This document shows positions 1 through 64,000 of a DNA stretch of 64,000 nucleotides, in pieces; the stretch's first letter is position 1, and every line of letters starts with the position of its first letter. A program made the translations under genes and the position numbers. The notes beneath the pieces were generated by a model, which worked only from the letters and a program-made list of their open reading frames with translations, was not told where the DNA came from and searched no databases. The DNA is taken from IMG/VR virus record IMGVR_UViG_3300021962_000055, positions 1-64,000 of that record; one strand, 5' to 3'. This DNA is from a virus.

Positions 1-104
1 GCTGTTCCGACAGCAAGGCTCAGGGGAAAAGAGGTGCCAACAGGTGGCACCGCATGTTCCGCACCCGTGAGAAGCGGGAGTGGAGGAAGGAGCAATGGTC
101 ATGA
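1..104 (+). CDS. partial small basic protein (3' end)
   Basis: Open frame from the window edge (...RWHRMFRTREKREWRKEQWS*); its TGA overlaps the next ATG (ATGA). Confidence 0.5.
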   Translation, partial: CSDSKAQGKRGANRWHRMFRTREKREWRKEQWS

Positions 105-262
105 GAACCAAGCGCAAGGCCCGAGCCATCGGGTCGGATCGGTGGGGCACCATCTACCGATACGGCCTTTACGAGGACATGGACATCCTCCAGCAGGAGA
201 TCCTGTTCATCGAGAAGCTCAAGGAGCGACTCGCCCGCATCCCCGTCGTGGCTAGCAACTAG
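101..262 (+). CDS. hypothetical protein
   Basis: GGAAGGAG RBS and ATGA coupling; ends in a CTAG-N3-CTAG motif. Confidence 0.6.
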   Translation: MRTKRKARAIGSDRWGTIYRYGLYEDMDILQQEILFIEKLKERLARIPVVASN

Positions 263-281
263 CAGAAAGGACACGACAATC

Positions 282-542
282 GTGTTGGAAACCAGTTGGA
301 AAGCCCAAGCCAAGTTGTGGCGTCATGCCGCGCAGTGCTTGGCACAAGAACTTGAGGAGCTTGTCAACCTCCTCAACAAGACCGTCACAAAAGACAACCC
401 GGTGCCCATGGCCCCGTCGGTTGCGCTGTACAAGTTGACGGTGAAAGGCGTCGAAGCCGCCGAATCAGGCGACGTCGAGACGATGGGCCGCACACTCCGT
501 GAGGCCCGTAAACTCGTCGGAATCCCAGGCGAGGACCTCTAG
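282..542 (+). CDS. hypothetical protein
   Basis: GAAAGGA RBS; ORF fits the + strand gene run. Confidence 0.7.
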   Translation: MLETSWKAQAKLWRHAAQCLAQELEELVNLLNKTVTKDNPVPMAPSVALYKLTVKGVEAAESGDVETMGRTLREARKLVGIPGEDL

Positions 543-548
543 TCACTA

Positions 549-581
549 GGACGGCGGTGCGCCGCAACCGTGCCGCCGTCC
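549..581 (+). promoter_or_regulatory. intergenic GC-rich hairpin with CCGCAAC loop
   Basis: GGACGGCGGTGCG-ccgcaac-CGTGCCGCCGTCC; 13-bp stem with two G-U pairs. Confidence 0.65.
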
Positions 582-589
582 ATTTGCCT

Positions 590-706
590 ATGAGAAAGCT
601 CATCCGGCATACCTGCGGGTATGCGCTCGATCTCCTGTGCCGAGCAACTGGGCACAGGTACTGCATGACGCTCGGGGCTAAGTCGTGGCACCTGCTTAAC
701 GACTAG
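590..706 (+). CDS. small Cys/His-rich hypothetical protein (38 aa)
   Basis: MRKLIRHTCGYALDLLCRATGHRYCMTLGAKSWHLLND*; fills the gap and stops in a CTAG motif; RBS weak. Confidence 0.4.
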   Translation: MRKLIRHTCGYALDLLCRATGHRYCMTLGAKSWHLLND

Positions 707-774
707 CCACTAGCGGATACAGGGGTGCGTCTGTACAACGCACAACACCAACCCCAATGAGAAAGGACCACACA

Positions 775-1497
775 GTGGAAAACACCACTTTGCCCGAGTG
801 CTGGCAGGAGGTGGCCGACGCTGTGTCGGCTGGCATCCGTCAGATCATCTTGTTCGGCCCCCCCGGGACCGGCAAGACGTTCACGGGTACGCACTTCAAC
901 CTCAACGAGGCTGGTGCGTTCCGTGTCATCTGCAACGAGGACATGACCGACGCAGACGTGACCGGTCACTTCATGAACAGCCCGCAGGGCTTCGTCTGGA
1001 ACGAGGGCGCCGTCCTTCGTGCCTGGCGTGGCAACGGTGCTGTGGGTGGTCGAGTCGTCGCTGACGAGATCGACCGCGCCAGTGGTGACGTGCTCTCCAA
1101 GCTGTTGGCAATGTTCGACAGCCCCGATAGTGCGTCGTGGACTCACCCCGTCACGGGTGAGGTCGTGCGCCCCATGCCCGGGTTCTCGGTCTTCATGACC
1201 ACCAACCTGGAAGACATGACGGAGTTGCCGACTGCGCTCACGGATCGTTTCGCCGTGCGCATCCGCATCGATCAGCCCCACCCGGACGCTCTCGCACTCC
1301 TCGACGAGGATCTGCGTACCCCGGCGTCCAAGTCGGCTGACGCGCCTGGTGACAGGCGTATCTCCCTCCGTGGTTGGATGACGTTCCAGGACGTCCGTCG
1401 TGTCCACGGTGACGAGCGTGCGGCTCGACTCGTGTTCCGCCACATGGCGGACTCGATCCTCGATGCCATCCGCGTCAACGCAGTCACTAGTCACTAG
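775..1497 (+). CDS. MoxR/CbbQ-type AAA+ ATPase (copy 1)
   Basis: Walker A GPPGTGKT, Walker B VVADEID, TTN sensor I, ALTDRF arginine finger; GTG start after GAAAGGA. Confidence 0.9.
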   Translation: MENTTLPECWQEVADAVSAGIRQIILFGPPGTGKTFTGTHFNLNEAGAFRVICNEDMTDADVTGHFMNSPQGFVWNEGAVLRAWRGNGAVGGRVVADEIDRASGDVLSKLLAMFDSPDSASWTHPVTGEVVRPMPGFSVFMTTNLEDMTELPTALTDRFAVRIRIDQPHPDALALLDEDLRTPASKSADAPGDRRISLRGWMTFQDVRRVHGDERAARLVFRHMADSILDAIRVNAVTSH

Positions 1498-1509
1498 GAG
1501 GTGACCCCA

Positions 1510-2844
1510 ATGTCCGGTGCCCGTGTACCGGCATTCCCCGACTGGCTGGATCGGGAGGACGCTGACTCACGCAAGTGGTCAGTGTCCCCCGGTCACGCCG
1601 GGCCGGGCGGTGCCAGGACTGACGTCGCTAACAAGCGTATGGCAGTCCCTCTCGATGAGTCTCCTCTCGGTCGCTCAGTGCGCATCCGTGAGATGGTCAG
1701 GGCCAAGCTGTCCCCTGCCCATCTTGCTTCTGCCCCTGAGGATTGGGAAGAGGTGCCAAGCAACTACCGTGACATGGCCGAGGCACTACGTGCCAACGTC
1801 GTCGCCAAGACTGTGTACTCCGGTTACACAGCCAAGTGCGGTCACGAGAAGTTCCTTGCCGAGCAAGCAGTCAAGTCCCTCGATGCTAACTCCATCATGG
1901 ACTTGATCGTGCGCACGGCTCACACCGACGCAGCACGGTCAGTGATGACCAACCTGCGTAAGGCTGCCAAGGACAACCCCAAGGTGCTCAGGTTCATCAA
2001 CCAGGTGAACGACGCGTGCAAGTACTACCGGTTCCACGAACGCTTTGTGGATAACGAGTACTGGACGCACAACACCGAGGGTGACTCCCTTACCGGTGGT
2101 GACTACCAGTCGTACACCCTTGCCCAGTCTTTGGCTAACATGGGTGGCACTCAGCTAGTGCCTAGCACACCTGGCGACCTCAAGGTTGACGAAGGTACCG
2201 AGCGTACCTTGTCTGACGCTGGGTTTGCCAAGCTCATCCTCGACAAGGTTCCGCTCACCGAGCGTGTCGCGGGCAGGCTTGGGCGCAAGCGCATTGCTAC
2301 CAACATCGGTGTCAACCCGAGGCGTATCAACCGCATGCTCACTGACCCTGACATGCGTATCTTTGATCGCCGTGCCCGCAACATCGGTGGGGTTATCCTC
2401 ATCGACCAGTCGGGGTCGATGCACCTCAGCACCGACGACATCTGGGAACTCATCAAGGCCAGCCCTGGCTGTACCATCATCGGTTACAGCCACCATCCTG
2501 GCACTGAAGATGTACCCAACGTGTGGGTGCTGGCCGAGCGCGGTCATGTGTGCGCCGAGGTTCGTAGCGGCAACGGCGGTAACGGTGTCGATGGGCCTGC
2601 GTTGGTGTATGCACTGTCCAAGCACAAGAAGGGCGAGCCCTTTGTATGGGTTTGTGACGGCTACGTCACCAACCAGTACGACGACTACACGCCCAGGGGT
2701 GCGGAGTTCTGCCGTGCCTTTGTGCGTAAGCATCGTATCCACATGGCGAACAACGTCAAAGAGGGTATCGAAGCCCTCAAGCAAGTGCGCGACGGCAAGA
2801 AATTGCCAACACGGCTGACCGGCAGTCTCAACGGCGGTCACTAG
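1510..2844 (+). CDS. vWA (MIDAS) domain protein, partner of the AAA ATPase
   Basis: ILIDQSGSM MIDAS motif and VWVCDG; directly downstream of the MoxR ATPase. Confidence 0.8.
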   Translation: MSGARVPAFPDWLDREDADSRKWSVSPGHAGPGGARTDVANKRMAVPLDESPLGRSVRIREMVRAKLSPAHLASAPEDWEEVPSNYRDMAEALRANVVAKTVYSGYTAKCGHEKFLAEQAVKSLDANSIMDLIVRTAHTDAARSVMTNLRKAAKDNPKVLRFINQVNDACKYYRFHERFVDNEYWTHNTEGDSLTGGDYQSYTLAQSLANMGGTQLVPSTPGDLKVDEGTERTLSDAGFAKLILDKVPLTERVAGRLGRKRIATNIGVNPRRINRMLTDPDMRIFDRRARNIGGVILIDQSGSMHLSTDDIWELIKASPGCTIIGYSHHPGTEDVPNVWVLAERGHVCAEVRSGNGGNGVDGPALVYALSKHKKGEPFVWVCDGYVTNQYDDYTPRGAEFCRAFVRKHRIHMANNVKEGIEALKQVRDGKKLPTRLTGSLNGGH

Positions 2845-2857
2845 TCGCTAGCCAACA

Positions 2858-2892
2858 GGGACGGGCGCACGCCGCAATCGTGCGCCCGTCCC
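2858..2892 (+). promoter_or_regulatory. intergenic hairpin with CCGCAAT loop
   Basis: Perfect 14-bp stem GGGACGGGCGCACG/CGTGCGCCCGTCCC; related to the hairpin at 549. Confidence 0.7.
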
Positions 2893-2915
2893 ATAACCAA
2901 CAGAAAGGAAACCCC

Positions 2916-3245
2916 ATGCTTCCTGCTATGGAGCGACCACCCAGCGGAGTCATCGTCTTCGCTGACGACGAGGGCAACTGGATCCTCTCGGCAAACAGGG
3001 TCAGCATGATCACTGTCACCGAAGAGGTCCGGCGCAGCATGAAAGCCCAAGCCATCGCCATGACAGACATGGACGAGTACGAGATTGACGAGCGTATCCC
3101 ACCCATCGGGGAGGAGATCGGTCGCATCGAATCAGCCAACCGTCAGGTCGAATCTCTCGAAGAGGCTGCCTCGATCATTCCTTTGCTCTGGGAGTGGATC
3201 ATGGGGTTCTCTGACGACCTGCCCGAAGAAATGGAGAAAGAGTGA
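2916..3245 (+). CDS. acidic hypothetical protein
   Basis: GAAAGGA RBS, ORF. Confidence 0.7.
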   Translation: MLPAMERPPSGVIVFADDEGNWILSANRVSMITVTEEVRRSMKAQAIAMTDMDEYEIDERIPPIGEEIGRIESANRQVESLEEAASIIPLLWEWIMGFSDDLPEEMEKE

Positions 3246-3793
3246 CTCCCACAGTCCAAGACCTCTGGTCTCACATAAGTAACAAGATTGCCAACAAGGT
3301 TGCCAATCCTTACGAGGATCTGTTGGCAACGATCATCCCAATCGATGAGGACGGCAAGTTCTGTGCTCACATCTCGGCACATGACAAGCCAGAGTACAAC
3401 GGCGACAGCTACGACATGATCAGGGCTCTGTGTTTCACCACGGAACTACTGCCCACCAAGTCGTTCGGGTACATGTGCCCAGCCATTGCCCGTGACCCAG
3501 AGACCGGAGAGGTCGCCAAGACGATCATCTCATTTGCTCTTGTCATCGAACACGGCAACGTGGTGTTCGGGTACTGGGATCTCGACACCAACGAGGTCGA
3601 GTACATGGATAAGGAGGAAGACCAGGGTTACAAGGGTGAGTTGCCCATCGCCCTGTCTGCCCTGTCCCTCAAGTGGGAACTCGACAGGGGTGGTCTTGGC
3701 GAGGTGGGTGACGCAATGCGTGACGCCCTCAAGGCAGCCGAGAAGGCTCGGGAAGCAATCCACAAGGTCATCAAGATGGAGGAGACCAACTAG
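3242..3793 (+). CDS. hypothetical protein
   Basis: GTGA-coupled ORF, 183 aa. Confidence 0.75.
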   Translation: MTPTVQDLWSHISNKIANKVANPYEDLLATIIPIDEDGKFCAHISAHDKPEYNGDSYDMIRALCFTTELLPTKSFGYMCPAIARDPETGEVAKTIISFALVIEHGNVVFGYWDLDTNEVEYMDKEEDQGYKGELPIALSALSLKWELDRGGLGEVGDAMRDALKAAEKAREAIHKVIKMEETN

Positions 3794-4113
3794 TGACTAG
3801 CACTTACAAAGAGAAACGCAAGCTCACTACGGCGTCTGATGCCTGGCACTTCATTCGCCAGCGTCAGCCGTTCAAGACCAGTGGCGCTTTGTGGGGTACC
3901 AAGGAAGCAGTAGGCTCGGGCCGTCTTGACGGAATCGAGCTGATCCAGTTCCGTAGGGCAATCGAGGAAGGTCACATCGATTTCATCGTCATGTCGTACC
4001 ACACCCCAATCGCCTGGTATAACAAGACACTCAAGAAGTGGCACCTGGTGAACGAGAAGTTCTCAGTTACCACCAGCAAGCACCAAACCATCACAAGAAG
4101 GGCAGTCTCATGA
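3793..4113 (+). CDS. conserved phage hypothetical protein (SYxTPIA...S.TTSKHQ type)
   Basis: Motif typical of small early actinophage proteins; start lies inside a CTAG motif. Confidence 0.7.
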   Translation: MTSTYKEKRKLTTASDAWHFIRQRQPFKTSGALWGTKEAVGSGRLDGIELIQFRRAIEEGHIDFIVMSYHTPIAWYNKTLKKWHLVNEKFSVTTSKHQTITRRAVS

Positions 4114-4415
4114 TCACAGAAGATGATGACGTAGTACTAGTGGTAGTGCCACTGTCATACGTCATGCTCCTTGAATCCATCGCCAACTTCGATCCCGATT
4201 GGGCGAGTAGCGAGGATTGGGAGCACATCGACGATGTACGAAGTATCCTCATCGAGGACACCGAGGTGCTAGCCACCGTAGGAATGCTCAACGAATCATG
4301 GGATCCTGACATGGACGACAACCAACCCAGGGATTTCACGATGCTCCCCAACCCGAGGCCCGAGATCTCTCGGTACTCGCTCAACCAGTTAGGAGAAGAT
4401 CCTGATGACGAGTGA
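4110..4415 (+). CDS. acidic hypothetical protein
   Basis: ATGA-coupled ORF. Confidence 0.6.
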   Translation: MITEDDDVVLVVVPLSYVMLLESIANFDPDWASSEDWEHIDDVRSILIEDTEVLATVGMLNESWDPDMDDNQPRDFTMLPNPRPEISRYSLNQLGEDPDDE

Positions 4416-4587
4416 GCTAGCCACTAGCGAGGACGAGGTAGTCAATGAGGCTTTGCGCATCATCGACAACGCCCTGTCCTCATACGGCAAGAACAGCATT
4501 GTCCCAGGCGAGGCTTTCAAGGATTGCCTGCTAGACCTGCGCATCCTTATCGCCTCCAAGCCCAAGGAGGAACCCGTTGCTGAGTAA
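4405..4587 (+). CDS. hypothetical protein
   Basis: AGGAG RBS, ORF. Confidence 0.6.
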   Translation: MTSELATSEDEVVNEALRIIDNALSSYGKNSIVPGEAFKDCLLDLRILIASKPKEEPVAE

Positions 4588-4987
4588 GGCAACAGTTGTT
4601 ATCGGCTTGGCCGTGCTGTCAGCGTGCAGCACTGCCGAGTCGAATGACACGACAACTCTGGTGGCACTTGAGACGAGCACCGTCGCAACTGTGCCGCCGT
4701 CCAATACAACGTACTACTCGCCCGCAAAGATCGCCTTTGTTGACGATGTGTACTACTACTACGGGGCATCCGTGCCCCTTGGTGCCGATGACCTACTTGA
4801 GTTTGGTGACACCTGGTGCTATGCACTAGAGACGGGCATGGGTGGGTCAGATGTATCAGAGCGCATAAGAGAGGGCGCTATTGATAACAACGACGCGAAC
4901 CTCCACTACGCGATCGTTAGGGCGGCAGTGTTCAACCTGTGCCCCGAGCAGCAATACAAGTGGATTGACGTTGCTAACAGCAGATAA
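4577..4987 (+). CDS. lipoprotein, DUF732-like
   Basis: Signal peptide with lipobox LSAC, Thr-rich linker, G..WC and AAVFNLCP Cys pair. Confidence 0.65.
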   Translation: MLSKATVVIGLAVLSACSTAESNDTTTLVALETSTVATVPPSNTTYYSPAKIAFVDDVYYYYGASVPLGADDLLEFGDTWCYALETGMGGSDVSERIREGAIDNNDANLHYAIVRAAVFNLCPEQQYKWIDVANSR

Positions 4988-4996
4988 GGAGAGGTA

Positions 4997-5485
4997 ATGG
5001 ACATGCGTTACGAGATAGCCCAGGCTATGCGCAAAATCCCCGACCACGCACCTGACATCAAGGACTTCTTCCCAGACGGGATCCGCTTTGACAATGGTGA
5101 GTGGGAAATTGACGATGTTGTCAAGCTGTACGAGTACAAGCACGAGCACTTCTGGCATAACATCGCCCAGTCTGCCATGCGTGATGAGTTGATTCCGTGT
5201 GCTACGTACATCAACCAAATCCGACGTGAGATCGGGCTTGATAAGGACGAGGATGAAGAGTTCTTTGAGCGCCTTATGTTCGCTGGCTCACTTGTCAGTG
5301 AAGACCGTAGGTACCGAGCACTATCGGACGACGAGCGTGAGGAGATCGACCTTATCCGTAAGGACCTCAACGAACAGTTTGCCGACCCCGAATCGGAGTT
5401 CAACAATGTCTTGGCTCAGGCAATGGATGCGGTGAACTCCAAGATGGATGACATCGAGTCTCTCAACAAATTACTGGAGGAATGA
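4997..5485 (+). CDS. acidic hypothetical protein
   Basis: AAGGAGAGG RBS, ORF. Confidence 0.75.
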   Translation: MDMRYEIAQAMRKIPDHAPDIKDFFPDGIRFDNGEWEIDDVVKLYEYKHEHFWHNIAQSAMRDELIPCATYINQIRREIGLDKDEDEEFFERLMFAGSLVSEDRRYRALSDDEREEIDLIRKDLNEQFADPESEFNNVLAQAMDAVNSKMDDIESLNKLLEE

Positions 5486-5486
5486 C

Positions 5487-6002
5487 ATGACAAGGAACAT
5501 CTGCCTAGTGTCTAGCAAGGGTGGTCAAGGTATCACCACTACCACCTTGTTGCTGGCCCGGAGTTTCGAGGAGCAGGGCCTCACTGTTGCTGTCGTCGAT
5601 AAGGATGACGGTGACCTGAGGGCTGCGATGGGCGTCCCATACACTGATGACGCCACTTACCGAGTAACCGATAAGGTTACGTGGCACCGTCACGGAACAG
5701 TTGTCGAGGCTGACGTTGCTATCTACGACAACTGTGTACCCCACACCAACAAGTACGAAACGTACGTGGTTGTGCGTAACTGCTACCTGTCCATCAGGCG
5801 CAACATGGACACACCTGGTGATGGCGTAATCGTTGTGTTGGATAAGGCACGAGCCCTTACCGATTCTGACGTACAGTCAGTGCTTCGTAAGCCTGTGTCT
5901 GTGGTGGTGCCCATCGACAACGCCATCGTCAAGAAGGTGGATGCCGGTCTGTTCGACAGGCTCCCCACCAAGTTCACCATTGACCCACTAGTAACTAGCT
6001 AA
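5487..6002 (+). CDS. MinD/ParA-fold protein of the actinobacterial Ssd/CpaE-like type
   Basis: Deviant Walker A SKGGQGITT, AVVD, CYLSIRR, C-terminal VDAGL..RLP. Confidence 0.65.
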   Translation: MTRNICLVSSKGGQGITTTTLLLARSFEEQGLTVAVVDKDDGDLRAAMGVPYTDDATYRVTDKVTWHRHGTVVEADVAIYDNCVPHTNKYETYVVVRNCYLSIRRNMDTPGDGVIVVLDKARALTDSDVQSVLRKPVSVVVPIDNAIVKKVDAGLFDRLPTKFTIDPLVTS

Positions 6003-6012
6003 GGAGAACCAC

Positions 6013-6366
6013 ATGAAGAAGTACAAGTTCAAGTTCCCCGCCACGATCAGCATGACAAGTGAGGACCTCTTCGATCATTTGATCGGGTCAGGCGCCAGTT
6101 GTTATCCGTGGTGGCGAACTGTTGACCTGAACGATGAAGGATTCCTCCTGCTTGAAGCAGACAGCGAGACCGACATCGACGGAGTAGAGCCCCCCATCAG
6201 CAAAACGTTGACCATCGACGAGGTTGTTGCTGGGATCCAGGCTATGCTTGACGACCCCAAGTGCCCCGAGTCGGTCACGTGGGCGTTTCAAAACGACGAC
6301 ATTGACTCGGACGCAGCGGACGTAATTCTTCAGACGCTGTTGTTCGGTCAGACAATCTTCGCATAG
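6013..6366 (+). CDS. hypothetical protein
   Basis: AAGGAG RBS; DAADVILQ..LFG motif seen in phage proteins. Confidence 0.75.
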   Translation: MKKYKFKFPATISMTSEDLFDHLIGSGASCYPWWRTVDLNDEGFLLLEADSETDIDGVEPPISKTLTIDEVVAGIQAMLDDPKCPESVTWAFQNDDIDSDAADVILQTLLFGQTIFA

Positions 6367-6368
6367 AG

Positions 6369-6473
6369 TCGGTGGCGTGCTGGCACACGCCAACGAATGG
6401 TCTTGTTCGCAAGACCACAACGAGCCGCAATCGTGGCGGCGTCCCAAAACCCGGGGTTCTCATGGCCCTGGTT
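6369..6473 (+). other. multi-hairpin intergenic element (possible structured leader RNA)
   Basis: Four consecutive stem-loops including TGGTCTTG-TTCG-CAAGACCA and GCCGC-AATCGTG-GCGGC. Confidence 0.5.
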
Positions 6474-6493
6474 ACCAACCAAGGAGGGTTACT

Positions 6494-7327
6494 TTGAGAG
6501 TAACACTTGAAACCATCACACCGCAGGATGCCGAACGGCTACTGCAGTACAACGCGGGTAATCGCTTCATCCGCAAGAAGCGTGTTGCCCTCTATGCCAA
6601 GCAGATGGCCAATGGCCAGTGGCGGGCAACCGGTGAAGCACTCAAGTTCAGTAGTACTGGCCGTCTTCTCGATGGTCAGCACAGACTTCACGCTGTGGTT
6701 TTGGCAGGCGTGCCTACCCAGTTCTTGGTCATCCGTGACCTCGATGATGAAGTTTTCAAAGTACTGGACAGCGGGCTTGCCCGTGGTGCTTCGGACGTTG
6801 TCCGTTCGCTCGGAGTTGGCAGTCCCAGTGATGCCAGTGCAATCACTCGCATGTACCTAGTGGCTAGCAGTGGGTTGAACCCGGCTAACACGAACGTCAT
6901 GACGCTTGTGACGAAGACAGACATCGCTTCCTACGTCGAGACCCACAAGGATCTTCTGACGGAGACAACCAGCGTATCGCGCAATACCCGCAATGCTGTG
7001 GGTGGGTCCACTACGTCTTGGGGTGCTGCGAGGCTCATGGCTTCCGACACTGTTGGTGTTGCGGAGTTCGACAAGTTTGTTGCCGGAGTTGTCTCTGGCG
7101 CTGGCCTTTCGGCTGGCGACCCGAGGTTGGCTTTGCGCAACTGGCTTAGCCGTAACTTCAAGCCGAGTACTTCTGGTGTTACCGCTGCGGTGCACCTCGG
7201 TACGTACATGAAGGCATTCGTTGCCTACCTCAACGGGGATCAGATCCACCTGCTCAGGACGTGGGATCCCAAAAAGCCCATGCCCATTCCGGTGGCCACC
7301 CCGTCATCGGTCATCTTCACTAGCTGA
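6494..7327 (+). CDS. ParB/Srx-like DGQHR domain protein
   Basis: N..NR motif and LLDGQHRL; TTG start after AAGGAGG. Confidence 0.8.
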   Translation: MRVTLETITPQDAERLLQYNAGNRFIRKKRVALYAKQMANGQWRATGEALKFSSTGRLLDGQHRLHAVVLAGVPTQFLVIRDLDDEVFKVLDSGLARGASDVVRSLGVGSPSDASAITRMYLVASSGLNPANTNVMTLVTKTDIASYVETHKDLLTETTSVSRNTRNAVGGSTTSWGAARLMASDTVGVAEFDKFVAGVVSGAGLSAGDPRLALRNWLSRNFKPSTSGVTAAVHLGTYMKAFVAYLNGDQIHLLRTWDPKKPMPIPVATPSSVIFTS

Positions 7328-7338
7328 CCATTCACCAC

Positions 7339-7371
7339 GGTGGTGCCCTAGCGGCTAGCTGGGGCACCACC
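7339..7371 (+). promoter_or_regulatory. intergenic hairpin containing a CTAG-N3-CTAG copy
   Basis: GGTGGTGCCCTAGC-ggcta-GCTGGGGCACCACC. Confidence 0.6.
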
Positions 7372-7390
7372 ACAATCAAGGAGAACCACC

Positions 7391-7819
7391 ATGACCACAA
7401 CCATTGAACACAAGTTCCAAGCCTTTGAAAAGGCATACGAAGAGGCATGCGACTGGGATTCAGTCCATTCTCTGTGGTCCATCAGTGCTGAGACGAACGG
7501 TCCCGCGTTGGCCGTACACGTCAGTGACTTTGATGAGCCTTATGAAATGGTCGACGCGTTTGTTGACCTCGGAATCGAGGGTCGAGCGATGGTCGTCATG
7601 TACGGGTGGGCGGCACCTTACAAGCCAGGCGAAGACGACACACGCCCGTCTCAACACGAAGCCCGTATCAGGGTCAGGTTGTACATCTTCCTTGACCACG
7701 GTACGGTGTACACCGCTATGCGTATGCGGGGAGGAGAGTTGGACACCGACATGAGTGATGCTGGTGGTCCTCTCGACGAAGCAATCAAGGAAGCAATCAA
7801 CAGGAAGAAGAACAAGTGA
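7391..7819 (+). CDS. hypothetical protein (RPSxHxxR type)
   Basis: AAGGAG RBS; GWAAP...RPSQHEARIRVR. Confidence 0.75.
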   Translation: MTTTIEHKFQAFEKAYEEACDWDSVHSLWSISAETNGPALAVHVSDFDEPYEMVDAFVDLGIEGRAMVVMYGWAAPYKPGEDDTRPSQHEARIRVRLYIFLDHGTVYTAMRMRGGELDTDMSDAGGPLDEAIKEAINRKKNK

Positions 7820-8052
7820 GTACCAAGATCAACGTCCATGCCAACAACGACAAGGACCGAGTGTCCTTGGAGACGAACACCTATGACCACACCAACGGTT
7901 CTGCGATTAGGTTTCACACGATTGAACTGTCGTACGCTGGAATCAACATCGTACTGTTCGTGAATGACGATGAGGCACTCATCGACTCCCTCAACAAGGT
8001 CATCGACGGCGCTCAGGCCAAGCTCGATGCCATGTTGTCCGTGGGTGTCTAG
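7816..8052 (+). CDS. hypothetical protein
   Basis: GTGA-coupled ORF. Confidence 0.65.
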   Translation: MSTKINVHANNDKDRVSLETNTYDHTNGSAIRFHTIELSYAGINIVLFVNDDEALIDSLNKVIDGAQAKLDAMLSVGV

Positions 8053-8369
8053 TGGCTAGCAACTTCAGTGACGGGGCCTGTTACATAGTGATAGGCCCCG
8101 TCACATGGGAAGACACGGGGACCACCGAGCACCATACGATCATTGTCGATCCTTCTTTGGAATACGACATTGACGAGGATGGTGAAGCCTTGTACGTAGC
8201 TGAGTCTGCTGGCGAAGTGTTCGACCTAGTAGCCAACATGCACGACAGCCCTAATTTTGGATGGGTTCTCAACGACATTACCTGTGTCAAGTACATGGGA
8301 AAGGTCTACGAGGGCGCTGCTGCCTGGAACAAGTTGGAGTCAATCCATTTGGAGGAGATCAATGCCTAA
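8052..8369 (+). CDS. acidic hypothetical protein
   Basis: Coupled ORF starting inside a CTAG motif. Confidence 0.6.
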   Translation: MASNFSDGACYIVIGPVTWEDTGTTEHHTIIVDPSLEYDIDEDGEALYVAESAGEVFDLVANMHDSPNFGWVLNDITCVKYMGKVYEGAAAWNKLESIHLEEINA

Positions 8370-9060
8370 CTGGTGTTCTAACTACACAACGGTGTACGGC
8401 CCTAAAGATAAGCTTCAAAAGTTTATCGATAAGGTAACACCTGCTTACCCGAAGCTTCATGGAGAGATCTCTTTGAAGCGGTTGATGCCAATGCCTATGG
8501 TGCTTCGCAAGCCACCTAAGCATCTGGCTCACAAGTTCTCAAAGTTTCCCATCAGCCAGGAAGAGAAGGAAATAGCTGACGCCAAAGCTGCGGATTACAC
8601 GGCTCTCTGCATTGAGAAGACTGGGTACTCCGACTGGTACCCATGGGCTGACGTCAACTGGGGTACCAAGTGGGGTGACTGCGAAACCCGTGTACTCACC
8701 CCGCTATCACCTCTCAAAGAAGCGGTCGATCTATGGACTGGTGCTAAGGACATCCATTACATCGAGTTTGCCTACGACACGGCGTGGGGACCGTTCTGCA
8801 CGACGTTTTGGGAAAAGGTGTCAAAGAAATACAAGGGACTTGTGTTTGTTACAAAGTTTCACGAACCTGGCATGGACTTCCTGGGCATCTACGTCACTCG
8901 CGATGGTGTTACCAAAGTCTCTATCGAAGAGCGCATCAGTGAAGTTTCTACCGCACCAGATGACGGTGAGTGGAACGAAGAGTTCTGGGCACAGATGTAC
9001 GACTTCTTAAACAAGCAAGAAGAAATCGGAGTAATGAGAGTTGGCTTATGCCTAAAGTAA
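8362..9060 (+). CDS. YubB/DUF1281-like ferredoxin-fold protein
   Basis: MPNWCSN start, NWGTKW, YDTAWGP, HEPGMDFLG motifs. Confidence 0.75.
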   Translation: MPNWCSNYTTVYGPKDKLQKFIDKVTPAYPKLHGEISLKRLMPMPMVLRKPPKHLAHKFSKFPISQEEKEIADAKAADYTALCIEKTGYSDWYPWADVNWGTKWGDCETRVLTPLSPLKEAVDLWTGAKDIHYIEFAYDTAWGPFCTTFWEKVSKKYKGLVFVTKFHEPGMDFLGIYVTRDGVTKVSIEERISEVSTAPDDGEWNEEFWAQMYDFLNKQEEIGVMRVGLCLK

Positions 9061-9293
9061 CCTTGTCGAGTAAGAGGTACATCTACTACACGTATGTTCG
9101 TGAGATCATCGTGTTGGCTGTTGCCTCCCGTACATTGATGTACGGAAATCACAACGTGTTTCAAGCACTGGCTTTGCTAGTCACTATCCACAGCATGGCC
9201 AAGCTGGTGCTAACAACTGTGTACGCACAGTGGCGTGCAGATAACAACTGGGACACAGAAGTTGATGTGCCTGACGACATCCTGAGGCGGTGA
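9048..9293 (+). CDS. small membrane protein
   Basis: Two hydrophobic segments. Confidence 0.5.
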   Translation: MPKVTLSSKRYIYYTYVREIIVLAVASRTLMYGNHNVFQALALLVTIHSMAKLVLTTVYAQWRADNNWDTEVDVPDDILRR

Positions 9294-9297
9294 CTAC

Positions 9298-10734
9298 ATG
9301 AGTACCCCAATACCTACGACCACGCTTCTTCCACACCAGGAGGAGGCTGTGGGCTTTGTCCTCGCCAACCAGCATGCTTATCTTGCCCTTGATATGGGCT
9401 TAGGTAAGACTGCTGTGGCCATCAGTGTCATCTCTCGTGTAGCTGAGCGTGGCCTTGCGCCAGCATTGGTGGTGGTGCCTCCATCCCTACGCACAACGTG
9501 GGTCAAGGAGGTAGCCAAGTTTGCGCCCCACCTGACTACCCATGTCATCAAGGGTATGCAGACTAACCCTCTGCCACTTGCTGACGTGTACATCATTGGT
9601 GACTCAGTCATCAGTGAGTGGGTAGACCCCAAGGATCCCAACTCACTGCTAGGTAAGTTCAGGGTGATCGTGGTAGACGAAGCGCATCGAGAGAAGAACT
9701 TCAGCGCCAGACGTACCAAGGCGGTCATGCGATTGGCCAACACAGTCAATGGCATACGGCTGCTCATGTCAGGTACCCCAGTACCTAACGGACGCAACCA
9801 GGAGATCGGTACTCAGATCGACATCCTTGGTGACAAGGCATGGAAGGCAATCGGCGGTAAGAGTAAGTTCTGGAACTACTACTGCCCTGTAGAGCGTGAC
9901 GCCAACGGCAAGCTAAACAAGTACGGTAAGCGTGCCAACATCGACTCGCTCGGGCTCCATGAGGCGCTGACGTCTTCGTTCATGCACCGTCGCAAACGTG
10001 GTGATGTCCTAAATCTGCCCAACAAGGGTCGCGCACCTTTGTACACCGAGGGTATGGGTAAGGCTGTCGACGACTATCTACTAGCCGAGCGTGACCTTAT
10101 CTCTTACCTGGCTGGTGAGGGTAAGAACTGGCGTGCGGCTGTACGTAACGAGGCGCTGGTAAAGATCACCACCATGCGCAAGCTCGCTGGTGAGTGCAAG
10201 GTCAAAGCCGTTATCGAACATGCCAAAGAGTTCCTTAACGACACAAAGCATAACGACGTACCCCCTGGCCTGTTCATCGTGGCTGAGCATCACAGTGTGA
10301 TGCAGCCGTTGTTTGAGGGGTTAGAGAGTTACGGTGCTGTCATGTACAACGGTTACATGAAAGACTTCGAGAAAGACGAATCGGTAGAGCTGTTCACCAA
10401 CGGTGATGCTCGGGTGCTCATCGGGCAGATCAAATCAGTTGGTGTAGGGCTTACCCTGCACGGTGGAGGGAGGAACCACAATGTAATCATCGCACAACTA
10501 CCTTGGTCGCCTGCGGATCTAACCCAGGCAGAGGACAGGTTGCACCGCATCGGGCAAATATCAGACGTTGATGTCGAGATATGCCTGGCCAGTATTGATG
10601 GCACCTGGACTATCGACGAACGCCTGTGGGCGCTTCTTGAACAGAAAGCGTTTTCATCAGGAGAGATCGTCGATGGTAAGGGAGAGTTCTTACTAGACGA
10701 ACTCCAGGACAGCCTCATCGACACCTACCGCTAG
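9298..10734 (+). CDS. SNF2-family (SF2) helicase/ATPase
   Basis: DMGLGKT, VVDEAH, MSGTP, GVGLTL, QAEDRLHRIGQ. Confidence 0.92.
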   Translation: MSTPIPTTTLLPHQEEAVGFVLANQHAYLALDMGLGKTAVAISVISRVAERGLAPALVVVPPSLRTTWVKEVAKFAPHLTTHVIKGMQTNPLPLADVYIIGDSVISEWVDPKDPNSLLGKFRVIVVDEAHREKNFSARRTKAVMRLANTVNGIRLLMSGTPVPNGRNQEIGTQIDILGDKAWKAIGGKSKFWNYYCPVERDANGKLNKYGKRANIDSLGLHEALTSSFMHRRKRGDVLNLPNKGRAPLYTEGMGKAVDDYLLAERDLISYLAGEGKNWRAAVRNEALVKITTMRKLAGECKVKAVIEHAKEFLNDTKHNDVPPGLFIVAEHHSVMQPLFEGLESYGAVMYNGYMKDFEKDESVELFTNGDARVLIGQIKSVGVGLTLHGGGRNHNVIIAQLPWSPADLTQAEDRLHRIGQISDVDVEICLASIDGTWTIDERLWALLEQKAFSSGEIVDGKGEFLLDELQDSLIDTYR

Positions 10735-10749
10735 TAGCTAGGAGAAACC

Positions 10750-10938
10750 ATGCCAATCATCAAGTCATCCTCCAAGGGTGAGCAACTCACCACGGTGATC
10801 TTCACGGAGCAGGAGATCAAGTCATTGATCCACCTGCTTGCCAGCGGGTCATTCAATGCCGACGACGAAACGTACGACGCAGTCGAGTCTTTGCAAGACA
10901 TGTTGTACGCATTCGCCATCGACGTTAATTACGTGTGA
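10750..10938 (+). CDS. hypothetical protein
   Basis: AGGAG RBS. Confidence 0.6.
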   Translation: MPIIKSSSKGEQLTTVIFTEQEIKSLIHLLASGSFNADDETYDAVESLQDMLYAFAIDVNYV

Positions 10939-10958
10939 CTTCGGTCACACGTAATTAA
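10925..10958. promoter_or_regulatory. perfect 15-bp inverted repeat with C(UUCG)G tetraloop
   Basis: TTAATTACGTGTGAC-TTCG-GTCACACGTAATTAA upstream of the second AAA gene. Confidence 0.65.
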
Positions 10959-11023
10959 TTGCAACGACCTACCTTATGCAGATAAGGTGGGGTACACCAC
11001 CAACAACAACAAGGAGAACCACA

Positions 11024-12229
11024 ATGGTTGCAGCCAAGGCCCTGCACAAGGGCATGTCTGTCATCGTCAACTCGGGACCTTTCAAGGGGCTGACGGCTAC
11101 GGTCATCAACCCCGAGGTGTTTCCCGACGGACACCCTGACCAGCGCAAGGTTGTTGTCGATATCAATGGCGTTGGGGAAGTCAACATCATCCCCAAGCAG
11201 TTGAACATCGGCACCGGCCTTACCCCCACGGTCAGCACGACGACCACCCACGACGAGCCTTACCTCAAGGCGCCCAAGGTGGTTTCGGCCACCACCCCCA
11301 TCACCTCCCTCGACGACCCGGCACTTGACCGTTGGCGTCCGTCCCGTCCCAACCTGCTCAAGGAGTACGTCAGCCGTACCCTTCCTGACGGCAAGATTGA
11401 CACCGACGTCATGCTCACTATGTGGCGTGACGCACGTGTCAACGGGTATGCCCCCAACGTTGGGCTTGTCGGTGACACCAGCACCGGTAAGACCATGCTC
11501 GTAGAAGTCATGGCCCATCTCGTCGCTAAGGAGATGGGGTTGTCCAAGCCCCTCCCCATCTTCCTGCTCGCGGGTGACAGCGCTATCACTGACCACGACA
11601 TGTTCGGCCAGTACCGTCCTGACGAGAACGGCGACCTGGTGTGGATGGAAGGCATCGTTGCGCTAGCCGCTAGGCTCGGCGGTATCTTGTACCTTGACGA
11701 AATCAATGCCATGCCTGGCAACGTTACGTCAGCCCTCCACCCTCTGTGTGACGACCGACGTCAGTTCGTCAACATCCGTCGCCCAGTCGATGACGGCCAC
11801 GGTGGCAAGATGGCCGAGGTTGTGTACGCCAGTCGTGACCTGTGGATCATCTCCACTTACAACCCCGGTTATGCAGGTATGTCTCGTACCAACGAGGCTT
11901 TCGCTGCCAGGTTTGAATGGTTGCCGTGGGATTACAACGACGACGTTGAGCGTAAGCTCATCAAGTCGCCTGCTATCCGACTGCTTGGCCAGGCACTGCG
12001 CAGTGCACGTGACACCCGTGCCATCTCCACTCCGGTGGGTACCTCTGCACTTCAGAGGCTCGAGCGCAACGTCGCACTCTTCGGAGTTGACTTCGCACTC
12101 TTCGCCTTTGCTGGGCGCTTTACCTCCAAGTCCGAGAAGGCTGTGGTTGACACCATCATCGAGGATCGTAGTATCCGAGTGATGCTCAACACCGAGGTGT
12201 CCTCACCCAAAGAACCAGACACCAACTGA
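11024..12229 (+). CDS. MoxR/CbbQ-type AAA+ ATPase (copy 2) with N-terminal KOW/SH3-like domain
   Basis: GDTSTGKT, LYLDEIN, TYNPGY, AFAARF; N-terminal VIVNSGPFKG KOW-like motif. Confidence 0.9.
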   Translation: MVAAKALHKGMSVIVNSGPFKGLTATVINPEVFPDGHPDQRKVVVDINGVGEVNIIPKQLNIGTGLTPTVSTTTTHDEPYLKAPKVVSATTPITSLDDPALDRWRPSRPNLLKEYVSRTLPDGKIDTDVMLTMWRDARVNGYAPNVGLVGDTSTGKTMLVEVMAHLVAKEMGLSKPLPIFLLAGDSAITDHDMFGQYRPDENGDLVWMEGIVALAARLGGILYLDEINAMPGNVTSALHPLCDDRRQFVNIRRPVDDGHGGKMAEVVYASRDLWIISTYNPGYAGMSRTNEAFAARFEWLPWDYNDDVERKLIKSPAIRLLGQALRSARDTRAISTPVGTSALQRLERNVALFGVDFALFAFAGRFTSKSEKAVVDTIIEDRSIRVMLNTEVSSPKEPDTN

Positions 12230-12241
12230 TAAGGAGTAACC

Positions 12242-14302
12242 ATGTCAATGTTTGAAGAGGTTATACCTCATAACGACGAAGACATAGATGATGACTCGCT
12301 GTCCCCCCAGCTAGCGGGTAGGCAAGTGATGACTCGTAAGGAGCTCATCAACTCTCGGGCCCGTATGCGTAATGCGGTTAACCGTGATGCCAAAGAAGCT
12401 GAAGAGCGTGCTCGCAACACTGCCTCGATGCTTCTTTCGTACAACGAGCGTGAGGACTGGTACCGCCAACGTAATGAACGGCGTAACAAATATGAGAGTG
12501 TTGCTTACGGCGTAACGAACATGGCCAACAAGGTGTTACAGAGCCTTGATATCAATGTTCCTCTGCGTGTCGATGCTGACCCACACACCCGCAGCTACGG
12601 CATCACCGACTACGAGTCAATCGACATAACGCTTCACATTCCGGAAAGCGATATCGATACCGTCAGCAACACAGAAGTGTTGTCCGACCTGGTGTTTAAA
12701 GCCAAGGGTATGGTGTACCACGAAGGTGGCCATATCATGTGGACCTACCCCTTTGACAACCTTGTCACGGAGGTTACGGGCATGATCGGTACGGACGGTT
12801 GTGCCTCCATCATCAAGTCGGTAATCGGTGAGTACGTAGCTAAGCATGCACCATCATTGCTTAGTGATTACACCGATATGGTGTCTAAGTACTCCATAAG
12901 CCATTTCATCACCCGCATGATGTTCCCAGCTTGGGGCGTACTTGAAGACCAACGCATGGAGACTGCCATGTGTTATACCTCACCAATCATGTCTCGGTAC
13001 TTCACCGAGATTGTGTTGGCATGCGTCATTGATCCGCAACACCCAGGTACTGCCTGGCCATGGGTTGCTGGGCGCACCTACTTGCCGAGCAACATCCGTC
13101 AACTTCTCAGAGAATTGGCTGAGACTAACGGGTTCAGCCAAGTCATCGACGACATAAACGAGCAAGTGTTCAAGTACCGTAAGTCAAACGATGTACTTGA
13201 GATGTTCGAATGTGTAGTTCGTATGTCTGAACTCATGTACATTTGGTATCAGGGGTGCCCTAGTGAAACCAAGCAGCCCCGCAACGAGCACGGTAGTAAG
13301 TCTGGTAGTGGTGGTGCTAAACAGTTGCCTGTTGTACCTAACCCATATGAACACGATATGGAGCAGCCCAACAAGGTCAAGGGTAGCCAATCCCCCAGCG
13401 AAGGCCAGGGAGAGGAACAGGACAAGGGCGAGGGTGACCCCCAATCCAGTGGTCCATCAACTTCCGGTGACCTAGCCAGTCAGTACGGCAAGCTTGCTGA
13501 CAACGAGCGTGCCAAGCAGGCCAACGCTACACGCAAAGACGAGGTTGACTCAGTGGCGTCTGATATCAACAAGCATCGCAATGCTGATATCAAACCGTAT
13601 GCTAACCCATACGCAATGTCATCCGATGAGGTAGAGAAGACCAAGGTTGTGGCTAACGGTATGATCTCGGTGCTTGAGTCGCTTCACTCACAGGTTGACC
13701 CCAGCTGGAGGTTCTACCAAGAGCATGGTGTGCTTGACCCCGTAGCGTTCAGCATGGCTGAGCCCGGTGATGACCGTTACTGGTCAGGCCTCGACGATAT
13801 CGGTGCTAATGGGCATAACCTTGCGGTGTCGATCTTGTTGGACGTATCGGGTTCCATGGGTGGCCATGCTGAGGAACTGTCTATATCAGCTATGGGTATT
13901 CGCAAGGCTTGTGAGTACTTCTCCATCCCGTGTACTATCACTACGTTCAGCGACTTAGCTAGGATGTTTGTTGAGGGAGACACCGAAGAGGCGGACTTCA
14001 TATCCATCTCCGTGGGCGGTGGCACTAACGTGTATGGTGCCATCAGTAAAATGCCTGACCAAACATACGGCAAGCAGAACCACTTAGTGCTCATCTTGAC
14101 TGACGGCGAATGGTCTGATGTCGAGGACATCCGACCGTGGGTTGACAACAACAAGTACATCATCTTGGTTGGCTTTAGGATGTACGACCAAGCAATCAAC
14201 AAGATGCGCAAGAAGGGTGCCAACGAGGTGATCAACATCAACGAACTCAGTAAGCTTCCTCAGCTTATGACTAGTGCGCTAGCTGGGTTCATGGCCAAAT
14301 GA
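12242..14302 (+). CDS. HExxH metallopeptidase-like + vWA domain protein (CobT-like partner)
   Basis: YHEGGH, LEDQRME, low-complexity linker, LLDVSGSM, GGT, ILTDG. Confidence 0.85.
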   Translation: MSMFEEVIPHNDEDIDDDSLSPQLAGRQVMTRKELINSRARMRNAVNRDAKEAEERARNTASMLLSYNEREDWYRQRNERRNKYESVAYGVTNMANKVLQSLDINVPLRVDADPHTRSYGITDYESIDITLHIPESDIDTVSNTEVLSDLVFKAKGMVYHEGGHIMWTYPFDNLVTEVTGMIGTDGCASIIKSVIGEYVAKHAPSLLSDYTDMVSKYSISHFITRMMFPAWGVLEDQRMETAMCYTSPIMSRYFTEIVLACVIDPQHPGTAWPWVAGRTYLPSNIRQLLRELAETNGFSQVIDDINEQVFKYRKSNDVLEMFECVVRMSELMYIWYQGCPSETKQPRNEHGSKSGSGGAKQLPVVPNPYEHDMEQPNKVKGSQSPSEGQGEEQDKGEGDPQSSGPSTSGDLASQYGKLADNERAKQANATRKDEVDSVASDINKHRNADIKPYANPYAMSSDEVEKTKVVANGMISVLESLHSQVDPSWRFYQEHGVLDPVAFSMAEPGDDRYWSGLDDIGANGHNLAVSILLDVSGSMGGHAEELSISAMGIRKACEYFSIPCTITTFSDLARMFVEGDTEEADFISISVGGGTNVYGAISKMPDQTYGKQNHLVLILTDGEWSDVEDIRPWVDNNKYIILVGFRMYDQAINKMRKKGANEVININELSKLPQLMTSALAGFMAK

Positions 14303-14340
14303 TCATCGTAAGCAGTAACACAACAGAAAGGGATATCATC

Positions 14341-14697
14341 ATGAATGATTCACTAGAAGACACCGCCAGGGAATACCTTGGTGTTAAGCGGGCAATCGAC
14401 GACTTGACCGAGAGGCTCAAGGGCCTTGATAAGTCCATCAAGCAGATGATGGTCGATCAAGACCTCAAGAAGCTCAGCCTCGATGGTAAGTCAATTAGCC
14501 TTGTGCAGTACCCACAACGATCCTTCAAGATCGACGAGCTGCGTAAGCTGATCTCGGCTTCTACCTTCAACTTGGTAACGGAGCCCAAAGTATCCACAGA
14601 GATGTTCGACTCAGCAGTCAATGTTGGCAAGATCTCTCAAGAAGTTGCTGACCAAGTCACCGTCAAGACTCCGGTGGCTCAACTCAGGGTCAAGTAA
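14341..14697 (+). CDS. coiled-coil phage protein (Gam/gp157-like architecture)
   Basis: N-terminal helix EY..K..ID.L; resembles the ORF at 37669. Confidence 0.6.
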   Translation: MNDSLEDTAREYLGVKRAIDDLTERLKGLDKSIKQMMVDQDLKKLSLDGKSISLVQYPQRSFKIDELRKLISASTFNLVTEPKVSTEMFDSAVNVGKISQEVADQVTVKTPVAQLRVK

Positions 14698-14706
14698 CAA
14701 GGCGTA

Positions 14707-14884
14707 AGGGCAAGATAACCGACCTCCCGCCTCTCACTCCTTTCTGAGGTGGAGCTTGCCCTCCCCTGGCCGAGTGACGCACAATGCCTCTGTAGGGTTT
14801 GTTGCGCCTGCAAGTCATAGTGCTACAGCACTTGGCCAGGGGTGAGTTCGGTTAGACTGAAGCACAGCGCAATCGTGGCGCTGT
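14707..14884 (+). ncRNA. candidate structured RNA upstream of the HNH gene
   Basis: Stems AGGGCAAG/CTTGCCCT, CCCCTGGCCGAGTG/CACTTGGCCAGGGG and ACAGCGC/GCGCTGT, plus long-range TAACCGA/TCGGTTA pairing. Confidence 0.45.
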
Positions 14885-14898
14885 CCAAAGGAGGGTCT

Positions 14899-15369
14899 AT
14901 GAGCCTGTGTCGTGGTCCGGTGTGTAACCGCAAAGTCGTATCAAAAGGGTTATGCGCTGCTCACTATAAGCAAATGCAACGAGATGGCGTGTTGCACGTC
15001 ATCGAAGATTCCAAGCTGCCAGAAGATAAGTTCTGGAAGAACATAAAAAAGACAGACGATGGGTGTTGGCTGTGGACAGGGCCTGTGGATAAGGGTTATG
15101 GCCGCATGTACGTGGGCAATAAGGCGTACCAAGTACACCGCTGGTCATATGAACAGCATAAGCACGTAAGCCTTACCAAGGCAGAGACATTAGATCACCT
15201 ATGCCGTAACACTACGTGCTGTAACCCAGAGCATCTCGAGAAGGTGTCGTTGATCGAGAACATCGAGAGGCAGCACCTGTACCACGCCCTTAACGCGGAG
15301 ATCAAACGCCTAAGGGATTTCCTAACCGATATCGGATACAACCCCGACACCTTACAAAAGGAGATGTAA
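14899..15369 (+). CDS. HNH endonuclease
   Basis: C..C..LC..HY zinc finger, FW, CWLWTG, GYG, HRWSY, DHLCRN..CCNPEHL. Confidence 0.9.
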   Translation: MSLCRGPVCNRKVVSKGLCAAHYKQMQRDGVLHVIEDSKLPEDKFWKNIKKTDDGCWLWTGPVDKGYGRMYVGNKAYQVHRWSYEQHKHVSLTKAETLDHLCRNTTCCNPEHLEKVSLIENIERQHLYHALNAEIKRLRDFLTDIGYNPDTLQKEM

Positions 15370-15623
15370 TGACCGAAGTAATCCATCCGCACAAGCTCGA
15401 TGAGTTTGACGACACTGAAGTGCAGGAGTACCTGCGTAACCCAAACAAATGCCCTTACTGCCGTAGTACGCACATCTGTAGGACCGGAGCTGACTGGGAG
15501 GAAGTTGACTTCGTTACCCACGTAATCAGGTGCTATGACTGCGAGCACCGGTGGGCCGAGGTATATAACCTCGTAGCTATCGAGCCCTACGGGGAAGACC
15601 CCTGCGACGACGAACCGTTCTGA
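15369..15623 (+). CDS. zinc-ribbon protein
   Basis: CPYC...CYDC. Confidence 0.65.
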   Translation: MTEVIHPHKLDEFDDTEVQEYLRNPNKCPYCRSTHICRTGADWEEVDFVTHVIRCYDCEHRWAEVYNLVAIEPYGEDPCDDEPF

Positions 15624-15643
15624 CAACAACAAGGAGAACCACC

Positions 15644-15865
15644 ATGAACACCAGACATTACTCACACCTTGACCACCTGATTGGCAAACGTGTGCGGCTT
15701 CAATATACAAATGACCCTTACACTGATTTGAAACAAGGTGATGAGGGGGTTGTCCAATTCATTGACGACCTTGGTACCGTTCACGTCAAGTGGGACAACG
15801 GTAGTTCAATGGGGCTTATCACCTCTGAAGGTGACCGGTTTGTTGTACTAAAAGAGGAGGAATGA
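15644..15865 (+). CDS. DUF4314-like protein
   Basis: GKRVRL..TNDPY..L..G..G.V.FIDDLGTVHVKWDNGSS.GL. Confidence 0.8.
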   Translation: MNTRHYSHLDHLIGKRVRLQYTNDPYTDLKQGDEGVVQFIDDLGTVHVKWDNGSSMGLITSEGDRFVVLKEEE

Positions 15866-16212
15866 TGTTTAGGTACCACGACGATGAGGATTACTACGAC
15901 CGCCCAGACCCGGTGTATGCCCGTGGCTGTAGATGTAACAGCCTGTCAGAAGAGCCGTGTAGCTACTGTCAGGGTGACTACACATGCCCTGGTGGGTGTG
16001 GACACTCAGCAGGTGACTGCCAGTGTCCCCCAGTATGGGACGATCTTTCTGAAGAAGACCAGATGAAAAGAATCAAAGAGGCATTTGAGTATCTGTGTGA
16101 CCGTGGCGAAGTGCCTTACGGGATCATGGTTGGAGACGATGGTACTTGGGACACTTACGACCCGGCTATCGAGTTGGCCGAAGAATGGTATGACCACGAA
16201 AGGGTAGGGTAA
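15862..16212 (+). CDS. Cys-rich acidic hypothetical protein
   Basis: Multiple Cys pairs; GAGGAGG RBS. Confidence 0.65.
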   Translation: MMFRYHDDEDYYDRPDPVYARGCRCNSLSEEPCSYCQGDYTCPGGCGHSAGDCQCPPVWDDLSEEDQMKRIKEAFEYLCDRGEVPYGIMVGDDGTWDTYDPAIELAEEWYDHERVG

Positions 16213-16214
16213 CA

Positions 16215-16646
16215 GTGCAAACGTTTGTGCCTTATGGCCCTAACTTCCTAGCTAACGCTCAATGCTTGGATAACAAACGACTGGGTAAGCAGCGAGTCGA
16301 GTGCCTGCAGATCCTTAACGCACTCACCGACCCTGCCGCCAAGGGTTGGCGCAACCACCCTGCCACACGCATGTGGGATGGTCATATCCCAGCTCTTGTG
16401 CTGTACGGTCGTGCCATGTGCGCTGAATGGACACGTAAAGGGTATAAGGATACGTGCGCTGACAAGATGCTTCAGCGTGCGGCTGATATGTGCATCGATC
16501 TGGAGTACCCCGTGTTGCCCAGTTGGTTATCGGATTACGAAGTAATGGAATCCCATAGGTCCAATTTAATTAGAAAGCTGCCAGACCACTACGGACTGAT
16601 GTGGCCGGGTCTCAGGGATGACTTGCCTTACAAGTGGCCTGTCTAA
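16215..16646 (+). CDS. pyrimidine-dimer DNA glycosylase-like protein (MSMEG_6728 family)
   Basis: MQTFVP, LD.KRLGKQRVE, HPA..MW, SHRSNL.RK, Y.WP. Confidence 0.85.
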   Translation: MQTFVPYGPNFLANAQCLDNKRLGKQRVECLQILNALTDPAAKGWRNHPATRMWDGHIPALVLYGRAMCAEWTRKGYKDTCADKMLQRAADMCIDLEYPVLPSWLSDYEVMESHRSNLIRKLPDHYGLMWPGLRDDLPYKWPV

Positions 16647-17041
16647 GCTAGCACTAGCTCTCTGATACGAGCCTTACCCCAACCATCCGTCTCAGTCCAT
16701 ATGGCGGTGTTAACCCCGTGCTCAGCTAGTAGCTCCTGGCATGCCTCGCACGGCTTGGCCAATCCGATAAGACCGCTCCTTGTTATCCTGGCAATGTAGA
16801 TTGTAGACCCTTGGGCGTCTCCTGCCTTACGCAGTGCTACTTGCTCAGCGTGGTACGAAACACCACCAGGTTCGACTTGTGCTGGGTCATTACGGTACCG
16901 ATTGAAACCGGTGCTAAGGACACGCCCACCACCAACAAGCACGGCCCCCACACGCCACTTATCGTGGGGGGCCATCAGTGCTTGTTGTGCAGCGACGTTT
17001 ATCCAGCGAAGATCAGACGTACTGATTTTGGGCATCAGCAA
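16643..17041 (-). CDS. cytidine/dCMP deaminase-fold protein
   Basis: VGAVLV, GFN, HAE and PCxxC zinc motifs. Confidence 0.85.
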   Translation of the reverse strand: MLMPKISTSDLRWINVAAQQALMAPHDKWRVGAVLVGGGRVLSTGFNRYRNDPAQVEPGGVSYHAEQVALRKAGDAQGSTIYIARITRSGLIGLAKPCEACQELLAEHGVNTAIWTETDGWGKARIRELVLA

Positions 17042-17474
17042 TCAGTTCCTCAGACTTTTCGATAGAGATACCGAGGTGGGTTGCTAGATCACTGACGATG
17101 CCTCTGGATGGAATCTTTTTAAAAGCGTTGAACTGCTTAAGGCATTTGATAACCACAGTTACCGGCATGCGACAATCAAGATTGTTGGTGTCCATGTTTC
17201 TGCGCTCCCTTGGAGCCAGGCCGCCGTATACACCGTGGTGTAGCCCATTCTCTATAGCAAAAGTCAAACACTCTTTGCGCACCGTGCATTTAGAGCAAAT
17301 CAATTTTGATTCGTTAACACAGGCTTGCATTAAGTGGGCTTCTTCTTTGGAAGGGAAAAAACATGAGGCCCCATGGCCCTTGCACGCAGCTTTCTGTCTC
17401 CACTTGTCGTCTCCCCATGAACGAAGTTGGGGAAGGTCTACCGACTTTTCAATGAGTTGTTCAGATGTGTTCAT
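17013..17474 (-). CDS. whiB: WhiB-family transcription factor with C-terminal HTH-like extension
   Basis: W...AAC, C..C.V...C, GVYGG. Confidence 0.88.
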   Translation of the reverse strand: MNTSEQLIEKSVDLPQLRSWGDDKWRQKAACKGHGASCFFPSKEEAHLMQACVNESKLICSKCTVRKECLTFAIENGLHHGVYGGLAPRERRNMDTNNLDCRMPVTVVIKCLKQFNAFKKIPSRGIVSDLATHLGISIEKSEELIADAQNQYV

Positions 17475-17487
17475 GTTGTGGTGAATC

Positions 17488-18549
17488 CTACAAGTTATTA
17501 ATGATGTCTACAATTCGTTCAAGGCCAAAGCGAACGTCCCTTACGGCTACGGCCTCGCGGTTGAAGGCCCCCTCCTCAGCACGGATGCGAGGGTTCCTGA
17601 GCTCTTCGATATGCCTAATCCATTTGATTGGCTTCTTGGCGATACGCCCAACACCCAGGGTGAAGTACAGATCCATGTACGAGTCGAGGTTCTGAGCAAT
17701 GAATGGGATACCGCTGGCGGCGTATTCCAACCCCTTGATATCGGACTTGGCCCGATTGAAAGGGATATTGGTGAGAGGTACGATACCAATGTCCATGGTC
17801 AACAGCTTCGGGTAGTGCTCAGCAGTGCACACCGGAGCGGTAACCACTTCGCTGTCTTTCATACCGAGCTTGCCGGCAAAGCTTGGGGCGTTGACAATGT
17901 GTCCACCGTGGTAGAGGGCAATCCGTCCATCACGAACCATTGGTGGAAGGATCCCTTTCATTGTCTCAATGTCCTTACTGCGGTGGAGGGTGCTACCAAC
18001 CCACCCGACCACAGGTACGTCTGAGTCGTTGTGCTCTTTTACGTTGAACCTTTCAAGATCAATGGTGTTAAGAGACACCACAGTCTTGGTGTTGAGCATC
18101 TCATCCATACGCATAGCTAGGTACGGAGTACTGCAGATGAGTAGGTCGGACTTGGCCAACGTCGCCTTGTAATGGTTGATGTTCTCAATAAGGTTTGTCT
18201 TAGGGTTGTTTACGTGGTAAGCGTAGTTGTCCGTCGACAGACCCCAGTACCAATCATCAACATCATTGATGATCTTCTGACCATAAGCCTTGGCGGCAAC
18301 GACGTTGTCGGCAATGCCCTTATGCATGAGGCGTTGCATGATGATGACATCGGGGTCATACATCTCACCAGTTTGATCTTGGATGGAGAAGTGTGTCCGG
18401 TTCCAAACAAGCACACCGACAGCAGTAGCCATCGGTAGACGTGTTACGAACTGACCAAGCCGGGCCCATCCAGACCCGCCCCAGTGCTCCTTGCCGTCAG
18501 GAGCCTTGCTCGGGGGAAGCCAATCCCCTGACGCTATTCCTAGTAGCAC
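17488..18549 (-). CDS. GT-B glycosyltransferase
   Basis: DVDD, VGWVGS..H..D, DIGIVPL...FNRAKSDIK.LEYAASGIP. Confidence 0.85.
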   Translation of the reverse strand: MLLGIASGDWLPPSKAPDGKEHWGGSGWARLGQFVTRLPMATAVGVLVWNRTHFSIQDQTGEMYDPDVIIMQRLMHKGIADNVVAAKAYGQKIINDVDDWYWGLSTDNYAYHVNNPKTNLIENINHYKATLAKSDLLICSTPYLAMRMDEMLNTKTVVSLNTIDLERFNVKEHNDSDVPVVGWVGSTLHRSKDIETMKGILPPMVRDGRIALYHGGHIVNAPSFAGKLGMKDSEVVTAPVCTAEHYPKLLTMDIGIVPLTNIPFNRAKSDIKGLEYAASGIPFIAQNLDSYMDLYFTLGVGRIAKKPIKWIRHIEELRNPRIRAEEGAFNREAVAVRDVRFGLERIVDIINNL

Positions 18550-18703
18550 CCTTTACCTCCGATACGAACGTCATGACATTGGTCTTTCTACCACCTACCC
18601 CACAACGGTGAAGTGGGGGTTGTGTCATTGGGACAAACACCTCCACCTCACCGTTGCATTTGGGGCACCGATAGTGCCCCGGCGGGTAAGTTTCTTTGGT
18701 CAC
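18497..18703 (-). CDS. small zinc-ribbon protein
   Basis: YRCPKC...HRC; coupled to the upstream gene. Confidence 0.5.
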   Translation of the reverse strand: MTKETYPPGHYRCPKCNGEVEVFVPMTQPPLHRCGVGGRKTNVMTFVSEVKGATRNSVRGLASPEQGS

Positions 18704-18906
18704 GACGTAGCTTCGGCCTTGGGACGGCGCCTGGTCCAGGTCTTGGCAAACTCGCGAATCTGCTCAAGGTCCCACAGGGGGGTTGCAGCTAGCGTTAGTA
18801 CGGGCTGGGGGAAGTCCTTACGCTTACGAAGCGCATGGATCTGCTGCTTAGGGCAACCAAGCAAGTTGGCTACCTCGGCTGTTCCTCCAATGTTTGTGAT
18901 GTCCAT
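18700..18906 (-). CDS. AlpA/excisionase-like HTH DNA-binding protein
   Basis: GTAEVANLLG, DFPQP, PLW; AAGGAG RBS. Confidence 0.8.
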   Translation of the reverse strand: MDITNIGGTAEVANLLGCPKQQIHALRKRKDFPQPVLTLAATPLWDLEQIREFAKTWTRRRPKAEATS

Positions 18907-18976
18907 TTTGGTCTCCTTATGGTGTACACATTACGTGTGGCTATATGTTACACGTGGCGGTGCCTCAGTGCAACTA

Positions 18977-19492
18977 CTACTTACACTTTCTTGTCCAGGG
19001 CTGGAACCCGCACCCACGGTGGGCGTCGAACCAGATGTACATCTCCCAGGCCCAGGCAAAGTTGTAATAGGGGTCATTGACGTACCGCCAATCTCCGTAC
19101 TTGTCCTGAATCTCGTTGTGCCATACCTGGTTGATTTGGAGCGGTCCCGAATCGTGACCGTTCCACCTGGGGTGACCCTCGATGATGTTTAGACATCGAG
19201 ACTCATTCCAAGCCTCGTCAAGGACGTCCACTAGGAGTTCCTGAGGCCAGCCAGCCGCAACGGCAATCGGTGCAAGTTCTTCACACTTAGTGCCGGGAGG
19301 CACCAGTGTGGTTGTCGGCACCGGAGCCACCGTTGTGGTGGTTGTGGTTGATGTGGTTGTAACTATCGGTGGTTCAGTTGTTGTGGTTGTAGGAACCGGA
19401 GCTTGAGTTGTGGGGATGGCTTTTTGTGTGCTCACTTGTCCGCTGCAGCCGACGAGTACGACGGCCGCAATCGTTAGGGTAAGTTTACGCAA
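18977..19492 (-). CDS. lipoprotein with lysozyme/SLT-like domain
   Basis: Lipobox LVGC, Thr-rich stalk, ES, DSGPLQIN, N...A motifs. Confidence 0.75.
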   Translation of the reverse strand: MRKLTLTIAAVVLVGCSGQVSTQKAIPTTQAPVPTTTTTEPPIVTTTSTTTTTTVAPVPTTTLVPPGTKCEELAPIAVAAGWPQELLVDVLDEAWNESRCLNIIEGHPRWNGHDSGPLQINQVWHNEIQDKYGDWRYVNDPYYNFAWAWEMYIWFDAHRGCGFQPWTRKCK

Positions 19493-19519
19493 TAGTCTTC
19501 TCCTTGATAGGGGATAAGG

Positions 19520-19547
19520 AAAAGCCCTACTCGTAGGGGTAGGGCTT
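19520..19547 (-). terminator. terminator-like hairpin
   Basis: AGCCCTAC...GTAGGGCT followed by a U run on the - strand. Confidence 0.5.
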
Positions 19548-19588
19548 CCTTCTAGTTTACCACTGCGTTACGGAAAAGTCCTACCAGA

Positions 19589-19954
19589 TCAACCAATTAG
19601 GTCGAAGAGCAGGACTTTTATGTCAAACGTACTACCTTGGTTTGGTATTTTATTGATGTCAACAGGTGTTGGCTTGGGGGGTCTATCGCATTGTCCACAG
19701 TCGCACCCACGTCGATACGACTCAGTGGTTCCGTGTACGATCTTGGCCGTGCCTTTGCGTTCTTGCGGAGTGAGCCCACCCCACATACCCCACACTTCGT
19801 TGGTGCCGTACGTAGCACACCTGCGCCACACGGGGCATGAATGGCAGACCAGTTTTCCTACGGCGTAGTAGTCGCTAGGGGATGGAGCGTCTAGGGGCGG
19901 GTACCACAAGTCGTGGTGTTTTCCACGACACAGAGCCTCATCTAGCCAATCCAT
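19589..19954 (-). CDS. whiB: WhiB-family transcription factor with C-terminal HGT..Y..GCxC..C zinc motif
   Basis: W...ALC, CHSCPV...C, GMWGG. Confidence 0.88.
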   Translation of the reverse strand: MDWLDEALCRGKHHDLWYPPLDAPSPSDYYAVGKLVCHSCPVWRRCATYGTNEVWGMWGGLTPQERKGTAKIVHGTTESYRRGCDCGQCDRPPKPTPVDINKIPNQGSTFDIKVLLFDLIG

Positions 19955-19957
19955 CTA

Positions 19958-20272
19958 TTAGTAGCGCCCACCCTCTACTTCTCGACGGAACAAGCACAAG
20001 GCGATTACAGAGTAAGTAGCGATATCGAGAAGGCTGTCTTCGATGCCTTCGTTCTGGAGGGTGGAGCCCTTAGCAGCTGACTGTAAGCGAACGACCTTAT
20101 CATTAGCCCGCATCATTGCACCGATCCATGGACTAACGCCCCAATCCTTTGATGCACTAACGTTTGCAAAGAAGTCCTCGTCAGTACCGTAGTCAGCACC
20201 CTTACGACGGTGCATAGCAAGAACTTCTTCGATAACCGCTTCGAACTCGGGGTCACCATGAATGTGGGGCAT
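19958..20272 (-). CDS. nucleotide modification-associated domain 1 (DUF1599-like)
   Basis: K.ADYG, RANDK..RL, E.IEDSLLDIA.Y. Confidence 0.8.
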   Translation of the reverse strand: MPHIHGDPEFEAVIEEVLAMHRRKGADYGTDEDFFANVSASKDWGVSPWIGAMMRANDKVVRLQSAAKGSTLQNEGIEDSLLDIATYSVIALCLFRREVEGGRY

Positions 20273-20419
20273 CGTCTTCACTTTCAATTAATGTATCTAA
20301 TACACGGACTAACGCTAGAGGACCAACAGTCAGAACAAGGAAGAACCCAAAAGCTTGTGGGATGGACCACCCACTTCCCTTGTTTGACAAGGCGTCTAAG
20401 AGAGTCGCAAAGACGGCGA

Positions 20420-20599
20420 TCAGAATAGCCGCTGCTGCTCGTCGTCGTTCACGATATACCTCGGTGTTGCGCATGCGTCGCACCTGCTGTCCTCCATTCT
20501 TCGTAGCTCGGTTTCCAATGCTTTGATCTTCTTGTTAAGAAGCTTGATCTCATGATTAAGAACGTTAATCATGGCTTGTTTAGAAGCGTCGAAGTCCAT
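20420..20599 (-). CDS. small coiled-coil hypothetical protein (59 aa)
   Basis: MDFDASKQAMINVLNHEIKLLNKKIKALETELRR...; coupled to the upstream stop; not in the ORF track. Confidence 0.5.
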   Translation of the reverse strand: MDFDASKQAMINVLNHEIKLLNKKIKALETELRRMEDSRCDACATPRYIVNDDEQQRLF

Positions 20600-20916
20600 C
20601 AGATGGCGTTAGGTACTTGGCTGTTGTAAGCGTATAGGTAGCTGCGGAGAGCGTTGCTGATCCATGAAGAGGCGACTTCCTTGTAGAAGTAGTCCACAAC
20701 ATCTTCGGGGAGCTCGATCTCTTCGCCGTTAATCACCACAACCATGGAAGAACGTAGGCGATAATGGTTTGCCTCGTCGGCCAAATGGGTGATCATGGCA
20801 GAGGCTTCCGCCAAGGTGGCTGTTACGTCTGCGATGGAAACCCCGACAGTATTACTTTGTAGATCTTCAGCCAGGTTTTTAATGTGGCTAGCAAACCCGT
20901 AGTAGTCCGTGTTCAT
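20599..20916 (-). CDS. hypothetical protein
   Basis: AAGGAG RBS. Confidence 0.7.
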   Translation of the reverse strand: MNTDYYGFASHIKNLAEDLQSNTVGVSIADVTATLAEASAMITHLADEANHYRLRSSMVVVINGEEIELPEDVVDYFYKEVASSWISNALRSYLYAYNSQVPNAI

Positions 20917-20949
20917 ATGTTCTCCTTTTTGTCAATCCTATAGCGATTG

Positions 20950-22395
20950 TTACTGCTCGTCAATGTTTATTACATCGGCTATGAACTGGTCGGTCATAGA
21001 CCGATCCAACCCTCCACCGGGTAGTTGTCGGGAAACCTCTCCGGCCTTGGCTCCAAACAACCTAGACAAGACACCGGCGTTACCACGGGCCTCAACTTCC
21101 ATGCGGATGACGTCTCGATTGTCAGAGATGTTCTTGAACTTGTCGACCAGCGAGAAAAGCCTGTCCATTTCTGACGACAGGGCCGGGTCCAGCCCCTGAC
21201 CCTCCAGCTCTTCAGCAAACCTGGCAAACAAAACACGGCTGGCTTGCATCTCAATCATGGCCTGTAGTACTGCTTGTAGTTGATCCTTGGTGCGTATCTC
21301 TACAGGCAGTTTGAAGCCACAATCGGAATGTTCGCGGAATGCAGGACAACGGGCCGCCAGGTAGCAACTATCACACTGTCGCAGTGGGTTCGATTGATAC
21401 CGGATTACAGGGGTCTCTTCAGGGCTGATTTCAATGTATTCCCCCTGCTCAGACTCACTTTGTGTACCCATTGAAAGGATGCTCTCAATGCCCATAACCG
21501 GTAGTAATACACGGTCACTGTCGTGCCGCTTTTCTAGTTGACCGGTAGCAATAGTTGGTGGCCTCGACACCGCTTTAGGTGGGGTAACCGTTTCATGGGG
21601 TATATCAACTATCTCCCCACTTTCACTGTTTACGAACTCCTCTTCATCACCAATCTCTTGGGGGTCATAGGCCCCAAAAGACTTGGTCTCCCATGCCATC
21701 CAAGAACGAATCGCCAGGGTGCCTAATGCACTCACATCGTCTTCCATGACGGCCTCGTAGTCGACCCCCAAACGGAGGATGTCTGGGCGGTGCTTTTTAC
21801 GTGACGACTCTTTTTGCTGGGCCGGGTAACGGCGTAGTCCGTGCCCGTCCCATACCTGGGTTTCGCCGTAGCGGATAGTAGATGTCCAAGAACCGACGAC
21901 CACGGCGTCCCATGGGAGAGCTTCAATGATGTCTGGCTTGCTGGTGAGCCCAATTAGGTTGGCGTTCCACCGCTGTGACAGCGACCGGATTCTGGGGGTG
22001 GTCTTAGATGTGACGGCCTTGTCCGAGATGGCGGCACGCCCATACCTCTGGCATAGCCAGGCTAATCGTTCCAGATCGTCGTTGTCCGACCATAGGGGGA
22101 TGTACTTATCCCCCATCCAGTCACCGTCATACCCTGGGCGTCCTACAACGTATGTCAGGTCGTCGATGTGCTGGCGTACAAAGTCGGTGTAACGGTTTTC
22201 GTCCTCGTCATTTTCAGACGTGTACAAAAGAACCTCAGCGTTGTTGAACACCGTGGGGATGTGAAACTCTTTGATCTTGGGGATCGGTAGATGGGTAAGG
22301 TTTACAGCCATATGCTTTACGTTGTTAGCGATAAGCATGTTTCTGTGGGCGCCCTTTTCGGCACCGCCTAGGAATACTCTCACTCGTCTCTCCAA
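20950..22395 (-). CDS. probable degenerate TGT/DpdA-like barrel fused to a Cys4 metal-binding and helical domain
   Basis: LPWDAVVVGSW....RYG resembles the PWxSVDSxSW....RYG segment of phage TGT-like proteins; CDSC...CP...C. Confidence 0.45.
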   Translation of the reverse strand: MERRVRVFLGGAEKGAHRNMLIANNVKHMAVNLTHLPIPKIKEFHIPTVFNNAEVLLYTSENDEDENRYTDFVRQHIDDLTYVVGRPGYDGDWMGDKYIPLWSDNDDLERLAWLCQRYGRAAISDKAVTSKTTPRIRSLSQRWNANLIGLTSKPDIIEALPWDAVVVGSWTSTIRYGETQVWDGHGLRRYPAQQKESSRKKHRPDILRLGVDYEAVMEDDVSALGTLAIRSWMAWETKSFGAYDPQEIGDEEEFVNSESGEIVDIPHETVTPPKAVSRPPTIATGQLEKRHDSDRVLLPVMGIESILSMGTQSESEQGEYIEISPEETPVIRYQSNPLRQCDSCYLAARCPAFREHSDCGFKLPVEIRTKDQLQAVLQAMIEMQASRVLFARFAEELEGQGLDPALSSEMDRLFSLVDKFKNISDNRDVIRMEVEARGNAGVLSRLFGAKAGEVSRQLPGGGLDRSMTDQFIADVINIDEQ

Positions 22396-22853
22396 GTCCG
22401 TTCAGCGGCCTTGAGGGCCTGGGTATCCATCTCGTCTACCAGGTTTCCCCACTCCTTGATCTTCCTACCGGAATCCCATTCCGGGCGCACGATGTATGGT
22501 GCGGCCACCAAAAGGGTAGGGATACCAAGCTTTAGGGTCTCAGCGCATACCCGTGGGTCGTTATCAATGTACCACTCAATGCGACCGGCAGCGGAACCGA
22601 GGCGGTGCACAGTCTCCGCCTTGAGCACCGGGTCCACGTGGTCGACGAAGTCAATCATTGATGCCTTGAACTGCTCTCGTTTGAGCCAGTCCGTGAACAA
22701 CGCTCGATCATATTGCTCGTTACAGACAAGGAGAATCCGGCCCATGTACTTATCGAACATGGCCCCCCAAATGGCTCTGCCATTTGTATCAGGTTGCCTA
22801 GTGACTAGCGAGTCCGCAGGGCGGGCCAGCACGTCAAAGTTAAATACGATCAC
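22380..22853 (-). CDS. HAD-fold protein (degenerate motif I)
   Basis: MIVFNFDVLA, LK, WYIDND. Confidence 0.5.
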   Translation of the reverse strand: MIVFNFDVLARPADSLVTRQPDTNGRAIWGAMFDKYMGRILLVCNEQYDRALFTDWLKREQFKASMIDFVDHVDPVLKAETVHRLGSAAGRIEWYIDNDPRVCAETLKLGIPTLLVAAPYIVRPEWDSGRKIKEWGNLVDEMDTQALKAAERTWRDE

Positions 22854-23308
22854 CCGTCATACATCCCTTTGGCCTTGCGGGCCTGATGGATTACGAAGGC
22901 AGACGCTGGGCAGTAATGGCAAAGGTACTGTTGGCTCTCTTTAGGTACGCCAAACGTGCGACCAATCGACTTTGACGAGTCCTCGTAGTCTGGACACATC
23001 CCAGAGGGGCGATTGTGCTTATTGAAGCACCGCAGGGCGTCTACCTTGAGATCGTCACGGAGTTCACGTACTTCCCACTCATTCTTGAGAAGCTCTTTTT
23101 GAACTGCTGTTTCATCGCCAAGCTTCTCCCAGGTATCTTCGTCAACGCGGAAGATTAGAGAACTATGGGCATCAGGATTGGGGTCCTTAGACTGACCGAG
23201 GTGCCTTTTGATGAGCTCTTGTAGCTCCATGTCATAGTCAGGCTGACCTTCGTAGTCACGCATCTTGTACATTGTGCCGCATGAGCGGCAGGCCAAAAGC
23301 CTGGGCAT
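22850..23308 (-). CDS. zinc-binding hypothetical protein
   Basis: CRSC, C..H...C and CHYC motifs. Confidence 0.7.
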   Translation of the reverse strand: MPRLLACRSCGTMYKMRDYEGQPDYDMELQELIKRHLGQSKDPNPDAHSSLIFRVDEDTWEKLGDETAVQKELLKNEWEVRELRDDLKVDALRCFNKHNRPSGMCPDYEDSSKSIGRTFGVPKESQQYLCHYCPASAFVIHQARKAKGMYDG

Positions 23309-23330
23309 GTTGTGCTCCTAGTGAGGGTTG

Positions 23331-23564
23331 TCAGTCCTCAGCGTAGCCGCTTTCGTACTCGTGGTCAAGCACCTTTGGTGTTACACCCTGGAGAAAATCA
23401 GTTACGTTGTACTGGGCTTGAAGCTGACCGGAGCGAACCATTACGTTAGGGTCTTTGTCGAGCTCTCCACCGCGTCCTGGGGTGAGGCTCTTCAAGCGCC
23501 CGTCGTTTAGGCCTGAATGAAGATCGTTATTCATTGAGCGTGAGTTGTTAACGGCCATAATCAT
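23331..23564 (-). CDS. hypothetical protein
   Basis: Coupled ORF. Confidence 0.6.
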   Translation of the reverse strand: MIMAVNNSRSMNNDLHSGLNDGRLKSLTPGRGGELDKDPNVMVRSGQLQAQYNVTDFLQGVTPKVLDHEYESGYAED

Positions 23565-24382
23565 TTCTTCTTTCTAGAGGTGGACCTGCGAGTGGGCTGC
23601 TTGGCAGGGGTTGGTGGTACAAAGTCGTCTGGCATTCCTGTTACTCGGGCCTGAGCACTGCCGGGCTTAGGGACCGTAGGTAACCCTTTGCGGTAATCTA
23701 GGTCAGGGTCAAACGGGGTGTTAGATGGGTTATCTCCTGTGAGCGGGCTATCTAGCATCTTGATGACCCATGCAGCGGCTTGGGACACACCACCAGCACC
23801 AAGGTTGGGGTTCTTTTCTGTGGTGCGTGGGTCACTAAACGGTTCGGGGATGTCGAGCATCCCTAGAGCTTCCCCGTGCTTTGGTTCGTGGGGTTTACCA
23901 TGGAACATATCTCGTCCAACAATCGCGATAAAGTTAGCCCTACCACGACGAGCACCAGCGGTACGCGTGGCTGCCTCTGCCTGAGCGGCCTGAGCCTCTC
24001 GGGCGAGCGTTTCTTGTTGGGCCCTTTGCTTCTTTTTAAACCGCCAATCCACGGTTGCTCCTATCGCTGAACCGGCTAATGAACCTAACGTGTTAGATAC
24101 ATTGGCAAGTGTAGCCCAGTTGTGTCCACCGGGGTTGGACCTCCCGCCTCCACCGTAGGACTCAAGACCTGCTGAGCCAGACCCCATCCAACGCCCAGCG
24201 GGTGACGACGTCGCACCGCCCCTGCCTTGGATTCCTTCGGCCAACCCAGAGTTATCGGTTAGAAGTCCGTACCGTCCGTAATCAAAGAAGCGGGGATCGC
24301 TGCCTGCCACGTGGCGCATACGTACATCCCAGCCACTTTGAAGGCCAGTTGCTGACATCTGTGTCTTTGGTGCATCAGCCAT
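23561..24382 (-). CDS. Gly-rich, basic-tailed hypothetical protein
   Basis: Long low-complexity ORF. Confidence 0.7.
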   Translation of the reverse strand: MADAPKTQMSATGLQSGWDVRMRHVAGSDPRFFDYGRYGLLTDNSGLAEGIQGRGGATSSPAGRWMGSGSAGLESYGGGGRSNPGGHNWATLANVSNTLGSLAGSAIGATVDWRFKKKQRAQQETLAREAQAAQAEAATRTAGARRGRANFIAIVGRDMFHGKPHEPKHGEALGMLDIPEPFSDPRTTEKNPNLGAGGVSQAAAWVIKMLDSPLTGDNPSNTPFDPDLDYRKGLPTVPKPGSAQARVTGMPDDFVPPTPAKQPTRRSTSRKKK

Positions 24383-24384
24383 GA

Positions 24385-24684
24385 TTAGGCGCTCCACAAA
24401 CTATTCATTGAGTACCGACCTGAACCGGAGAACGAACCGTCCTCGAAGGCTTCGTGCATAACGGGCATGCCAGATATCCATGACCTGTAAGACGGTGCTC
24501 CATACCTGCTCATGTTTAGGACACTGAAGATGTCGGGCGACTGCTTGGCGAATCCATTGCGCTTTGGGAAGAGCTGCTGGGGTACGACAGGGCGTGTTTT
24601 CCTAATGGTCTCCGGGTCGCTAATCGCGCTCTGGAGAGCCAGGTCAACAAGCATCTCTTGTCGGGTAGCCCAGGGCTTCGCCAT
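24385..24684 (-). CDS. hypothetical protein
   Basis: Coupled ORF. Confidence 0.65.
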   Translation of the reverse strand: MAKPWATRQEMLVDLALQSAISDPETIRKTRPVVPQQLFPKRNGFAKQSPDIFSVLNMSRYGAPSYRSWISGMPVMHEAFEDGSFSGSGRYSMNSLWSA

Positions 24685-24890
24685 CAGTAGTCTTTCTTTA
24701 CCTGCAGGGTAGGTCGCTCTTTTTTGCCGCCAAATACTTGGTGTACACGAGCAGCAATGGCGTCACCCATCGAACCGATTGCCTCCCCAGCCTGTTGCCC
24801 AGCAAGGGCTTCACGGCTAACTGGAATACGGGATCCTGGGACAATGGGCTTTCCATTTGCCCATAGACCACGGTTACGTGGAGCTGCCAT
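24684..24890 (-). CDS. small basic hypothetical protein
   Basis: GAGG RBS. Confidence 0.6.
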   Translation of the reverse strand: MAAPRNRGLWANGKPIVPGSRIPVSREALAGQQAGEAIGSMGDAIAARVHQVFGGKKERPTLQVKKDY

Positions 24891-24912
24891 TGTAGTTACC
24901 TCGTCTCTCTAA

Positions 24913-25260
24913 TCAGTCGTAAACGCCAAACATACCCTTTGCTGAGGGCATGAAGCGTGGGCCATTACGTTTTGCTGCTTTAGCTGGTTTTCCTAGACTT
25001 GCCAATTTTTGACCGGCGGCCTCTGTTTCAGCAGTCCTGTTATTCATAGGGGAGAACGGATCAGAAAAACTGCTGACGTCGTTGCCGTATACCCCAGTCC
25101 AATTGCCTTGCTGACCTTGCTGTACCTGTCGGATTGACTCAATGTTTTTACGTGCTGAACGTGGTGATGTGATACCGTGAGCCTTGGCTGTCTCCATATC
25201 ACCAGCGGTTAGTTGTGGCCGTTTGTTACGGCCAAGGATACTGCGCATGAACTTAGCCAT
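24913..25260 (-). CDS. basic hypothetical protein
   Basis: GAGG RBS. Confidence 0.65.
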   Translation of the reverse strand: MAKFMRSILGRNKRPQLTAGDMETAKAHGITSPRSARKNIESIRQVQQGQQGNWTGVYGNDVSSFSDPFSPMNNRTAETEAAGQKLASLGKPAKAAKRNGPRFMPSAKGMFGVYD

Positions 25261-25287
25261 TACTTTCCTCTTTTCTTGGTAACTCGA

Positions 25288-25815
25288 TCACTTAGGTGGT
25301 CTTGATGGTCTTGCAGGTTGGTTTTCATTACCCTTACCTTTAAAGGGCACATTTTTTAGTGGCTTAGACGTATCAACACGCTCTTTAGAATCCCTTGCTG
25401 GTACTGTCGAAGAACCGGATGCCTTACCTTTTTTATCAAAGGATACTTTGCCCCTGTCTACTGCCTCGGGGGTCATGTTACGGTAAGCAAGTTCGTTGTG
25501 GATATCCTTCATCTTTTTATTGTCTGCATAACCCATTTTGTCTTGGTGTGAAGGGTCATTCTTTGCTCTCTTGTAATGGTCAATCAACTGGCGGTCGTCC
25601 ATTGCGTTCAAGTCAGCTTTTGAGTAGCGGTCAACACTTGCATCAACGTTTCCGTTTGCGAGACGCTTAACTGAATCTTTTGCGGGTGCTGGCTTTGACG
25701 AAGAACCTTTGCTGGTTGTTTCAGGTGGGCGGGTAGTACGACGAGGGGGCGATGCCGGTGGCCTCTTTTCGTCTTTCTTAACTTCTGCTTTTGCTTTACT
25801 ATTCTTTTTAAACAT
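25288..25815 (-). CDS. Lys-rich disordered protein
   Basis: ORF with K/P/S-rich termini. Confidence 0.7.
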   Translation of the reverse strand: MFKKNSKAKAEVKKDEKRPPASPPRRTTRPPETTSKGSSSKPAPAKDSVKRLANGNVDASVDRYSKADLNAMDDRQLIDHYKRAKNDPSHQDKMGYADNKKMKDIHNELAYRNMTPEAVDRGKVSFDKKGKASGSSTVPARDSKERVDTSKPLKNVPFKGKGNENQPARPSRPPK

Positions 25816-25820
25816 AATGA

Positions 25821-25994
25821 TTACCCTTTCTTTTTATCCCTTTTCTTAATAGCGGCGTTAGCCGCTTTAACGGCTTTAGCATCGTCTCCTGTAGATTTTA
25901 GCACCTTGTTAGCTACCGTTGCCCACTGCTTCTTTTCGGCTGGGGTATCGGCTTTCTTGTTCTTTTTCTTAGCGTCCGATGGTTTCCAAGGCAT
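25821..25994 (-). CDS. small ChaB/YdaT-like basic helical protein (57 aa)
   Basis: MPWKPSDA...KKQWATVANKVLKSTGDDAKAVKAANAAIKK; GGAG RBS; not in the ORF track. Confidence 0.6.
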   Translation of the reverse strand: MPWKPSDAKKKNKKADTPAEKKQWATVANKVLKSTGDDAKAVKAANAAIKKRDKKKG

Positions 25995-25996
25995 AA

Positions 25997-26494
25997 TTAT
26001 CTCCAGGGTGGGGCCAAGGTTTTTAACCTAGATTGGCGTTCTCTATCGATGACTTCTTGCTGTGGGCGCTCGAGCCCACGTGGGATCCCTCGTGGCCCAG
26101 CCTTACCATCGTTGGTAAGGCGCACCGGCTCAGCTCCGGGAGGTGCAAACTTCTGGCCGACTGACTGTAGTTGTAGCCCTGTGTACAGGTTAAACTCATC
26201 TGGCCAAATGTAATCACCTTGGTTGATCCGCTCACCTTTGTGCACACCTCGACTGTATGGTCGAGTGTTGGTGCGAGCCACGGCGTTAAGTAGTTTGTCC
26301 TGTCGCCGGTTAGACGACATGGTGCCCAAGTACCCATCTGGGTACTGGGCATCTGGGCTAGCTCCGAAGGCAGCCAGGCGAGCGTCCTTGGCATTACGGA
26401 ATACCGGGGCAGGACCAAGAGCGGCTTGGGTGTCGTTGGCATACGGGTCGTAACCACCACCCCAGTCACTAAAGGTCTGTTGGTTAGCGGGCAT
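25997..26494 (-). CDS. hypothetical protein
   Basis: AQYPDGYLG...RRQDKL...Y.RGVHKGE; looks like a conserved phage family. Confidence 0.7.
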   Translation of the reverse strand: MPANQQTFSDWGGGYDPYANDTQAALGPAPVFRNAKDARLAAFGASPDAQYPDGYLGTMSSNRRQDKLLNAVARTNTRPYSRGVHKGERINQGDYIWPDEFNLYTGLQLQSVGQKFAPPGAEPVRLTNDGKAGPRGIPRGLERPQQEVIDRERQSRLKTLAPPWR

Positions 26495-26643
26495 TAATCC
26501 TCTTTAAGGCCAAAGCGAACCTGTTCGCGCTTCTTGGATTTGCTTTCCCGGACGATCTCTTCCTCGTACCAGTCGTCATATTGGTCGTCGTAATCTGGGC
26601 TGTTGGCTAGGTTACGAAGTTCGCTTTGTGTCTTGTTACGCAT
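26494..26643 (-). CDS. small hypothetical protein (49 aa)
   Basis: AAGGA RBS; stop coupled to the next start. Confidence 0.5.
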   Translation of the reverse strand: MRNKTQSELRNLANSPDYDDQYDDWYEEEIVRESKSKKREQVRFGLKED

Positions 26644-26692
26644 GGTCCTTACTTGTTGTTAATCACCCTACGTCGGTGCTGGTTTCTACTGC

Positions 26693-29641
26693 CTATTGAC
26701 CGAACTGAATACTGTTAAGTTGGTTAATACCCATTCCACGGCGCTTGGCAACACCACTAGCGCGTACCGTTACATCGGTATCAGATTCGCTGAGCTGAGG
26801 AGCTTGAGGTGTGCCACCTTGTGGTGCCCCACGACGAGCCATACCTAGCGACCCTACTGATACACGGCGTGCCATATCACTCATACTCTCACCTTCTAGT
26901 GGCATGCGGGCAAATGCACCTGAACGCTTTCCTGCAACGAGGGCGTCAGCACGGCGGATGTTCTCCATACGCTGTTCTTGTGACTGTTCTTGTGGGGCTG
27001 GGGTGGATGTTGGTATAGGAGAAGCGAGAGTTGAAGCTTGAGATGTGTACCCAGCAGATCTATTAAACTGAATGTCGTTAACGTTTTTAAAGTAGGGGTT
27101 GCCAGTTGGGTTGACCTCTTTAAAGTAGGGGCCGCCGGTTGGTTTGTCCTCATCTTTAGGTGGCGTTGTGGGGATACTAACTACATATCGTTTGTTGAAA
27201 TCTGCGTCACTGGAAGGCTTTAACAAGGCTCCGGTGATTGACCTAGCTGGGATACCAGTTTGGTCTACTTCAAACTGTTCAACGTCAGCACCGAGCATAC
27301 GGCTTGTTACCGCTTCTGCGTCTCCAGTCAACATTGCCCTGTTTGGACCAGTGGCCCCTCCCATTTTGGCTCCAAGAGCATACGGGTCCATTTCATGAGC
27401 GGCCACAAACCCTGCGGTGTCATAGTCCGTCTCGGCGTTGGGGCCCTCACGTAGTGATTTGTAAGCTTGACGTGGGACTTCGTCCTCAGCAATCCGCTTA
27501 GCCACGGCCTTACGTGACCTAGCTTGTTCGGCCTTGCTTGGAGCCTTGGGCATACCCTTTTGCCTTTCGGCCTTCTTGGTTGCTTCAAGGTCAGCGTCAC
27601 GCTTAGCCAGATCCTCAGGAGAAAGGATCGTGCGCTTAGGGATTAGGTACGTGGACAACCGGTCGGCGTAAGCTGGTACTTCTTCACCAGCTTTTTGAGG
27701 GAACATTTCAACAAGCTCGTCAGCAGTTGGGATGTTGGTCCTAACGTTGACTGTGCCTCCGCCAGCTTTTGGAACCCTGGTCATCTGACCTTTTACAGAG
27801 GTGGAGGTGCCACGCCTTTCCCGGAGAATGTTTAGATCTTCACCCGAGGTTGTTACAGCTTCAGTTCCCTCGGTAATTACATCTTCCTTACGCTTACGGA
27901 GTTCGTCTGCTGCGGCAAGACGGCGAGCTGCGTCCATCCGACTTATTCCCTGTTGCTTAGCGAGTTCGGCAACATCGGAACCAAACTCATCTACGTTGGT
28001 CTGCTCCATGACAGTTGGCCCAGGTAGTGGGTCTTTTCTCTTGCTTGGGCGTCGACCAGTGAATGAAGCTGGCTTGCCTTTCTTGAGAATCGCAGCCTGA
28101 ATTTCCCTTACCTTTTGCTCTCCTTCCAGGCCCGACACATCACGGACTGGGATCTGTGGAGAATTGGTATACGGGGTGTACTCAGGATCCATCGGATCGC
28201 GAACTTCTTTTAGGGGATTGACCAATTCAAAAGCGCCTGAATCGGTCTGGGTTACTTGTGTAGCGGGGTTAGCCGTGTCTGCTGGTTTGGGTTGGCCTGT
28301 TTGCCGGTCAGTTCCAACATCCCAAGAACCAACAACTGCGCCTAGGGCGGTGCCACCTACTCGACGAGTAATGGCGTCAGCACCCTTTAGTAGGGCACCA
28401 CCTGAACGGGAGCCGGGACCAATGATTCCGCCTAGCTGGTTGTCTCTCAAAAACTTCTGCAGTTGAGGAGGCATGCCACTGGGGTTAGCCGCTCCAGTAG
28501 CTGCGGTGTCCCCCGAAGCTGCGCGGTTAATGCGCATACGCCTTGGACCAGACGGGCGCCCGGGTACAGGAGTTACTTCGGGCTGTAGGTCGCTAGCGCC
28601 AGTTACGTCTGCCAATGACATCGTGGAAACGCCGTCCCTAGATGCCATCGGACGATTAGCTGCGTTGCTAGAGCGGATAACACGACCTGGTGTGGGGGGT
28701 GTTACTGCACGTTGTTCTACTTGAGCAGTGGGTGCGCTTCCCTCGACGGGGATGGTCATTGATTCTGGGCTACCGCTTTCTAACCCAAGATCTTTATTGG
28801 TGCGGGCAACTAGTTCATTGAAGGTTCCGACCATACGTCGGACTTTGTTTTCTTCGCGGGCCTCTCGTGCTTGCGGAGTAGATGTAATAGCCGAAACACC
28901 TAGGTCTTTACCGGAATCTTTAGTAGTTAGAGCTTGCGGCTGAACAAATGGGCGCTGGGGTTTTCCGGAGCGTGTTTCTCCAGACCAAAACCGCTGTTCT
29001 GCAACTAGTTCTCCCACGGTCTTTGCACGTGGAATGGCTGTACTCCTACGTGAAGATGTGGGGGCAGCAGGTTGTGCTGATCGTGCTGGACTTGGGGTCC
29101 TTGCAGCAGCACCACCCTCTTCTAGGCCTTTAGTGGTGGGGCCAAAAGAGCGACGGGTTCCACGTGGTTGAGGTCCAAGCACATCAGAAACTGCTCTGCT
29201 TACTAACCCAGTACCAGCTAAATCTTGGTTCTCGATGTCTTCGTAGTCTTCGATGTCACCGAGGTCTTCTGAGGTACCAGCAGCAATGTCCCTCTTAGCA
29301 CCGGTAACATCAACCGGGGCTAATCCTACATCTTGTAGAAAAGCAGGGTCGATTCCAGAACTAGCGAGGATCTCGTTGTAGGTATCGGGGTCATACTCGG
29401 GGTGGTCTGGGTTCCTGAGGTTTTCAAGTGATGAAAAGGAATCAGTAGAAGGGTCGTAATAATCACTTTCAAAAGTGGCCATACGAGCAACCTGCTGTTG
29501 CCTAAAATTGCGAACTGCTTCGTCGGCAGCTTTCTGTGCTGCCTTAGTTGGCTGACCTTTGGTCGTGTACCCCTTACTGCGTACAGTATCCTTTACTGCC
29601 TTAGCAAGCGGATCAACAGTCTTTCTTTTCCTTGCGGCCAT
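26693..29641 (-). CDS. large low-complexity, probably disordered protein (982 aa)
   Basis: A/G/P/T/R-rich, basic N-terminus, no recognisable domain; GAGG RBS. Confidence 0.8.
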   Translation of the reverse strand: MAARKRKTVDPLAKAVKDTVRSKGYTTKGQPTKAAQKAADEAVRNFRQQQVARMATFESDYYDPSTDSFSSLENLRNPDHPEYDPDTYNEILASSGIDPAFLQDVGLAPVDVTGAKRDIAAGTSEDLGDIEDYEDIENQDLAGTGLVSRAVSDVLGPQPRGTRRSFGPTTKGLEEGGAAARTPSPARSAQPAAPTSSRRSTAIPRAKTVGELVAEQRFWSGETRSGKPQRPFVQPQALTTKDSGKDLGVSAITSTPQAREAREENKVRRMVGTFNELVARTNKDLGLESGSPESMTIPVEGSAPTAQVEQRAVTPPTPGRVIRSSNAANRPMASRDGVSTMSLADVTGASDLQPEVTPVPGRPSGPRRMRINRAASGDTAATGAANPSGMPPQLQKFLRDNQLGGIIGPGSRSGGALLKGADAITRRVGGTALGAVVGSWDVGTDRQTGQPKPADTANPATQVTQTDSGAFELVNPLKEVRDPMDPEYTPYTNSPQIPVRDVSGLEGEQKVREIQAAILKKGKPASFTGRRPSKRKDPLPGPTVMEQTNVDEFGSDVAELAKQQGISRMDAARRLAAADELRKRKEDVITEGTEAVTTSGEDLNILRERRGTSTSVKGQMTRVPKAGGGTVNVRTNIPTADELVEMFPQKAGEEVPAYADRLSTYLIPKRTILSPEDLAKRDADLEATKKAERQKGMPKAPSKAEQARSRKAVAKRIAEDEVPRQAYKSLREGPNAETDYDTAGFVAAHEMDPYALGAKMGGATGPNRAMLTGDAEAVTSRMLGADVEQFEVDQTGIPARSITGALLKPSSDADFNKRYVVSIPTTPPKDEDKPTGGPYFKEVNPTGNPYFKNVNDIQFNRSAGYTSQASTLASPIPTSTPAPQEQSQEQRMENIRRADALVAGKRSGAFARMPLEGESMSDMARRVSVGSLGMARRGAPQGGTPQAPQLSESDTDVTVRASGVAKRRGMGINQLNSIQFGQ

Positions 29642-29709
29642 TCATACACCTCGCAAAACGGGAATCGCTAACTAAGATATTACCACTTATTGGTGAGCCC
29701 TAATGAGGG

Positions 29710-29994
29710 TCAGCGCACCACGGGCTTGAATGTAATAGCCGATATGACTTCGCCGTTTTCGCCCTTGATATCATCAAATCCGATTACAAACGACAGGTCG
29801 ATACCTCGTGGGGCAACAAATCCTCGGGCAATGGCGCAAGCCTTTGCTGCCTGGTTGACAGCGCTTGCTCCGATGGCCCTCATCCTTGGTGCTTGCCCAG
29901 CAACAACAGCTCGGGCAACGATAGAGGCGACACTCTGTGGGTTACTGGTTCCTGAAACCTTTACGACTTCATCAACCTGTTGATCTTGTGACAT
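29710..29994 (-). CDS. spoVS: SpoVS-family protein
   Basis: KVS..SNP.SVA...A, AIGA.AVNQA.KA.AIARGFVAP.GIDL...F. Confidence 0.9.
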   Translation of the reverse strand: MSQDQQVDEVVKVSGTSNPQSVASIVARAVVAGQAPRMRAIGASAVNQAAKACAIARGFVAPRGIDLSFVIGFDDIKGENGEVISAITFKPVVR

Positions 29995-30035
29995 AATGTA
30001 CTCCGTATAAAACAGTCGGTAATGACTGCTCTATA

Positions 30036-30398
30036 CTATGAGTACCCAGCTTCCTTCAATAGTTCAACCAAGTCACTCAAGCGCATCACAGCGTATGAAT
30101 CACCCAGGGCTTTTTCGCCTTTACCAGGGCGTTTAACAACGAGTGCAGGTACTGCCCCACCTAGGTTCTCGGCCTGCTCGACGGTGTCGTTCAACCACTG
30201 GCTAAGTGAGAATGACTTCTGATTCTTACATTGTACAGTTACCTGTCGGTTAACCTGGTTACGGATACCGTTGATATCTCCTGTGTCTCCCCCGCCCTTT
30301 AGCACAGTACGGTGGGCAACTGGAAATCCGTTATCGTTCAAATACTGCCTTACCAGGGTTTCAAACGAGGTTCCTTTTTGCTTAGCCCTATTCGCCAT
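30036..30398 (-). CDS. Holliday junction resolvase-like PD-(D/E)xK nuclease
   Basis: AKQKGT.FE, GDTGDI, QCK, QAEN, LVVKRPG. Confidence 0.8.
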   Translation of the reverse strand: MANRAKQKGTSFETLVRQYLNDNGFPVAHRTVLKGGGDTGDINGIRNQVNRQVTVQCKNQKSFSLSQWLNDTVEQAENLGGAVPALVVKRPGKGEKALGDSYAVMRLSDLVELLKEAGYS

Positions 30399-30663
30399 GG
30401 TACGGCCCTATGTACTCTTCCCAGATTATCTGGGGCTTTTCACCACACTGTTTACAACTTCCACCTTGCCCGGGTGGTACAGCTGGCCAATCCCTACAGC
30501 ATCTGGCGATAATAAGACCCTCAAAAGCAAAGTAGCTGTCGACAACATTGCGCCAGTGGTCACGGTCGGCTCGCATTTTGTCAAACATCTCCTTTAGGGC
30601 GTGGAAATCATCTTCGCATTCTTGAAGTTCGGCTCGTAGACGGGCAACTAGATCGTCAGTCAC
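30388..30663 (-). CDS. coiled-coil plus zinc-binding hypothetical protein
   Basis: DLVARLR coil, CC and CKQC. Confidence 0.55.
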   Translation of the reverse strand: MTDDLVARLRAELQECEDDFHALKEMFDKMRADRDHWRNVVDSYFAFEGLIIARCCRDWPAVPPGQGGSCKQCGEKPQIIWEEYIGPYHGE

Positions 30664-30823
30664 GATTAAGTTTCTCGGTGATCTTGCGGAGCTCACTCAA
30701 GATGTCCTGTAAGGTGTGGTTGATCTTATTGAGTGGTTCAGTGGTATACCGATAGGTATCTTGTTGTCGGCGGTACCGTTCGTTGGCTTCACGTGCTGCT
30801 TGGTGTCCATAGGGGTCTGACAT
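30656..30823 (-). CDS. hypothetical protein
   Basis: GGAG RBS. Confidence 0.55.
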   Translation of the reverse strand: MSDPYGHQAAREANERYRRQQDTYRYTTEPLNKINHTLQDILSELRKITEKLNRD

Positions 30824-30824
30824 G

Positions 30825-31325
30825 TCATGCTCCAAATCTAGATGTACGTTGGTCTTTCCCATGCAAGCCGATCCTGCGGCTTAGCTCTCGTGAGAGTAGT
30901 TGGGCTCCTCGTTCGCAACCTTCGAACATGGCTTCCATCAACTTTCGGTACGCCCTGGCTACTTGGTACTTTTCTTGCTGGGCTACAACGTTAATATCTA
31001 CGTCGCGTCTGGCTTTGGCGATGGTTACTCGGTCACCCTTGGCGTCTGCACCCCACTGAGATATGAGTACTCGAGCCTCGACAACCCTACAGTTGTTTGC
31101 CTCTTTGTCTTCGTCAATCTCAGCCTTCACAAGCTGGCCTTTAAGATATGACACCCAAGACATGAACTGTGTATACAAATCCATGAGGTCACTGTCGTCC
31201 ATATCGTCAAGGTGTACTGGCAGCGACGGTGGTTCATCACCTGGTCGCTGTGGAAGTGAAAACTTTGAGTTAAAACGTTCCATGGCCGGGTGCTCCGGCG
31301 GTTCTTGAGAAAGCACTCTCACCAT
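30825..31325 (-). CDS. helical hypothetical protein (UvsY-like position)
   Basis: Coiled-coil ORF ending LSRELSRR in the recombination cluster. Confidence 0.6.
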   Translation of the reverse strand: MVRVLSQEPPEHPAMERFNSKFSLPQRPGDEPPSLPVHLDDMDDSDLMDLYTQFMSWVSYLKGQLVKAEIDEDKEANNCRVVEARVLISQWGADAKGDRVTIAKARRDVDINVVAQQEKYQVARAYRKLMEAMFEGCERGAQLLSRELSRRIGLHGKDQRTSRFGA

Positions 31326-32191
31326 CACCAACACACCTTTTTGTAGGGGCAGTACGTGCAGCCTTTGCATTTTGAGTCTGTAGCCCACGACGGACGTTCT
31401 GGAGTTGTCCCCTCGTCTAGGTGGGCAATAACAGTCTTGCAGTTTTCCAACAATGGGGCAACTATCTCTTCGTTGTACTTTACAGAAAACTCTTTAATTT
31501 CTTGCGTCGGTTTCCACTCATAGATGAACACCATCTCATGCACCCCAGTGCAGTACATATACAAGTTACCTTGTCGAAGATGTGAGGCAAATGGTGTCTT
31601 AATGTTTTTCCATACCTCGTCAATGGTGATTTGACCCTTTTGGTAATCGGCGTGCAGTGAGGGCTTCTCAAAACGAACAGTGCCGATACCAACACTCTTA
31701 ATTTCGATTAACGCTTGCCCCTGGGAGTCTTTAATTTCCCCATCAGCATGCCCGAGGATCCTGTGGTCATCATCTTGAATAGGTACCTCGTTATACCTAA
31801 TGCTAGTAGAACCGCAGCTGACACAGGAATTAGGAGAAGTTGCAACCCATACCACAGAGCACCTTTTACAGGACCACGCACCATGTAACACCCCAGCTTT
31901 CCAAAGCCATGTTTGCCATTTTTCGTGAATGGCATGGCCTTCCTCAAATACATTTAACCTACTAAATGACATGGAGTCCGGGGCAGCGGAGACACCAGTA
32001 ATCTTGTACACCGCCGCACGTGCACACCAATCCTTTTTAGACAGCTCACTGGGGTGCAGGTGGTCTGTATCCCTGTGCATGTTGCGCTCTTTTTGCATAC
32101 GCATAATCTGCGCTTCAGCCAATGGGATAACCCGCCCCTTGGACTTCATTGCCTTTTTGTAATCCTTGAGATACCAAGGTTGTTCAGTCAT
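31325..32191 (-). CDS. Cas4/RecB-like PD-(D/E)xK exonuclease
   Basis: HPSE...C, G.AIHE, GHADG, IEIKS, Q..LY, C-terminal C..C..CPY...C. Confidence 0.88.
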   Translation of the reverse strand: MTEQPWYLKDYKKAMKSKGRVIPLAEAQIMRMQKERNMHRDTDHLHPSELSKKDWCARAAVYKITGVSAAPDSMSFSRLNVFEEGHAIHEKWQTWLWKAGVLHGAWSCKRCSVVWVATSPNSCVSCGSTSIRYNEVPIQDDDHRILGHADGEIKDSQGQALIEIKSVGIGTVRFEKPSLHADYQKGQITIDEVWKNIKTPFASHLRQGNLYMYCTGVHEMVFIYEWKPTQEIKEFSVKYNEEIVAPLLENCKTVIAHLDEGTTPERPSWATDSKCKGCTYCPYKKVCW

Positions 32192-32529
32192 TGCGCACCG
32201 ATGATTTCTTGAAAGTCATCTTCATTAAGGATTACGTAATGCCTACCACCAAGGTCAAACTGTAGTACCGCCAATCGATCCTCCAAGATCGCCCTTTGAG
32301 TCAGCTCTTGCAGTTCCTTAGCCTTGATTGAATAAGACTTTTCATTATTCGTTAGTTTGTTTTCGATTAGTAGTTCATGGGTACGCACATCGTTTTTACG
32401 CAACCACCCTGATCCAGAACCAGCATTTCTGCTTCCCCTGTAGATCTTTGCAGATCTGTTCTCTTGCCTCTTTGAGGCTTTCATTATTTCTCGTTGCTGG
32501 TCTGCCCGGTCTTCGCGCCCAAAAATCAC
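32188..32529 (-). CDS. Holliday junction resolvase-like nuclease
   Basis: S..QE, GSGSGW..K.D, LIENK. Confidence 0.75.
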   Translation of the reverse strand: MIFGREDRADQQREIMKASKRQENRSAKIYRGSRNAGSGSGWLRKNDVRTHELLIENKLTNNEKSYSIKAKELQELTQRAILEDRLAVLQFDLGGRHYVILNEDDFQEIIGAQ

Positions 32530-33542
32530 AGGAACTTCTCCAGTGCCTTTTGCTTTAGGTCTGCTTGAAGGTCGAGGTCTTCACGAACACCGGTAAGTAA
32601 TGCATCTTTACCTTGCCACTTTTGACCACCGTAGTTGTAGTACGCACCAGTACGAGTAATGATCTCCGTAGCGATACAGATATTTACAACGTCTTTGATA
32701 ACGTCAAACTCACCTAAACCAAACCCGTGGGAAGCGGCAAAGTAGAAATCTACTTGCGCTACCTGTTGTGGACGGTATGTCTTGTTCTTCATGGTGCGGC
32801 CACGGATCGTCTGACCTACAGGCTCGTCCTTATCCTTGATCCACTCATCACGCTTAACTTCGACGCGGACAAAGTAATGAAAGTTCTTTGCCTTACCACC
32901 TGGTGTGGTGCGGGGGTCACCATACATAACACCAATCTTTTCCCGCCACTGGTTGATGATCAAGCCAGTGCACCCACGGTCTTCATTGATGAGTGAACGT
33001 TTTTGTGCTTTGCTGCTCTTGCGAAAGAACTTGCCGGTAAGACGGGCACCGAGTCCTACGGAGAACTCTTCCATCATCTTTTCTGCCTCGTCACCTGGGA
33101 CAAGGGCAGGAAGGGAATCGAGGACAATGCAGTCAACGGCGCGGTTTTCCATAGCCCTGATGATCAGGTCGTAGGCATGCTCCATGACGTTGGTCTCTAC
33201 CACCCAAAGACGTTCAAGGTCAACACCAATAGCCTTGGCGTAGTCAGGAACAAATTCTTCAGCAGCTACCCACATGGCAATCCAATCTGGGTCTGCGGCC
33301 TGGTTGGCAGCGATGGTCTTGTAGGCCAGGGCTGTCTTGCCGGATGATTCGTCACCAATGATCTCTGACCACTGGTTCATTGGCCAGCCGCCTCCGAGCA
33401 TCAAGTCAAAGGCAAGAATACCCGTGGTAATCCTAGGAACTTCTTCCTTTACTCGGTTACCTTGTACGATGATGTCCTCACCGTACTTCTTGTTGATGGA
33501 CGCAACAATGGACTCAAGAGTCTCACGCTGTTCGCTTTTCAA
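32526..33542 (-). CDS. recA: RecA-like recombinase
   Basis: TTG..AFD..LGGGWP, GDESSGKT, VLDS, INQWREKIGVMYGDP.TTPGG. Confidence 0.95.
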   Translation of the reverse strand: MKSEQRETLESIVASINKKYGEDIIVQGNRVKEEVPRITTGILAFDLMLGGGWPMNQWSEIIGDESSGKTALAYKTIAANQAADPDWIAMWVAAEEFVPDYAKAIGVDLERLWVVETNVMEHAYDLIIRAMENRAVDCIVLDSLPALVPGDEAEKMMEEFSVGLGARLTGKFFRKSSKAQKRSLINEDRGCTGLIINQWREKIGVMYGDPRTTPGGKAKNFHYFVRVEVKRDEWIKDKDEPVGQTIRGRTMKNKTYRPQQVAQVDFYFAASHGFGLGEFDVIKDVVNICIATEIITRTGAYYNYGGQKWQGKDALLTGVREDLDLQADLKQKALEKFL

Positions 33543-33555
33543 ATTGTGCTCCTAG

Positions 33556-33963
33556 TTAGACAGCCCAAGAGGACTGTGACCCTTGATCATACAGGCCATT
33601 CCACCCACATTCAAAGCATCGTGGGGCTGGTGAGTTTCCACCCACCATGGTGTTTCCACCTTTTGCAGTTCGCACGAATACATGTTGACTACCGCATTCC
33701 GGGCAGGTCATGTCGCCCTGTTTACGTGCAGCCTCTCCACCCTTCCATAGTCGAATTGCTTCTCCCATGGTTACGTTTTCTGTGGGAGCCCTTGACTCAT
33801 CAAGAACTCGTTGGTTACCAGCATTAGGTTGATGTTGAACCGGAGCCATGGGAACCTGGATACCAACCCTCATTGGAGGGCTAGTCGGAGGAACTGACGT
33901 TTCAGTTCTAGGTAGCTGGCGTGGTGTGGAACCGGAAAGTCGCTGGGACCACCAATCACTCAT
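33556..33963 (-). CDS. zinc-ribbon protein
   Basis: CPECGS...RCFECG. Confidence 0.7.
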   Translation of the reverse strand: MSDWWSQRLSGSTPRQLPRTETSVPPTSPPMRVGIQVPMAPVQHQPNAGNQRVLDESRAPTENVTMGEAIRLWKGGEAARKQGDMTCPECGSQHVFVRTAKGGNTMVGGNSPAPRCFECGWNGLYDQGSQSSWAV

Positions 33964-34402
33964 CCTCTTCATCCTCTTCGTCGTCGTACTCTTCGTCTTC
34001 GTCTATGATAAACGTAAACAAATTAAATATTGCCGAGGCATTTACACTACCAACCCTATCGGCAACAGGGATGTCAGGCAATATCAATTGCTCGTTATCT
34101 ACTAGATGAGAAACTAGGGCCATGCCAAAAGACTGGATAACGTTCTTTGTGTTCTCTAGATCCTCTTCATCAAGGTCATTATGTACCTTGACAACTTCCA
34201 TCATCCATTCGGTGCAGTTTTGTACGGTCTCAAAAATGCCTAGGCCTGTAAGAACAACCCACTTGCTGATGATGTCCATGATCTCGCTCTCCTGTACTTC
34301 AGGAGAAGGTACGGAGAACCCAGCCGAAGACGCAATCTTCTGCCCTTCCATTATGGACAGGGACAGATAAAAGTTTCTTTTATCGACTGGTGTTGTAGAC
34401 AT
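33956..34402 (-). CDS. hypothetical protein with acidic tail
   Basis: Coupled ORF. Confidence 0.7.
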   Translation of the reverse strand: MSTTPVDKRNFYLSLSIMEGQKIASSAGFSVPSPEVQESEIMDIISKWVVLTGLGIFETVQNCTEWMMEVVKVHNDLDEEDLENTKNVIQSFGMALVSHLVDNEQLILPDIPVADRVGSVNASAIFNLFTFIIDEDEEYDDEEDEEDE

Positions 34403-36492
34403 TACTTACCTTTGGCCTCTGCCCAGCTAATAGCGGAATGGCAGGAAACCTTTAACGGAATCCCGTTGTATGTTACACCATCTCCCATGGAGGACACCAG
34501 CTTGTCAAGTAACCTGTCTACCTGGTCTTTTTCTACCAGTACAACTAGTTCGTCGTGTACCTGTACCAGGATGTTGGCACCCAGTGGGGTTAGGTCGTTA
34601 TACACATCGACCATGGCTTTCTTACAAATGTCGGCAGCTGACCCCTGTACAACTGCGTTAACTGCCTGACGCTCTGCCCTAGACCTTAAGGCGGGGTCAG
34701 TGGAAACTAGATCGGATAAATGCCTGCGGCGACCAGACAGGGTCTGCACATAACCTTTGGCTCTTCCCTCTGCGATCACAGACTGCTTCCACTTGGTGAT
34801 CCCAGAAAACTGCTTGTAGTACTGGTCGATGACATGGCGGGCATGCTCTTCATCGATACCCGTGGTGCGAGCAAGTTTCTGCGGGCCACCGCCATAGGCC
34901 GTCAAGAAGTTGACGCCCTTACCAAGCTGTCGCTCTTCTGAGGTTACTTCGGTAACCGGCTTACCAAGCACCAAGGCGGCAGCACCAGAGTGAATGTCGG
35001 CCCCGGTCAGGAAGAACTCACTCATCTTCTTGTCTCCGGAGAACATGCACATTACACGGAGCTCGATCTGGTCATAGTCGGCAACCAGCAGCTCATACCC
35101 CTCAGGGGCAACGAATAGTCCTCTAACGCTACTGTCACGTGGGATGTTCTGCAGGTTGGGGTTGCTGGACGACAGGCGTCCAGTGGCGGTCCTGTGCAGG
35201 TGAAACGACGGGTGCAGTCGGCTCTTGTTTAGCTTCGGGAGCAACCCATCAACGTAAGTTGATACCAGCTTTTTGGTTTCAGCCCACTCCAAAAGCATCG
35301 GGACAACTGGGTGCTTAGTCTCTAACTTACGAAGTGACTCTTCGTCAACTGATGCGCTTCCACCAGGGGTGGTCTTTACTGGCTTAAGCCCTAGCCCACC
35401 CTCTCGCTTTTTGTTGAACAGCAGCTGTTGTTTATGCTTTGAACTGTCAGGGTTAAACCCCGGTGGGGCGTAATCCATCATTGAAACCAGAAGGTCGTTC
35501 AGGCGGTTCTCCAACTGTTTGCCAAGCACAGTCATAGACCTCTGGTTGACTGGAATACCGTTGTCCTCCATCTCCATGAGGACGCGAAGAACTTCCATGT
35601 CTTGACGAAGGGAATTGAGAAGTTCTGGTACAGCTACAACCTTGCGGTACAGCGACTTGTACAAATTCCACGTCCAGCGAACATCTAGGTGTACGTACCG
35701 TAGAGCCTGTGTAAATGACGTCTCACTAATGATCGCTCCAAGCTTTCCATCTTTGTGGTACGCCTTAAACGATTCAAAGTTGTGGGAGATCAGGTGATCC
35801 AAACTGTACTCAGACAGGTTCTCATTAAGCACATGCTGTAGGAGCATGGTATCCAAGTAGGGGCCCGGGGGAAGGCTTCCACCAAAGTATTTACGTATGG
35901 ACCTGGCATCAAACTTTACGTTGTGCCCAATCTTAACAATGTCGCTAAAGAAGATTGGGCGTAGGGCCTCAAATACTTGTGATGGTGAGAGCTGTGGGGG
36001 AGGGGGGCTGTATACGGCTGGTTTGTAATACTTGGCTTTGGCCATGGACTCTTTACCACTCTTCAAAAGAGCTCGGTATCCAGGTGGTGGAACAGTTGAC
36101 CCATCACCACGTTCGGCAGGTTCAATGATGCTTCCATTGGGGTGACCCATTGGAATAGCCCACGAATGTCCCTGGGTAGCAATCCCAATCCAAAATACGT
36201 TGTTACGGATTGGGTCTAGCGCCAGGGTGTTGCGCCACCTGTTGGTAATGATGTCTTTGGCGCGATTGACAATATCAACATTTGTGGTCTTAAGAGTGGC
36301 GACGTGGTCTTTCCACTCCTTTTCAATCCACTGCTGTACATCTGGGTGCCGCTCTACAGCACCCATCGTCTCAACGTCGAAAGCGAATGCTCCGACGTTT
36401 TTTACAACCTCAACGATCTCGTTAAGTTGCTCCACTGTAGTAACGAAGTGGGGGGCATTGCTGCCCCCCACTCGTGCCGTGATATTGCTCAC
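34402..36492 (-). CDS. polA: family A DNA polymerase with 3'-5' exonuclease
   Basis: FDVET, HNVKFD, TATGRLSS..PNLQNIP, ADYDQIELR, R..GK..NF..AYG, QGSAADI, QVHDE. Confidence 0.97.
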   Translation of the reverse strand: MSNITARVGGSNAPHFVTTVEQLNEIVEVVKNVGAFAFDVETMGAVERHPDVQQWIEKEWKDHVATLKTTNVDIVNRAKDIITNRWRNTLALDPIRNNVFWIGIATQGHSWAIPMGHPNGSIIEPAERGDGSTVPPPGYRALLKSGKESMAKAKYYKPAVYSPPPPQLSPSQVFEALRPIFFSDIVKIGHNVKFDARSIRKYFGGSLPPGPYLDTMLLQHVLNENLSEYSLDHLISHNFESFKAYHKDGKLGAIISETSFTQALRYVHLDVRWTWNLYKSLYRKVVAVPELLNSLRQDMEVLRVLMEMEDNGIPVNQRSMTVLGKQLENRLNDLLVSMMDYAPPGFNPDSSKHKQQLLFNKKREGGLGLKPVKTTPGGSASVDEESLRKLETKHPVVPMLLEWAETKKLVSTYVDGLLPKLNKSRLHPSFHLHRTATGRLSSSNPNLQNIPRDSSVRGLFVAPEGYELLVADYDQIELRVMCMFSGDKKMSEFFLTGADIHSGAAALVLGKPVTEVTSEERQLGKGVNFLTAYGGGPQKLARTTGIDEEHARHVIDQYYKQFSGITKWKQSVIAEGRAKGYVQTLSGRRRHLSDLVSTDPALRSRAERQAVNAVVQGSAADICKKAMVDVYNDLTPLGANILVQVHDELVVLVEKDQVDRLLDKLVSSMGDGVTYNGIPLKVSCHSAISWAEAKGK

Positions 36493-36497
36493 GGATA

Positions 36498-37211
36498 TCA
36501 GTCGTCCAGATCTTCAAGAGCAATCTGCTGGAGATCCTTACGTGCAGGGATCTGAATGATATCCGGAGTGTAAGCCTTGCCCTTGAAAGAGCGGATGTCT
36601 TCCGGGGTAAGCGGCTCAATGTTCCACTCTTCCAGGTCCCGCTCCTTGACCAACTGATGGTTGGTGGCAGAAGTGGCACCCTTGCCGGAACGGCTTACCG
36701 CCCAGAAGTGCTTGGAGAGAGGTCCCTGACGGGGGTCATTGTGGAAGTTCTTGAGCTGGTCGATGACCCGAGGTCCCACTTCGTAGGACTTGATGGACGG
36801 CTCGCTGTCGGAACTCAGAAGCACCACATTGAATGCAAACCGAGTTGACGGACGGCTACCGGCATCACAAAGCGGACAACCCTTTGGGTCGATGTCCGCA
36901 ATGCAGGTAAACGACTTCTGACCCGAACGCTCAACCCAGTGTTGGCGGTATGAAGCGTAGGGCTCATCCTCCAAGAACTTGATGATGATGGGGTCTTCCA
37001 TCACGCGAAGACGCTGAGCGTACGGTGAGTCGGCATTCTTGACCGAGTCCGCTGCACCCCAACCACGACGGATTACCCGTGATGCGGCAGCGGGGCGCTC
37101 TTCAGCTTCTTCCTTTTCTTCGTCTTCCACGACGAGCTTCAATCCCTTGGTTGAACGCACCGGGGCGTCTTCCATGATTTCCTGCTCGTCATCATCTTCA
37201 TATCTGCTCAT
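36498..37211 (-). CDS. single-stranded DNA-binding protein (gp32-like, zinc-binding)
   Basis: IKFL, QHW, C....CPLC, FAFNV; next to polA. Confidence 0.7.
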   Translation of the reverse strand: MSRYEDDDEQEIMEDAPVRSTKGLKLVVEDEEKEEAEERPAAASRVIRRGWGAADSVKNADSPYAQRLRVMEDPIIIKFLEDEPYASYRQHWVERSGQKSFTCIADIDPKGCPLCDAGSRPSTRFAFNVVLLSSDSEPSIKSYEVGPRVIDQLKNFHNDPRQGPLSKHFWAVSRSGKGATSATNHQLVKERDLEEWNIEPLTPEDIRSFKGKAYTPDIIQIPARKDLQQIALEDLDD

Positions 37212-37221
37212 TGTTTGTTCC

Positions 37222-37656
37222 TTAATCGTTGGGCCATTGGTTTTTGATGTGCTGTCTGAATCCGTCCCAGTTGGCCTTGGCTGGGTCGTCTATCTCAAAC
37301 CGCGACAGCGCGGTAAGTAGGAACTCTACTTGCTCTAGCGAGTAAAGCCTACGTCCTTTCAAAGCTTTTCCAGGAATTTGTTCCGCCTTGGGGGCAGGTG
37401 TCCTGTACTTTGCCTTGGGGAGCCACCCTTTGGACTCCCACATCCTGATTGTAACCGGTTTTCTATTGAGGGCTTTGGCTAACTCGCCTACGGTAAAGAA
37501 CTGCCGTTCAACCCCGTTGACCCTCATTATTTTGGACTTAGCTCCGTTCAGCCGGTCCTCGGCTAGTGGATCCTTGGTTGTCACCTTCCTGTTTTTGGGA
37601 GGCGTCCTTCCCGGAAAATCAGGAAGGCTGTTGAACATGTCCAGCGGATCTCGCAT
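37222..37656 (-). CDS. MerR-like HTH DNA-binding protein
   Basis: FTVGELAKAL...TIRMWE..G.LP, RRLYS. Confidence 0.8.
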   Translation of the reverse strand: MRDPLDMFNSLPDFPGRTPPKNRKVTTKDPLAEDRLNGAKSKIMRVNGVERQFFTVGELAKALNRKPVTIRMWESKGWLPKAKYRTPAPKAEQIPGKALKGRRLYSLEQVEFLLTALSRFEIDDPAKANWDGFRQHIKNQWPND

Positions 37657-37668
37657 CGGTGCTCCTGA

Positions 37669-38088
37669 TCACTCGTCGTCGTAGCTTTTTTGGTCTACTA
37701 CTTTGAAAGCCCACGATTCCTTTTCGACGTAAAAACTGGCCAGAGTGTCTTGGTGCTCTTGATGGTCCCAGCAGTACGTCAATACGGCGTTCTCGGTGAT
37801 GGTCACGATGGTCTCTTGAACTTCTTCAAGGATACCCAGTTGCTCGGCCCACTCCTCTGCCGCACCCAAGTCAAATGACCTGCTGACCCTACGTTCATGT
37901 TTGACCTGGGTGTTGACCCCAGGTAGCCACTTATGCCCACGGTCGTCTGGAACACCATGCTCAGAGACCATGGCGAGCAGTTCTTTTTTGAGGCTGTCGG
38001 TGCGGGCCGTGGCCTTATCCGAGAACTCCTTGGCTGCTCGGTACTCCTGAACGAGGCGCTCAACCATACCCTTTTCAATCTTTGACAT
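37669..38088 (-). CDS. coiled-coil phage protein (Gam/gp157-like architecture)
   Basis: EY...K helix, D.RGH, C-terminal WAFK. Confidence 0.6.
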   Translation of the reverse strand: MSKIEKGMVERLVQEYRAAKEFSDKATARTDSLKKELLAMVSEHGVPDDRGHKWLPGVNTQVKHERRVSRSFDLGAAEEWAEQLGILEEVQETIVTITENAVLTYCWDHQEHQDTLASFYVEKESWAFKVVDQKSYDDE

Positions 38089-38089
38089 C

Positions 38090-39637
38090 TTACACCTGTG
38101 ATTCTCTTAGGAAGGACGACAGACTACTCAACGAAATATCAAACCCGCCACGATGGTCGTGGTGCTTTCCGTCGATGAAGGCTTCGTTGATGGAACGTTT
38201 TTGCTGGAGCATCTCGTACTGACGCTCTTCGATAGACCCCTGCATTACGAATGTCGCAATCGTAACGTGAGCAAACTGCGAAGACAACCTGATGATTCTT
38301 GCTTCTCGTTGTTCTAGTTTCCCACTGCTCCATGGGAGGTCGTAAGAGATCAGATAGTTGGCCATAGGTAGGTCGACACCGTACCCTCCGGCATCAGAAG
38401 ACAAGAACAACCTGACGTCCTGATCATTGGAGAACGCCTGCTTTGCTTCGTCTTTTTCCTCAGCGTTCATGTCTCCTGTAAATAACACACTTCGTGTCAT
38501 GGATCTTGAGGCGGCTTGTATCAACTTTAAGTTGTCTTTGAAAAACGAAAACAAAACTACCTTGTTCTTGGGGTCTTCGTTTAACACCTGTTGGATGTAC
38601 TCAAGCACTGCGTCCAGCTTGGGGGTGCCTATATTTGCAGGCACTAGGCCAAGCTTGTACACCTCATCAGCGTATGCGCTTCCCTCTTTGGGGTAGTTAG
38701 GGTCGCTGTATTTACGGGCTGAGTTAACTACCAGTTGCGGGTTATCGCAGAGCATCCGCAACACGGTAAGACGGGACATGATTTGCCCCTGGGCCTCATT
38801 AGATTCTGGGTCGTTGTAATGCTTCCAGATGTTGAAAGCCCCACCATGGCTACCTATTACCTGCTGTAACTGGTGTAGCAGGTCAGTTGAAATGGTTCGA
38901 TATAGCCTGGCACCTACGTCGTCAAAAGCCACCGGGATGGTTTGGTGAATGATGTCTGGTAGCTGATCGGCAATATCTTCCCTGGTCTTACGCACCATGC
39001 AGTCAGCCATAGAGGCATGAAGGTTCTTTAGGTTTCGATACCTAGTTGGCTTGCCAAAGTGATCTCGGACAATAAAGGTCCTGTCAAACTGATCAAACTT
39101 GCCTAGGACGTCCGGGTCAACAAATTCCATGATGGAGAACAGTTCCTCGGGGCGGTTCTCGATTGGCTGTCCGGTAAGGGCAAATCGATAAGGCACTCGC
39201 TTACCAATCTTCTTTATCATCTTAGACCGCTTACTTACCCTGGATTTGATGATGGTGGCCTCGTCTACGACGACAGCTTGGATACCAACTTTGAGACACT
39301 GAGCCATATCCCGTATCAATGTCTCTGGGTTTACGATGATATAGTCAGCTGACAGTGTGGCGCGCCAGCACTTCTCACGAGCTTTTGGTGAGCCATCGAT
39401 TACAAGAACTCTAGAATTAGTAAATCGTTTAATCTCACGCATCCACTGGTACTTGAGGGATGCAGGAACAATGACAAGGCATTTATCGATGTCGTTGGAT
39501 TCCATCAACCTCTCGATGGCTGCAATGGTGGTGACGGTCTTACCTGCACCCATAACCAGGCCGAGGAGCATCTGCCCGCGATCAACCATACGGTCGACAG
39601 ACTCTTCTTGGTACGGGTACAAAGTTCCTTTAAACAT
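38090..39637 (-). CDS. SNF2-family helicase
   Basis: MGAGKT, VDEAT, LTGQP, DAGGYGVDL, QREARI. Confidence 0.92.
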   Translation of the reverse strand: MFKGTLYPYQEESVDRMVDRGQMLLGLVMGAGKTVTTIAAIERLMESNDIDKCLVIVPASLKYQWMREIKRFTNSRVLVIDGSPKAREKCWRATLSADYIIVNPETLIRDMAQCLKVGIQAVVVDEATIIKSRVSKRSKMIKKIGKRVPYRFALTGQPIENRPEELFSIMEFVDPDVLGKFDQFDRTFIVRDHFGKPTRYRNLKNLHASMADCMVRKTREDIADQLPDIIHQTIPVAFDDVGARLYRTISTDLLHQLQQVIGSHGGAFNIWKHYNDPESNEAQGQIMSRLTVLRMLCDNPQLVVNSARKYSDPNYPKEGSAYADEVYKLGLVPANIGTPKLDAVLEYIQQVLNEDPKNKVVLFSFFKDNLKLIQAASRSMTRSVLFTGDMNAEEKDEAKQAFSNDQDVRLFLSSDAGGYGVDLPMANYLISYDLPWSSGKLEQREARIIRLSSQFAHVTIATFVMQGSIEERQYEMLQQKRSINEAFIDGKHHDHRGGFDISLSSLSSFLRESQV

Positions 39638-40554
39638 CACGCAATCCAGGGGGGAACAACAGTGGCGTTTAGCAGACCGTATTCAATCTGCTCATCCGTC
39701 ATGTCTCCGATGTCCTTTACATCTACTCCCTTGTAGTTCCACCACTTTATACCACGTCGAGGTGTACCAAGGAACTTGTAAAGTTTCTTGCTGGACTCCA
39801 GACCAGCAGCATCGTTGTCCATGGCTACGACTACCTGGTCAGCCACGTGAAGTAGCAAGTTCATCTGGTCTCTAGTCATGTGGGCGCCAAACGAAGCTAG
39901 AGCCCTGGGCTTTTCAAAGACCGCTGCAAACCGAACAATGTCAAGAGGGGACTCCACGATCACGGCGGTGCGTCCTCGAAACCTTTCGATGCCAAACAAG
40001 GTGCTTCCTTTGGAGACCCCAACTGGGTAGTTGCGCACCCAGTCTCGTTTCTTCTCCTGCCACCCTATGAGTTGCCCAATTGAAGACACCACGGGCAAAG
40101 CCCATGATTTGTTCTCTGGGTTCCAACGAACACCGAACTGGTACACAAGGTCTGGGTCAAGGTTGCGGAATGCGCAATGCTTGTCAGGAACTCGGGTGAA
40201 CTTTGAGAAAGCCGAAACGTTTAGAACTGGGTCTACGGTGTCTTTGGTTTTGGTGGCTAGTAGCCGATCCATCCCAGCGTTGATCAAGAACTGCTGGGCT
40301 GACATGGCGTCGTTGCCAACCAGCTCGTACAGGAGGGAAGACAGAGAACCACGGGCACCGCATGAGAAACAGATCCACAAACCGGTAGTTGCGTTAATGC
40401 TCCATGAGGGAGAGTTGTCCTCACGGCCTACGGTACGGATGTGCACGGGGCACTTGCCAGTAATCTCTCGATCACCGATCTTAGATATTTCAACACCGGC
40501 AGTCTCAAGGATTAGAGCTATGTCAGTCGAAGGACGGGTCGATGTCTCCGCCAT
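39637..40554 (-). CDS. DNA primase (CHC2 zinc finger + TOPRIM)
   Basis: CPVH, CFSC, IVES, MDND.AG, KD. Confidence 0.9.
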   Translation of the reverse strand: MAETSTRPSTDIALILETAGVEISKIGDREITGKCPVHIRTVGREDNSPSWSINATTGLWICFSCGARGSLSSLLYELVGNDAMSAQQFLINAGMDRLLATKTKDTVDPVLNVSAFSKFTRVPDKHCAFRNLDPDLVYQFGVRWNPENKSWALPVVSSIGQLIGWQEKKRDWVRNYPVGVSKGSTLFGIERFRGRTAVIVESPLDIVRFAAVFEKPRALASFGAHMTRDQMNLLLHVADQVVVAMDNDAAGLESSKKLYKFLGTPRRGIKWWNYKGVDVKDIGDMTDEQIEYGLLNATVVPPWIA

Positions 40555-41776
40555 CCATCATCACCTCTTCAAACTCCATTGTGGTCCAGTCCCATTTGAT
40601 GTGTACTTCCCCTGTAGGAGAAGACCTAGCCAGTACGACTCGGATAATTGCTTGATCGTCTATGTCCGGGTTGCGTTCTACGCCAAGAATCAAGTCGGCG
40701 TCTTGTGCAAACGATGATGTGTACCCGATGGCGTCAGCGGTAACTGCACGTGTCTTCTTGTTGCCAAGTTTCCATGAAAGGACCTGAGTGGTGGCTACTA
40801 CGGGAATGTCAAACCTTTGAGCAAGCCTTTTGAGCGATCTGGTGATGTTGGTCAAAGCTTGTGGGGAACCTTTGGGCTCTCCCTCTTCGTCATCCATCAG
40901 GTATACGCCGTCTACCACCAACAAGTCTGGTTGATACTCCTGTACTTTTCCAGCCAACGCACTCACCGTGGTGAGCGATGAGGAATCTTCACTGAACACA
41001 AACGGTTGCATGTTCTTGCGCAGAGCCAAAGCACTTTTGATCTTGGCCATGTCCTGCTTGTTCAAGTCACCAGACAGAATGCGCCCATACGGGACACGAG
41101 AGATCAAGGCGTCATAACGTGCTTCTTGCTCTTCAATGCTCATCTCAAAGGAAATGAAGAGGGGCCGTTTCCCGTGGATGTGTGCAGCGTTACCAATAAT
41201 GAGGGCGAAGAGAGACTTACCTCGTTTGGGTTCACCTGCGAAGACGATGAACTGCTGAGGACGTAGTCCGTGGGTAATTCGGTCAAGCCCGTGGAATCCG
41301 GTAGGAATGCCACGAAGAGCATTGGGTTGTTGGCGCATCTCTTCGTAACGAGCAAGACGGTTCTCCCAGTTCTGAATAATGTCTACGTCGCGTAGACGAG
41401 CGGACTCTACTGAAGCTTTTTGTAGGCCGGAGCTAAGCACCTCCATGGCCTTGGCGATGTTGTCGTCGTTGAGCTCATTGATGGCGGGTTGCAGCGCATC
41501 AAGCATGCACCGCTTCCTGTAGGCGTTGAAGACCTCATCGAGAAGACGAGAGAACGGTTCATCATCTGCGTCGTACAGGGTGATGCCGCCAAACTCCTGC
41601 ATGAACACTCGCTCACTGGGAACAGTGCCATGGGCGCGGTAGAACTCCAGGATCCACTGCCAGATTGCAGGCCACTCACCAGTCAGGTGGTCGGGCTTCA
41701 ATCCAGCACGTACTACTGGTTGTAGATCCTTGCTGTGGATGACTTTAGAGATTAAGTACAATTCACTAGACGACAT
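40523..41776 (-). CDS. dnaB: DnaB-like replicative helicase
   Basis: GIPTGF..LD, GEPKRGKS, SFEM, VVDG, QDAD. Confidence 0.92.
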   Translation of the reverse strand: MSSSELYLISKVIHSKDLQPVVRAGLKPDHLTGEWPAIWQWILEFYRAHGTVPSERVFMQEFGGITLYDADDEPFSRLLDEVFNAYRKRCMLDALQPAINELNDDNIAKAMEVLSSGLQKASVESARLRDVDIIQNWENRLARYEEMRQQPNALRGIPTGFHGLDRITHGLRPQQFIVFAGEPKRGKSLFALIIGNAAHIHGKRPLFISFEMSIEEQEARYDALISRVPYGRILSGDLNKQDMAKIKSALALRKNMQPFVFSEDSSSLTTVSALAGKVQEYQPDLLVVDGVYLMDDEEGEPKGSPQALTNITRSLKRLAQRFDIPVVATTQVLSWKLGNKKTRAVTADAIGYTSSFAQDADLILGVERNPDIDDQAIIRVVLARSSPTGEVHIKWDWTTMEFEEVMMDGGDIDPSFD

Positions 41777-42216
41777 CACAGCCTCCACGCAGACTCAGGG
41801 CTGACCACTGTAGCGCGCATGCCTAGCGAATACGCAACATCTTTGTTCGGCGCGTAAACAACTTTGATTGCTCTGTTGTACTTCAGATCATCTGCATAAG
41901 CGGCAACGTCTTCGTAGAAGTACACCGGTGTAGTTACGCCTTTGCGAAGAAGCCAACGGTAGATGGGCTCTACGGCATCAACCGATAGAAACGTTATCAC
42001 CTCGGTTGAAATACCAAGGCGCTCAACAGAGTCAATCAATGATTTCAGAGGTAGCTCGTTGGGCGACCACAGCGCGAGCGCAGCGTCCCAGTCATTGCGG
42101 CGAATATAAAACTTCTCTTTGACCGCAGAAACCCCAGAAGGTGGGGAGGCCAGGACGCCCTCAAAGATAGAGGCTTGTCCCACTCCGCTAGAGATGGCGA
42201 TGTCTCCTCGTTCCAT
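41776..42216 (-). CDS. hypothetical protein, possible degenerate HAD fold
   Basis: IFEGVLA resembles HAD motif I without the Asp. Confidence 0.5.
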   Translation of the reverse strand: MERGDIAISSGVGQASIFEGVLASPPSGVSAVKEKFYIRRNDWDAALALWSPNELPLKSLIDSVERLGISTEVITFLSVDAVEPIYRWLLRKGVTTPVYFYEDVAAYADDLKYNRAIKVVYAPNKDVAYSLGMRATVVSPESAWRL

Positions 42217-42806
42217 CAGGCCACCTTTACTTTTTCCATCTCAACTACCGCACTTGTTACCCGCTCTCCATAACGGCGAGTAAAGTCGGTGACACCAAGC
42301 GTGGTGGTCACGATGGTGGTGCGCATGTCTTCATGCCTGCGGCGGATGAGACTTCCAATCTCGTGGGTTGCAAACTCCGTTTCTCGTTCTTGCCCCACAC
42401 CGTCTAGAAGCACCACGTCAAATGTTCCCTGGATGTACTTGATCAAGTACGGACTGGAATACATCTCCGGCAAAAGGTTGTCGTTGTCAAACTGGTCTTT
42501 GAGCATCTCGATGTACCGATCAGCCGTAACAAACCGGCCAGACGCTGTGTCTGCAATCAGTTCTTGAAGCACCAGTTGTGCTAGTACGGTTTTTCCAACT
42601 CCGGATTTTCCGTGGATAAAGATGCTGCTTCCGGGCTCAAACGTTTGTAGCCACTTGACGACCTGCGCCGGTACCTGAACAGATTCTGTTGGGATTTGGG
42701 AGAACCTTTTTGGAATCTTTGCATGGAACAACCGCTCTTCAACAGGACGGTTTCTCCACCACGCGGCTGACTTCCAATCAGTCGGGGTCTGAAATTGCTG
42801 TGTCAT
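42216..42806 (-). CDS. DnaC/IstB-like helicase loader
   Basis: IPKRF, GKSGVGKT, LLDGVGQE, R.R....TIVTT. Confidence 0.85.
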   Translation of the reverse strand: MTQQFQTPTDWKSAAWWRNRPVEERLFHAKIPKRFSQIPTESVQVPAQVVKWLQTFEPGSSIFIHGKSGVGKTVLAQLVLQELIADTASGRFVTADRYIEMLKDQFDNDNLLPEMYSSPYLIKYIQGTFDVVLLDGVGQERETEFATHEIGSLIRRRHEDMRTTIVTTTLGVTDFTRRYGERVTSAVVEMEKVKVA

Positions 42807-43140
42807 TTTTGTGGTCCTCATTGTTTTCCGTGTAGGCGTTGTTTACGATTTCCCAAAACTCATCGTTGTCCTGTTTACGCTTGTGCAGGACCTTGTTGTG
42901 GACCTCAAGCCCCGATTTTGTCGAGAACTGCGCTCCACAATCCGAGCACCGGAGCATAGTCTGCCGAGAGCGTAGCGGACGGGCACAGAAGGCATCGGGT
43001 GGGATCACTGACTCTAGCGAGTGGTCAAACCAAAGTTCATACTCGTCAGTGGACTTGAAGTTGTCATGCAACCATTGTACGAACACCAAGATGTCCTCTA
43101 GGTTATTAAATACATATCTGTTGCGGTCATCTCTTCCCAT
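42778..43140 (-). CDS. C2H2 zinc-finger protein
   Basis: CSDC...F.....L..H....H. Confidence 0.7.
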   Translation of the reverse strand: MGRDDRNRYVFNNLEDILVFVQWLHDNFKSTDEYELWFDHSLESVIPPDAFCARPLRSRQTMLRCSDCGAQFSTKSGLEVHNKVLHKRKQDNDEFWEIVNNAYTENNEDHKNDTAISDPD

Positions 43141-44356
43141 GACTAGCCCTTCGGTAGTTGTACACCGCTTCCAGGATTGACCCGGCCGCAGGGCGTAGGT
43201 TTGTCTTGGAAGGTTTATGTAGTTCTGGTGGAAGTTGAACTGACCCTACAGCTGCCTGTAGCTCCAGCAAGTCCCCATCTTCTTCCCCGGCTAGTACCCG
43301 TATAAACGAGTTTAGCGCAGACAAAGTACTCCTGAACTCGGGGCTGACCACACCTTTGTGAGATGTAATCAAGTCCGCCACAACTTCAGGGTACCGGAAG
43401 CAAATGTCCATGCCGTGCATAATCACCGCATGTCGGATTGTGGAGTCGTTCAGCTCTGGCCAGGGCATGTCAATTCCGTTGCGCTCAAAATCCCCCATGA
43501 TGAACATCAACGCAGGGTCTTCGACAGATACTTCGGTGTCAACCTGCTCCATCAACTTTTGCTGAACGCCCTTGTTGGTAAACACCATGATCGGGTTCTC
43601 TGCTGTGCGCCAGTGCTCTACGTCCATGAAACGTTTAATCATCTGCGAAACTGTGAACTCTGTTAACCCAGAATCCCGCAAGGTGTTCAAAGTCTTACGA
43701 AGAATGATGATGTCTCGATAGGCGTAGGTGGTCCCCATGATCGACCTTGGGTCGCTTAAAAACTGGCTGACCAAGTTGGTTACATCCCGTCGGGTTTTCT
43801 TTTCTGGGGGCTTGGGGTCAAACGACTTTTCAGGCTTGTCTGGGTCTGCTCCAAGAATCATAAAATCCTCCAGACCGCTCGCGGTCCTCTTTATGTTTTC
43901 AGTATCTATATCTAATATCTCTATTAAAGGGTCCGAGATTTGTGCTGTTAGCAGGGGTGACTCAGTTTTAGATGGGGTCAGCCGTGACCCATTGATAGGG
44001 TCAGCCGTGACCCTATCTACACCCCTGTTTGGGGAGTCAATAGGGTCAGCAGTGACCCCATCTGGAGCGTTGTAGTTGATCCGGTAAGAGTTGGTGAGGG
44101 GCTTGCGATAACGTACAACGGTAACGATTCCCTGCTCCGCCAACCACTTAAGAGACCGTTTTACGGTCTCCTTGGAGAGCTCCGAATACTCAGAAATTTG
44201 GGCGACGGAGGCGCGCACTTCTTTGGTACGTCGCTCCATGAGCGCAACAAGTGAAACCAACAATTGTAAATCTCTGGCGTGCCCAGACTGGCGTATGCGC
44301 TCAGTCGCCCATAGGGGGATGGCCAAGAACGGCCCCTGGAACAAGTTGGTGGTCAT
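43127..44356 (-). CDS. replication initiator-like protein (N-terminal wHTH)
   Basis: S...I.....LS..TVKRSL..L...G.V, NSY; iterons in the linker; upstream of the DnaC-like and DnaB genes. Confidence 0.7.
   Translation of the reverse strand: MTTNLFQGPFLAIPLWATERIRQSGHARDLQLLVSLVALMERRTKEVRASVAQISEYSELSKETVKRSLKWLAEQGIVTVVRYRKPLTNSYRINYNAPDGVTADPIDSPNRGVDRVTADPINGSRLTPSKTESPLLTAQISDPLIEILDIDTENIKRTASGLEDFMILGADPDKPEKSFDPKPPEKKTRRDVTNLVSQFLSDPRSIMGTTYAYRDIIILRKTLNTLRDSGLTEFTVSQMIKRFMDVEHWRTAENPIMVFTNKGVQQKLMEQVDTEVSVEDPALMFIMGDFERNGIDMPWPELNDSTIRHAVIMHGMDICFRYPEVVADLITSHKGVVSPEFRSTLSALNSFIRVLAGEEDGDLLELQAAVGSVQLPPELHKPSKTNLRPAAGSILEAVYNYRRASHGKR
43971..44062. repeat. three palindromic iterons GGGTCAGC(C/A)GTGACCC, candidate replication origin
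   Basis: Copies at about 43971-43992, 43994-44017 and 44039-44062; AT-rich tract at about 43890-43928. Confidence 0.75.
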
Positions 44357-44401
44357 GGGTCGGTGACTGTACAGTATGGAGGGCACCGGATGCAACCATG
44401 C

Positions 44402-44431
44402 TTGACATGGTTACGATCCGGTTGTTAGTAT
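44402..44431 (+). promoter_or_regulatory. SigA/sigma70-type promoter for the dps island
   Basis: TTGACA-18 nt-TAGTAT with an extended TGn -10; overlapped by an inverted repeat at 44385-44422. Confidence 0.65.
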
Positions 44432-44541
44432 CCCATTAACCAGTAAGTTGGTGGTTCTCCTGACTGGTTGTAGGTTCAGCGAGCGCCGGGTGTGTGCGGT
44501 AAAATGCTCATACCCGGCGTTAGCTTTACCCTAGGAGCACA

Positions 44542-44976
44542 ATGGACGATCTAATCAAATCACTAAAGGTCCTGGTAGCGGACGTGGTGACTTTTTACTT
44601 TATGGCGCATGGGTACCATTGGAACGTTGAAGGGGAAGACTTCAGCCAGTACCACGGCCTCTTTTCTGACATCTATGAAGATGCCTACGGTTCTATTGAC
44701 GCCATCGCTGAAAACATTCGAAAGCTCGATGACTACGCCCCGTTCAGTCTAAAAAAATTCAACGAGCTGACCACAGTTACTTTTAAAGATGTAGAGCCCA
44801 CACCAAAGGCAATGGCTAAGGCTCTTCTAACGGCCAACGAATCCGTCATTAAAACCCTGAATGATTCTTTTAAGAAAGCCACAAAGGCGGACGAGCAGGG
44901 TATTGCCGACTTCCTCGCTGGGCGTATTGACATGCATAAAAAATGGGCGTGGCAACTCCGCGCTTCAACCAAGTGA
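44542..44976 (+). CDS. dps: Dps (DNA-binding ferritin-like protein)
   Basis: HGYHWNVEG..F..YH..F, D..AE.IR, H.K.AWQL. Confidence 0.92.
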   Translation: MDDLIKSLKVLVADVVTFYFMAHGYHWNVEGEDFSQYHGLFSDIYEDAYGSIDAIAENIRKLDDYAPFSLKKFNELTTVTFKDVEPTPKAMAKALLTANESVIKTLNDSFKKATKADEQGIADFLAGRIDMHKKWAWQLRASTK

Positions 44977-44983
44977 GGTAATT

Positions 44984-45277
44984 ATGGCAGAGAAGAAAAA
45001 GGATCCCCGCCTTGAGCGCGCTGGTGTATCTGGCTACAACAAGCCCAAGCGTACCCCCGACCACCCTACCAAGTCACACATCGTTGTAGCCAAAGAGGGA
45101 GACAAGGTTAAGACGATCCGCTTTGGTGAGCAGGGGGCAGAGACCGCTGGCAAACCTAAGGCTGGGGAGTCGGAGCGCATGAAGGAAAAGCGTGCTTCCT
45201 TTAAGGCTCGCCATCGTGCCAATATCGCCAAGGGAAAGATGTCAGCAGCGTATTGGGCAGACAAGGTCAAGTGGTGA
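44984..45277 (+). CDS. small basic conserved viral protein
   Basis: KTIRFG.QG, RASFKARH, SAAYWA.K.KW. Confidence 0.75.
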   Translation: MAEKKKDPRLERAGVSGYNKPKRTPDHPTKSHIVVAKEGDKVKTIRFGEQGAETAGKPKAGESERMKEKRASFKARHRANIAKGKMSAAYWADKVKW

Positions 45278-45468
45278 TGGCTGCCAAGAAGAAGGCCGAG
45301 TCAAAGGTAAACGAGGCTGGCAACTACACCAAGCCCGCACTCCGCAAGCGTCTGTTCAATGAGATCAAGGCTGGCACCAAGGGCGGCGACCCAGGTGAGT
45401 GGTCTGCCCGTAAAGCACAGCTTCTGGCCAAGCGCTACAAGGAAGCTGGCGGCGGTTACAAGGACTGA
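45277..45468 (+). CDS. small basic protein (GGxPGxWSARKAQ motif)
   Basis: YTKP.LR, GTKGGDPGEWSARKAQLLA..YK..GGGY. Confidence 0.75.
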   Translation: MAAKKKAESKVNEAGNYTKPALRKRLFNEIKAGTKGGDPGEWSARKAQLLAKRYKEAGGGYKD

Positions 45469-45470
45469 CC

Positions 45471-45719
45471 ATGGCCAAGAAAGAGCCCCAGAAGGATCTC
45501 GACAAGTGGACCAAGGAAAAGTGGCGCACATCCGACGGCTCGGAATCCAAGGGCAAAAAGCGCTACTTACCAGACAAGGCTTGGAATGCCCTTTCTCCAG
45601 AAGAGAAGGCGGCCACCAACAAGGCCAAAGCTGAAGGAAACAGTAAGGGCAAGCAGTTTGTTCCTCAGCCAAAAAGCATCGCAAAGAAGACTGCGAAGCA
45701 TAGGAAAGGAGGTAAGTAG
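45471..45719 (+). CDS. small basic protein (RYLP..AW motif)
   Basis: L.KWT.EKW.T, RYLPDKAW..LS.EEK, GKQFV. Confidence 0.75.
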   Translation: MAKKEPQKDLDKWTKEKWRTSDGSESKGKKRYLPDKAWNALSPEEKAATNKAKAEGNSKGKQFVPQPKSIAKKTAKHRKGGK

Positions 45720-45720
45720 T

Positions 45721-45837
45721 ATGTGTACATCGTGTGGATGTGGGCTCAAGGACAAGAAAGACCCCGGCTACGGCAAGGGTCCCAAGAAGGGCGGCAAGAA
45801 AGCCGCTCCGAAGAAGGCAGCGGCCAAGAAGAAGTGA
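45721..45837 (+). CDS. Cys-headed Lys/Ala-rich histone-H1-like peptide (38 aa)
   Basis: MCTSCGCG...KKAAPKKAAAKKK; AGGAGG RBS. Confidence 0.65.
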   Translation: MCTSCGCGLKDKKDPGYGKGPKKGGKKAAPKKAAAKKK

Positions 45838-45865
45838 CCTTGTAACGGAGGTGACCGTATCTAGC

Positions 45866-45897
45866 AAAAAGCCCCTGGTTTGCACCGGGGGCTTTTT
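45866..45897. terminator. bidirectional intrinsic terminator
   Basis: AAAAA-GCCCCTGGT-ttgc-ACCGGGGGC-TTTTT between convergent genes. Confidence 0.85.
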
Positions 45898-45965
45898 GTT
45901 GGGGTGGGGGAACCCCTAGGGCCCTAGCTCGCGTGGTAGCAGCTAGGTATGTAATGGTGAGAGTA

Positions 45966-46703
45966 TCAGGTGTGCTGTGACCTGACAACCAAATCCATGA
46001 TGTTTTTTAGAAGTTCTTCTGTACCGGTAAAGCCAAGTTCAGATCCGTCTTTCATCATGATTATGATGGTAGCCACCTCGGTGGATTCTTTGCTCGGCTC
46101 ATTGGAAAGCATGGTTACCGCTTCCTGCTTTGACTTGGGATCAAAACCCTTGTCCTTGGCCATGCGCTTTACCAGAGCCGTTGGCATCATTTCCAAGGTC
46201 TCTCGGTCATAGGCGGTGTCCCCAAGATCTGGAAGCTGGTCGTCAGTGACTTCATCGTCTTTGGGCATCTGCTCATCCTCATCAAAAATGATTGGTACCA
46301 ATCCATTGGTCAATTCCAACGTCGGCAACTTTAGGTTGATTGCTAGTTCTGCAAGTTTCATGGATTGAGCAACACGGTCCTCGTCCCAGAGCAAGAGGGC
46401 AAGCCCACGAACTTCACGAGAGTCGAGATCCTTAACAACAGATTCGTCTACGTCATCAACTACAACCACGTTGGTGGCTTTGGTGGCCAGCGCCTTTGGC
46501 ACCGACTTAACACCTTCCTTGGCGACGACACTAAACTCTGCCTCGTTGTCCAGAACCCAGTCATAGACAACCTCAAGACCCTGAGTTACTTTTCCGTACC
46601 AGGGGATGATGAACTGGCAAGACGCACCAATGTCGTTTAGACCCGCCTCGATTACTTTCTTTGGCGCAGACCCGGAGCCGATTACCCCGTATGTTTCTTT
46701 CAT
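45966..46703 (-). CDS. hypothetical protein (Rossmann-like N-terminus)
   Basis: YGVIGSG; AAGGAG RBS. Confidence 0.7.
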   Translation of the reverse strand: MKETYGVIGSGSAPKKVIEAGLNDIGASCQFIIPWYGKVTQGLEVVYDWVLDNEAEFSVVAKEGVKSVPKALATKATNVVVVDDVDESVVKDLDSREVRGLALLLWDEDRVAQSMKLAELAINLKLPTLELTNGLVPIIFDEDEQMPKDDEVTDDQLPDLGDTAYDRETLEMMPTALVKRMAKDKGFDPKSKQEAVTMLSNEPSKESTEVATIIIMMKDGSELGFTGTEELLKNIMDLVVRSQHT

Positions 46704-46712
46704 GGTTTCTCC

Positions 46713-46967
46713 TTAGCGTAGGCTTTTGCGTTGGAAGGAATCACCAGCCAACGTCATGCATCGTAACGCTGAGTGTACAGCTCCTGCAAGTGAGGCAACC
46801 GCCAAACCTGAAAGTTTTAAGTCGCCCACTCCACCAACCCACGCACCAAGGTATCCAAACAAAACACCGGCCAAGATTTTTACCCACGGCATTGGTTCTT
46901 TGGGTAGGAGGGCGTCAATAGTTTGCATGGTTTTGTATACCGCTAGTGAGACTACTAGTAGTTCCAT
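46713..46967 (-). CDS. small membrane protein (holin-like)
   Basis: Two to three hydrophobic helices, basic C-terminus. Confidence 0.5.
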   Translation of the reverse strand: MELLVVSLAVYKTMQTIDALLPKEPMPWVKILAGVLFGYLGAWVGGVGDLKLSGLAVASLAGAVHSALRCMTLAGDSFQRKSLR

Positions 46968-48728
46968 TTATACTCCTGGTATGTGGTTATAGGTGACAGA
47001 CCATCTAGGACTTGGCACTGCACCATTACTGTACACCGGAGACGTTCCAGTTGTTAGCTCGGTTACAGGCAATAGTTGGGGAATAAGCCTGGTTACAACG
47101 GCTCGAGTTTTTTGGTAGTTCGAGTTGTATACAGAAAAGTTTTCGATAGGTAGTCCTGGTGATGCGCCATTTGGAGCAGCAGGGTTGTACCAGCGATAAT
47201 CAGAAATGGTGTTGCCATCGACTAACCATCCGCCAAAAGTGGTGTCCCCATCAAAGAACAACCCACCAACCTGACGCTCCAAAAGCATCCTGCTAAAGTG
47301 CTGTGGTGCGTCAACTGTTGACAGTTGAAAAATTGATAGATACATATTGGTGTAGGCAGTAACACTGTCTGGTACGGTAAGCCCCCAGTATTTGATACCA
47401 CCCAATGTTGTTGATGTTGCTTGGCTGGCAACTAGCGTTGCAGATGCACCGCCATATGGGGCCCCGCTGTACAACTCCACTTTAGTTACACTCTCTTGAG
47501 CCAGAGATCCCAATCCTGATTGAACTGAGAAATATAGGGTATCCCCACCCTTGGCTCTGATATACCCTGAGGTTGTTTGTAAAACATTTACAGAACCACC
47601 AGAAGAAAGATCGGGGTCGTAAGACCATAGTTCATTGCCGATGACCGTTCCACCTGTTGCAGATGGGGTACCGCCACTGTAGGTGGTAGTGAACGACGCG
47701 GTGCCGGGCACGCCAGAATCAATCTGCAAAGAAAACACTGTCGAGCTTGGGGACCCTGCATCAAACAAACTGGAGAGAACTCTTGTAAGGTTCGGATCTT
47801 TTAGAAGGTTTACCCTTTGAGCATAGACCTTAATAGTGTTTGTAGCGTAATCAAACTCAATGTCAGAGCCGGTGATGGCTTGTAGGGCCAGCTCAATAGA
47901 GGTAGCCGTACCCTCACTCCTGCGTAGATACCCAATTATATCCAGCAGAGATCGAAGACGTGATGCACCCAGTTCCCTCGATTGCAGATCAACACCAAGA
48001 TCCTGAGCAAGATAATCCAGTACTTCGCTATCTGCTACTTGTGGGTCTTTGCACGAGATAACGTAATCAATGGTCGTACGCACTCGATCAATTTCAAATC
48101 CAAAGATACTAAGGTATCTTTCTAGAGGACCACCAGAACCTTCATCTAAATCGGAGTCCAACAGTCTGTAGTGCTCTGGTATTTTTTTAAACAGATCTTT
48201 GGCTGACCCATAGTTTTTGGGGGAAAGAACTGAAATGGTGGCTGCCGGTTCATAGTAAAGATCGCCATCGCGTGATTCAAACTTTACAAATAAAGTGTAG
48301 TAAGCCCACTTACCAGGGGTTACATAGTGTGTGTATTCGCGTGTTCGGTTATCAAACATTAGTGTTTGCCCGTCACTGATTGTTTCAGGTTCTCCTGACT
48401 CGGAATACACAAGTACCAAGACAGTTGGTACAACCGTGTAAGGAGAAACAACCGTTGTTAGATCAACCAGGGGCGCATCCCAGGAAAGGTGGTTTTCTCC
48501 ATAGTCAACAACAGATACATCAAAAAAAGAAACAAACGAAAGAAGACCGCCAGAAGAAACAGGGGTGTCCAAGATCGGCGCTACTAGAATGCCGTCTGCT
48601 TTTAATTTGGTGTCATCGTCTGCACGTACTGCCAAACCAACCGATGCTGCCGCTGACCCAGATGGATACTGGGTGTAAGAGCCATAGTTTGGCGTTATTT
48701 TTTGTAGCGTAAATGATTTACGTGCCAT
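46968..48728 (-). CDS. baseplate protein (P2 gpI-like domain)
   Basis: IP..YR..D, L.RYL.IFGFE.D, L.YLA..LG, EGT...I; follows the baseplate J-like gene. Confidence 0.75.
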   Translation of the reverse strand: MARKSFTLQKITPNYGSYTQYPSGSAAASVGLAVRADDDTKLKADGILVAPILDTPVSSGGLLSFVSFFDVSVVDYGENHLSWDAPLVDLTTVVSPYTVVPTVLVLVYSESGEPETISDGQTLMFDNRTREYTHYVTPGKWAYYTLFVKFESRDGDLYYEPAATISVLSPKNYGSAKDLFKKIPEHYRLLDSDLDEGSGGPLERYLSIFGFEIDRVRTTIDYVISCKDPQVADSEVLDYLAQDLGVDLQSRELGASRLRSLLDIIGYLRRSEGTATSIELALQAITGSDIEFDYATNTIKVYAQRVNLLKDPNLTRVLSSLFDAGSPSSTVFSLQIDSGVPGTASFTTTYSGGTPSATGGTVIGNELWSYDPDLSSGGSVNVLQTTSGYIRAKGGDTLYFSVQSGLGSLAQESVTKVELYSGAPYGGASATLVASQATSTTLGGIKYWGLTVPDSVTAYTNMYLSIFQLSTVDAPQHFSRMLLERQVGGLFFDGDTTFGGWLVDGNTISDYRWYNPAAPNGASPGLPIENFSVYNSNYQKTRAVVTRLIPQLLPVTELTTGTSPVYSNGAVPSPRWSVTYNHIPGV

Positions 48729-48729
48729 A

Positions 48730-50181
48730 TCACACCGATGTGGTTATACCACCAGAGGTGGTGATTGTGTAAGAGCCCTTACGGATCAGTTGAACGTTTG
48801 TTGGTGAACTTCCACCTAATGTTACGGTCGCGTATTCAACACCCTCTACATTGTGTATTGCCCTATAGATATCACCAATTTTAATGTCTACACCAAACTG
48901 AATCCTCGGCAATTCAAACAGGGCATCTAACGCCCTTTCAACGGCTCTTTGTACAGATACTGCTACGTAGCTTTCTTGTACGTAAACAGTTGCGGTAATT
49001 GTTTTTGGAACTAAAGTTATTGAACTCTCAGCAACAACTGTTACCCCAAGAGTAGATAGTGGTTGAATCAATGCCTCAATCTCATCTTGGACAGTACTAG
49101 TTACTGCTACTGAGTTTGATGTGTAACTTGTGTATTCAGAAATATAAGGCATTCCATACACAGATACGCTTCCCCCACCACCGCCTGAAGCGTTTGGCGT
49201 ATAGGCCACTACAGCTTTGTATACACTAGGTACCCGAAGAGCCAGGTCAACATAATCTTGAAGTGTTACCGCTCGGTCTTGTGACCTAATCATTGCTTTT
49301 AATGAGCTCTTAATTGAGTCGACAGTTTCACCATTACTGCCACCAGTAGCAGTTGTTGACGAAACAACTGCTAGTCCTACTGGCTGAGTAGTTTTAAACG
49401 CTGATATTTTGTTTTGTCCAACGTTCCCACTACCACCAGAGGTGGTGTTGTAGGTTGCAGTTATTTTGGTGTTTGTTGCTGGGATGCGTCCGCTTAAGCG
49501 GTTACCAAACAAAACTTGTGTTTCATTGTCAGCATTTACGATTACTGAATAAACACTGTTACCTGAATTACTAAGGGATATATTTGGTACTGGGTTCCAC
49601 GCGGTTGGGTCTATACCGTTTTCATACACATAAACCTGCACGGATGACGGAACGGCATTTGTTTTTGATAGCGAGTATTTTTGGTTTACTTGCCCATTTG
49701 CCGAAGTAGTCAATACTTCTTCTATAACTTTTTTACCTTCTGTAACTAAAACTCCTACAGTTTGACCAGCCAACACCGTTGTCTCTTGGTTTGAAAAGAA
49801 CTCGTACTGAGATCCATCGCTAATTGCAACAAACACCGTTCCGGCGGCTAGTGAAACGGATGCCGACGATGAGTTGGAAACATACACAGTAGCGGTAGCA
49901 GATGAACGATTAAACGGGGTGTAGTCAAATAGGTTGGCCAATGCCAACACGCTTTCACGTTGAGTGGCAGTTGTAATAAAAGCCTCGCCAGCAGCACGGT
50001 CAACGTAATAATGTAGGACGTCACCCATGTAAGCCCATAGGTCAACAAAAAGCATTCCAAAATCAGACGGGTCCCTATCGGTCCAGTCTGGAACAACACG
50101 TGATGCACGGGCCAACAAATCACGACGAATGTTTTCGTAATCGCGGCTAGCAAAGTCAAAACCTGGGGTTCCTAAAGGCAT
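48730..50181 (-). CDS. baseplate wedge protein (J/gp6-like)
   Basis: RDYE.IR, PDWTD.DPSDFG, FG...G.IP, GG...E, RAVT..DY. Confidence 0.9.
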   Translation of the reverse strand: MPLGTPGFDFASRDYENIRRDLLARASRVVPDWTDRDPSDFGMLFVDLWAYMGDVLHYYVDRAAGEAFITTATQRESVLALANLFDYTPFNRSSATATVYVSNSSSASVSLAAGTVFVAISDGSQYEFFSNQETTVLAGQTVGVLVTEGKKVIEEVLTTSANGQVNQKYSLSKTNAVPSSVQVYVYENGIDPTAWNPVPNISLSNSGNSVYSVIVNADNETQVLFGNRLSGRIPATNTKITATYNTTSGGSGNVGQNKISAFKTTQPVGLAVVSSTTATGGSNGETVDSIKSSLKAMIRSQDRAVTLQDYVDLALRVPSVYKAVVAYTPNASGGGGGSVSVYGMPYISEYTSYTSNSVAVTSTVQDEIEALIQPLSTLGVTVVAESSITLVPKTITATVYVQESYVAVSVQRAVERALDALFELPRIQFGVDIKIGDIYRAIHNVEGVEYATVTLGGSSPTNVQLIRKGSYTITTSGGITTSV

Positions 50182-50189
50182 TGTTACTC

Positions 50190-50600
50190 CTAGATCGGGC
50201 TGTCTTCGGCAGTTACACCGGGTACGGCTACGTTAAATGCTACAACCTGGGGAGCCCCAAGTGGTAGACGATAAACAATTGTGATGGCCAGTGTCGTGTC
50301 TTGGTTCCCAAATGCAGCGACACTGTAGGATGGGGCTAGTCGAATATCGAGAATAGAAACTCGGCTTATACTGTTTGACATTTCCTGCTTAGCGTCGATT
50401 ACAAAGTCAGCAATAGACAATTCGTCAATCGGTTCAAATAGCAGTTGTCTGACACCAGCGCCATACCGATGGTTCATAACACGTTCGTACTTGCTGGTTG
50501 TAGCAACATTTATGATTTTTTGCTCAGCCACAACTGTTGGGGATGAGGTTGTTACAACCCGTCCTCCCGAAAATGAAAAAGGAACTTTTATTGACTTCAC
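50190..50600 (-). CDS. baseplate wedge gp25/GPW-like protein
   Basis: PF.F, T...ERVM...YG.....LFEP. Confidence 0.85.
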   Translation of the reverse strand: MKSIKVPFSFSGGRVVTTSSPTVVAEQKIINVATTSKYERVMNHRYGAGVRQLLFEPIDELSIADFVIDAKQEMSNSISRVSILDIRLAPSYSVAAFGNQDTTLAITIVYRLPLGAPQVVAFNVAVPGVTAEDSPI

Positions 50601-50848
50601 GCCGACCCTCCGTCAAGACCTGCGGTTGCAGAATACCCAGAGTTTACTATATGTATGTTTGACACTTTTTCATCTTCAACAGCAACTAACACTTGGTCTC
50701 CTGTGGTTAAAGGCCCGTAAGAAATGTTACGTGATAGTTGTACTGACACGGCGTTACCTAGTAACGAAGGGATCTTTACGTACACCGCATCATTTGATGA
50801 ATACGCAACGACAGCACGATAGACGCACATTCCGTCATACATATTCAA
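50597..50848 (-). CDS. baseplate spike OB-fold-like protein
   Basis: YRAVV, VKIP.L, GDQV.VA.E. Confidence 0.6.
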   Translation of the reverse strand: MNMYDGMCVYRAVVAYSSNDAVYVKIPSLLGNAVSVQLSRNISYGPLTTGDQVLVAVEDEKVSNIHIVNSGYSATAGLDGGSA

Positions 50849-52001
50849 CCACCCTTTCTACTGATGTTTTCCACTCTCCATTTACGTATTTTGCAGGTGG
50901 TGGCGAATCAAACAATTCAGTGGGAGGGATTATGTATTCACTAGTTAAGTTAAAGTCCCTTGATATATCAAGGGTTGAAATACAACTAGATCCACCAATG
51001 GTGTGTTTAACAGAGTTAACATACCATAATCCTTCAAACTTTGCTCCGTAACCCGTGACCTCAACAACCCCACCAGGAACGGTGCCAATTGCTGCGTGTA
51101 CATCAAGGATTGCATTAAACGGTAAGTTTTTACGTATCTTTGCCCCGATTATCTTTTCAGACTCTATAACAGAGTTGGAGGATGTAGAGAGAGCAGATGT
51201 GTATTTTGATCGGTGCCCAACACCAGACCACGACATTTCAGACGATAGGTGGTCTCCTGTAGAGGTTACGGATACACCAGCGTTATCTAGAGAATCAACT
51301 TGGTAATTCCAAGAAACTCCATCCGGTGTTAAATACCCAAAGCTTCCGTGAAATTTTAAGATACCCCCAGGTTGCGGTGATGTTACCGTGTTGGGACTGA
51401 CCAAGGTTTCGAATGAGGGTCGTCTACCAATTGCCTTAAACGGGTCCCATATATGCATGTGGGTTCCATGAACAGTAAACGAGTACCCGTAGGTGTCACA
51501 GAACCACGACAGGAACTCCCAATCTGATTTTTTTGCTTGAGCAATCTGGGGAATTGAAAACCCGTCGTTGACTACGTCGACACTAAATCCGTATTTGTCA
51601 GACATCTCTTTGGCGATAGACACCACTGAGCAGTTTTCCCATATCCTAGAGTTGGTGCTTTTCATGTTAATTGAAGCACCAAAACAAACAATGTTCGCCA
51701 TTTGAAACTGGCTTCCATTTACAACTTGCCCACCGGCTGAATATTCGGGCTCAATGTATAAAACGTAACCATAAAACTCAAACTTGCGTCCTGTACCCAA
51801 AACAGCTGTGACTCTTACGGGTGCATCAATATAGTCCGTAATAGCTTTAGCTGGTATACCAGCCATTTGTAATGACAACATGTCATGCTTGTTGGCTGAT
51901 AGGCTTAACGTAAGCTTGCTAATTGACAGGTAATTGACTTCAGATTCACCAATGTCAATAGACACTTTGGGAGATAGCGGACTTCCGCTATTGATAATCA
52001 T
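50835..52001 (-). CDS. baseplate hub (gpD/gp27-like)
   Basis: F.GYV, Q...SDWEFL, G.WYV..V.H. Confidence 0.8.
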   Translation of the reverse strand: MIINSGSPLSPKVSIDIGESEVNYLSISKLTLSLSANKHDMLSLQMAGIPAKAITDYIDAPVRVTAVLGTGRKFEFYGYVLYIEPEYSAGGQVVNGSQFQMANIVCFGASINMKSTNSRIWENCSVVSIAKEMSDKYGFSVDVVNDGFSIPQIAQAKKSDWEFLSWFCDTYGYSFTVHGTHMHIWDPFKAIGRRPSFETLVSPNTVTSPQPGGILKFHGSFGYLTPDGVSWNYQVDSLDNAGVSVTSTGDHLSSEMSWSGVGHRSKYTSALSTSSNSVIESEKIIGAKIRKNLPFNAILDVHAAIGTVPGGVVEVTGYGAKFEGLWYVNSVKHTIGGSSCISTLDISRDFNLTSEYIIPPTELFDSPPPAKYVNGEWKTSVERVVEYV

Positions 52002-52240
52002 CGAGGAATCCTCAACAGCGTCCCTGTTGGTATGGTGTCAGGCCATTGCACTTGCGGGTTGATGTCAGCTATTTCCCAATACCTAGAACCGTCATTTAAA
52101 ACCCTTGCAGCAATGTTTGCAAAGGTTTCACCATCTTTTGTTATGTACTGGTAATACGAAGTAGCTTCTCCAGCTACACGGGAAGCAATAATCCCACCAT
52201 GATAACTACGGTATCTGCTTGAAGTTCTGTAAACGGCCAT
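51998..52240 (-). CDS. LysM/tail-X-like baseplate protein
   Basis: GET...IA.....D...YW.IADINP.....IP.G..LRIP. Confidence 0.8.
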   Translation of the reverse strand: MAVYRTSSRYRSYHGGIIASRVAGEATSYYQYITKDGETFANIAARVLNDGSRYWEIADINPQVQWPDTIPTGTLLRIPR

Positions 52241-54027
52241 CACGCACCTGACCATGTGAGCGCAAGCCTCTGCGCCCCTATTGACTGGTTCCCTTGAACA
52301 ACACCCTTATTAGTCGCACTGGCGGTCAAATTAACCCCAGATGTCGTAGTGGCCGTAAGGTCTACAGTCACTTCAAAAATGTAATAAGAGTTTTTAATAG
52401 AGGACGGCACATCATTTCTTGTGCTAGCGTTAAACCGGCTAGATGATTCATTTGGGATGTCTTTGTTATCGGTGCTCGTGTGTATGGATCTACGTCTTAT
52501 ACGTGCTCCACTGGCTCCAGATCCAGATGTACCGGCACCCCACTCAGACTTACTTGCAGCTGTTTCACTTTTAGTAAACGACCCCATCTGTACAACACCT
52601 GAAGAGCTTTCTTTGTAAGTGTTGTTGTTTAACAAAGAAGTTGCCTCTGATTGGGTTAACCCTACTGACCCTGATCGTTTCCCGTACATAGAAAGTTTTG
52701 TTGTGTAACTAATCGTTATACCTGCATCTGCCTCAAACAATTTAAGAATGTCGTCGTCATCAGCACCGGTTCTGGTGCGTTCACCAGTTTCTGCGTCGTC
52801 GACGTCTTCTCCACCTCTAATTGCCCGTACTTTATCGAACCCCATGAAAAGGGCTCTACCAGTAGAATCGTTTGTAAAGCCAGCCGAGTCATTAACAACA
52901 TAGACCCAAGCCCCGTTATCGTCTATCTTGTTGTTGAATGCATCGTCGATATCTTTTTCGCTGTCTTCATATTCAACAGTAAACACTGCCGTAAAGCTGC
53001 TACCGGTAGTTGACAAAGCCTTCAATAGTTCTTTCTTTTCCCCTTCTTTGGCAGCGTCTTCTTGTTGCTTAGCCACCGCAGCACTTTTAAATTGCTTGGT
53101 AAGGAAAGTGTCTTGTTGAGCAAATCCAATGTACATGGCGCTCATAGACAAGTACACCTTGCACTGCAGGGGTACCATGTTCGTGTTGAACTTGAGAAAC
53201 TCAACTTTAGACGCGGTAATAAACCCATCTAACATGAACAAGCTTGAAAACATAACACGTACTGGGTTTGGCATCAAGAAAGCTGAGTTGCCAAAGTTTG
53301 CTTTCATAATCTCAGTTGCGGCAACGTCGTCAACTACCAGACCAGCGTCATCTGTTGTTGTAGAATCTTCTCCGTCGTCCTCCCCATCATCCTCTCCGTC
53401 AGTAGAGGGTTCTGGTTGTTGATTGTTATATACGCTACTGGCATTTGTTTTCAACGACGCCAACTGCCAGTTAAGCATCTCAGCTGAGAAACCTTGCCCA
53501 ATAACAGAATACAAGACCCGCAGGTCTGACATTACGCCAATGTCATACACATCCTTTGAGTCGTAATCACCCTTAACGTCGGCAGCGGGGTTGCTATTGG
53601 GGTCAGAAAATCGGCTATTACCAGCCGCAACTTCAGCAGACCTATCAAACAATAAGTCAAACTGAAAGTTCATAACAGCCCCCACTGGTTGGGCCAACTG
53701 CTCCGGAGTTTGCAAGATTGACAAATACATGTCTTCTCGCATTGCAACGTTTTGTTGAATATCTTGTGGGTTAAATTGAAAGTTGCACCGACTAATTGGA
53801 ACACCTTCTCCTAAAGCTGGTTGTTCTAAGTTGCGTATGTACCCTCTATGCAACCTGTAATTGCCCCCAGCTACAGCCTGCTCATGCCCCCGAGCCGCTA
53901 GGGCGTGTTCAGCTTCAAGAAATCTAATACTACGGCTGGGGTATATAAAGGGTGGGTTTGTTATTCCCGTAGCTGATTTTTGCTCGTTCCAGTTAACACC
54001 AAAATCTCCGTCCTCACGGTAACCCAT
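52240..54027 (-). CDS. tail tube initiator / minor tail protein
   Basis: FQFNP..I, F.LLFDR; position after the tape measure gene. Confidence 0.65.
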   Translation of the reverse strand: MGYREDGDFGVNWNEQKSATGITNPPFIYPSRSIRFLEAEHALAARGHEQAVAGGNYRLHRGYIRNLEQPALGEGVPISRCNFQFNPQDIQQNVAMREDMYLSILQTPEQLAQPVGAVMNFQFDLLFDRSAEVAAGNSRFSDPNSNPAADVKGDYDSKDVYDIGVMSDLRVLYSVIGQGFSAEMLNWQLASLKTNASSVYNNQQPEPSTDGEDDGEDDGEDSTTTDDAGLVVDDVAATEIMKANFGNSAFLMPNPVRVMFSSLFMLDGFITASKVEFLKFNTNMVPLQCKVYLSMSAMYIGFAQQDTFLTKQFKSAAVAKQQEDAAKEGEKKELLKALSTTGSSFTAVFTVEYEDSEKDIDDAFNNKIDDNGAWVYVVNDSAGFTNDSTGRALFMGFDKVRAIRGGEDVDDAETGERTRTGADDDDILKLFEADAGITISYTTKLSMYGKRSGSVGLTQSEATSLLNNNTYKESSSGVVQMGSFTKSETAASKSEWGAGTSGSGASGARIRRRSIHTSTDNKDIPNESSSRFNASTRNDVPSSIKNSYYIFEVTVDLTATTTSGVNLTASATNKGVVQGNQSIGAQRLALTWSGA

Positions 54028-56690
54028 TAGCTGCTCCTCAACGATTCGATTTCAAGTTCACGCCTAATCATTGCTACTAACTCCGAAGCAATCTTTTTAA
54101 GATCTTGAGAGTTTCCACTACCCATCAAGTTGATCGTTGGGCTCATATTGATAGTGGTGCCTCCGGTTACCGATACAGCACCGCCAACAGACTGAGACAC
54201 ACGGCTAGCAACCGGTGTTGGGTCTCCAGACGGGTTAGGTACGCCTCGACTTTGGAGCACCTCGGTGGTCTGGTAGTCCGGGGCCCAAGACGAGTGGGCT
54301 TTCTCGATGGCTGCTGCTACCGCGTAGGGGTCATTACTCTTGTTCTTTAGAGCGTTGATAACACCCTTTTGGTAATTGGTCATATGGTAAACGCTGGCCA
54401 ACATACCCTGTTCGTAGTTGGCAAAGTTCCATACGTGCCTTTTACCCCCCTCCCCAAAGGAGTTAAATGGTGTTGCTTCGCCCAGGTGAGCGCCCCCAGA
54501 ACTTTGGGGAGAAGAGATGGTAGCGAGTGGGTTGAACTTAGCTCGAGTTCCTTCCGAGGCAATCCATGCAGACATCACCTGAAGGTTTGCTTCGGTTACA
54601 GGTGCCCCAATCCTTCTAAGGAAATCGCTACTCCACTGAGCAATGTCTACGCCAGATTTAGCGGTGCCCCCACTTGGGCCAAGGTCAATAGACATTGACG
54701 TTCCGCTGGCTCCTACGATGCGACCTGGCCTACGCCTTCTCTGCGTAGTCGACCCATCGGTTTGAACTGCCGTTCCACCAATACTACGTGCTACCCGCTC
54801 AGAAATAGAGGCGTAGCCAGAGGTGCCACCCTCCGAAAGGGCCGGAGAAGCTAGGCCAGTACGCGGACTGTCTCCCATCATTTCGCCAAAGTTACTGTTG
54901 GGGTCAAACGGAGCTGCACTTGTCGGCCCATGTCCCCAAGGTGCTCCCATTCGTTCGTATTCACCACGACCACCCGGAAGGTCTGCTGGCTGCACGTGCC
55001 ACGGTTCGTTGTTAACGTCTTTGAAGTGGCGTAGGCCGTATTTGTGAGCGTTGGCTACCACCCAATCAAGATCTCCAGTAAGGTCGGCAGCAAGACCGAT
55101 CTCATGCATCGATCGTCCCGGAGGGGCTGCTGCTGCCCCGCTGGTGTGCTCCCAGTATGAACCGTCCCACTGAATGTTCTTCTCACCACGGGAGTTAGTA
55201 GGACTGGTTGTCTTCGTGTATCGAGACAGGAACATACGACGTTGCTCGTCAGAACTACGTACACCTGTACCAATCTTTACGTTGGGGTTATCCGCCATCA
55301 TCTTTGATAGGCGTTGTTGGAATGTTGGGTGTAACCCAGACATCCTTCCGCCAGACGACGGAGCTGTTGGGGTATTTGGATCCCCACCAAAGTTCAGGCC
55401 ACTTGGGTCAGACCCAAACCCCAGCCCATTAGTAACATTTTGGAAAACACTTGTGGCAATTCGGTTACTGCCGACCAATCCAAGAATCCCAGACAGACTG
55501 TCTTCTAGGGCTCCAAATGCCCTGGTAAGTGACTGTGTCTGACGCTCTAGGTATGCGTAGTTGTCTACCTGGCGTCTATAAAAGTTTTCATCGCGCCTTG
55601 TCTCTAGACGTTGGGTTTCTTCGACCTGAGTAGCAAAGTTCTCCTCAATACCCATACGACGGCGGTCGGCTTCTTTACTGGGGTCATACATACCCCGCCC
55701 ACCCTTACCCTGGAACGTAAGGTTTTGCTGGGCGTATTGAATAAGCTGGGTCTGCATCTCTTGCGGCACACCCATCATTGTCAACTTGGATCGTGTCACC
55801 GATCCTGGGAGTAGGGCTGATTTGACAGTCTTCTCGTCGGTCAACCCAGCAGCCCGTACGAGGCCTTGCATAACACTCATACCAGAGTTCTGTGTACCAC
55901 CAGGTCCAATGATGGAGGTACCAGTCATCATGAACATTCGGTTGGCCACAGGAGCACTGGCCAAGGTGCCCAGCATCCCGGTTACATCACTGGCCGACAT
56001 GGAGTAACCGCTCATAGTGCGGAATGCCTCAACAGAGGCGGCCTGCTGGCGACCACTAAGTCCGATGGATGCTTCCATGGACATCAAGTCATTTATGCCT
56101 CCAGCACCAAGACGGTAGTTGGTCAAGGGCATACGATAGGTAGAACTAACCCCAAGCTGGCTTTGCCCTGTCAACTGCTGGTACAGCACCGACATCCGGT
56201 CAGCTGCCAAAACCCCTTCACGCCCCCTGTCAAACCGGGAGTTAGCAGCGTTAATGCCCATGTTAGCCATGGACAAACCAACGGCGGCTGCGCCAAACAT
56301 ACGCCCACCGCCAGCCATCTTGGTTTTTCCGATGGCGCCCATAACGCCACCCTCATTGAAGGTTCCTGCAATATCGGCTCGGCGTTCAAACAGCCTCTTT
56401 GCAGCGCTTAAGTTGGTACCAGCCATCTTGGTGCCCGCTGCACCACGAGCGTCCCCACCCCCGTCACCTCCGCCTGCTGCACCCTCGGCACGGTCTTCAA
56501 GGTCCCCCATGGCCTCAGAGACGGCCTTCTTAAGACCCTTCTCAAACCGTGTGATTACACGATCAACAAAAGCGTTTACAGATTTTTCAATGGCCTGGAC
56601 ATCCTGGTTCACAGAACTTGAAACAGGGCGTGCGTCTCCACCAAGGGTGGATTCTTCTGCCCCTGACTGTGATAGTGGATCTATTGCCAT
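54027..56690 (-). CDS. tape measure protein with M15 (D,D-peptidase) and lysozyme-like domains
   Basis: Helical A/G-rich N-terminus; G.RS..EQ, S.HE.GLAAD, EPWH; W...E...FNPL. Confidence 0.82.
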   Translation of the reverse strand: MAIDPLSQSGAEESTLGGDARPVSSSVNQDVQAIEKSVNAFVDRVITRFEKGLKKAVSEAMGDLEDRAEGAAGGGDGGGDARGAAGTKMAGTNLSAAKRLFERRADIAGTFNEGGVMGAIGKTKMAGGGRMFGAAAVGLSMANMGINAANSRFDRGREGVLAADRMSVLYQQLTGQSQLGVSSTYRMPLTNYRLGAGGINDLMSMEASIGLSGRQQAASVEAFRTMSGYSMSASDVTGMLGTLASAPVANRMFMMTGTSIIGPGGTQNSGMSVMQGLVRAAGLTDEKTVKSALLPGSVTRSKLTMMGVPQEMQTQLIQYAQQNLTFQGKGGRGMYDPSKEADRRRMGIEENFATQVEETQRLETRRDENFYRRQVDNYAYLERQTQSLTRAFGALEDSLSGILGLVGSNRIATSVFQNVTNGLGFGSDPSGLNFGGDPNTPTAPSSGGRMSGLHPTFQQRLSKMMADNPNVKIGTGVRSSDEQRRMFLSRYTKTTSPTNSRGEKNIQWDGSYWEHTSGAAAAPPGRSMHEIGLAADLTGDLDWVVANAHKYGLRHFKDVNNEPWHVQPADLPGGRGEYERMGAPWGHGPTSAAPFDPNSNFGEMMGDSPRTGLASPALSEGGTSGYASISERVARSIGGTAVQTDGSTTQRRRRPGRIVGASGTSMSIDLGPSGGTAKSGVDIAQWSSDFLRRIGAPVTEANLQVMSAWIASEGTRAKFNPLATISSPQSSGGAHLGEATPFNSFGEGGKRHVWNFANYEQGMLASVYHMTNYQKGVINALKNKSNDPYAVAAAIEKAHSSWAPDYQTTEVLQSRGVPNPSGDPTPVASRVSQSVGGAVSVTGGTTINMSPTINLMGSGNSQDLKKIASELVAMIRRELEIESLRSS

Positions 56691-56702
56691 TGGTTCCTCG
56701 CT

Positions 56703-56850
56703 TTAGGTACTACGCCATTTTGCCATACGGAACCAGAAGTCACGTTGGCGAACGGTCATGGACCGTAAATCCGAGAGATTGAACCCTTTGTAAACAGAGG
56801 CGATTAATTCGTATTCCCAATAAGTATATTTCAGATTAGCTAAGTAGAAG
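56703..56850 (-). CDS. tail assembly chaperone C-terminal extension (frameshift product)
   Basis: Start-less +1-frame ORF ...YWEYELIASVYKGFNLSDLRSMTVRQRDFWFRMAKWRST* overlapping the chaperone stop. Confidence 0.6.
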
Positions 56851-57633
56851 GGAGATCCAGTCGATCCTGATGGTCATATCATGACCGCAGTGAGCGCACG
56901 GGACATCCACCTCCCCGAGCTTCGGGCCTGCCGAGATGGAGGTCAGGGACTTGATAAGTGTATTACGATCACCGAGGTTAAGGCCCTTGGCCCAAGATTC
57001 AGCCTGAGCCTGCGTTTCCCCGTTCTCCCACACACGGCACTTTGCCAGCATGGCGGAGTTCTGTTCTGCTACAGACTTGGACACCTTGGCAGCAAAAGAG
57101 TTATCTGCTGCTGTAGGGATCCTCAGCTTGATAATCTCACCATTACGGATCTTGACATCGATTGTTGATCGCAGGTCTACGTTTGGTTCTAGCAGAGGAA
57201 AGTCTTCCTCAAGATCTACTGTCACATCATTGAGTTTCTCACAGTTACCGCACTGGGCCTGAAACGACTTGGTGCGTCCGTACGTGGCCCGGATTACCCC
57301 AAGGAACAGGATATCCCTGTCACCGATTGTAAGGGCGTCAAGTACAGACGGGTTGTCACTAGTTGACATCTGGCCAACCCTAACCACAGTTCTCTTAATA
57401 AGAGAAGACATGTATTCGGCGTAGGTCAAAGTACTCTTTGACTCGAGCCCTGCCATGTACTCCTCATCAGCGCCTGTCATCTCCCGTACCTCGGCATCCG
57501 TGTACCAGATGCCCGTGTTTGGGTCCACCAATCCACGTTGAAGCTCGACGATCACCCGCTCGGGTGAGTTAAGTTCTGGGGCTGGTTCTTTGATGGCGTT
57601 GTTTACTGCGTCCGCGTCGTTTGCGATTCCCAC
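56836..57633 (-). CDS. tail assembly chaperone
   Basis: VREMTGADEE, L.IGDRD, ATYG, C..C pairs; between the tube and tape measure genes. Confidence 0.75.
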   Translation of the reverse strand: MGIANDADAVNNAIKEPAPELNSPERVIVELQRGLVDPNTGIWYTDAEVREMTGADEEYMAGLESKSTLTYAEYMSSLIKRTVVRVGQMSTSDNPSVLDALTIGDRDILFLGVIRATYGRTKSFQAQCGNCEKLNDVTVDLEEDFPLLEPNVDLRSTIDVKIRNGEIIKLRIPTAADNSFAAKVSKSVAEQNSAMLAKCRVWENGETQAQAESWAKGLNLGDRNTLIKSLTSISAGPKLGEVDVPCAHCGHDMTIRIDWISLLLS

Positions 57634-57653
57634 TTATGCTCCTATTGTTATGG

Positions 57654-58250
57654 TCAGATAGATGCGAGGGCTTCTACCTCTGCCTTGGTCCAAGCTACCA
57701 CAAAACCTTCGTGATGCACTGTTAGCTGCTGAACCATGATGCCGCTGTCGCCAGCATTAAGGTCGCTCAACGAGTAGGCGCCTGGCCAGCAGTTAAACAC
57801 CTTGAAACCAAAGCGAGCATCGCCGGGGGATGGGGCCTGACCGTCTACGTCACCAGGGCTGGAATATGAACCGCTGGATACTGGGTGGTCAAATACCTTT
57901 ACCAGGATGTCGCAGCGGTAGTTGTTGTCAGCACTGGTGGAGTTACCAGATGCCTGGTTCCATGAGTGCAAGAACTGCTGCCACTTGTACATCTGAGACT
58001 GATCAGAGAACACACCACGGCTAAAGGTGATTGGTGCAAAGTCTGACTGGCCAATGAACTTGTGTGGGTGGGTGTTCATTCCACCCTCGCGGTAACCGAC
58101 CATCTCGTTCTGTACCGACAGACCAGACATGGCGGCAAACCCCAACTTGTCGAGCCCCCTGGCAGCGTTGCCAAGAACCCCGGGGCCAGGGTTGATCGTA
58201 ACTTGGAATTTAAAGTTACGGATTGGATCGCTAATTGCTGAACGTGCCAT
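57654..58250 (-). CDS. tail tube protein (T4 gp19-like)
   Basis: DP.RNFKF.V, GF..SGL, YREGG, IT.SRG, N.WP....SDL.A, HEG. Confidence 0.92.
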   Translation of the reverse strand: MARSAISDPIRNFKFQVTINPGPGVLGNAARGLDKLGFAAMSGLSVQNEMVGYREGGMNTHPHKFIGQSDFAPITFSRGVFSDQSQMYKWQQFLHSWNQASGNSTSADNNYRCDILVKVFDHPVSSGSYSSPGDVDGQAPSPGDARFGFKVFNCWPGAYSLSDLNAGDSGIMVQQLTVHHEGFVVAWTKAEVEALASI

Positions 58251-58260
58251 CTATGACTCC

Positions 58261-59793
58261 TCAGATGTTTGAAATGGTATTGGATCCGCCAGTCCACTGG
58301 CTAAGATTGATTACAATGAACTCTGCGGGGTACTGCAGGGCGACACCGACCTCTACACGAACTTCACCGTTATTGATGGTGGTTGAGGTGTTGTTGGTCT
58401 CATTGCAGATTACATAGAAAGCCTGGGTCGAGTTGGCACCCTTAAGGCCACCCGAACGCCAGAAATCACCGAGCAGTGAAGAGGCGGTCATGGTGATGCG
58501 ATCCCACAGACGCTGGTCGTTGGGCTCAAACACAGCAAATGCGGTAGCGTCCTGTAGTGCCTGCTTCAAGTAGTTGAGTGACCGGCGGATTGGGATGTAC
58601 TTGCCAGGGGTCTGTTTGTCTAGGGTGCGGGTACCGTTGATTACGATACCGGCTCCTGGAATTGCTTTGAACAGGTTTACACCATAGGTGTCGTAAAGTG
58701 ATGCCGACTCAGCGCTAGTGAATGAAGCGGTAAGGCCGATGGCGTTACGGATGTCAGTGCCATAACCAGCAGGGGCCTTAGCTACCGTACGAGCAACTTC
58801 CGAACGGACGTACGCACCAGCAACAGCTCCACCAGGGTAGGTGTCACGGATAGCGGCTGGGCCGGTCTTGGTTGGGTCAGCCATCTTCAACATTGGGTAG
58901 TAAACAGCAGCGTATGAAGAGGTTGTGTAGGAGTTCACAGTGCCTGCGCCGATGGTCGATGCGTCAGTAGCAGACGAGGGGTCGATGATTACAAACGAGT
59001 TTCCACGAGCCTCGGCCTTTGCAATAAGGGCGTTTACAACGGTGCTAGAAGTGCGACCCACTGCGTTAAGCAATAGGACTCCCTCGACGGTCTCTAGTTT
59101 AGTGGAAATTGATGCCGTGTAGTCAGCGTCAACTACCGATGCTCCATCAACTGCCGCCGAAAAAGCTACCGGGCTGGTGAACCATGACCAGTTGTTGTTG
59201 GCGGTTGGGGTGGGGCAGGAAGTTACCTTGATGTATTTTGAGTAGGTATTAACAACGGTGGTTACATACCGGTTGTTGGAGGCGCTGTTGGAAACCTCGT
59301 TCCAACGTTCAACTTCAACTCCACCCAAGTGCACAGTAAGGTTGAATGTGGGGATAACTGAAGCGGTTGGGGATACGGTTCCGCCGCTTACAGTTACAGT
59401 GAGGTCACTGCCCCAAGCACCAGGGCTAGATGCCTCTACGGCAATCAACGTTGCCGATGCTCCGGAAAGACCACTTGGGTAATAAGGAACAGTAGTGGAG
59501 GCGGTAGAAGCAAGTGTTCCGGCTCCTGACGTGTGGAGTACGCGAACTACATATGCGTCACGACCACCGTTTGCAAAGTAGTGGTAGACGGCATACCCAA
59601 GATCGTGGTTAGCATCGATATCCCCATAGAAGGACTTGAAAGCACTCCAAGAGTTAATCAACGTAGCAGTCAAAGGACCACGTGGGGCGGTGCCAAAGAA
59701 CACCGCAGTTGACTGAGCGGAGTTGGAACGTTGGGCGTTATTGGTAAGAGTTGACTCTGTTACGTATACGCCTGGATTTGAATATGTGGGCAT
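58261..59793 (-). CDS. tail sheath protein
   Basis: PGVYV.E, YF.NGG..AYVVR, KAPAG, G.RTL, YI..RR, FEPND, PAEFI. Confidence 0.95.
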   Translation of the reverse strand: MPTYSNPGVYVTESTLTNNAQRSNSAQSTAVFFGTAPRGPLTATLINSWSAFKSFYGDIDANHDLGYAVYHYFANGGRDAYVVRVLHTSGAGTLASTASTTVPYYPSGLSGASATLIAVEASSPGAWGSDLTVTVSGGTVSPTASVIPTFNLTVHLGGVEVERWNEVSNSASNNRYVTTVVNTYSKYIKVTSCPTPTANNNWSWFTSPVAFSAAVDGASVVDADYTASISTKLETVEGVLLLNAVGRTSSTVVNALIAKAEARGNSFVIIDPSSATDASTIGAGTVNSYTTSSYAAVYYPMLKMADPTKTGPAAIRDTYPGGAVAGAYVRSEVARTVAKAPAGYGTDIRNAIGLTASFTSAESASLYDTYGVNLFKAIPGAGIVINGTRTLDKQTPGKYIPIRRSLNYLKQALQDATAFAVFEPNDQRLWDRITMTASSLLGDFWRSGGLKGANSTQAFYVICNETNNTSTTINNGEVRVEVGVALQYPAEFIVINLSQWTGGSNTISNI

Positions 59794-60498
59794 TTAAAAG
59801 ACCTCCGAGAACGGGGTGGTGAATACAGAAGGTGACTGATTGTCTGCGTTTGTAATAGTACCAACTACAGAGGTTACCTGCTTGACCTGTTCGAGGTCGG
59901 AGGCTGGCAGCTCTGCTGACATATTAATAGTATACACTTTTCTAAATACTCTCTTGCGGTACCCAGCTTCCCCATCAAGTAGGTCACTGTTACCCCATGA
60001 GACCAGGTCAAATCTCCTGATAGTCCCATCTTCCGGGACATCTATAAAACCTCTACGAAAAGGCACTACCCTACGTAGGATCTTGGCCGTTAGCTGCCTG
60101 TCGTGAAGGGCGCTTCGTGCATAGGTGGTGATTTGATAAATAAGTGTTACCGGTACAAATGAGTCGGTACGCAGGTACGCGGCCCCATTCATCTCTGCGT
60201 CTAGATCCGCAGCGGTCATTTCAGAAGGGTAGTAATTAATAAAGTTTGGACTCAGGGAAGCCCCGGCGACACTGTTGCTGTAGTAATACTCGGTCTCAGA
60301 ATGCTGTAGAGAACGGTTGTGTGTTATGCCGACGTTCTCGATTGTTATGAAAGGGTATTCTTTTTCGGTCTCCCCTTCTGGGTACCTAAAGAAAACCTTG
60401 GCCACACGCTGGGCAGACCGATCGTCTGACACCGCGATGTTAGCAAACCTTGCCTTTACGGCAGCGTCTTCAGCTAATAGGAACCCGGGGTTAGGCAT
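59794..60498 (-). CDS. tail terminator / neck protein
   Basis: Position upstream of the sheath gene; YPFITI, YQ.TTYAR. Confidence 0.65.
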   Translation of the reverse strand: MPNPGFLLAEDAAVKARFANIAVSDDRSAQRVAKVFFRYPEGETEKEYPFITIENVGITHNRSLQHSETEYYYSNSVAGASLSPNFINYYPSEMTAADLDAEMNGAAYLRTDSFVPVTLIYQITTYARSALHDRQLTAKILRRVVPFRRGFIDVPEDGTIRRFDLVSWGNSDLLDGEAGYRKRVFRKVYTINMSAELPASDLEQVKQVTSVVGTITNADNQSPSVFTTPFSEVF

Positions 60499-60874
60499 TG
60501 AACCCCCTCATGGACAAAGCGACATCATCAGAAAACTCAGTTTCAAATACTCGCAATAGGGATTGAGGGGCAGCTGTTGATGAGCCGTATTCAAGAAGCT
60601 CCGCCTGCTTCTGTACTTCTGCGGATCCCTTTACGGAAATCTTTACAAAGTTACTTTCAGTAATCTCAACATCAAGGAGATCAGCAAACTCTTTCCAACG
60701 TGGGTGCTGTTTTGCCCTATCACGAGCCTGCTTACGGTATTTATCAGCAAGAATCTTATTGCGCGTATTTTTGTTTACGGCATCCTTTACAACCTTTTCA
60801 GCACCAATGGCTTTGGTCATCATGGACGCAAACGCAGAACTAGGGGATGTGTTATTTGAATAAGCCCTGATCAC
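60491..60874 (-). CDS. neck protein (HK97 gp10-like)
   Basis: LEYG....P...LR motif. Confidence 0.55.
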   Translation of the reverse strand: MIRAYSNNTSPSSAFASMMTKAIGAEKVVKDAVNKNTRNKILADKYRKQARDRAKQHPRWKEFADLLDVEITESNFVKISVKGSAEVQKQAELLEYGSSTAAPQSLLRVFETEFSDDVALSMRGFNA

Positions 60875-60935
60875 GGCATACTCTCCCAGTTCTAAGCAGT
60901 TGTGATGTCAAGACGCGCATCTTGACACCAATATT

Positions 60936-61472
60936 CTACCCTACTGAGGGCAACTGCGCAGGCCAGGGGAATGTGTCAACTCTGGCTGGCTCTGGGCCTG
61001 GGTCGTTCAAAAACTCCTGGTTGACGTATATTTCTTGTCCAGCTACCAGGATTGAAACGTCGTCTTTCAAACGCCCTCGAACTCGGTAGTCGTAGACTCC
61101 GTAGTACCTACCATCGTAGTAGAACACGTCATTGAGGTGGTTACGGTACTCCCATGGGAAAGACACTCCAGCTGACCGCATGTCTGCCATGGCGATAAAG
61201 ATGTCCATGGTTTGTACCGGCTGGCGGCCCTCTGGTATTGACCGCCTCTGGTCTTCGTTCTCCGCACCAAGAAGGATAGGGATTACAACACCAGTTTTGT
61301 AGCTTTTCCCGCCAGTACCACGAACTCCCTCGTCGTATACATCGTCGTATATACTATTTACACTAGCTGACCCAAGTAAATTAAACTCATACCAAATAAC
61401 ACTTTCGTTAGCCACTTTGTGGTGGCGTCGAAAGTGCCTGTTGATTAGGTCTAGCTCCCTGCGTACGTCCAT
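60936..61472 (-). CDS. head closure/stopper-like protein
   Basis: Position; D.YDEG, D..YYDGR. Confidence 0.55.
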   Translation of the reverse strand: MDVRRELDLINRHFRRHHKVANESVIWYEFNLLGSASVNSIYDDVYDEGVRGTGGKSYKTGVVIPILLGAENEDQRRSIPEGRQPVQTMDIFIAMADMRSAGVSFPWEYRNHLNDVFYYDGRYYGVYDYRVRGRLKDDVSILVAGQEIYVNQEFLNDPGPEPARVDTFPWPAQLPSVG

Positions 61473-62269
61473 CAGTAGTATGCGTTAGTTGTTTGACCTG
61501 ACCTTGGGGAAGTATCCACGAACACATCCTCTCGCAGGTTGTCTTCCTGTACCTCGTGGTCGATAACACCAGTATCGACTGGTGGCCACAGGCGCTCCAT
61601 TGGCGAGTAGTCGCCAAACTCCTTTGGCTTGTACAGTGGCACAAGACGGTTTGTACCACGGGAGATACGGCGCAAGGTAAAGACCTCAATACGGTCAATG
61701 CCAATGTTAAGAGCGGTGGCGTGACGCTGGTACTCGGACTCCCACTGCATTAGAAGACTCTGGGCCATCCTAAACCGCTGGCTGGCAGGGATGTGCACTG
61801 ACTCTGAGGTGATGACGTCAATGTCTCGGCTGTACTCGGTCATTAAGGCCCATAAGCATTCACAAATGGTTGCAATGCCAATGGCGTTGATTAGTACATC
61901 TGACATCTCGGAGATTCCAACACCAATTCCTCTAACGTGTTTTTCTACAGCCCTCTGTGTGTAGAAGGTCAGATCATCAGGGGTAACCCATTCATAGTAG
62001 TAACCCTCAATAAGGATCTTTGATCCAGAGGCAGGCAGTGACGCTAGTCGAAGGATGCCGTTACGCTCATCAAGCGAATAAGCAGACGGAGCTAGTTCGG
62101 TTGTTGACCCACCAACTGTGTACACCGCAATCCACAAGCTTGTGGAATCGATGTTGGTATGGCCCAACTCATAGGTCCTCCCAGCTACATCGAAGGTAAC
62201 CTGAAAGAACCTAGGGAAGTCACGAAGATAGGTTCGTGCTATGTTGCTGATGTCGGAAAGGGTAGCCAC
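61472..62269 (-). CDS. head-tail adaptor-like protein
   Basis: Position; LWAL....DID.....V.IP.SQR, LRR.SR..NRLVP.Y. Confidence 0.6.
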   Translation of the reverse strand: MATLSDISNIARTYLRDFPRFFQVTFDVAGRTYELGHTNIDSTSLWIAVYTVGGSTTELAPSAYSLDERNGILRLASLPASGSKILIEGYYYEWVTPDDLTFYTQRAVEKHVRGIGVGISEMSDVLINAIGIATICECLWALMTEYSRDIDVITSESVHIPASQRFRMAQSLLMQWESEYQRHATALNIGIDRIEVFTLRRISRGTNRLVPLYKPKEFGDYSPMERLWPPVDTGVIDHEVQEDNLREDVFVDTSPRSGQTTNAYY

Positions 62270-62281
62270 ACCTACAGTTTA

Positions 62282-62431
62282 CTACGAGTTCGTTTGGTTT
62301 GCCCCGGCCAGGGTGTCCTGCCTGGGCTGCTCGTAAGCAGGTTGGTTTTCCCGGTGGCGGCTGCTCGACACAGTGCGTTTTGTGATTACTTGTTGAGCGG
62401 GCAAGTTTGTGGGCTTGGGCAACTGTGTCAT
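62282..62431 (-). CDS. small hypothetical protein (49 aa)
   Basis: ATGA-coupled ORF MTQLPKP... Confidence 0.45.
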   Translation of the reverse strand: MTQLPKPTNLPAQQVITKRTVSSSRHRENQPAYEQPRQDTLAGANQTNS

Positions 62432-63768
62432 GCGCATCGAATGTAGTACTTAACGTACATTGTACGTGGCTGCACCGAGACCGAGGATGGGGCGGCCTGA
62501 CCGGCTGGCCCAGAGGTCAATCCTGAAGTTAGGTTGATGGTTACGTTATGAGTGTGCGCAACTGAAGGGGCAGTCTCTTCTACATAGTTGATGGCCATAC
62601 CGCCCTGAGGAGTTGAGAAATATAGGTAATCATCTGCAAGGCCACCGCTTGGGTCGACGAAGTTACGCGGGGCAATATATGACTCACTGGCGTAAGTGCG
62701 CAGTCGAGTTGCAAAGTCAACACTAGTAACACTAGGTGTGTGAGTGTGCACGCCACCATCTAGGGCTACCCCGCTTGAGTGGGAGTGATCAATTGTGTGG
62801 GTGTGTTCCGGTACCTGAGCAATGGTCAATGTGGTTTGGTGGTTGACATTGCCTGTGGGCGTTGCAAGAGAGCCACCAGATACGGGCAACCCTCCGAGAT
62901 ACATTCCTCGGAAGTCGGGAAGATTGAATGTTGTTGAGCCGTCTCCCCCGCCGTACTCGGTGCCCAACACCTGAAACAGGGGCTGGTATATCGACCTGCT
63001 GATCGGTGCCCCATTACACTCCAGCCACACAGCTCCGTTTGGAGGGGTGCTAGACACCCAAGTAATTACCGTACCAACAGGTACGCCCGGATCTACGGGA
63101 ACCCCTGCCAGTTGTTGCCAAGTGGTTGAGTCCCGCTTTACATATACTCCAGACTCACCGTTTGACAGTGCTGAAGTTCGGAGATACAAGTCTCCTGTTG
63201 ATCCCTGGGATGCTGACGGTACAGATGTACCACGGTACGCAATTGGGGTTTGGATGTTACGGCGTTTGTCCACAATGTGGCTAGACAGGATTGTGGGGAT
63301 CCCTTCACCACGGTAAACCGCCGCTATAGCCACATCTGTAGCCGGATTAAAGTAGCTAAGTACGGGCAGTCCCGCCGTAGATACAAGCCTGGTTGAGCTA
63401 CGGGGCAGCGTTGGATTTTGTACTGACTCGGTACCATACAGACCAACAAAAGTCATTGTTGACCCACTTAACCGTGCCACAATCAAGTCAAATCGACCAG
63501 CTGTTGGCGTGGTCGGTGTGGCTGGAATTGTTAGGTATGAGTTTTCTTCAACTGCGTAAACAACACCATTGAGTACTACAACACCCCCGGCAACCGACAC
63601 GGCGGTATTACCACCAGAAGATGGTGGTGTTACGACGCAACCGGAAATTACGCCAGTTGTGTCATTACCTAAAATTTCGAAGTCAAGTGAGTCCGGTTCG
63701 GATTGATCAAGAACCGCATACTTGTTCCCCGACGTCGTGTCGGTTGCATTGGGGATGATGAAGGGCAT
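62428..63768 (-). CDS. fibre protein with phage tail-collar domain
   Basis: PVGTV, WL.CNG...SR..Y..LF..LG..YG.GDGSTTFNLPD.RG, HxH repeats. Confidence 0.88.
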   Translation of the reverse strand: MPFIIPNATDTTSGNKYAVLDQSEPDSLDFEILGNDTTGVISGCVVTPPSSGGNTAVSVAGGVVVLNGVVYAVEENSYLTIPATPTTPTAGRFDLIVARLSGSTMTFVGLYGTESVQNPTLPRSSTRLVSTAGLPVLSYFNPATDVAIAAVYRGEGIPTILSSHIVDKRRNIQTPIAYRGTSVPSASQGSTGDLYLRTSALSNGESGVYVKRDSTTWQQLAGVPVDPGVPVGTVITWVSSTPPNGAVWLECNGAPISRSIYQPLFQVLGTEYGGGDGSTTFNLPDFRGMYLGGLPVSGGSLATPTGNVNHQTTLTIAQVPEHTHTIDHSHSSGVALDGGVHTHTPSVTSVDFATRLRTYASESYIAPRNFVDPSGGLADDYLYFSTPQGGMAINYVEETAPSVAHTHNVTINLTSGLTSGPAGQAAPSSVSVQPRTMYVKYYIRCA

Positions 63769-63776
63769 CAGTTACC

Positions 63777-64000
63777 TCAGAGGGTGTCGTAGATGTTGCC
63801 GCTCTTGCGAAGATAGGTGTACAGGTCCTTGGGGATCTTGTACCGGGAGCCATCCTTAAAATCGTATGATTCCTGACCCCAGAACATTTTCCAGGTGCCC
63901 TTGACACGGGCGTTTACGTAATCGCTATCGGTTGACGTAACGGTTACTGGCTCGTCTACTACAACATTGTCGTATTCTTCAACATCCTCGATTGGCTCAA
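63777..64000 (-). CDS. partial hypothetical structural-region protein
   Basis: Open frame ...YDFKDGSRYKIPKDLYTYLRKSGNIYDTL* running off the window. Confidence 0.6.
   Translation of the reverse strand, partial: EPIEDVEEYDNVVVDEPVTVTSTDSDYVNARVKGTWKMFWGQESYDFKDGSRYKIPKDLYTYLRKSGNIYDTL

Follow-up and report, generated by a model that had tools for sequence, protein, structure and literature searches.

A palindromic dyad array in the variable early arm of an uncultured actinobacterial phage begins at DnaA boxes and changes its spelling between relatives

The variable early arm of an uncultured actinobacterial phage is tiled with a short dyad, CTAG-N3-CTAG, whose copies keep to this arm and to the edges of genes, and whose two halves differ jointly from one related phage to the next; as judged from the genomes compared here, the word is shown to be under strong purifying selection as DNA. 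We tentatively propose that a symmetric binder, probably encoded by the phage, would occupy these dyads in duplex DNA and so control or insulate the arm, a reading that we hold to be quite possible if short of probable.

The DNA analysed (the window) comprises bases 1-64000 of a 92,847-bp record, G000. It carries 16 exact copies of the motif, whereas dinucleotide-preserving shuffles average 0.54 and never exceed 3, so that the enrichment over chance proposed by an earlier, sequence-only reading holds. The 15 exact copies that this reading had placed between 252 and 11673 and its outlier at 22798 are all present, as are its one-mismatch copies at 9177, 10074 and 12311; others lie at 4262 and 4819, and with 6 of 18 in the arm the one-mismatch copies show no clear enrichment there. 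Nor is 252 the start of the cluster, as first supposed: 11 additional copies, at record positions 89004-92590, lie beyond the window and extend the array across the record ends. The last 197 nt of the record repeat the first 197 nt with 3 mismatches, and owing to this overlap 26 of the 27 exact copies of the whole 92.8-kb record join into a single contiguous 15.3-kb arc, 16.5% of the genome (about 1e-19 by a binomial estimate from the copy counts). The confinement to one arm is thus borne out. The lone copy off the arc (22798..22808, without strand), about 45 nt into the minus-strand gene 22380-22853, compares with about one copy per genome expected by chance. CTAG itself, usually scarce in bacterial genomes, is not under-represented in this one (263 observed against about 221 expected from trinucleotides). 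The arc originates at a cluster of seven exact DnaA boxes, and dyad density drops with increasing distance from that end; the spacing between dyads is no more even than random placement (CV 0.83, P=0.25).

The consensus is gCTAG-YSR-CTAGc, a 13-bp dyad with a Y-S-R centre, and the exact palindrome runs over 11-13 bp. All 27 copies begin their spacer with C or T, exactly as claimed before; the claim that the last spacer base is usually A or G stands for 25/27, the exceptions being the intragenic copies 2155 and 5505. Nearly all gene junctions of the 15-kb arm carry a dyad, and most dyads fall in the gap from a stop codon to the ribosome-binding site that follows. By curation, ORF calls judged spurious being set aside, about 23 of 26 copies are in non-coding DNA or no more than about 60 nt from a gene boundary. 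Many are found 3-30 nt upstream of a start codon, which places them inside a polycistronic unit and not at promoters. Sigma-70-like promoters are in fact scarce in the arm (3 in 17 kb, where shuffles give 9.5), and no dyad coincides with any of the three.

The individual sites, all given without strand, illustrate this placement. The second TAG of CTAGCAACTAG (252..262) is the stop codon of the gene 101-262 for a 53-aa basic protein, and the first TAG of CTAGTCACTAG (539..549) is that of gene 282-542; after this dyad comes a GC-rich hairpin (about 550-592) whose loop reads GCAACCG. CTAGCCACTAG (703..713) is intergenic, 43 nt ahead of the longest AAA_5 ORF, 757-1497; the stop of this AAA_5 gene falls in a second CTAGTCACTAG (1487..1497), after which come immediately GGAGGTGAC and the gene of the vWA partner, and the orthologous junction reads CTAATCATTAG in G001 and CTAATGATTAG in G007. 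Within gene 1501-2844, CTAGTGCCTAG (2155..2165) lies mid-gene in the sole frame without TAG, while CTAGTCGCTAG (2841..2851) marks the stop of the same gene and precedes a hairpin with a GCAATCG loop; this dyad-plus-hairpin layout recurs in G001 (33384), and in G007 (23406) the dyad is followed by a similar GC-rich stretch. CTAGTGACTAG (3790..3800) is at the stop of gene 3242-3793, and CTAGCCACTAG (4417..4427) occurs again 12 nt inside the 60-aa gene 4405-4587. The first codons of the ParA-like gene contain CTAGTGTCTAG (5505..5515); G004 has no dyad at the equivalent place and carries one just upstream of its ParA-like gene instead, a case of site turnover. At the 3' end of the same gene, CTAGTAACTAG (5988..5998) stands 14 nt ahead of gene 6013-6366. 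CTAGTGGCTAG is used twice, mid-gene in 6377-7327 (6857..6867) and at the stop of gene 7816-8052 (8049..8059), with the intergenic CTAGCGGCTAG (7348..7358) between them, 32 nt ahead of gene 7391-7819. Further on, the SNF2 helicase gene 9298-10734 stops in CTAGTAGCTAG (10731..10741), a dyad 8 nt ahead of gene 10750-10938, and CTAGCCGCTAG (11663..11673) is inside a second AAA_5 gene, 10976-12229. Mid-gene dyads are assembled from synonymous codons: at 11663 the codons GCG CTA GCC GCT AGG encode the peptide ALAAR (ALAxR in G003 and G005), and the orthologues of this gene use other codons at ALAxR and have no dyad.

The comparison with related phages, suggested as a check on the first reading, supports it: the same arm of the relatives has dyads built 4-3-4 as well, in other spellings, namely CTAAT-S-ATTAG, GTAAC-S-GTTAC and TGTCTCA-N3-TGAGACA. 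Each genome uses one dyad class (CTAG, CTAA/TTAG, GTAA/TTAC or CTCA/TGAG), with 16-21 copies of its own class in the relatives, at partly orthologous junctions; the T at position -4 is conserved across classes, and both half-sites differ in concert at the same junctions. Between G000 and G004 (86% overall identity) all 10 aligned dyads are retained with 84/84 core positions conserved, whereas the spacers drift, staying within Y-N-R. Selection on the DNA word, already suspected, thus finds agreement in the exact cores, the synonymous recoding within a conserved peptide and these 84 core positions.

Because both halves change together, a symmetric reader is required, and the dimeric protein first envisaged remains the simplest explanation of this concerted change at the same junctions. 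It would be a sequence-specific, two-fold symmetric protein on duplex DNA, most likely phage-encoded and evolving fast, beyond recognition by current family models. The sites would mark a variable, co-oriented early or accessory arm beginning at the DnaA-box cluster, and their occupation would impose an arm-wide control of transcription, by repression or by roadblock insulation at each junction, as we infer by likeness to what has been proposed for stoperators and for the conserved phiC31 inverted repeats; gene cassettes would be reshuffled, as a side effect, when copies recombine. On the other hand, perfect symmetry does not explain the bias for C at the central base in G000 and G001, and a distance of just 7 bp between half-site centres is uncommon in the sites of classical HTH dimers.

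No binder was identified for the dyad among the phage-protein candidates checked, and BLAST and phmmer found no protein family common to all five arms except an AAA+ ATPase. Those binders named by the sequence-only reading that were checked fail, by absent homologues or because they do not track dyad class. The "DGQHR" protein (6377-7327), without Pfam or NCBIfam match, is present only in G001, G004 and G014; the recognition helices of the HTH protein at 18700 and of the MerR-like protein at 37222 are invariant or nearly so across all dyad classes and the array-free clade; and the C-terminal extension of the WhiB protein (17013-17474) differs between two phages with the same dyad. More generally, none of the HTH_17, MerR-like, 422-aa wHTH, extended WhiB and C2H2-like proteins tracks dyad class. 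Two weak and unproven candidates can be mentioned. One is a 68-aa HTH_17 protein, excisionase/MerR-like (18700..18906, minus strand), whose recognition helix is invariant in all clades, only wing residues varying with dyad class. The other is the 53-aa protein (101..262, plus strand), with a basic N-terminus and one amphipathic helix, whose orthologues occur only in the arm of G001, G004 and G007. The first arm gene product folds as an all-helical protein that matches no solved DNA binder. Pfam scans of the arm proteins, of a general kind, returned no RHH or MatP family among their matches. The six frames of the genome gave no Phage_integrase (PF00589), ParB_N or HTH_3 match; as neither integrase nor Cro/CI-type HTH was found, there is no sign of a lysogenic repressor circuit.

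A bolder form of the site-and-binder idea, speculative and on balance unlikely, is a new system in which a phage-chromosome "domain" near the origin is set by a host factor or by a fast-evolving protein with an unrecognised fold, and the accessory early arm is coupled to the DnaA-box region, its transcription, replication or DNA entry being timed or gated, for example; the specificity would drift step by step (CTAG, CTAA, GTAA, CTCA) and act among competing relatives as a code of incompatibility or immunity.

The dyads might instead be crossover joints, through which a nuclease, a recombinase or microhomology would exchange gene cassettes in a hyperplastic arm. This is unlikely too, even though no part of the genome varies more than the arm, whose gene order differs among G000, G001 and G007, and the phage encodes a RecA homologue. 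When G000 is compared with G004, four of the eight points where homology breaks off have a dyad no more than 20 bp away, but breakpoints coincide with gene ends as well, which confounds the count. Precedents exist, repeats flanking the indels of cluster O phages (PMC4351075) and PeSLs mediating shuffling (PMC2839356). However, some dyads lie between genes that remain neighbours in all relatives, AAA_5 and vWA for instance, and other dyads are inside conserved genes; besides, no tyrosine integrase was found in the genome, an 11-bp word is too short for RecA-type homology, and shuffling alone has no need of palindromic symmetry.

Rather improbable is an action in the early polycistronic RNA, the dyad serving as an intercistronic hairpin or tag read by a protein for processing, stability or translational control. 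Copies do lie between stop codon and Shine-Dalgarno sequence and ahead of GC-rich hairpins, and they flank on both sides a tRNA, a tRNA-like piece and a non-coding stretch of about 570 nt. The central base of the sense strand is preferentially C in G000 (10:2), G001 (12:4) and also G003; yet G007 (7:9) has no such bias. The G005 version would form a 7-bp stem, with a mean self-folding energy of -7.1 kcal/mol, but stems of 4-5 bp are barely stable: the mean is -3.6 kcal/mol in G000 and -0.8 in G007, where most copies do not fold. This marginal folding indicates that sequence, not stability, is what is kept. Moreover the stems are invariant within a genome, with no copy-to-copy covariation, the bases flanking the centre keep their Y/R symmetry though they could not pair in a 3-nt loop, and three dyads sit among the DnaA boxes, upstream of the first arm gene.

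We give equally little credence to an origin-proximal domain marker in the manner of parS/ParB, KorB/OB or matS/MatP, whose binder would load or bridge to organise, segregate or condense the DNA or to time replication. In three complete genomes the arrays begin at, or at most about 0.7 kb past, the DnaA-box cluster and thin with distance; array and boxes are present or absent together among relatives, a clade of about 50% identity (G010-G012) having neither. A small ParA-like ATPase is encoded in the arms of G000 (5448-6002) and G004, and the 5-3-5 layout with its Y-N-R centre resembles matS. Against this, the genome has no ParB_N domain, G001 and G007 have arrays and lack both the ParA-like gene and its acidic 117-aa neighbour, and a strict placement at gene junctions is unexpected for a purely architectural site. 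Finally, it is very improbable that a host protein (regulator or restriction-modification component) reads the sites and that dyads differ as hosts do, a view helped by the failure to find a phage binder and by the adjoining DnaA boxes, host-protein sites by definition, but opposed by roughly equidistant phages (about 65-70% aa identity) that either share or differ in dyad class, by the restriction of arrays to one arm, and by our knowing of no actinobacterial operator that matches.

The preferred reading, a symmetric reader of duplex DNA, can be approached through this phage group, since specificity varies naturally within it: shared junctions carry one 4-3-4 dyad in four or more spellings, and a sister clade is array-free, which makes the question of binder and function testable. 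If the binder is an arm-wide silencer or insulator, these phages would offer a compact orthogonal set of operator-repressor pairs, and an explanation of how lytic actinophages control hypervariable host-takeover genes.

Among known systems, the stoperators of cluster A mycobacteriophages (repressor L5 gp71) and the conserved inverted repeats to which the phiC31 repressor binds also consist of tens of dispersed short sites in the short intergenic gaps of operons. Their spelling is lineage-specific and co-evolves with a repressor, which silences by blocking elongation; stoperators are asymmetric and oriented, occur in both arms and come from temperate phages whose repressor is known. The matS site, GTGAC-RNY-GTCAC, is a 13-bp palindrome with a 3-bp centre, restricted to one replichore region and paired with the RHH-type protein MatP, and the present dyads resemble it in layout and in regional confinement. 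They differ from stoperators (discussed also in PMC5712189) in being palindromic and limited to a single arm without lysogeny genes found: where stoperators are oriented sites of 13-14 bp, a strand bias appears here at the central base only, and not in G007, and where their phages have repressor and integrase or partition genes, no Phage_integrase, ParB_N or HTH_3 match was obtained. ParABS and KorB-OB systems rely on a CTPase of the ParB/KorB family and on a ParA conserved with the sites, whereas ParB_N is not matched and the ParA-like gene is found only in G000 and G004. Integron attC sites are imperfect palindromes of 55-140 bp at the 3' ends of cassettes, used by the tyrosine integrase IntI; ours measure 11-17 bp, in a genome without PF00589 match. 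The PeSLs of T4-type phages are repeats between small non-essential early genes of a hyperplastic region, reshuffled by recombination (Arbiol et al. 2010, PMC2839356); a PeSL joins a strong sigma-70 promoter to a terminator stem-loop, whereas the dyads are not stable hairpins and none has a promoter (3 in the arm against 9.5).

The closest likenesses are two published arrays, likewise without known binder or function, so that the array is not undescribed as a kind: it has the traits of this descriptive class, invariant inverted arms with a variable spacer of 2-3 bp and tens of copies per genome. In Microbacterium cluster EG, 8-10 copies of an 18-bp inverted repeat, GATCAACC-NN-GGTTGATC, lie at one genome end, 14-22 bp ahead of a start codon in a short intergenic region, and are kept despite differing flanking genes in phages without repressor or integrase (Jacobs-Sera et al. 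2020, PMC7302621); copies are fewer there, arms longer and the spacer 2 bp, with no reported specificity series or origin link. Cluster O mycobacteriophages carry about 30 copies per genome of a 17-bp inverted repeat, TGTTCGG-N3-CCGAACA, most of them in the short gaps between the genes of one non-structural operon and some intragenic, at conserved positions and with indels between copies; a dimeric binder was proposed and none found (Cresawn et al. 2015, PMC4351075). As in the present phage, the inverted arms of the cluster O repeat are invariant and its 3-bp spacer varies, and the G005 dyad even has the same 7-3-7 build. On the other hand, cluster O phages are siphoviruses and ours a myovirus from metagenomes, with a shorter core (4-3-4, 11-13 bp) limited to one arm that starts at DnaA boxes; and while cluster O phages all share one word, the present relatives spell the dyads of the same junctions differently. 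This specificity series across relatives, and the link to DnaA boxes, are what is new here.

The window holds 16 copies of CTAG-N3-CTAG, against 0.54 ± 0.81 (at most 3) in dinucleotide-preserving shuffles, which bears out the excess of this motif claimed by the sequence-only reading; in the whole 92,847-bp record, rated complete by CheckV, there are 27 copies versus 2 of the reversed control word. The CTAG tetranucleotide itself is not depleted in this phage (263 observed for about 221 expected). The first 197 nt of the record recur as its last 197 nt with 3 mismatches, which means that it is either circular or has terminal redundancy, and 11 dyads lie beyond the window, at 89004-92590. The true feature is thus one contiguous arc of 26 copies, which crosses the record junction and spans about 15.3 kb between 89004 and 11673. 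The clustering described at first reading stands; the start of the array at 252 does not, being displaced to 89004 across the junction. A single stray dyad lies outside the arc, at 22798. The aligned copies give the consensus gCTAG-Y-S-R-CTAGc, a 13-bp dyad whose most frequent form is CTAGTCACTAG.

We retrieved about 40 related viral contigs with one helicase and one AAA+ protein of the arm as queries. Both the same dyad and other dyads, the two outcomes envisaged by the sequence-only reading, are found in the arm of these relatives, with one class only per genome. The fragment G004 (95% amino acid identity for the helicase) has 13 copies of CTAG-N3-CTAG. The complete 95.6-kb genome G001 (69%, helicase) has no CTAG dyad and carries 16 copies of cCTAATCATTAGg at 27627-35620, after five DnaA boxes and the first gene; the same CTAA/TTAG word occurs in G007 (21 copies) and four more contigs, whose AAA+ protein is 68-71% identical. 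The relatives G002 and G003 (55%, helicase) display tGTAAC-S-GTTACa in the same arm, in 10 and 8 copies respectively, and the complete 99-kb genome G005 (64%, AAA+ protein) has 15 copies of tgTCTCA-N3-TGAGAca in 12 kb, beginning about 0.5 kb past six DnaA boxes. All four classes (CTAG, CTAA, GTAA and CTCA) share a 4-3-4 build with a T at -4 from the dyad centre, and the class-specific word is found with conserved flanks at orthologous junctions: on both sides of a 246-aa AAA+ gene, 3' of its vWA partner and 3' of a 183-aa gene. Where one half has changed from G to A, the other has changed from C to T in all copies within a genome, and such paired substitution demands a two-fold symmetric reader. 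The simplest candidate would be a dimeric protein on duplex DNA; the concerted change of the half-sites agrees with the dimeric binder proposed at first reading, this reader being a candidate only.

A more distant clade of about 50% identity and 42% GC, represented by three complete genomes, has no dyad array. In this array-free clade (G010-G012) three GGGTC-N6-GACCC dyads stand in tandem in a space of 80 bp, operator-like and distant from the arm. In a distant 115-kb relative (G006, IMGVR_UViG_3300014969_000016) the word GGTATCACA, part of an ATAC-N4-GTAT dyad, is dispersed in 21 copies over 40001-100000. Unrelated viral contigs with CTAGTCACTAGGAGG contain just 1-3 copies of CTAG-N3-CTAG; among them L087, L090, L092, L104, L108 and L109 (62-64% GC) have 2-3 each, including the exact 15-mer CTAGTCACTAGGAGG, and no detectable protein in common with our phage.

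The comparison with G004 indicates how strictly the word is kept. The arms are 86% identical across 11.3 kb aligned, and the core positions of the dyads are identical at 84 out of 84; we roughly estimate the chance of this at about 1e-6 for 14% divergence. The spacers differ in three of the ten fully aligned common dyads, always within Y-N-R. One site is relocated: upstream of a ParA-like gene in G004, within the first codons of that gene in our phage. The arm is also mosaic, and four of the eight breakpoints between these two genomes fall within 20 bp of a dyad, as expected if the dyads were joints for swapping cassettes; however, dyads are also present at junctions that never break and within conserved genes, and we consider this reading rather unlikely.

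By manual curation of the ORF calls, about 23 of the 26 arc copies are non-coding or no more than about 60 nt away from a gene boundary. The upstream gene ends on a TAG supplied by the dyad in at least eight cases, and several copies are directly followed by GGAGGTGAC and a start codon. Three dyads are mid-gene: that at 11663 reads GCG CTA GCC GCT AGG and encodes ALAAR (ALAxR in G003 and G005), while the same stretch in four orthologues uses other codons, without dyad. GC-rich hairpins with a GCAAYCG loop stand directly 3' of some dyads (550-592 and 2852-2900) and recur at orthologous junctions in relatives (33395-33440 in G001, 78523-78560 in G005). Since they have no downstream U-tract, they are probably RNA-stabilising or processing hairpins, not intrinsic terminators. 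The placement of the dyads speaks against a promoter role: the arm is polycistronic, and within it they follow a stop codon, precede a ribosome-binding site and stand in front of hairpins; sigma-70-like promoters are scarce in the arm (3 for 9.5 expected). Promoters of the N4-type giant virion RNA polymerase are hairpins, and our phage cannot encode such an enzyme, having no ORF above 982 aa. Occupied dyads might act as roadblock or insulation, junction by junction; this fits their placement and we hold it loosely.

Self-folding is an unlikely reader of the dyads, given the weak mean folding energies of 19-nt windows (-0.8 kcal/mol in G007, -3.6 in our phage) and the stems, which do not covary from copy to copy. 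A tag read at the RNA level could account for the bias towards C at the dyad centre on the sense strand, 10:2 in our phage and 12:4 in G001; this bias is nevertheless missing in G007 (7:9), and such a tag appears improbable.

The arc starts at the point of strand divergence: the minus strand carries nearly all genes between 16.6 and 88.9 kb, and the plus strand those that begin at 89.3 kb and continue past the junction up to 16.6 kb. Seven exact co-oriented DnaA boxes TTATCCACA occupy the divergent non-coding region (record 88893-89246, or 4893-5246 of the DNA piece L005) with three dyads interspersed among them, and an eighth, inverted, at 90032-90040 is separated by 6 bp from the dyad at 90047. 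Ahead of their arrays, G001 (five boxes, 26860-26954) and G005 (six, 76975-77137) have comparable clusters, and the cluster is missing too from the three array-free genomes. This co-occurrence is what a domain marker linked to the origin would produce, but a ParB-like protein is missing, and we give this reading little chance.

Besides numerous small ORFs without known families, the arm encodes a SNF2 helicase and two pairs of MoxR-type AAA_5 ATPase and vWA-like partner (757-2844 and 10976-14302), the second kept in all relatives, array-free clade included. A short ParA/MinD-like ATPase (5448-6002), confined to our phage and G004, matches family models by its N-terminal Walker A region only and has an Ile in place of the conserved Lys (KGGQGIT). 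The arm also contains a tRNA-like piece with a CCA end (record 91767-91867; weak match to the tRNA-Sec model, 23.6 bits), then a dyad that overlaps tRNA-Arg(CCU) (91883-91956) by one base, its own last and the tRNA's first. A stretch of about 570 nt without convincing ORF (record 90060-90630, L005 6060-6630) has a dyad on each side and no Rfam family at E≤1; non-coding stretches of the arm match no Rfam family besides tRNA. The minus strand encodes a tRNA-Ile(UAU) at 85300-85374 of the record.

Tail sheath and baseplate proteins mark the phage as a myovirus, and it has its own PolA, DnaB-like helicase, primase, RecA and TGT/DpdA-like enzyme. Its host is likely to be an actinobacterium, judging from two or more encoded WhiB proteins. 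No cultured relative is close: a megablast comparison with cultured phages gave no match, and the best matches of the helicase are in Arthrobacter phages (about 32% identity). The TGT/DpdA-like protein (20950-22395; phrog_887, queuine tRNA-ribosyltransferase; 71-83% identity among relatives) suggests that the phage DNA may carry a 7-deazaguanine modification. The stray dyad at 22798 sits in the gene adjoining.

As for the putative dimeric binder, BLAST and phmmer found no protein family in all arms apart from one AAA+ ATPase, and no integrase, ParB_N or Cro/CI-type HTH was found in our phage genome. Gene content shared by array-bearing and not by array-free genomes revealed no plausible DNA binder, and no family stood out by excess G001-G007 identity, sought as a sign of common specificity. 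The DGQHR, helix-turn-helix (18700) and MerR-like proteins, put forward by the sequence-only reading, lost ground through limited homologues or helices near-invariant across classes. The DGQHR protein has no Pfam/NCBIfam match (phrog_5931, no function assigned) and homologues confined to G001, G004 and the related G014; the 144-aa MerR-like and a 422-aa wHTH protein have recognition helices near-invariant or identical between our phage and the array-free clade. The 68-aa HTH_17 protein has one invariant recognition helix, which all classes share with the array-free clade. Variation is limited to the wing (QPVLT, KPIRT, KPIKQ, QPIGK or KPITT), where it tracks dyad class but phylogeny too; these wing residues would be a weak lead. 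Another weak lead is a one-helix protein of 53 aa whose N-terminus is basic; our phage, G001, G004 and G007 each have its gene in the arm. WhiB, also proposed at first reading, fared no better: the fast-evolving C-terminal extension (about 60 aa, resembling a small helix-turn-helix) of the WhiB-domain protein at 17013-17474, minus strand, is unlike in G001 and G007 despite their common dyad. The first gene product of the arm (213 aa, all-helical, pLDDT 74, few homologues, no PDB fold match at E≤0.001) also differs between phages with the same dyad. The 117-aa neighbour of ParA, considered as centromere binder, is acidic, without family match and, like ParA, missing from G001 and G007. A classical zinc-finger pattern of C2H2 type, C-x2-C ... 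H-x4-H, occurs once in a 120-aa protein (42778-43140, minus); this protein is conserved in both G001 and G005, and none was detected in array-free genomes. That a host factor reads the dyads seems highly improbable.

Stoperators are asymmetric and linked to lysogeny, two features that belong to them and set them apart from these dyads. PeSLs differ as well, being promoter-terminator cassettes (PMC2839356). The closest described cases are an 18-bp repeat of cluster EG Microbacterium phages (PMC7302621) and the 17-bp TGTTCGG-N3-CCGAACA of cluster O mycobacteriophages, present in 34 copies mostly in one non-structural operon; the function and binder of the latter are unexplained and a dimeric binder was proposed (PMC4351075), with which a dimeric reader of our dyads would be in line. 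The dyads thus belong to a known but unexplained kind of repeat; what is new here is that the specificities form a stepwise series at common junctions, that the repeat is as compact as 11-13 bp, that synonymous recoding accommodates it, and that it is coupled to a DnaA-box cluster.
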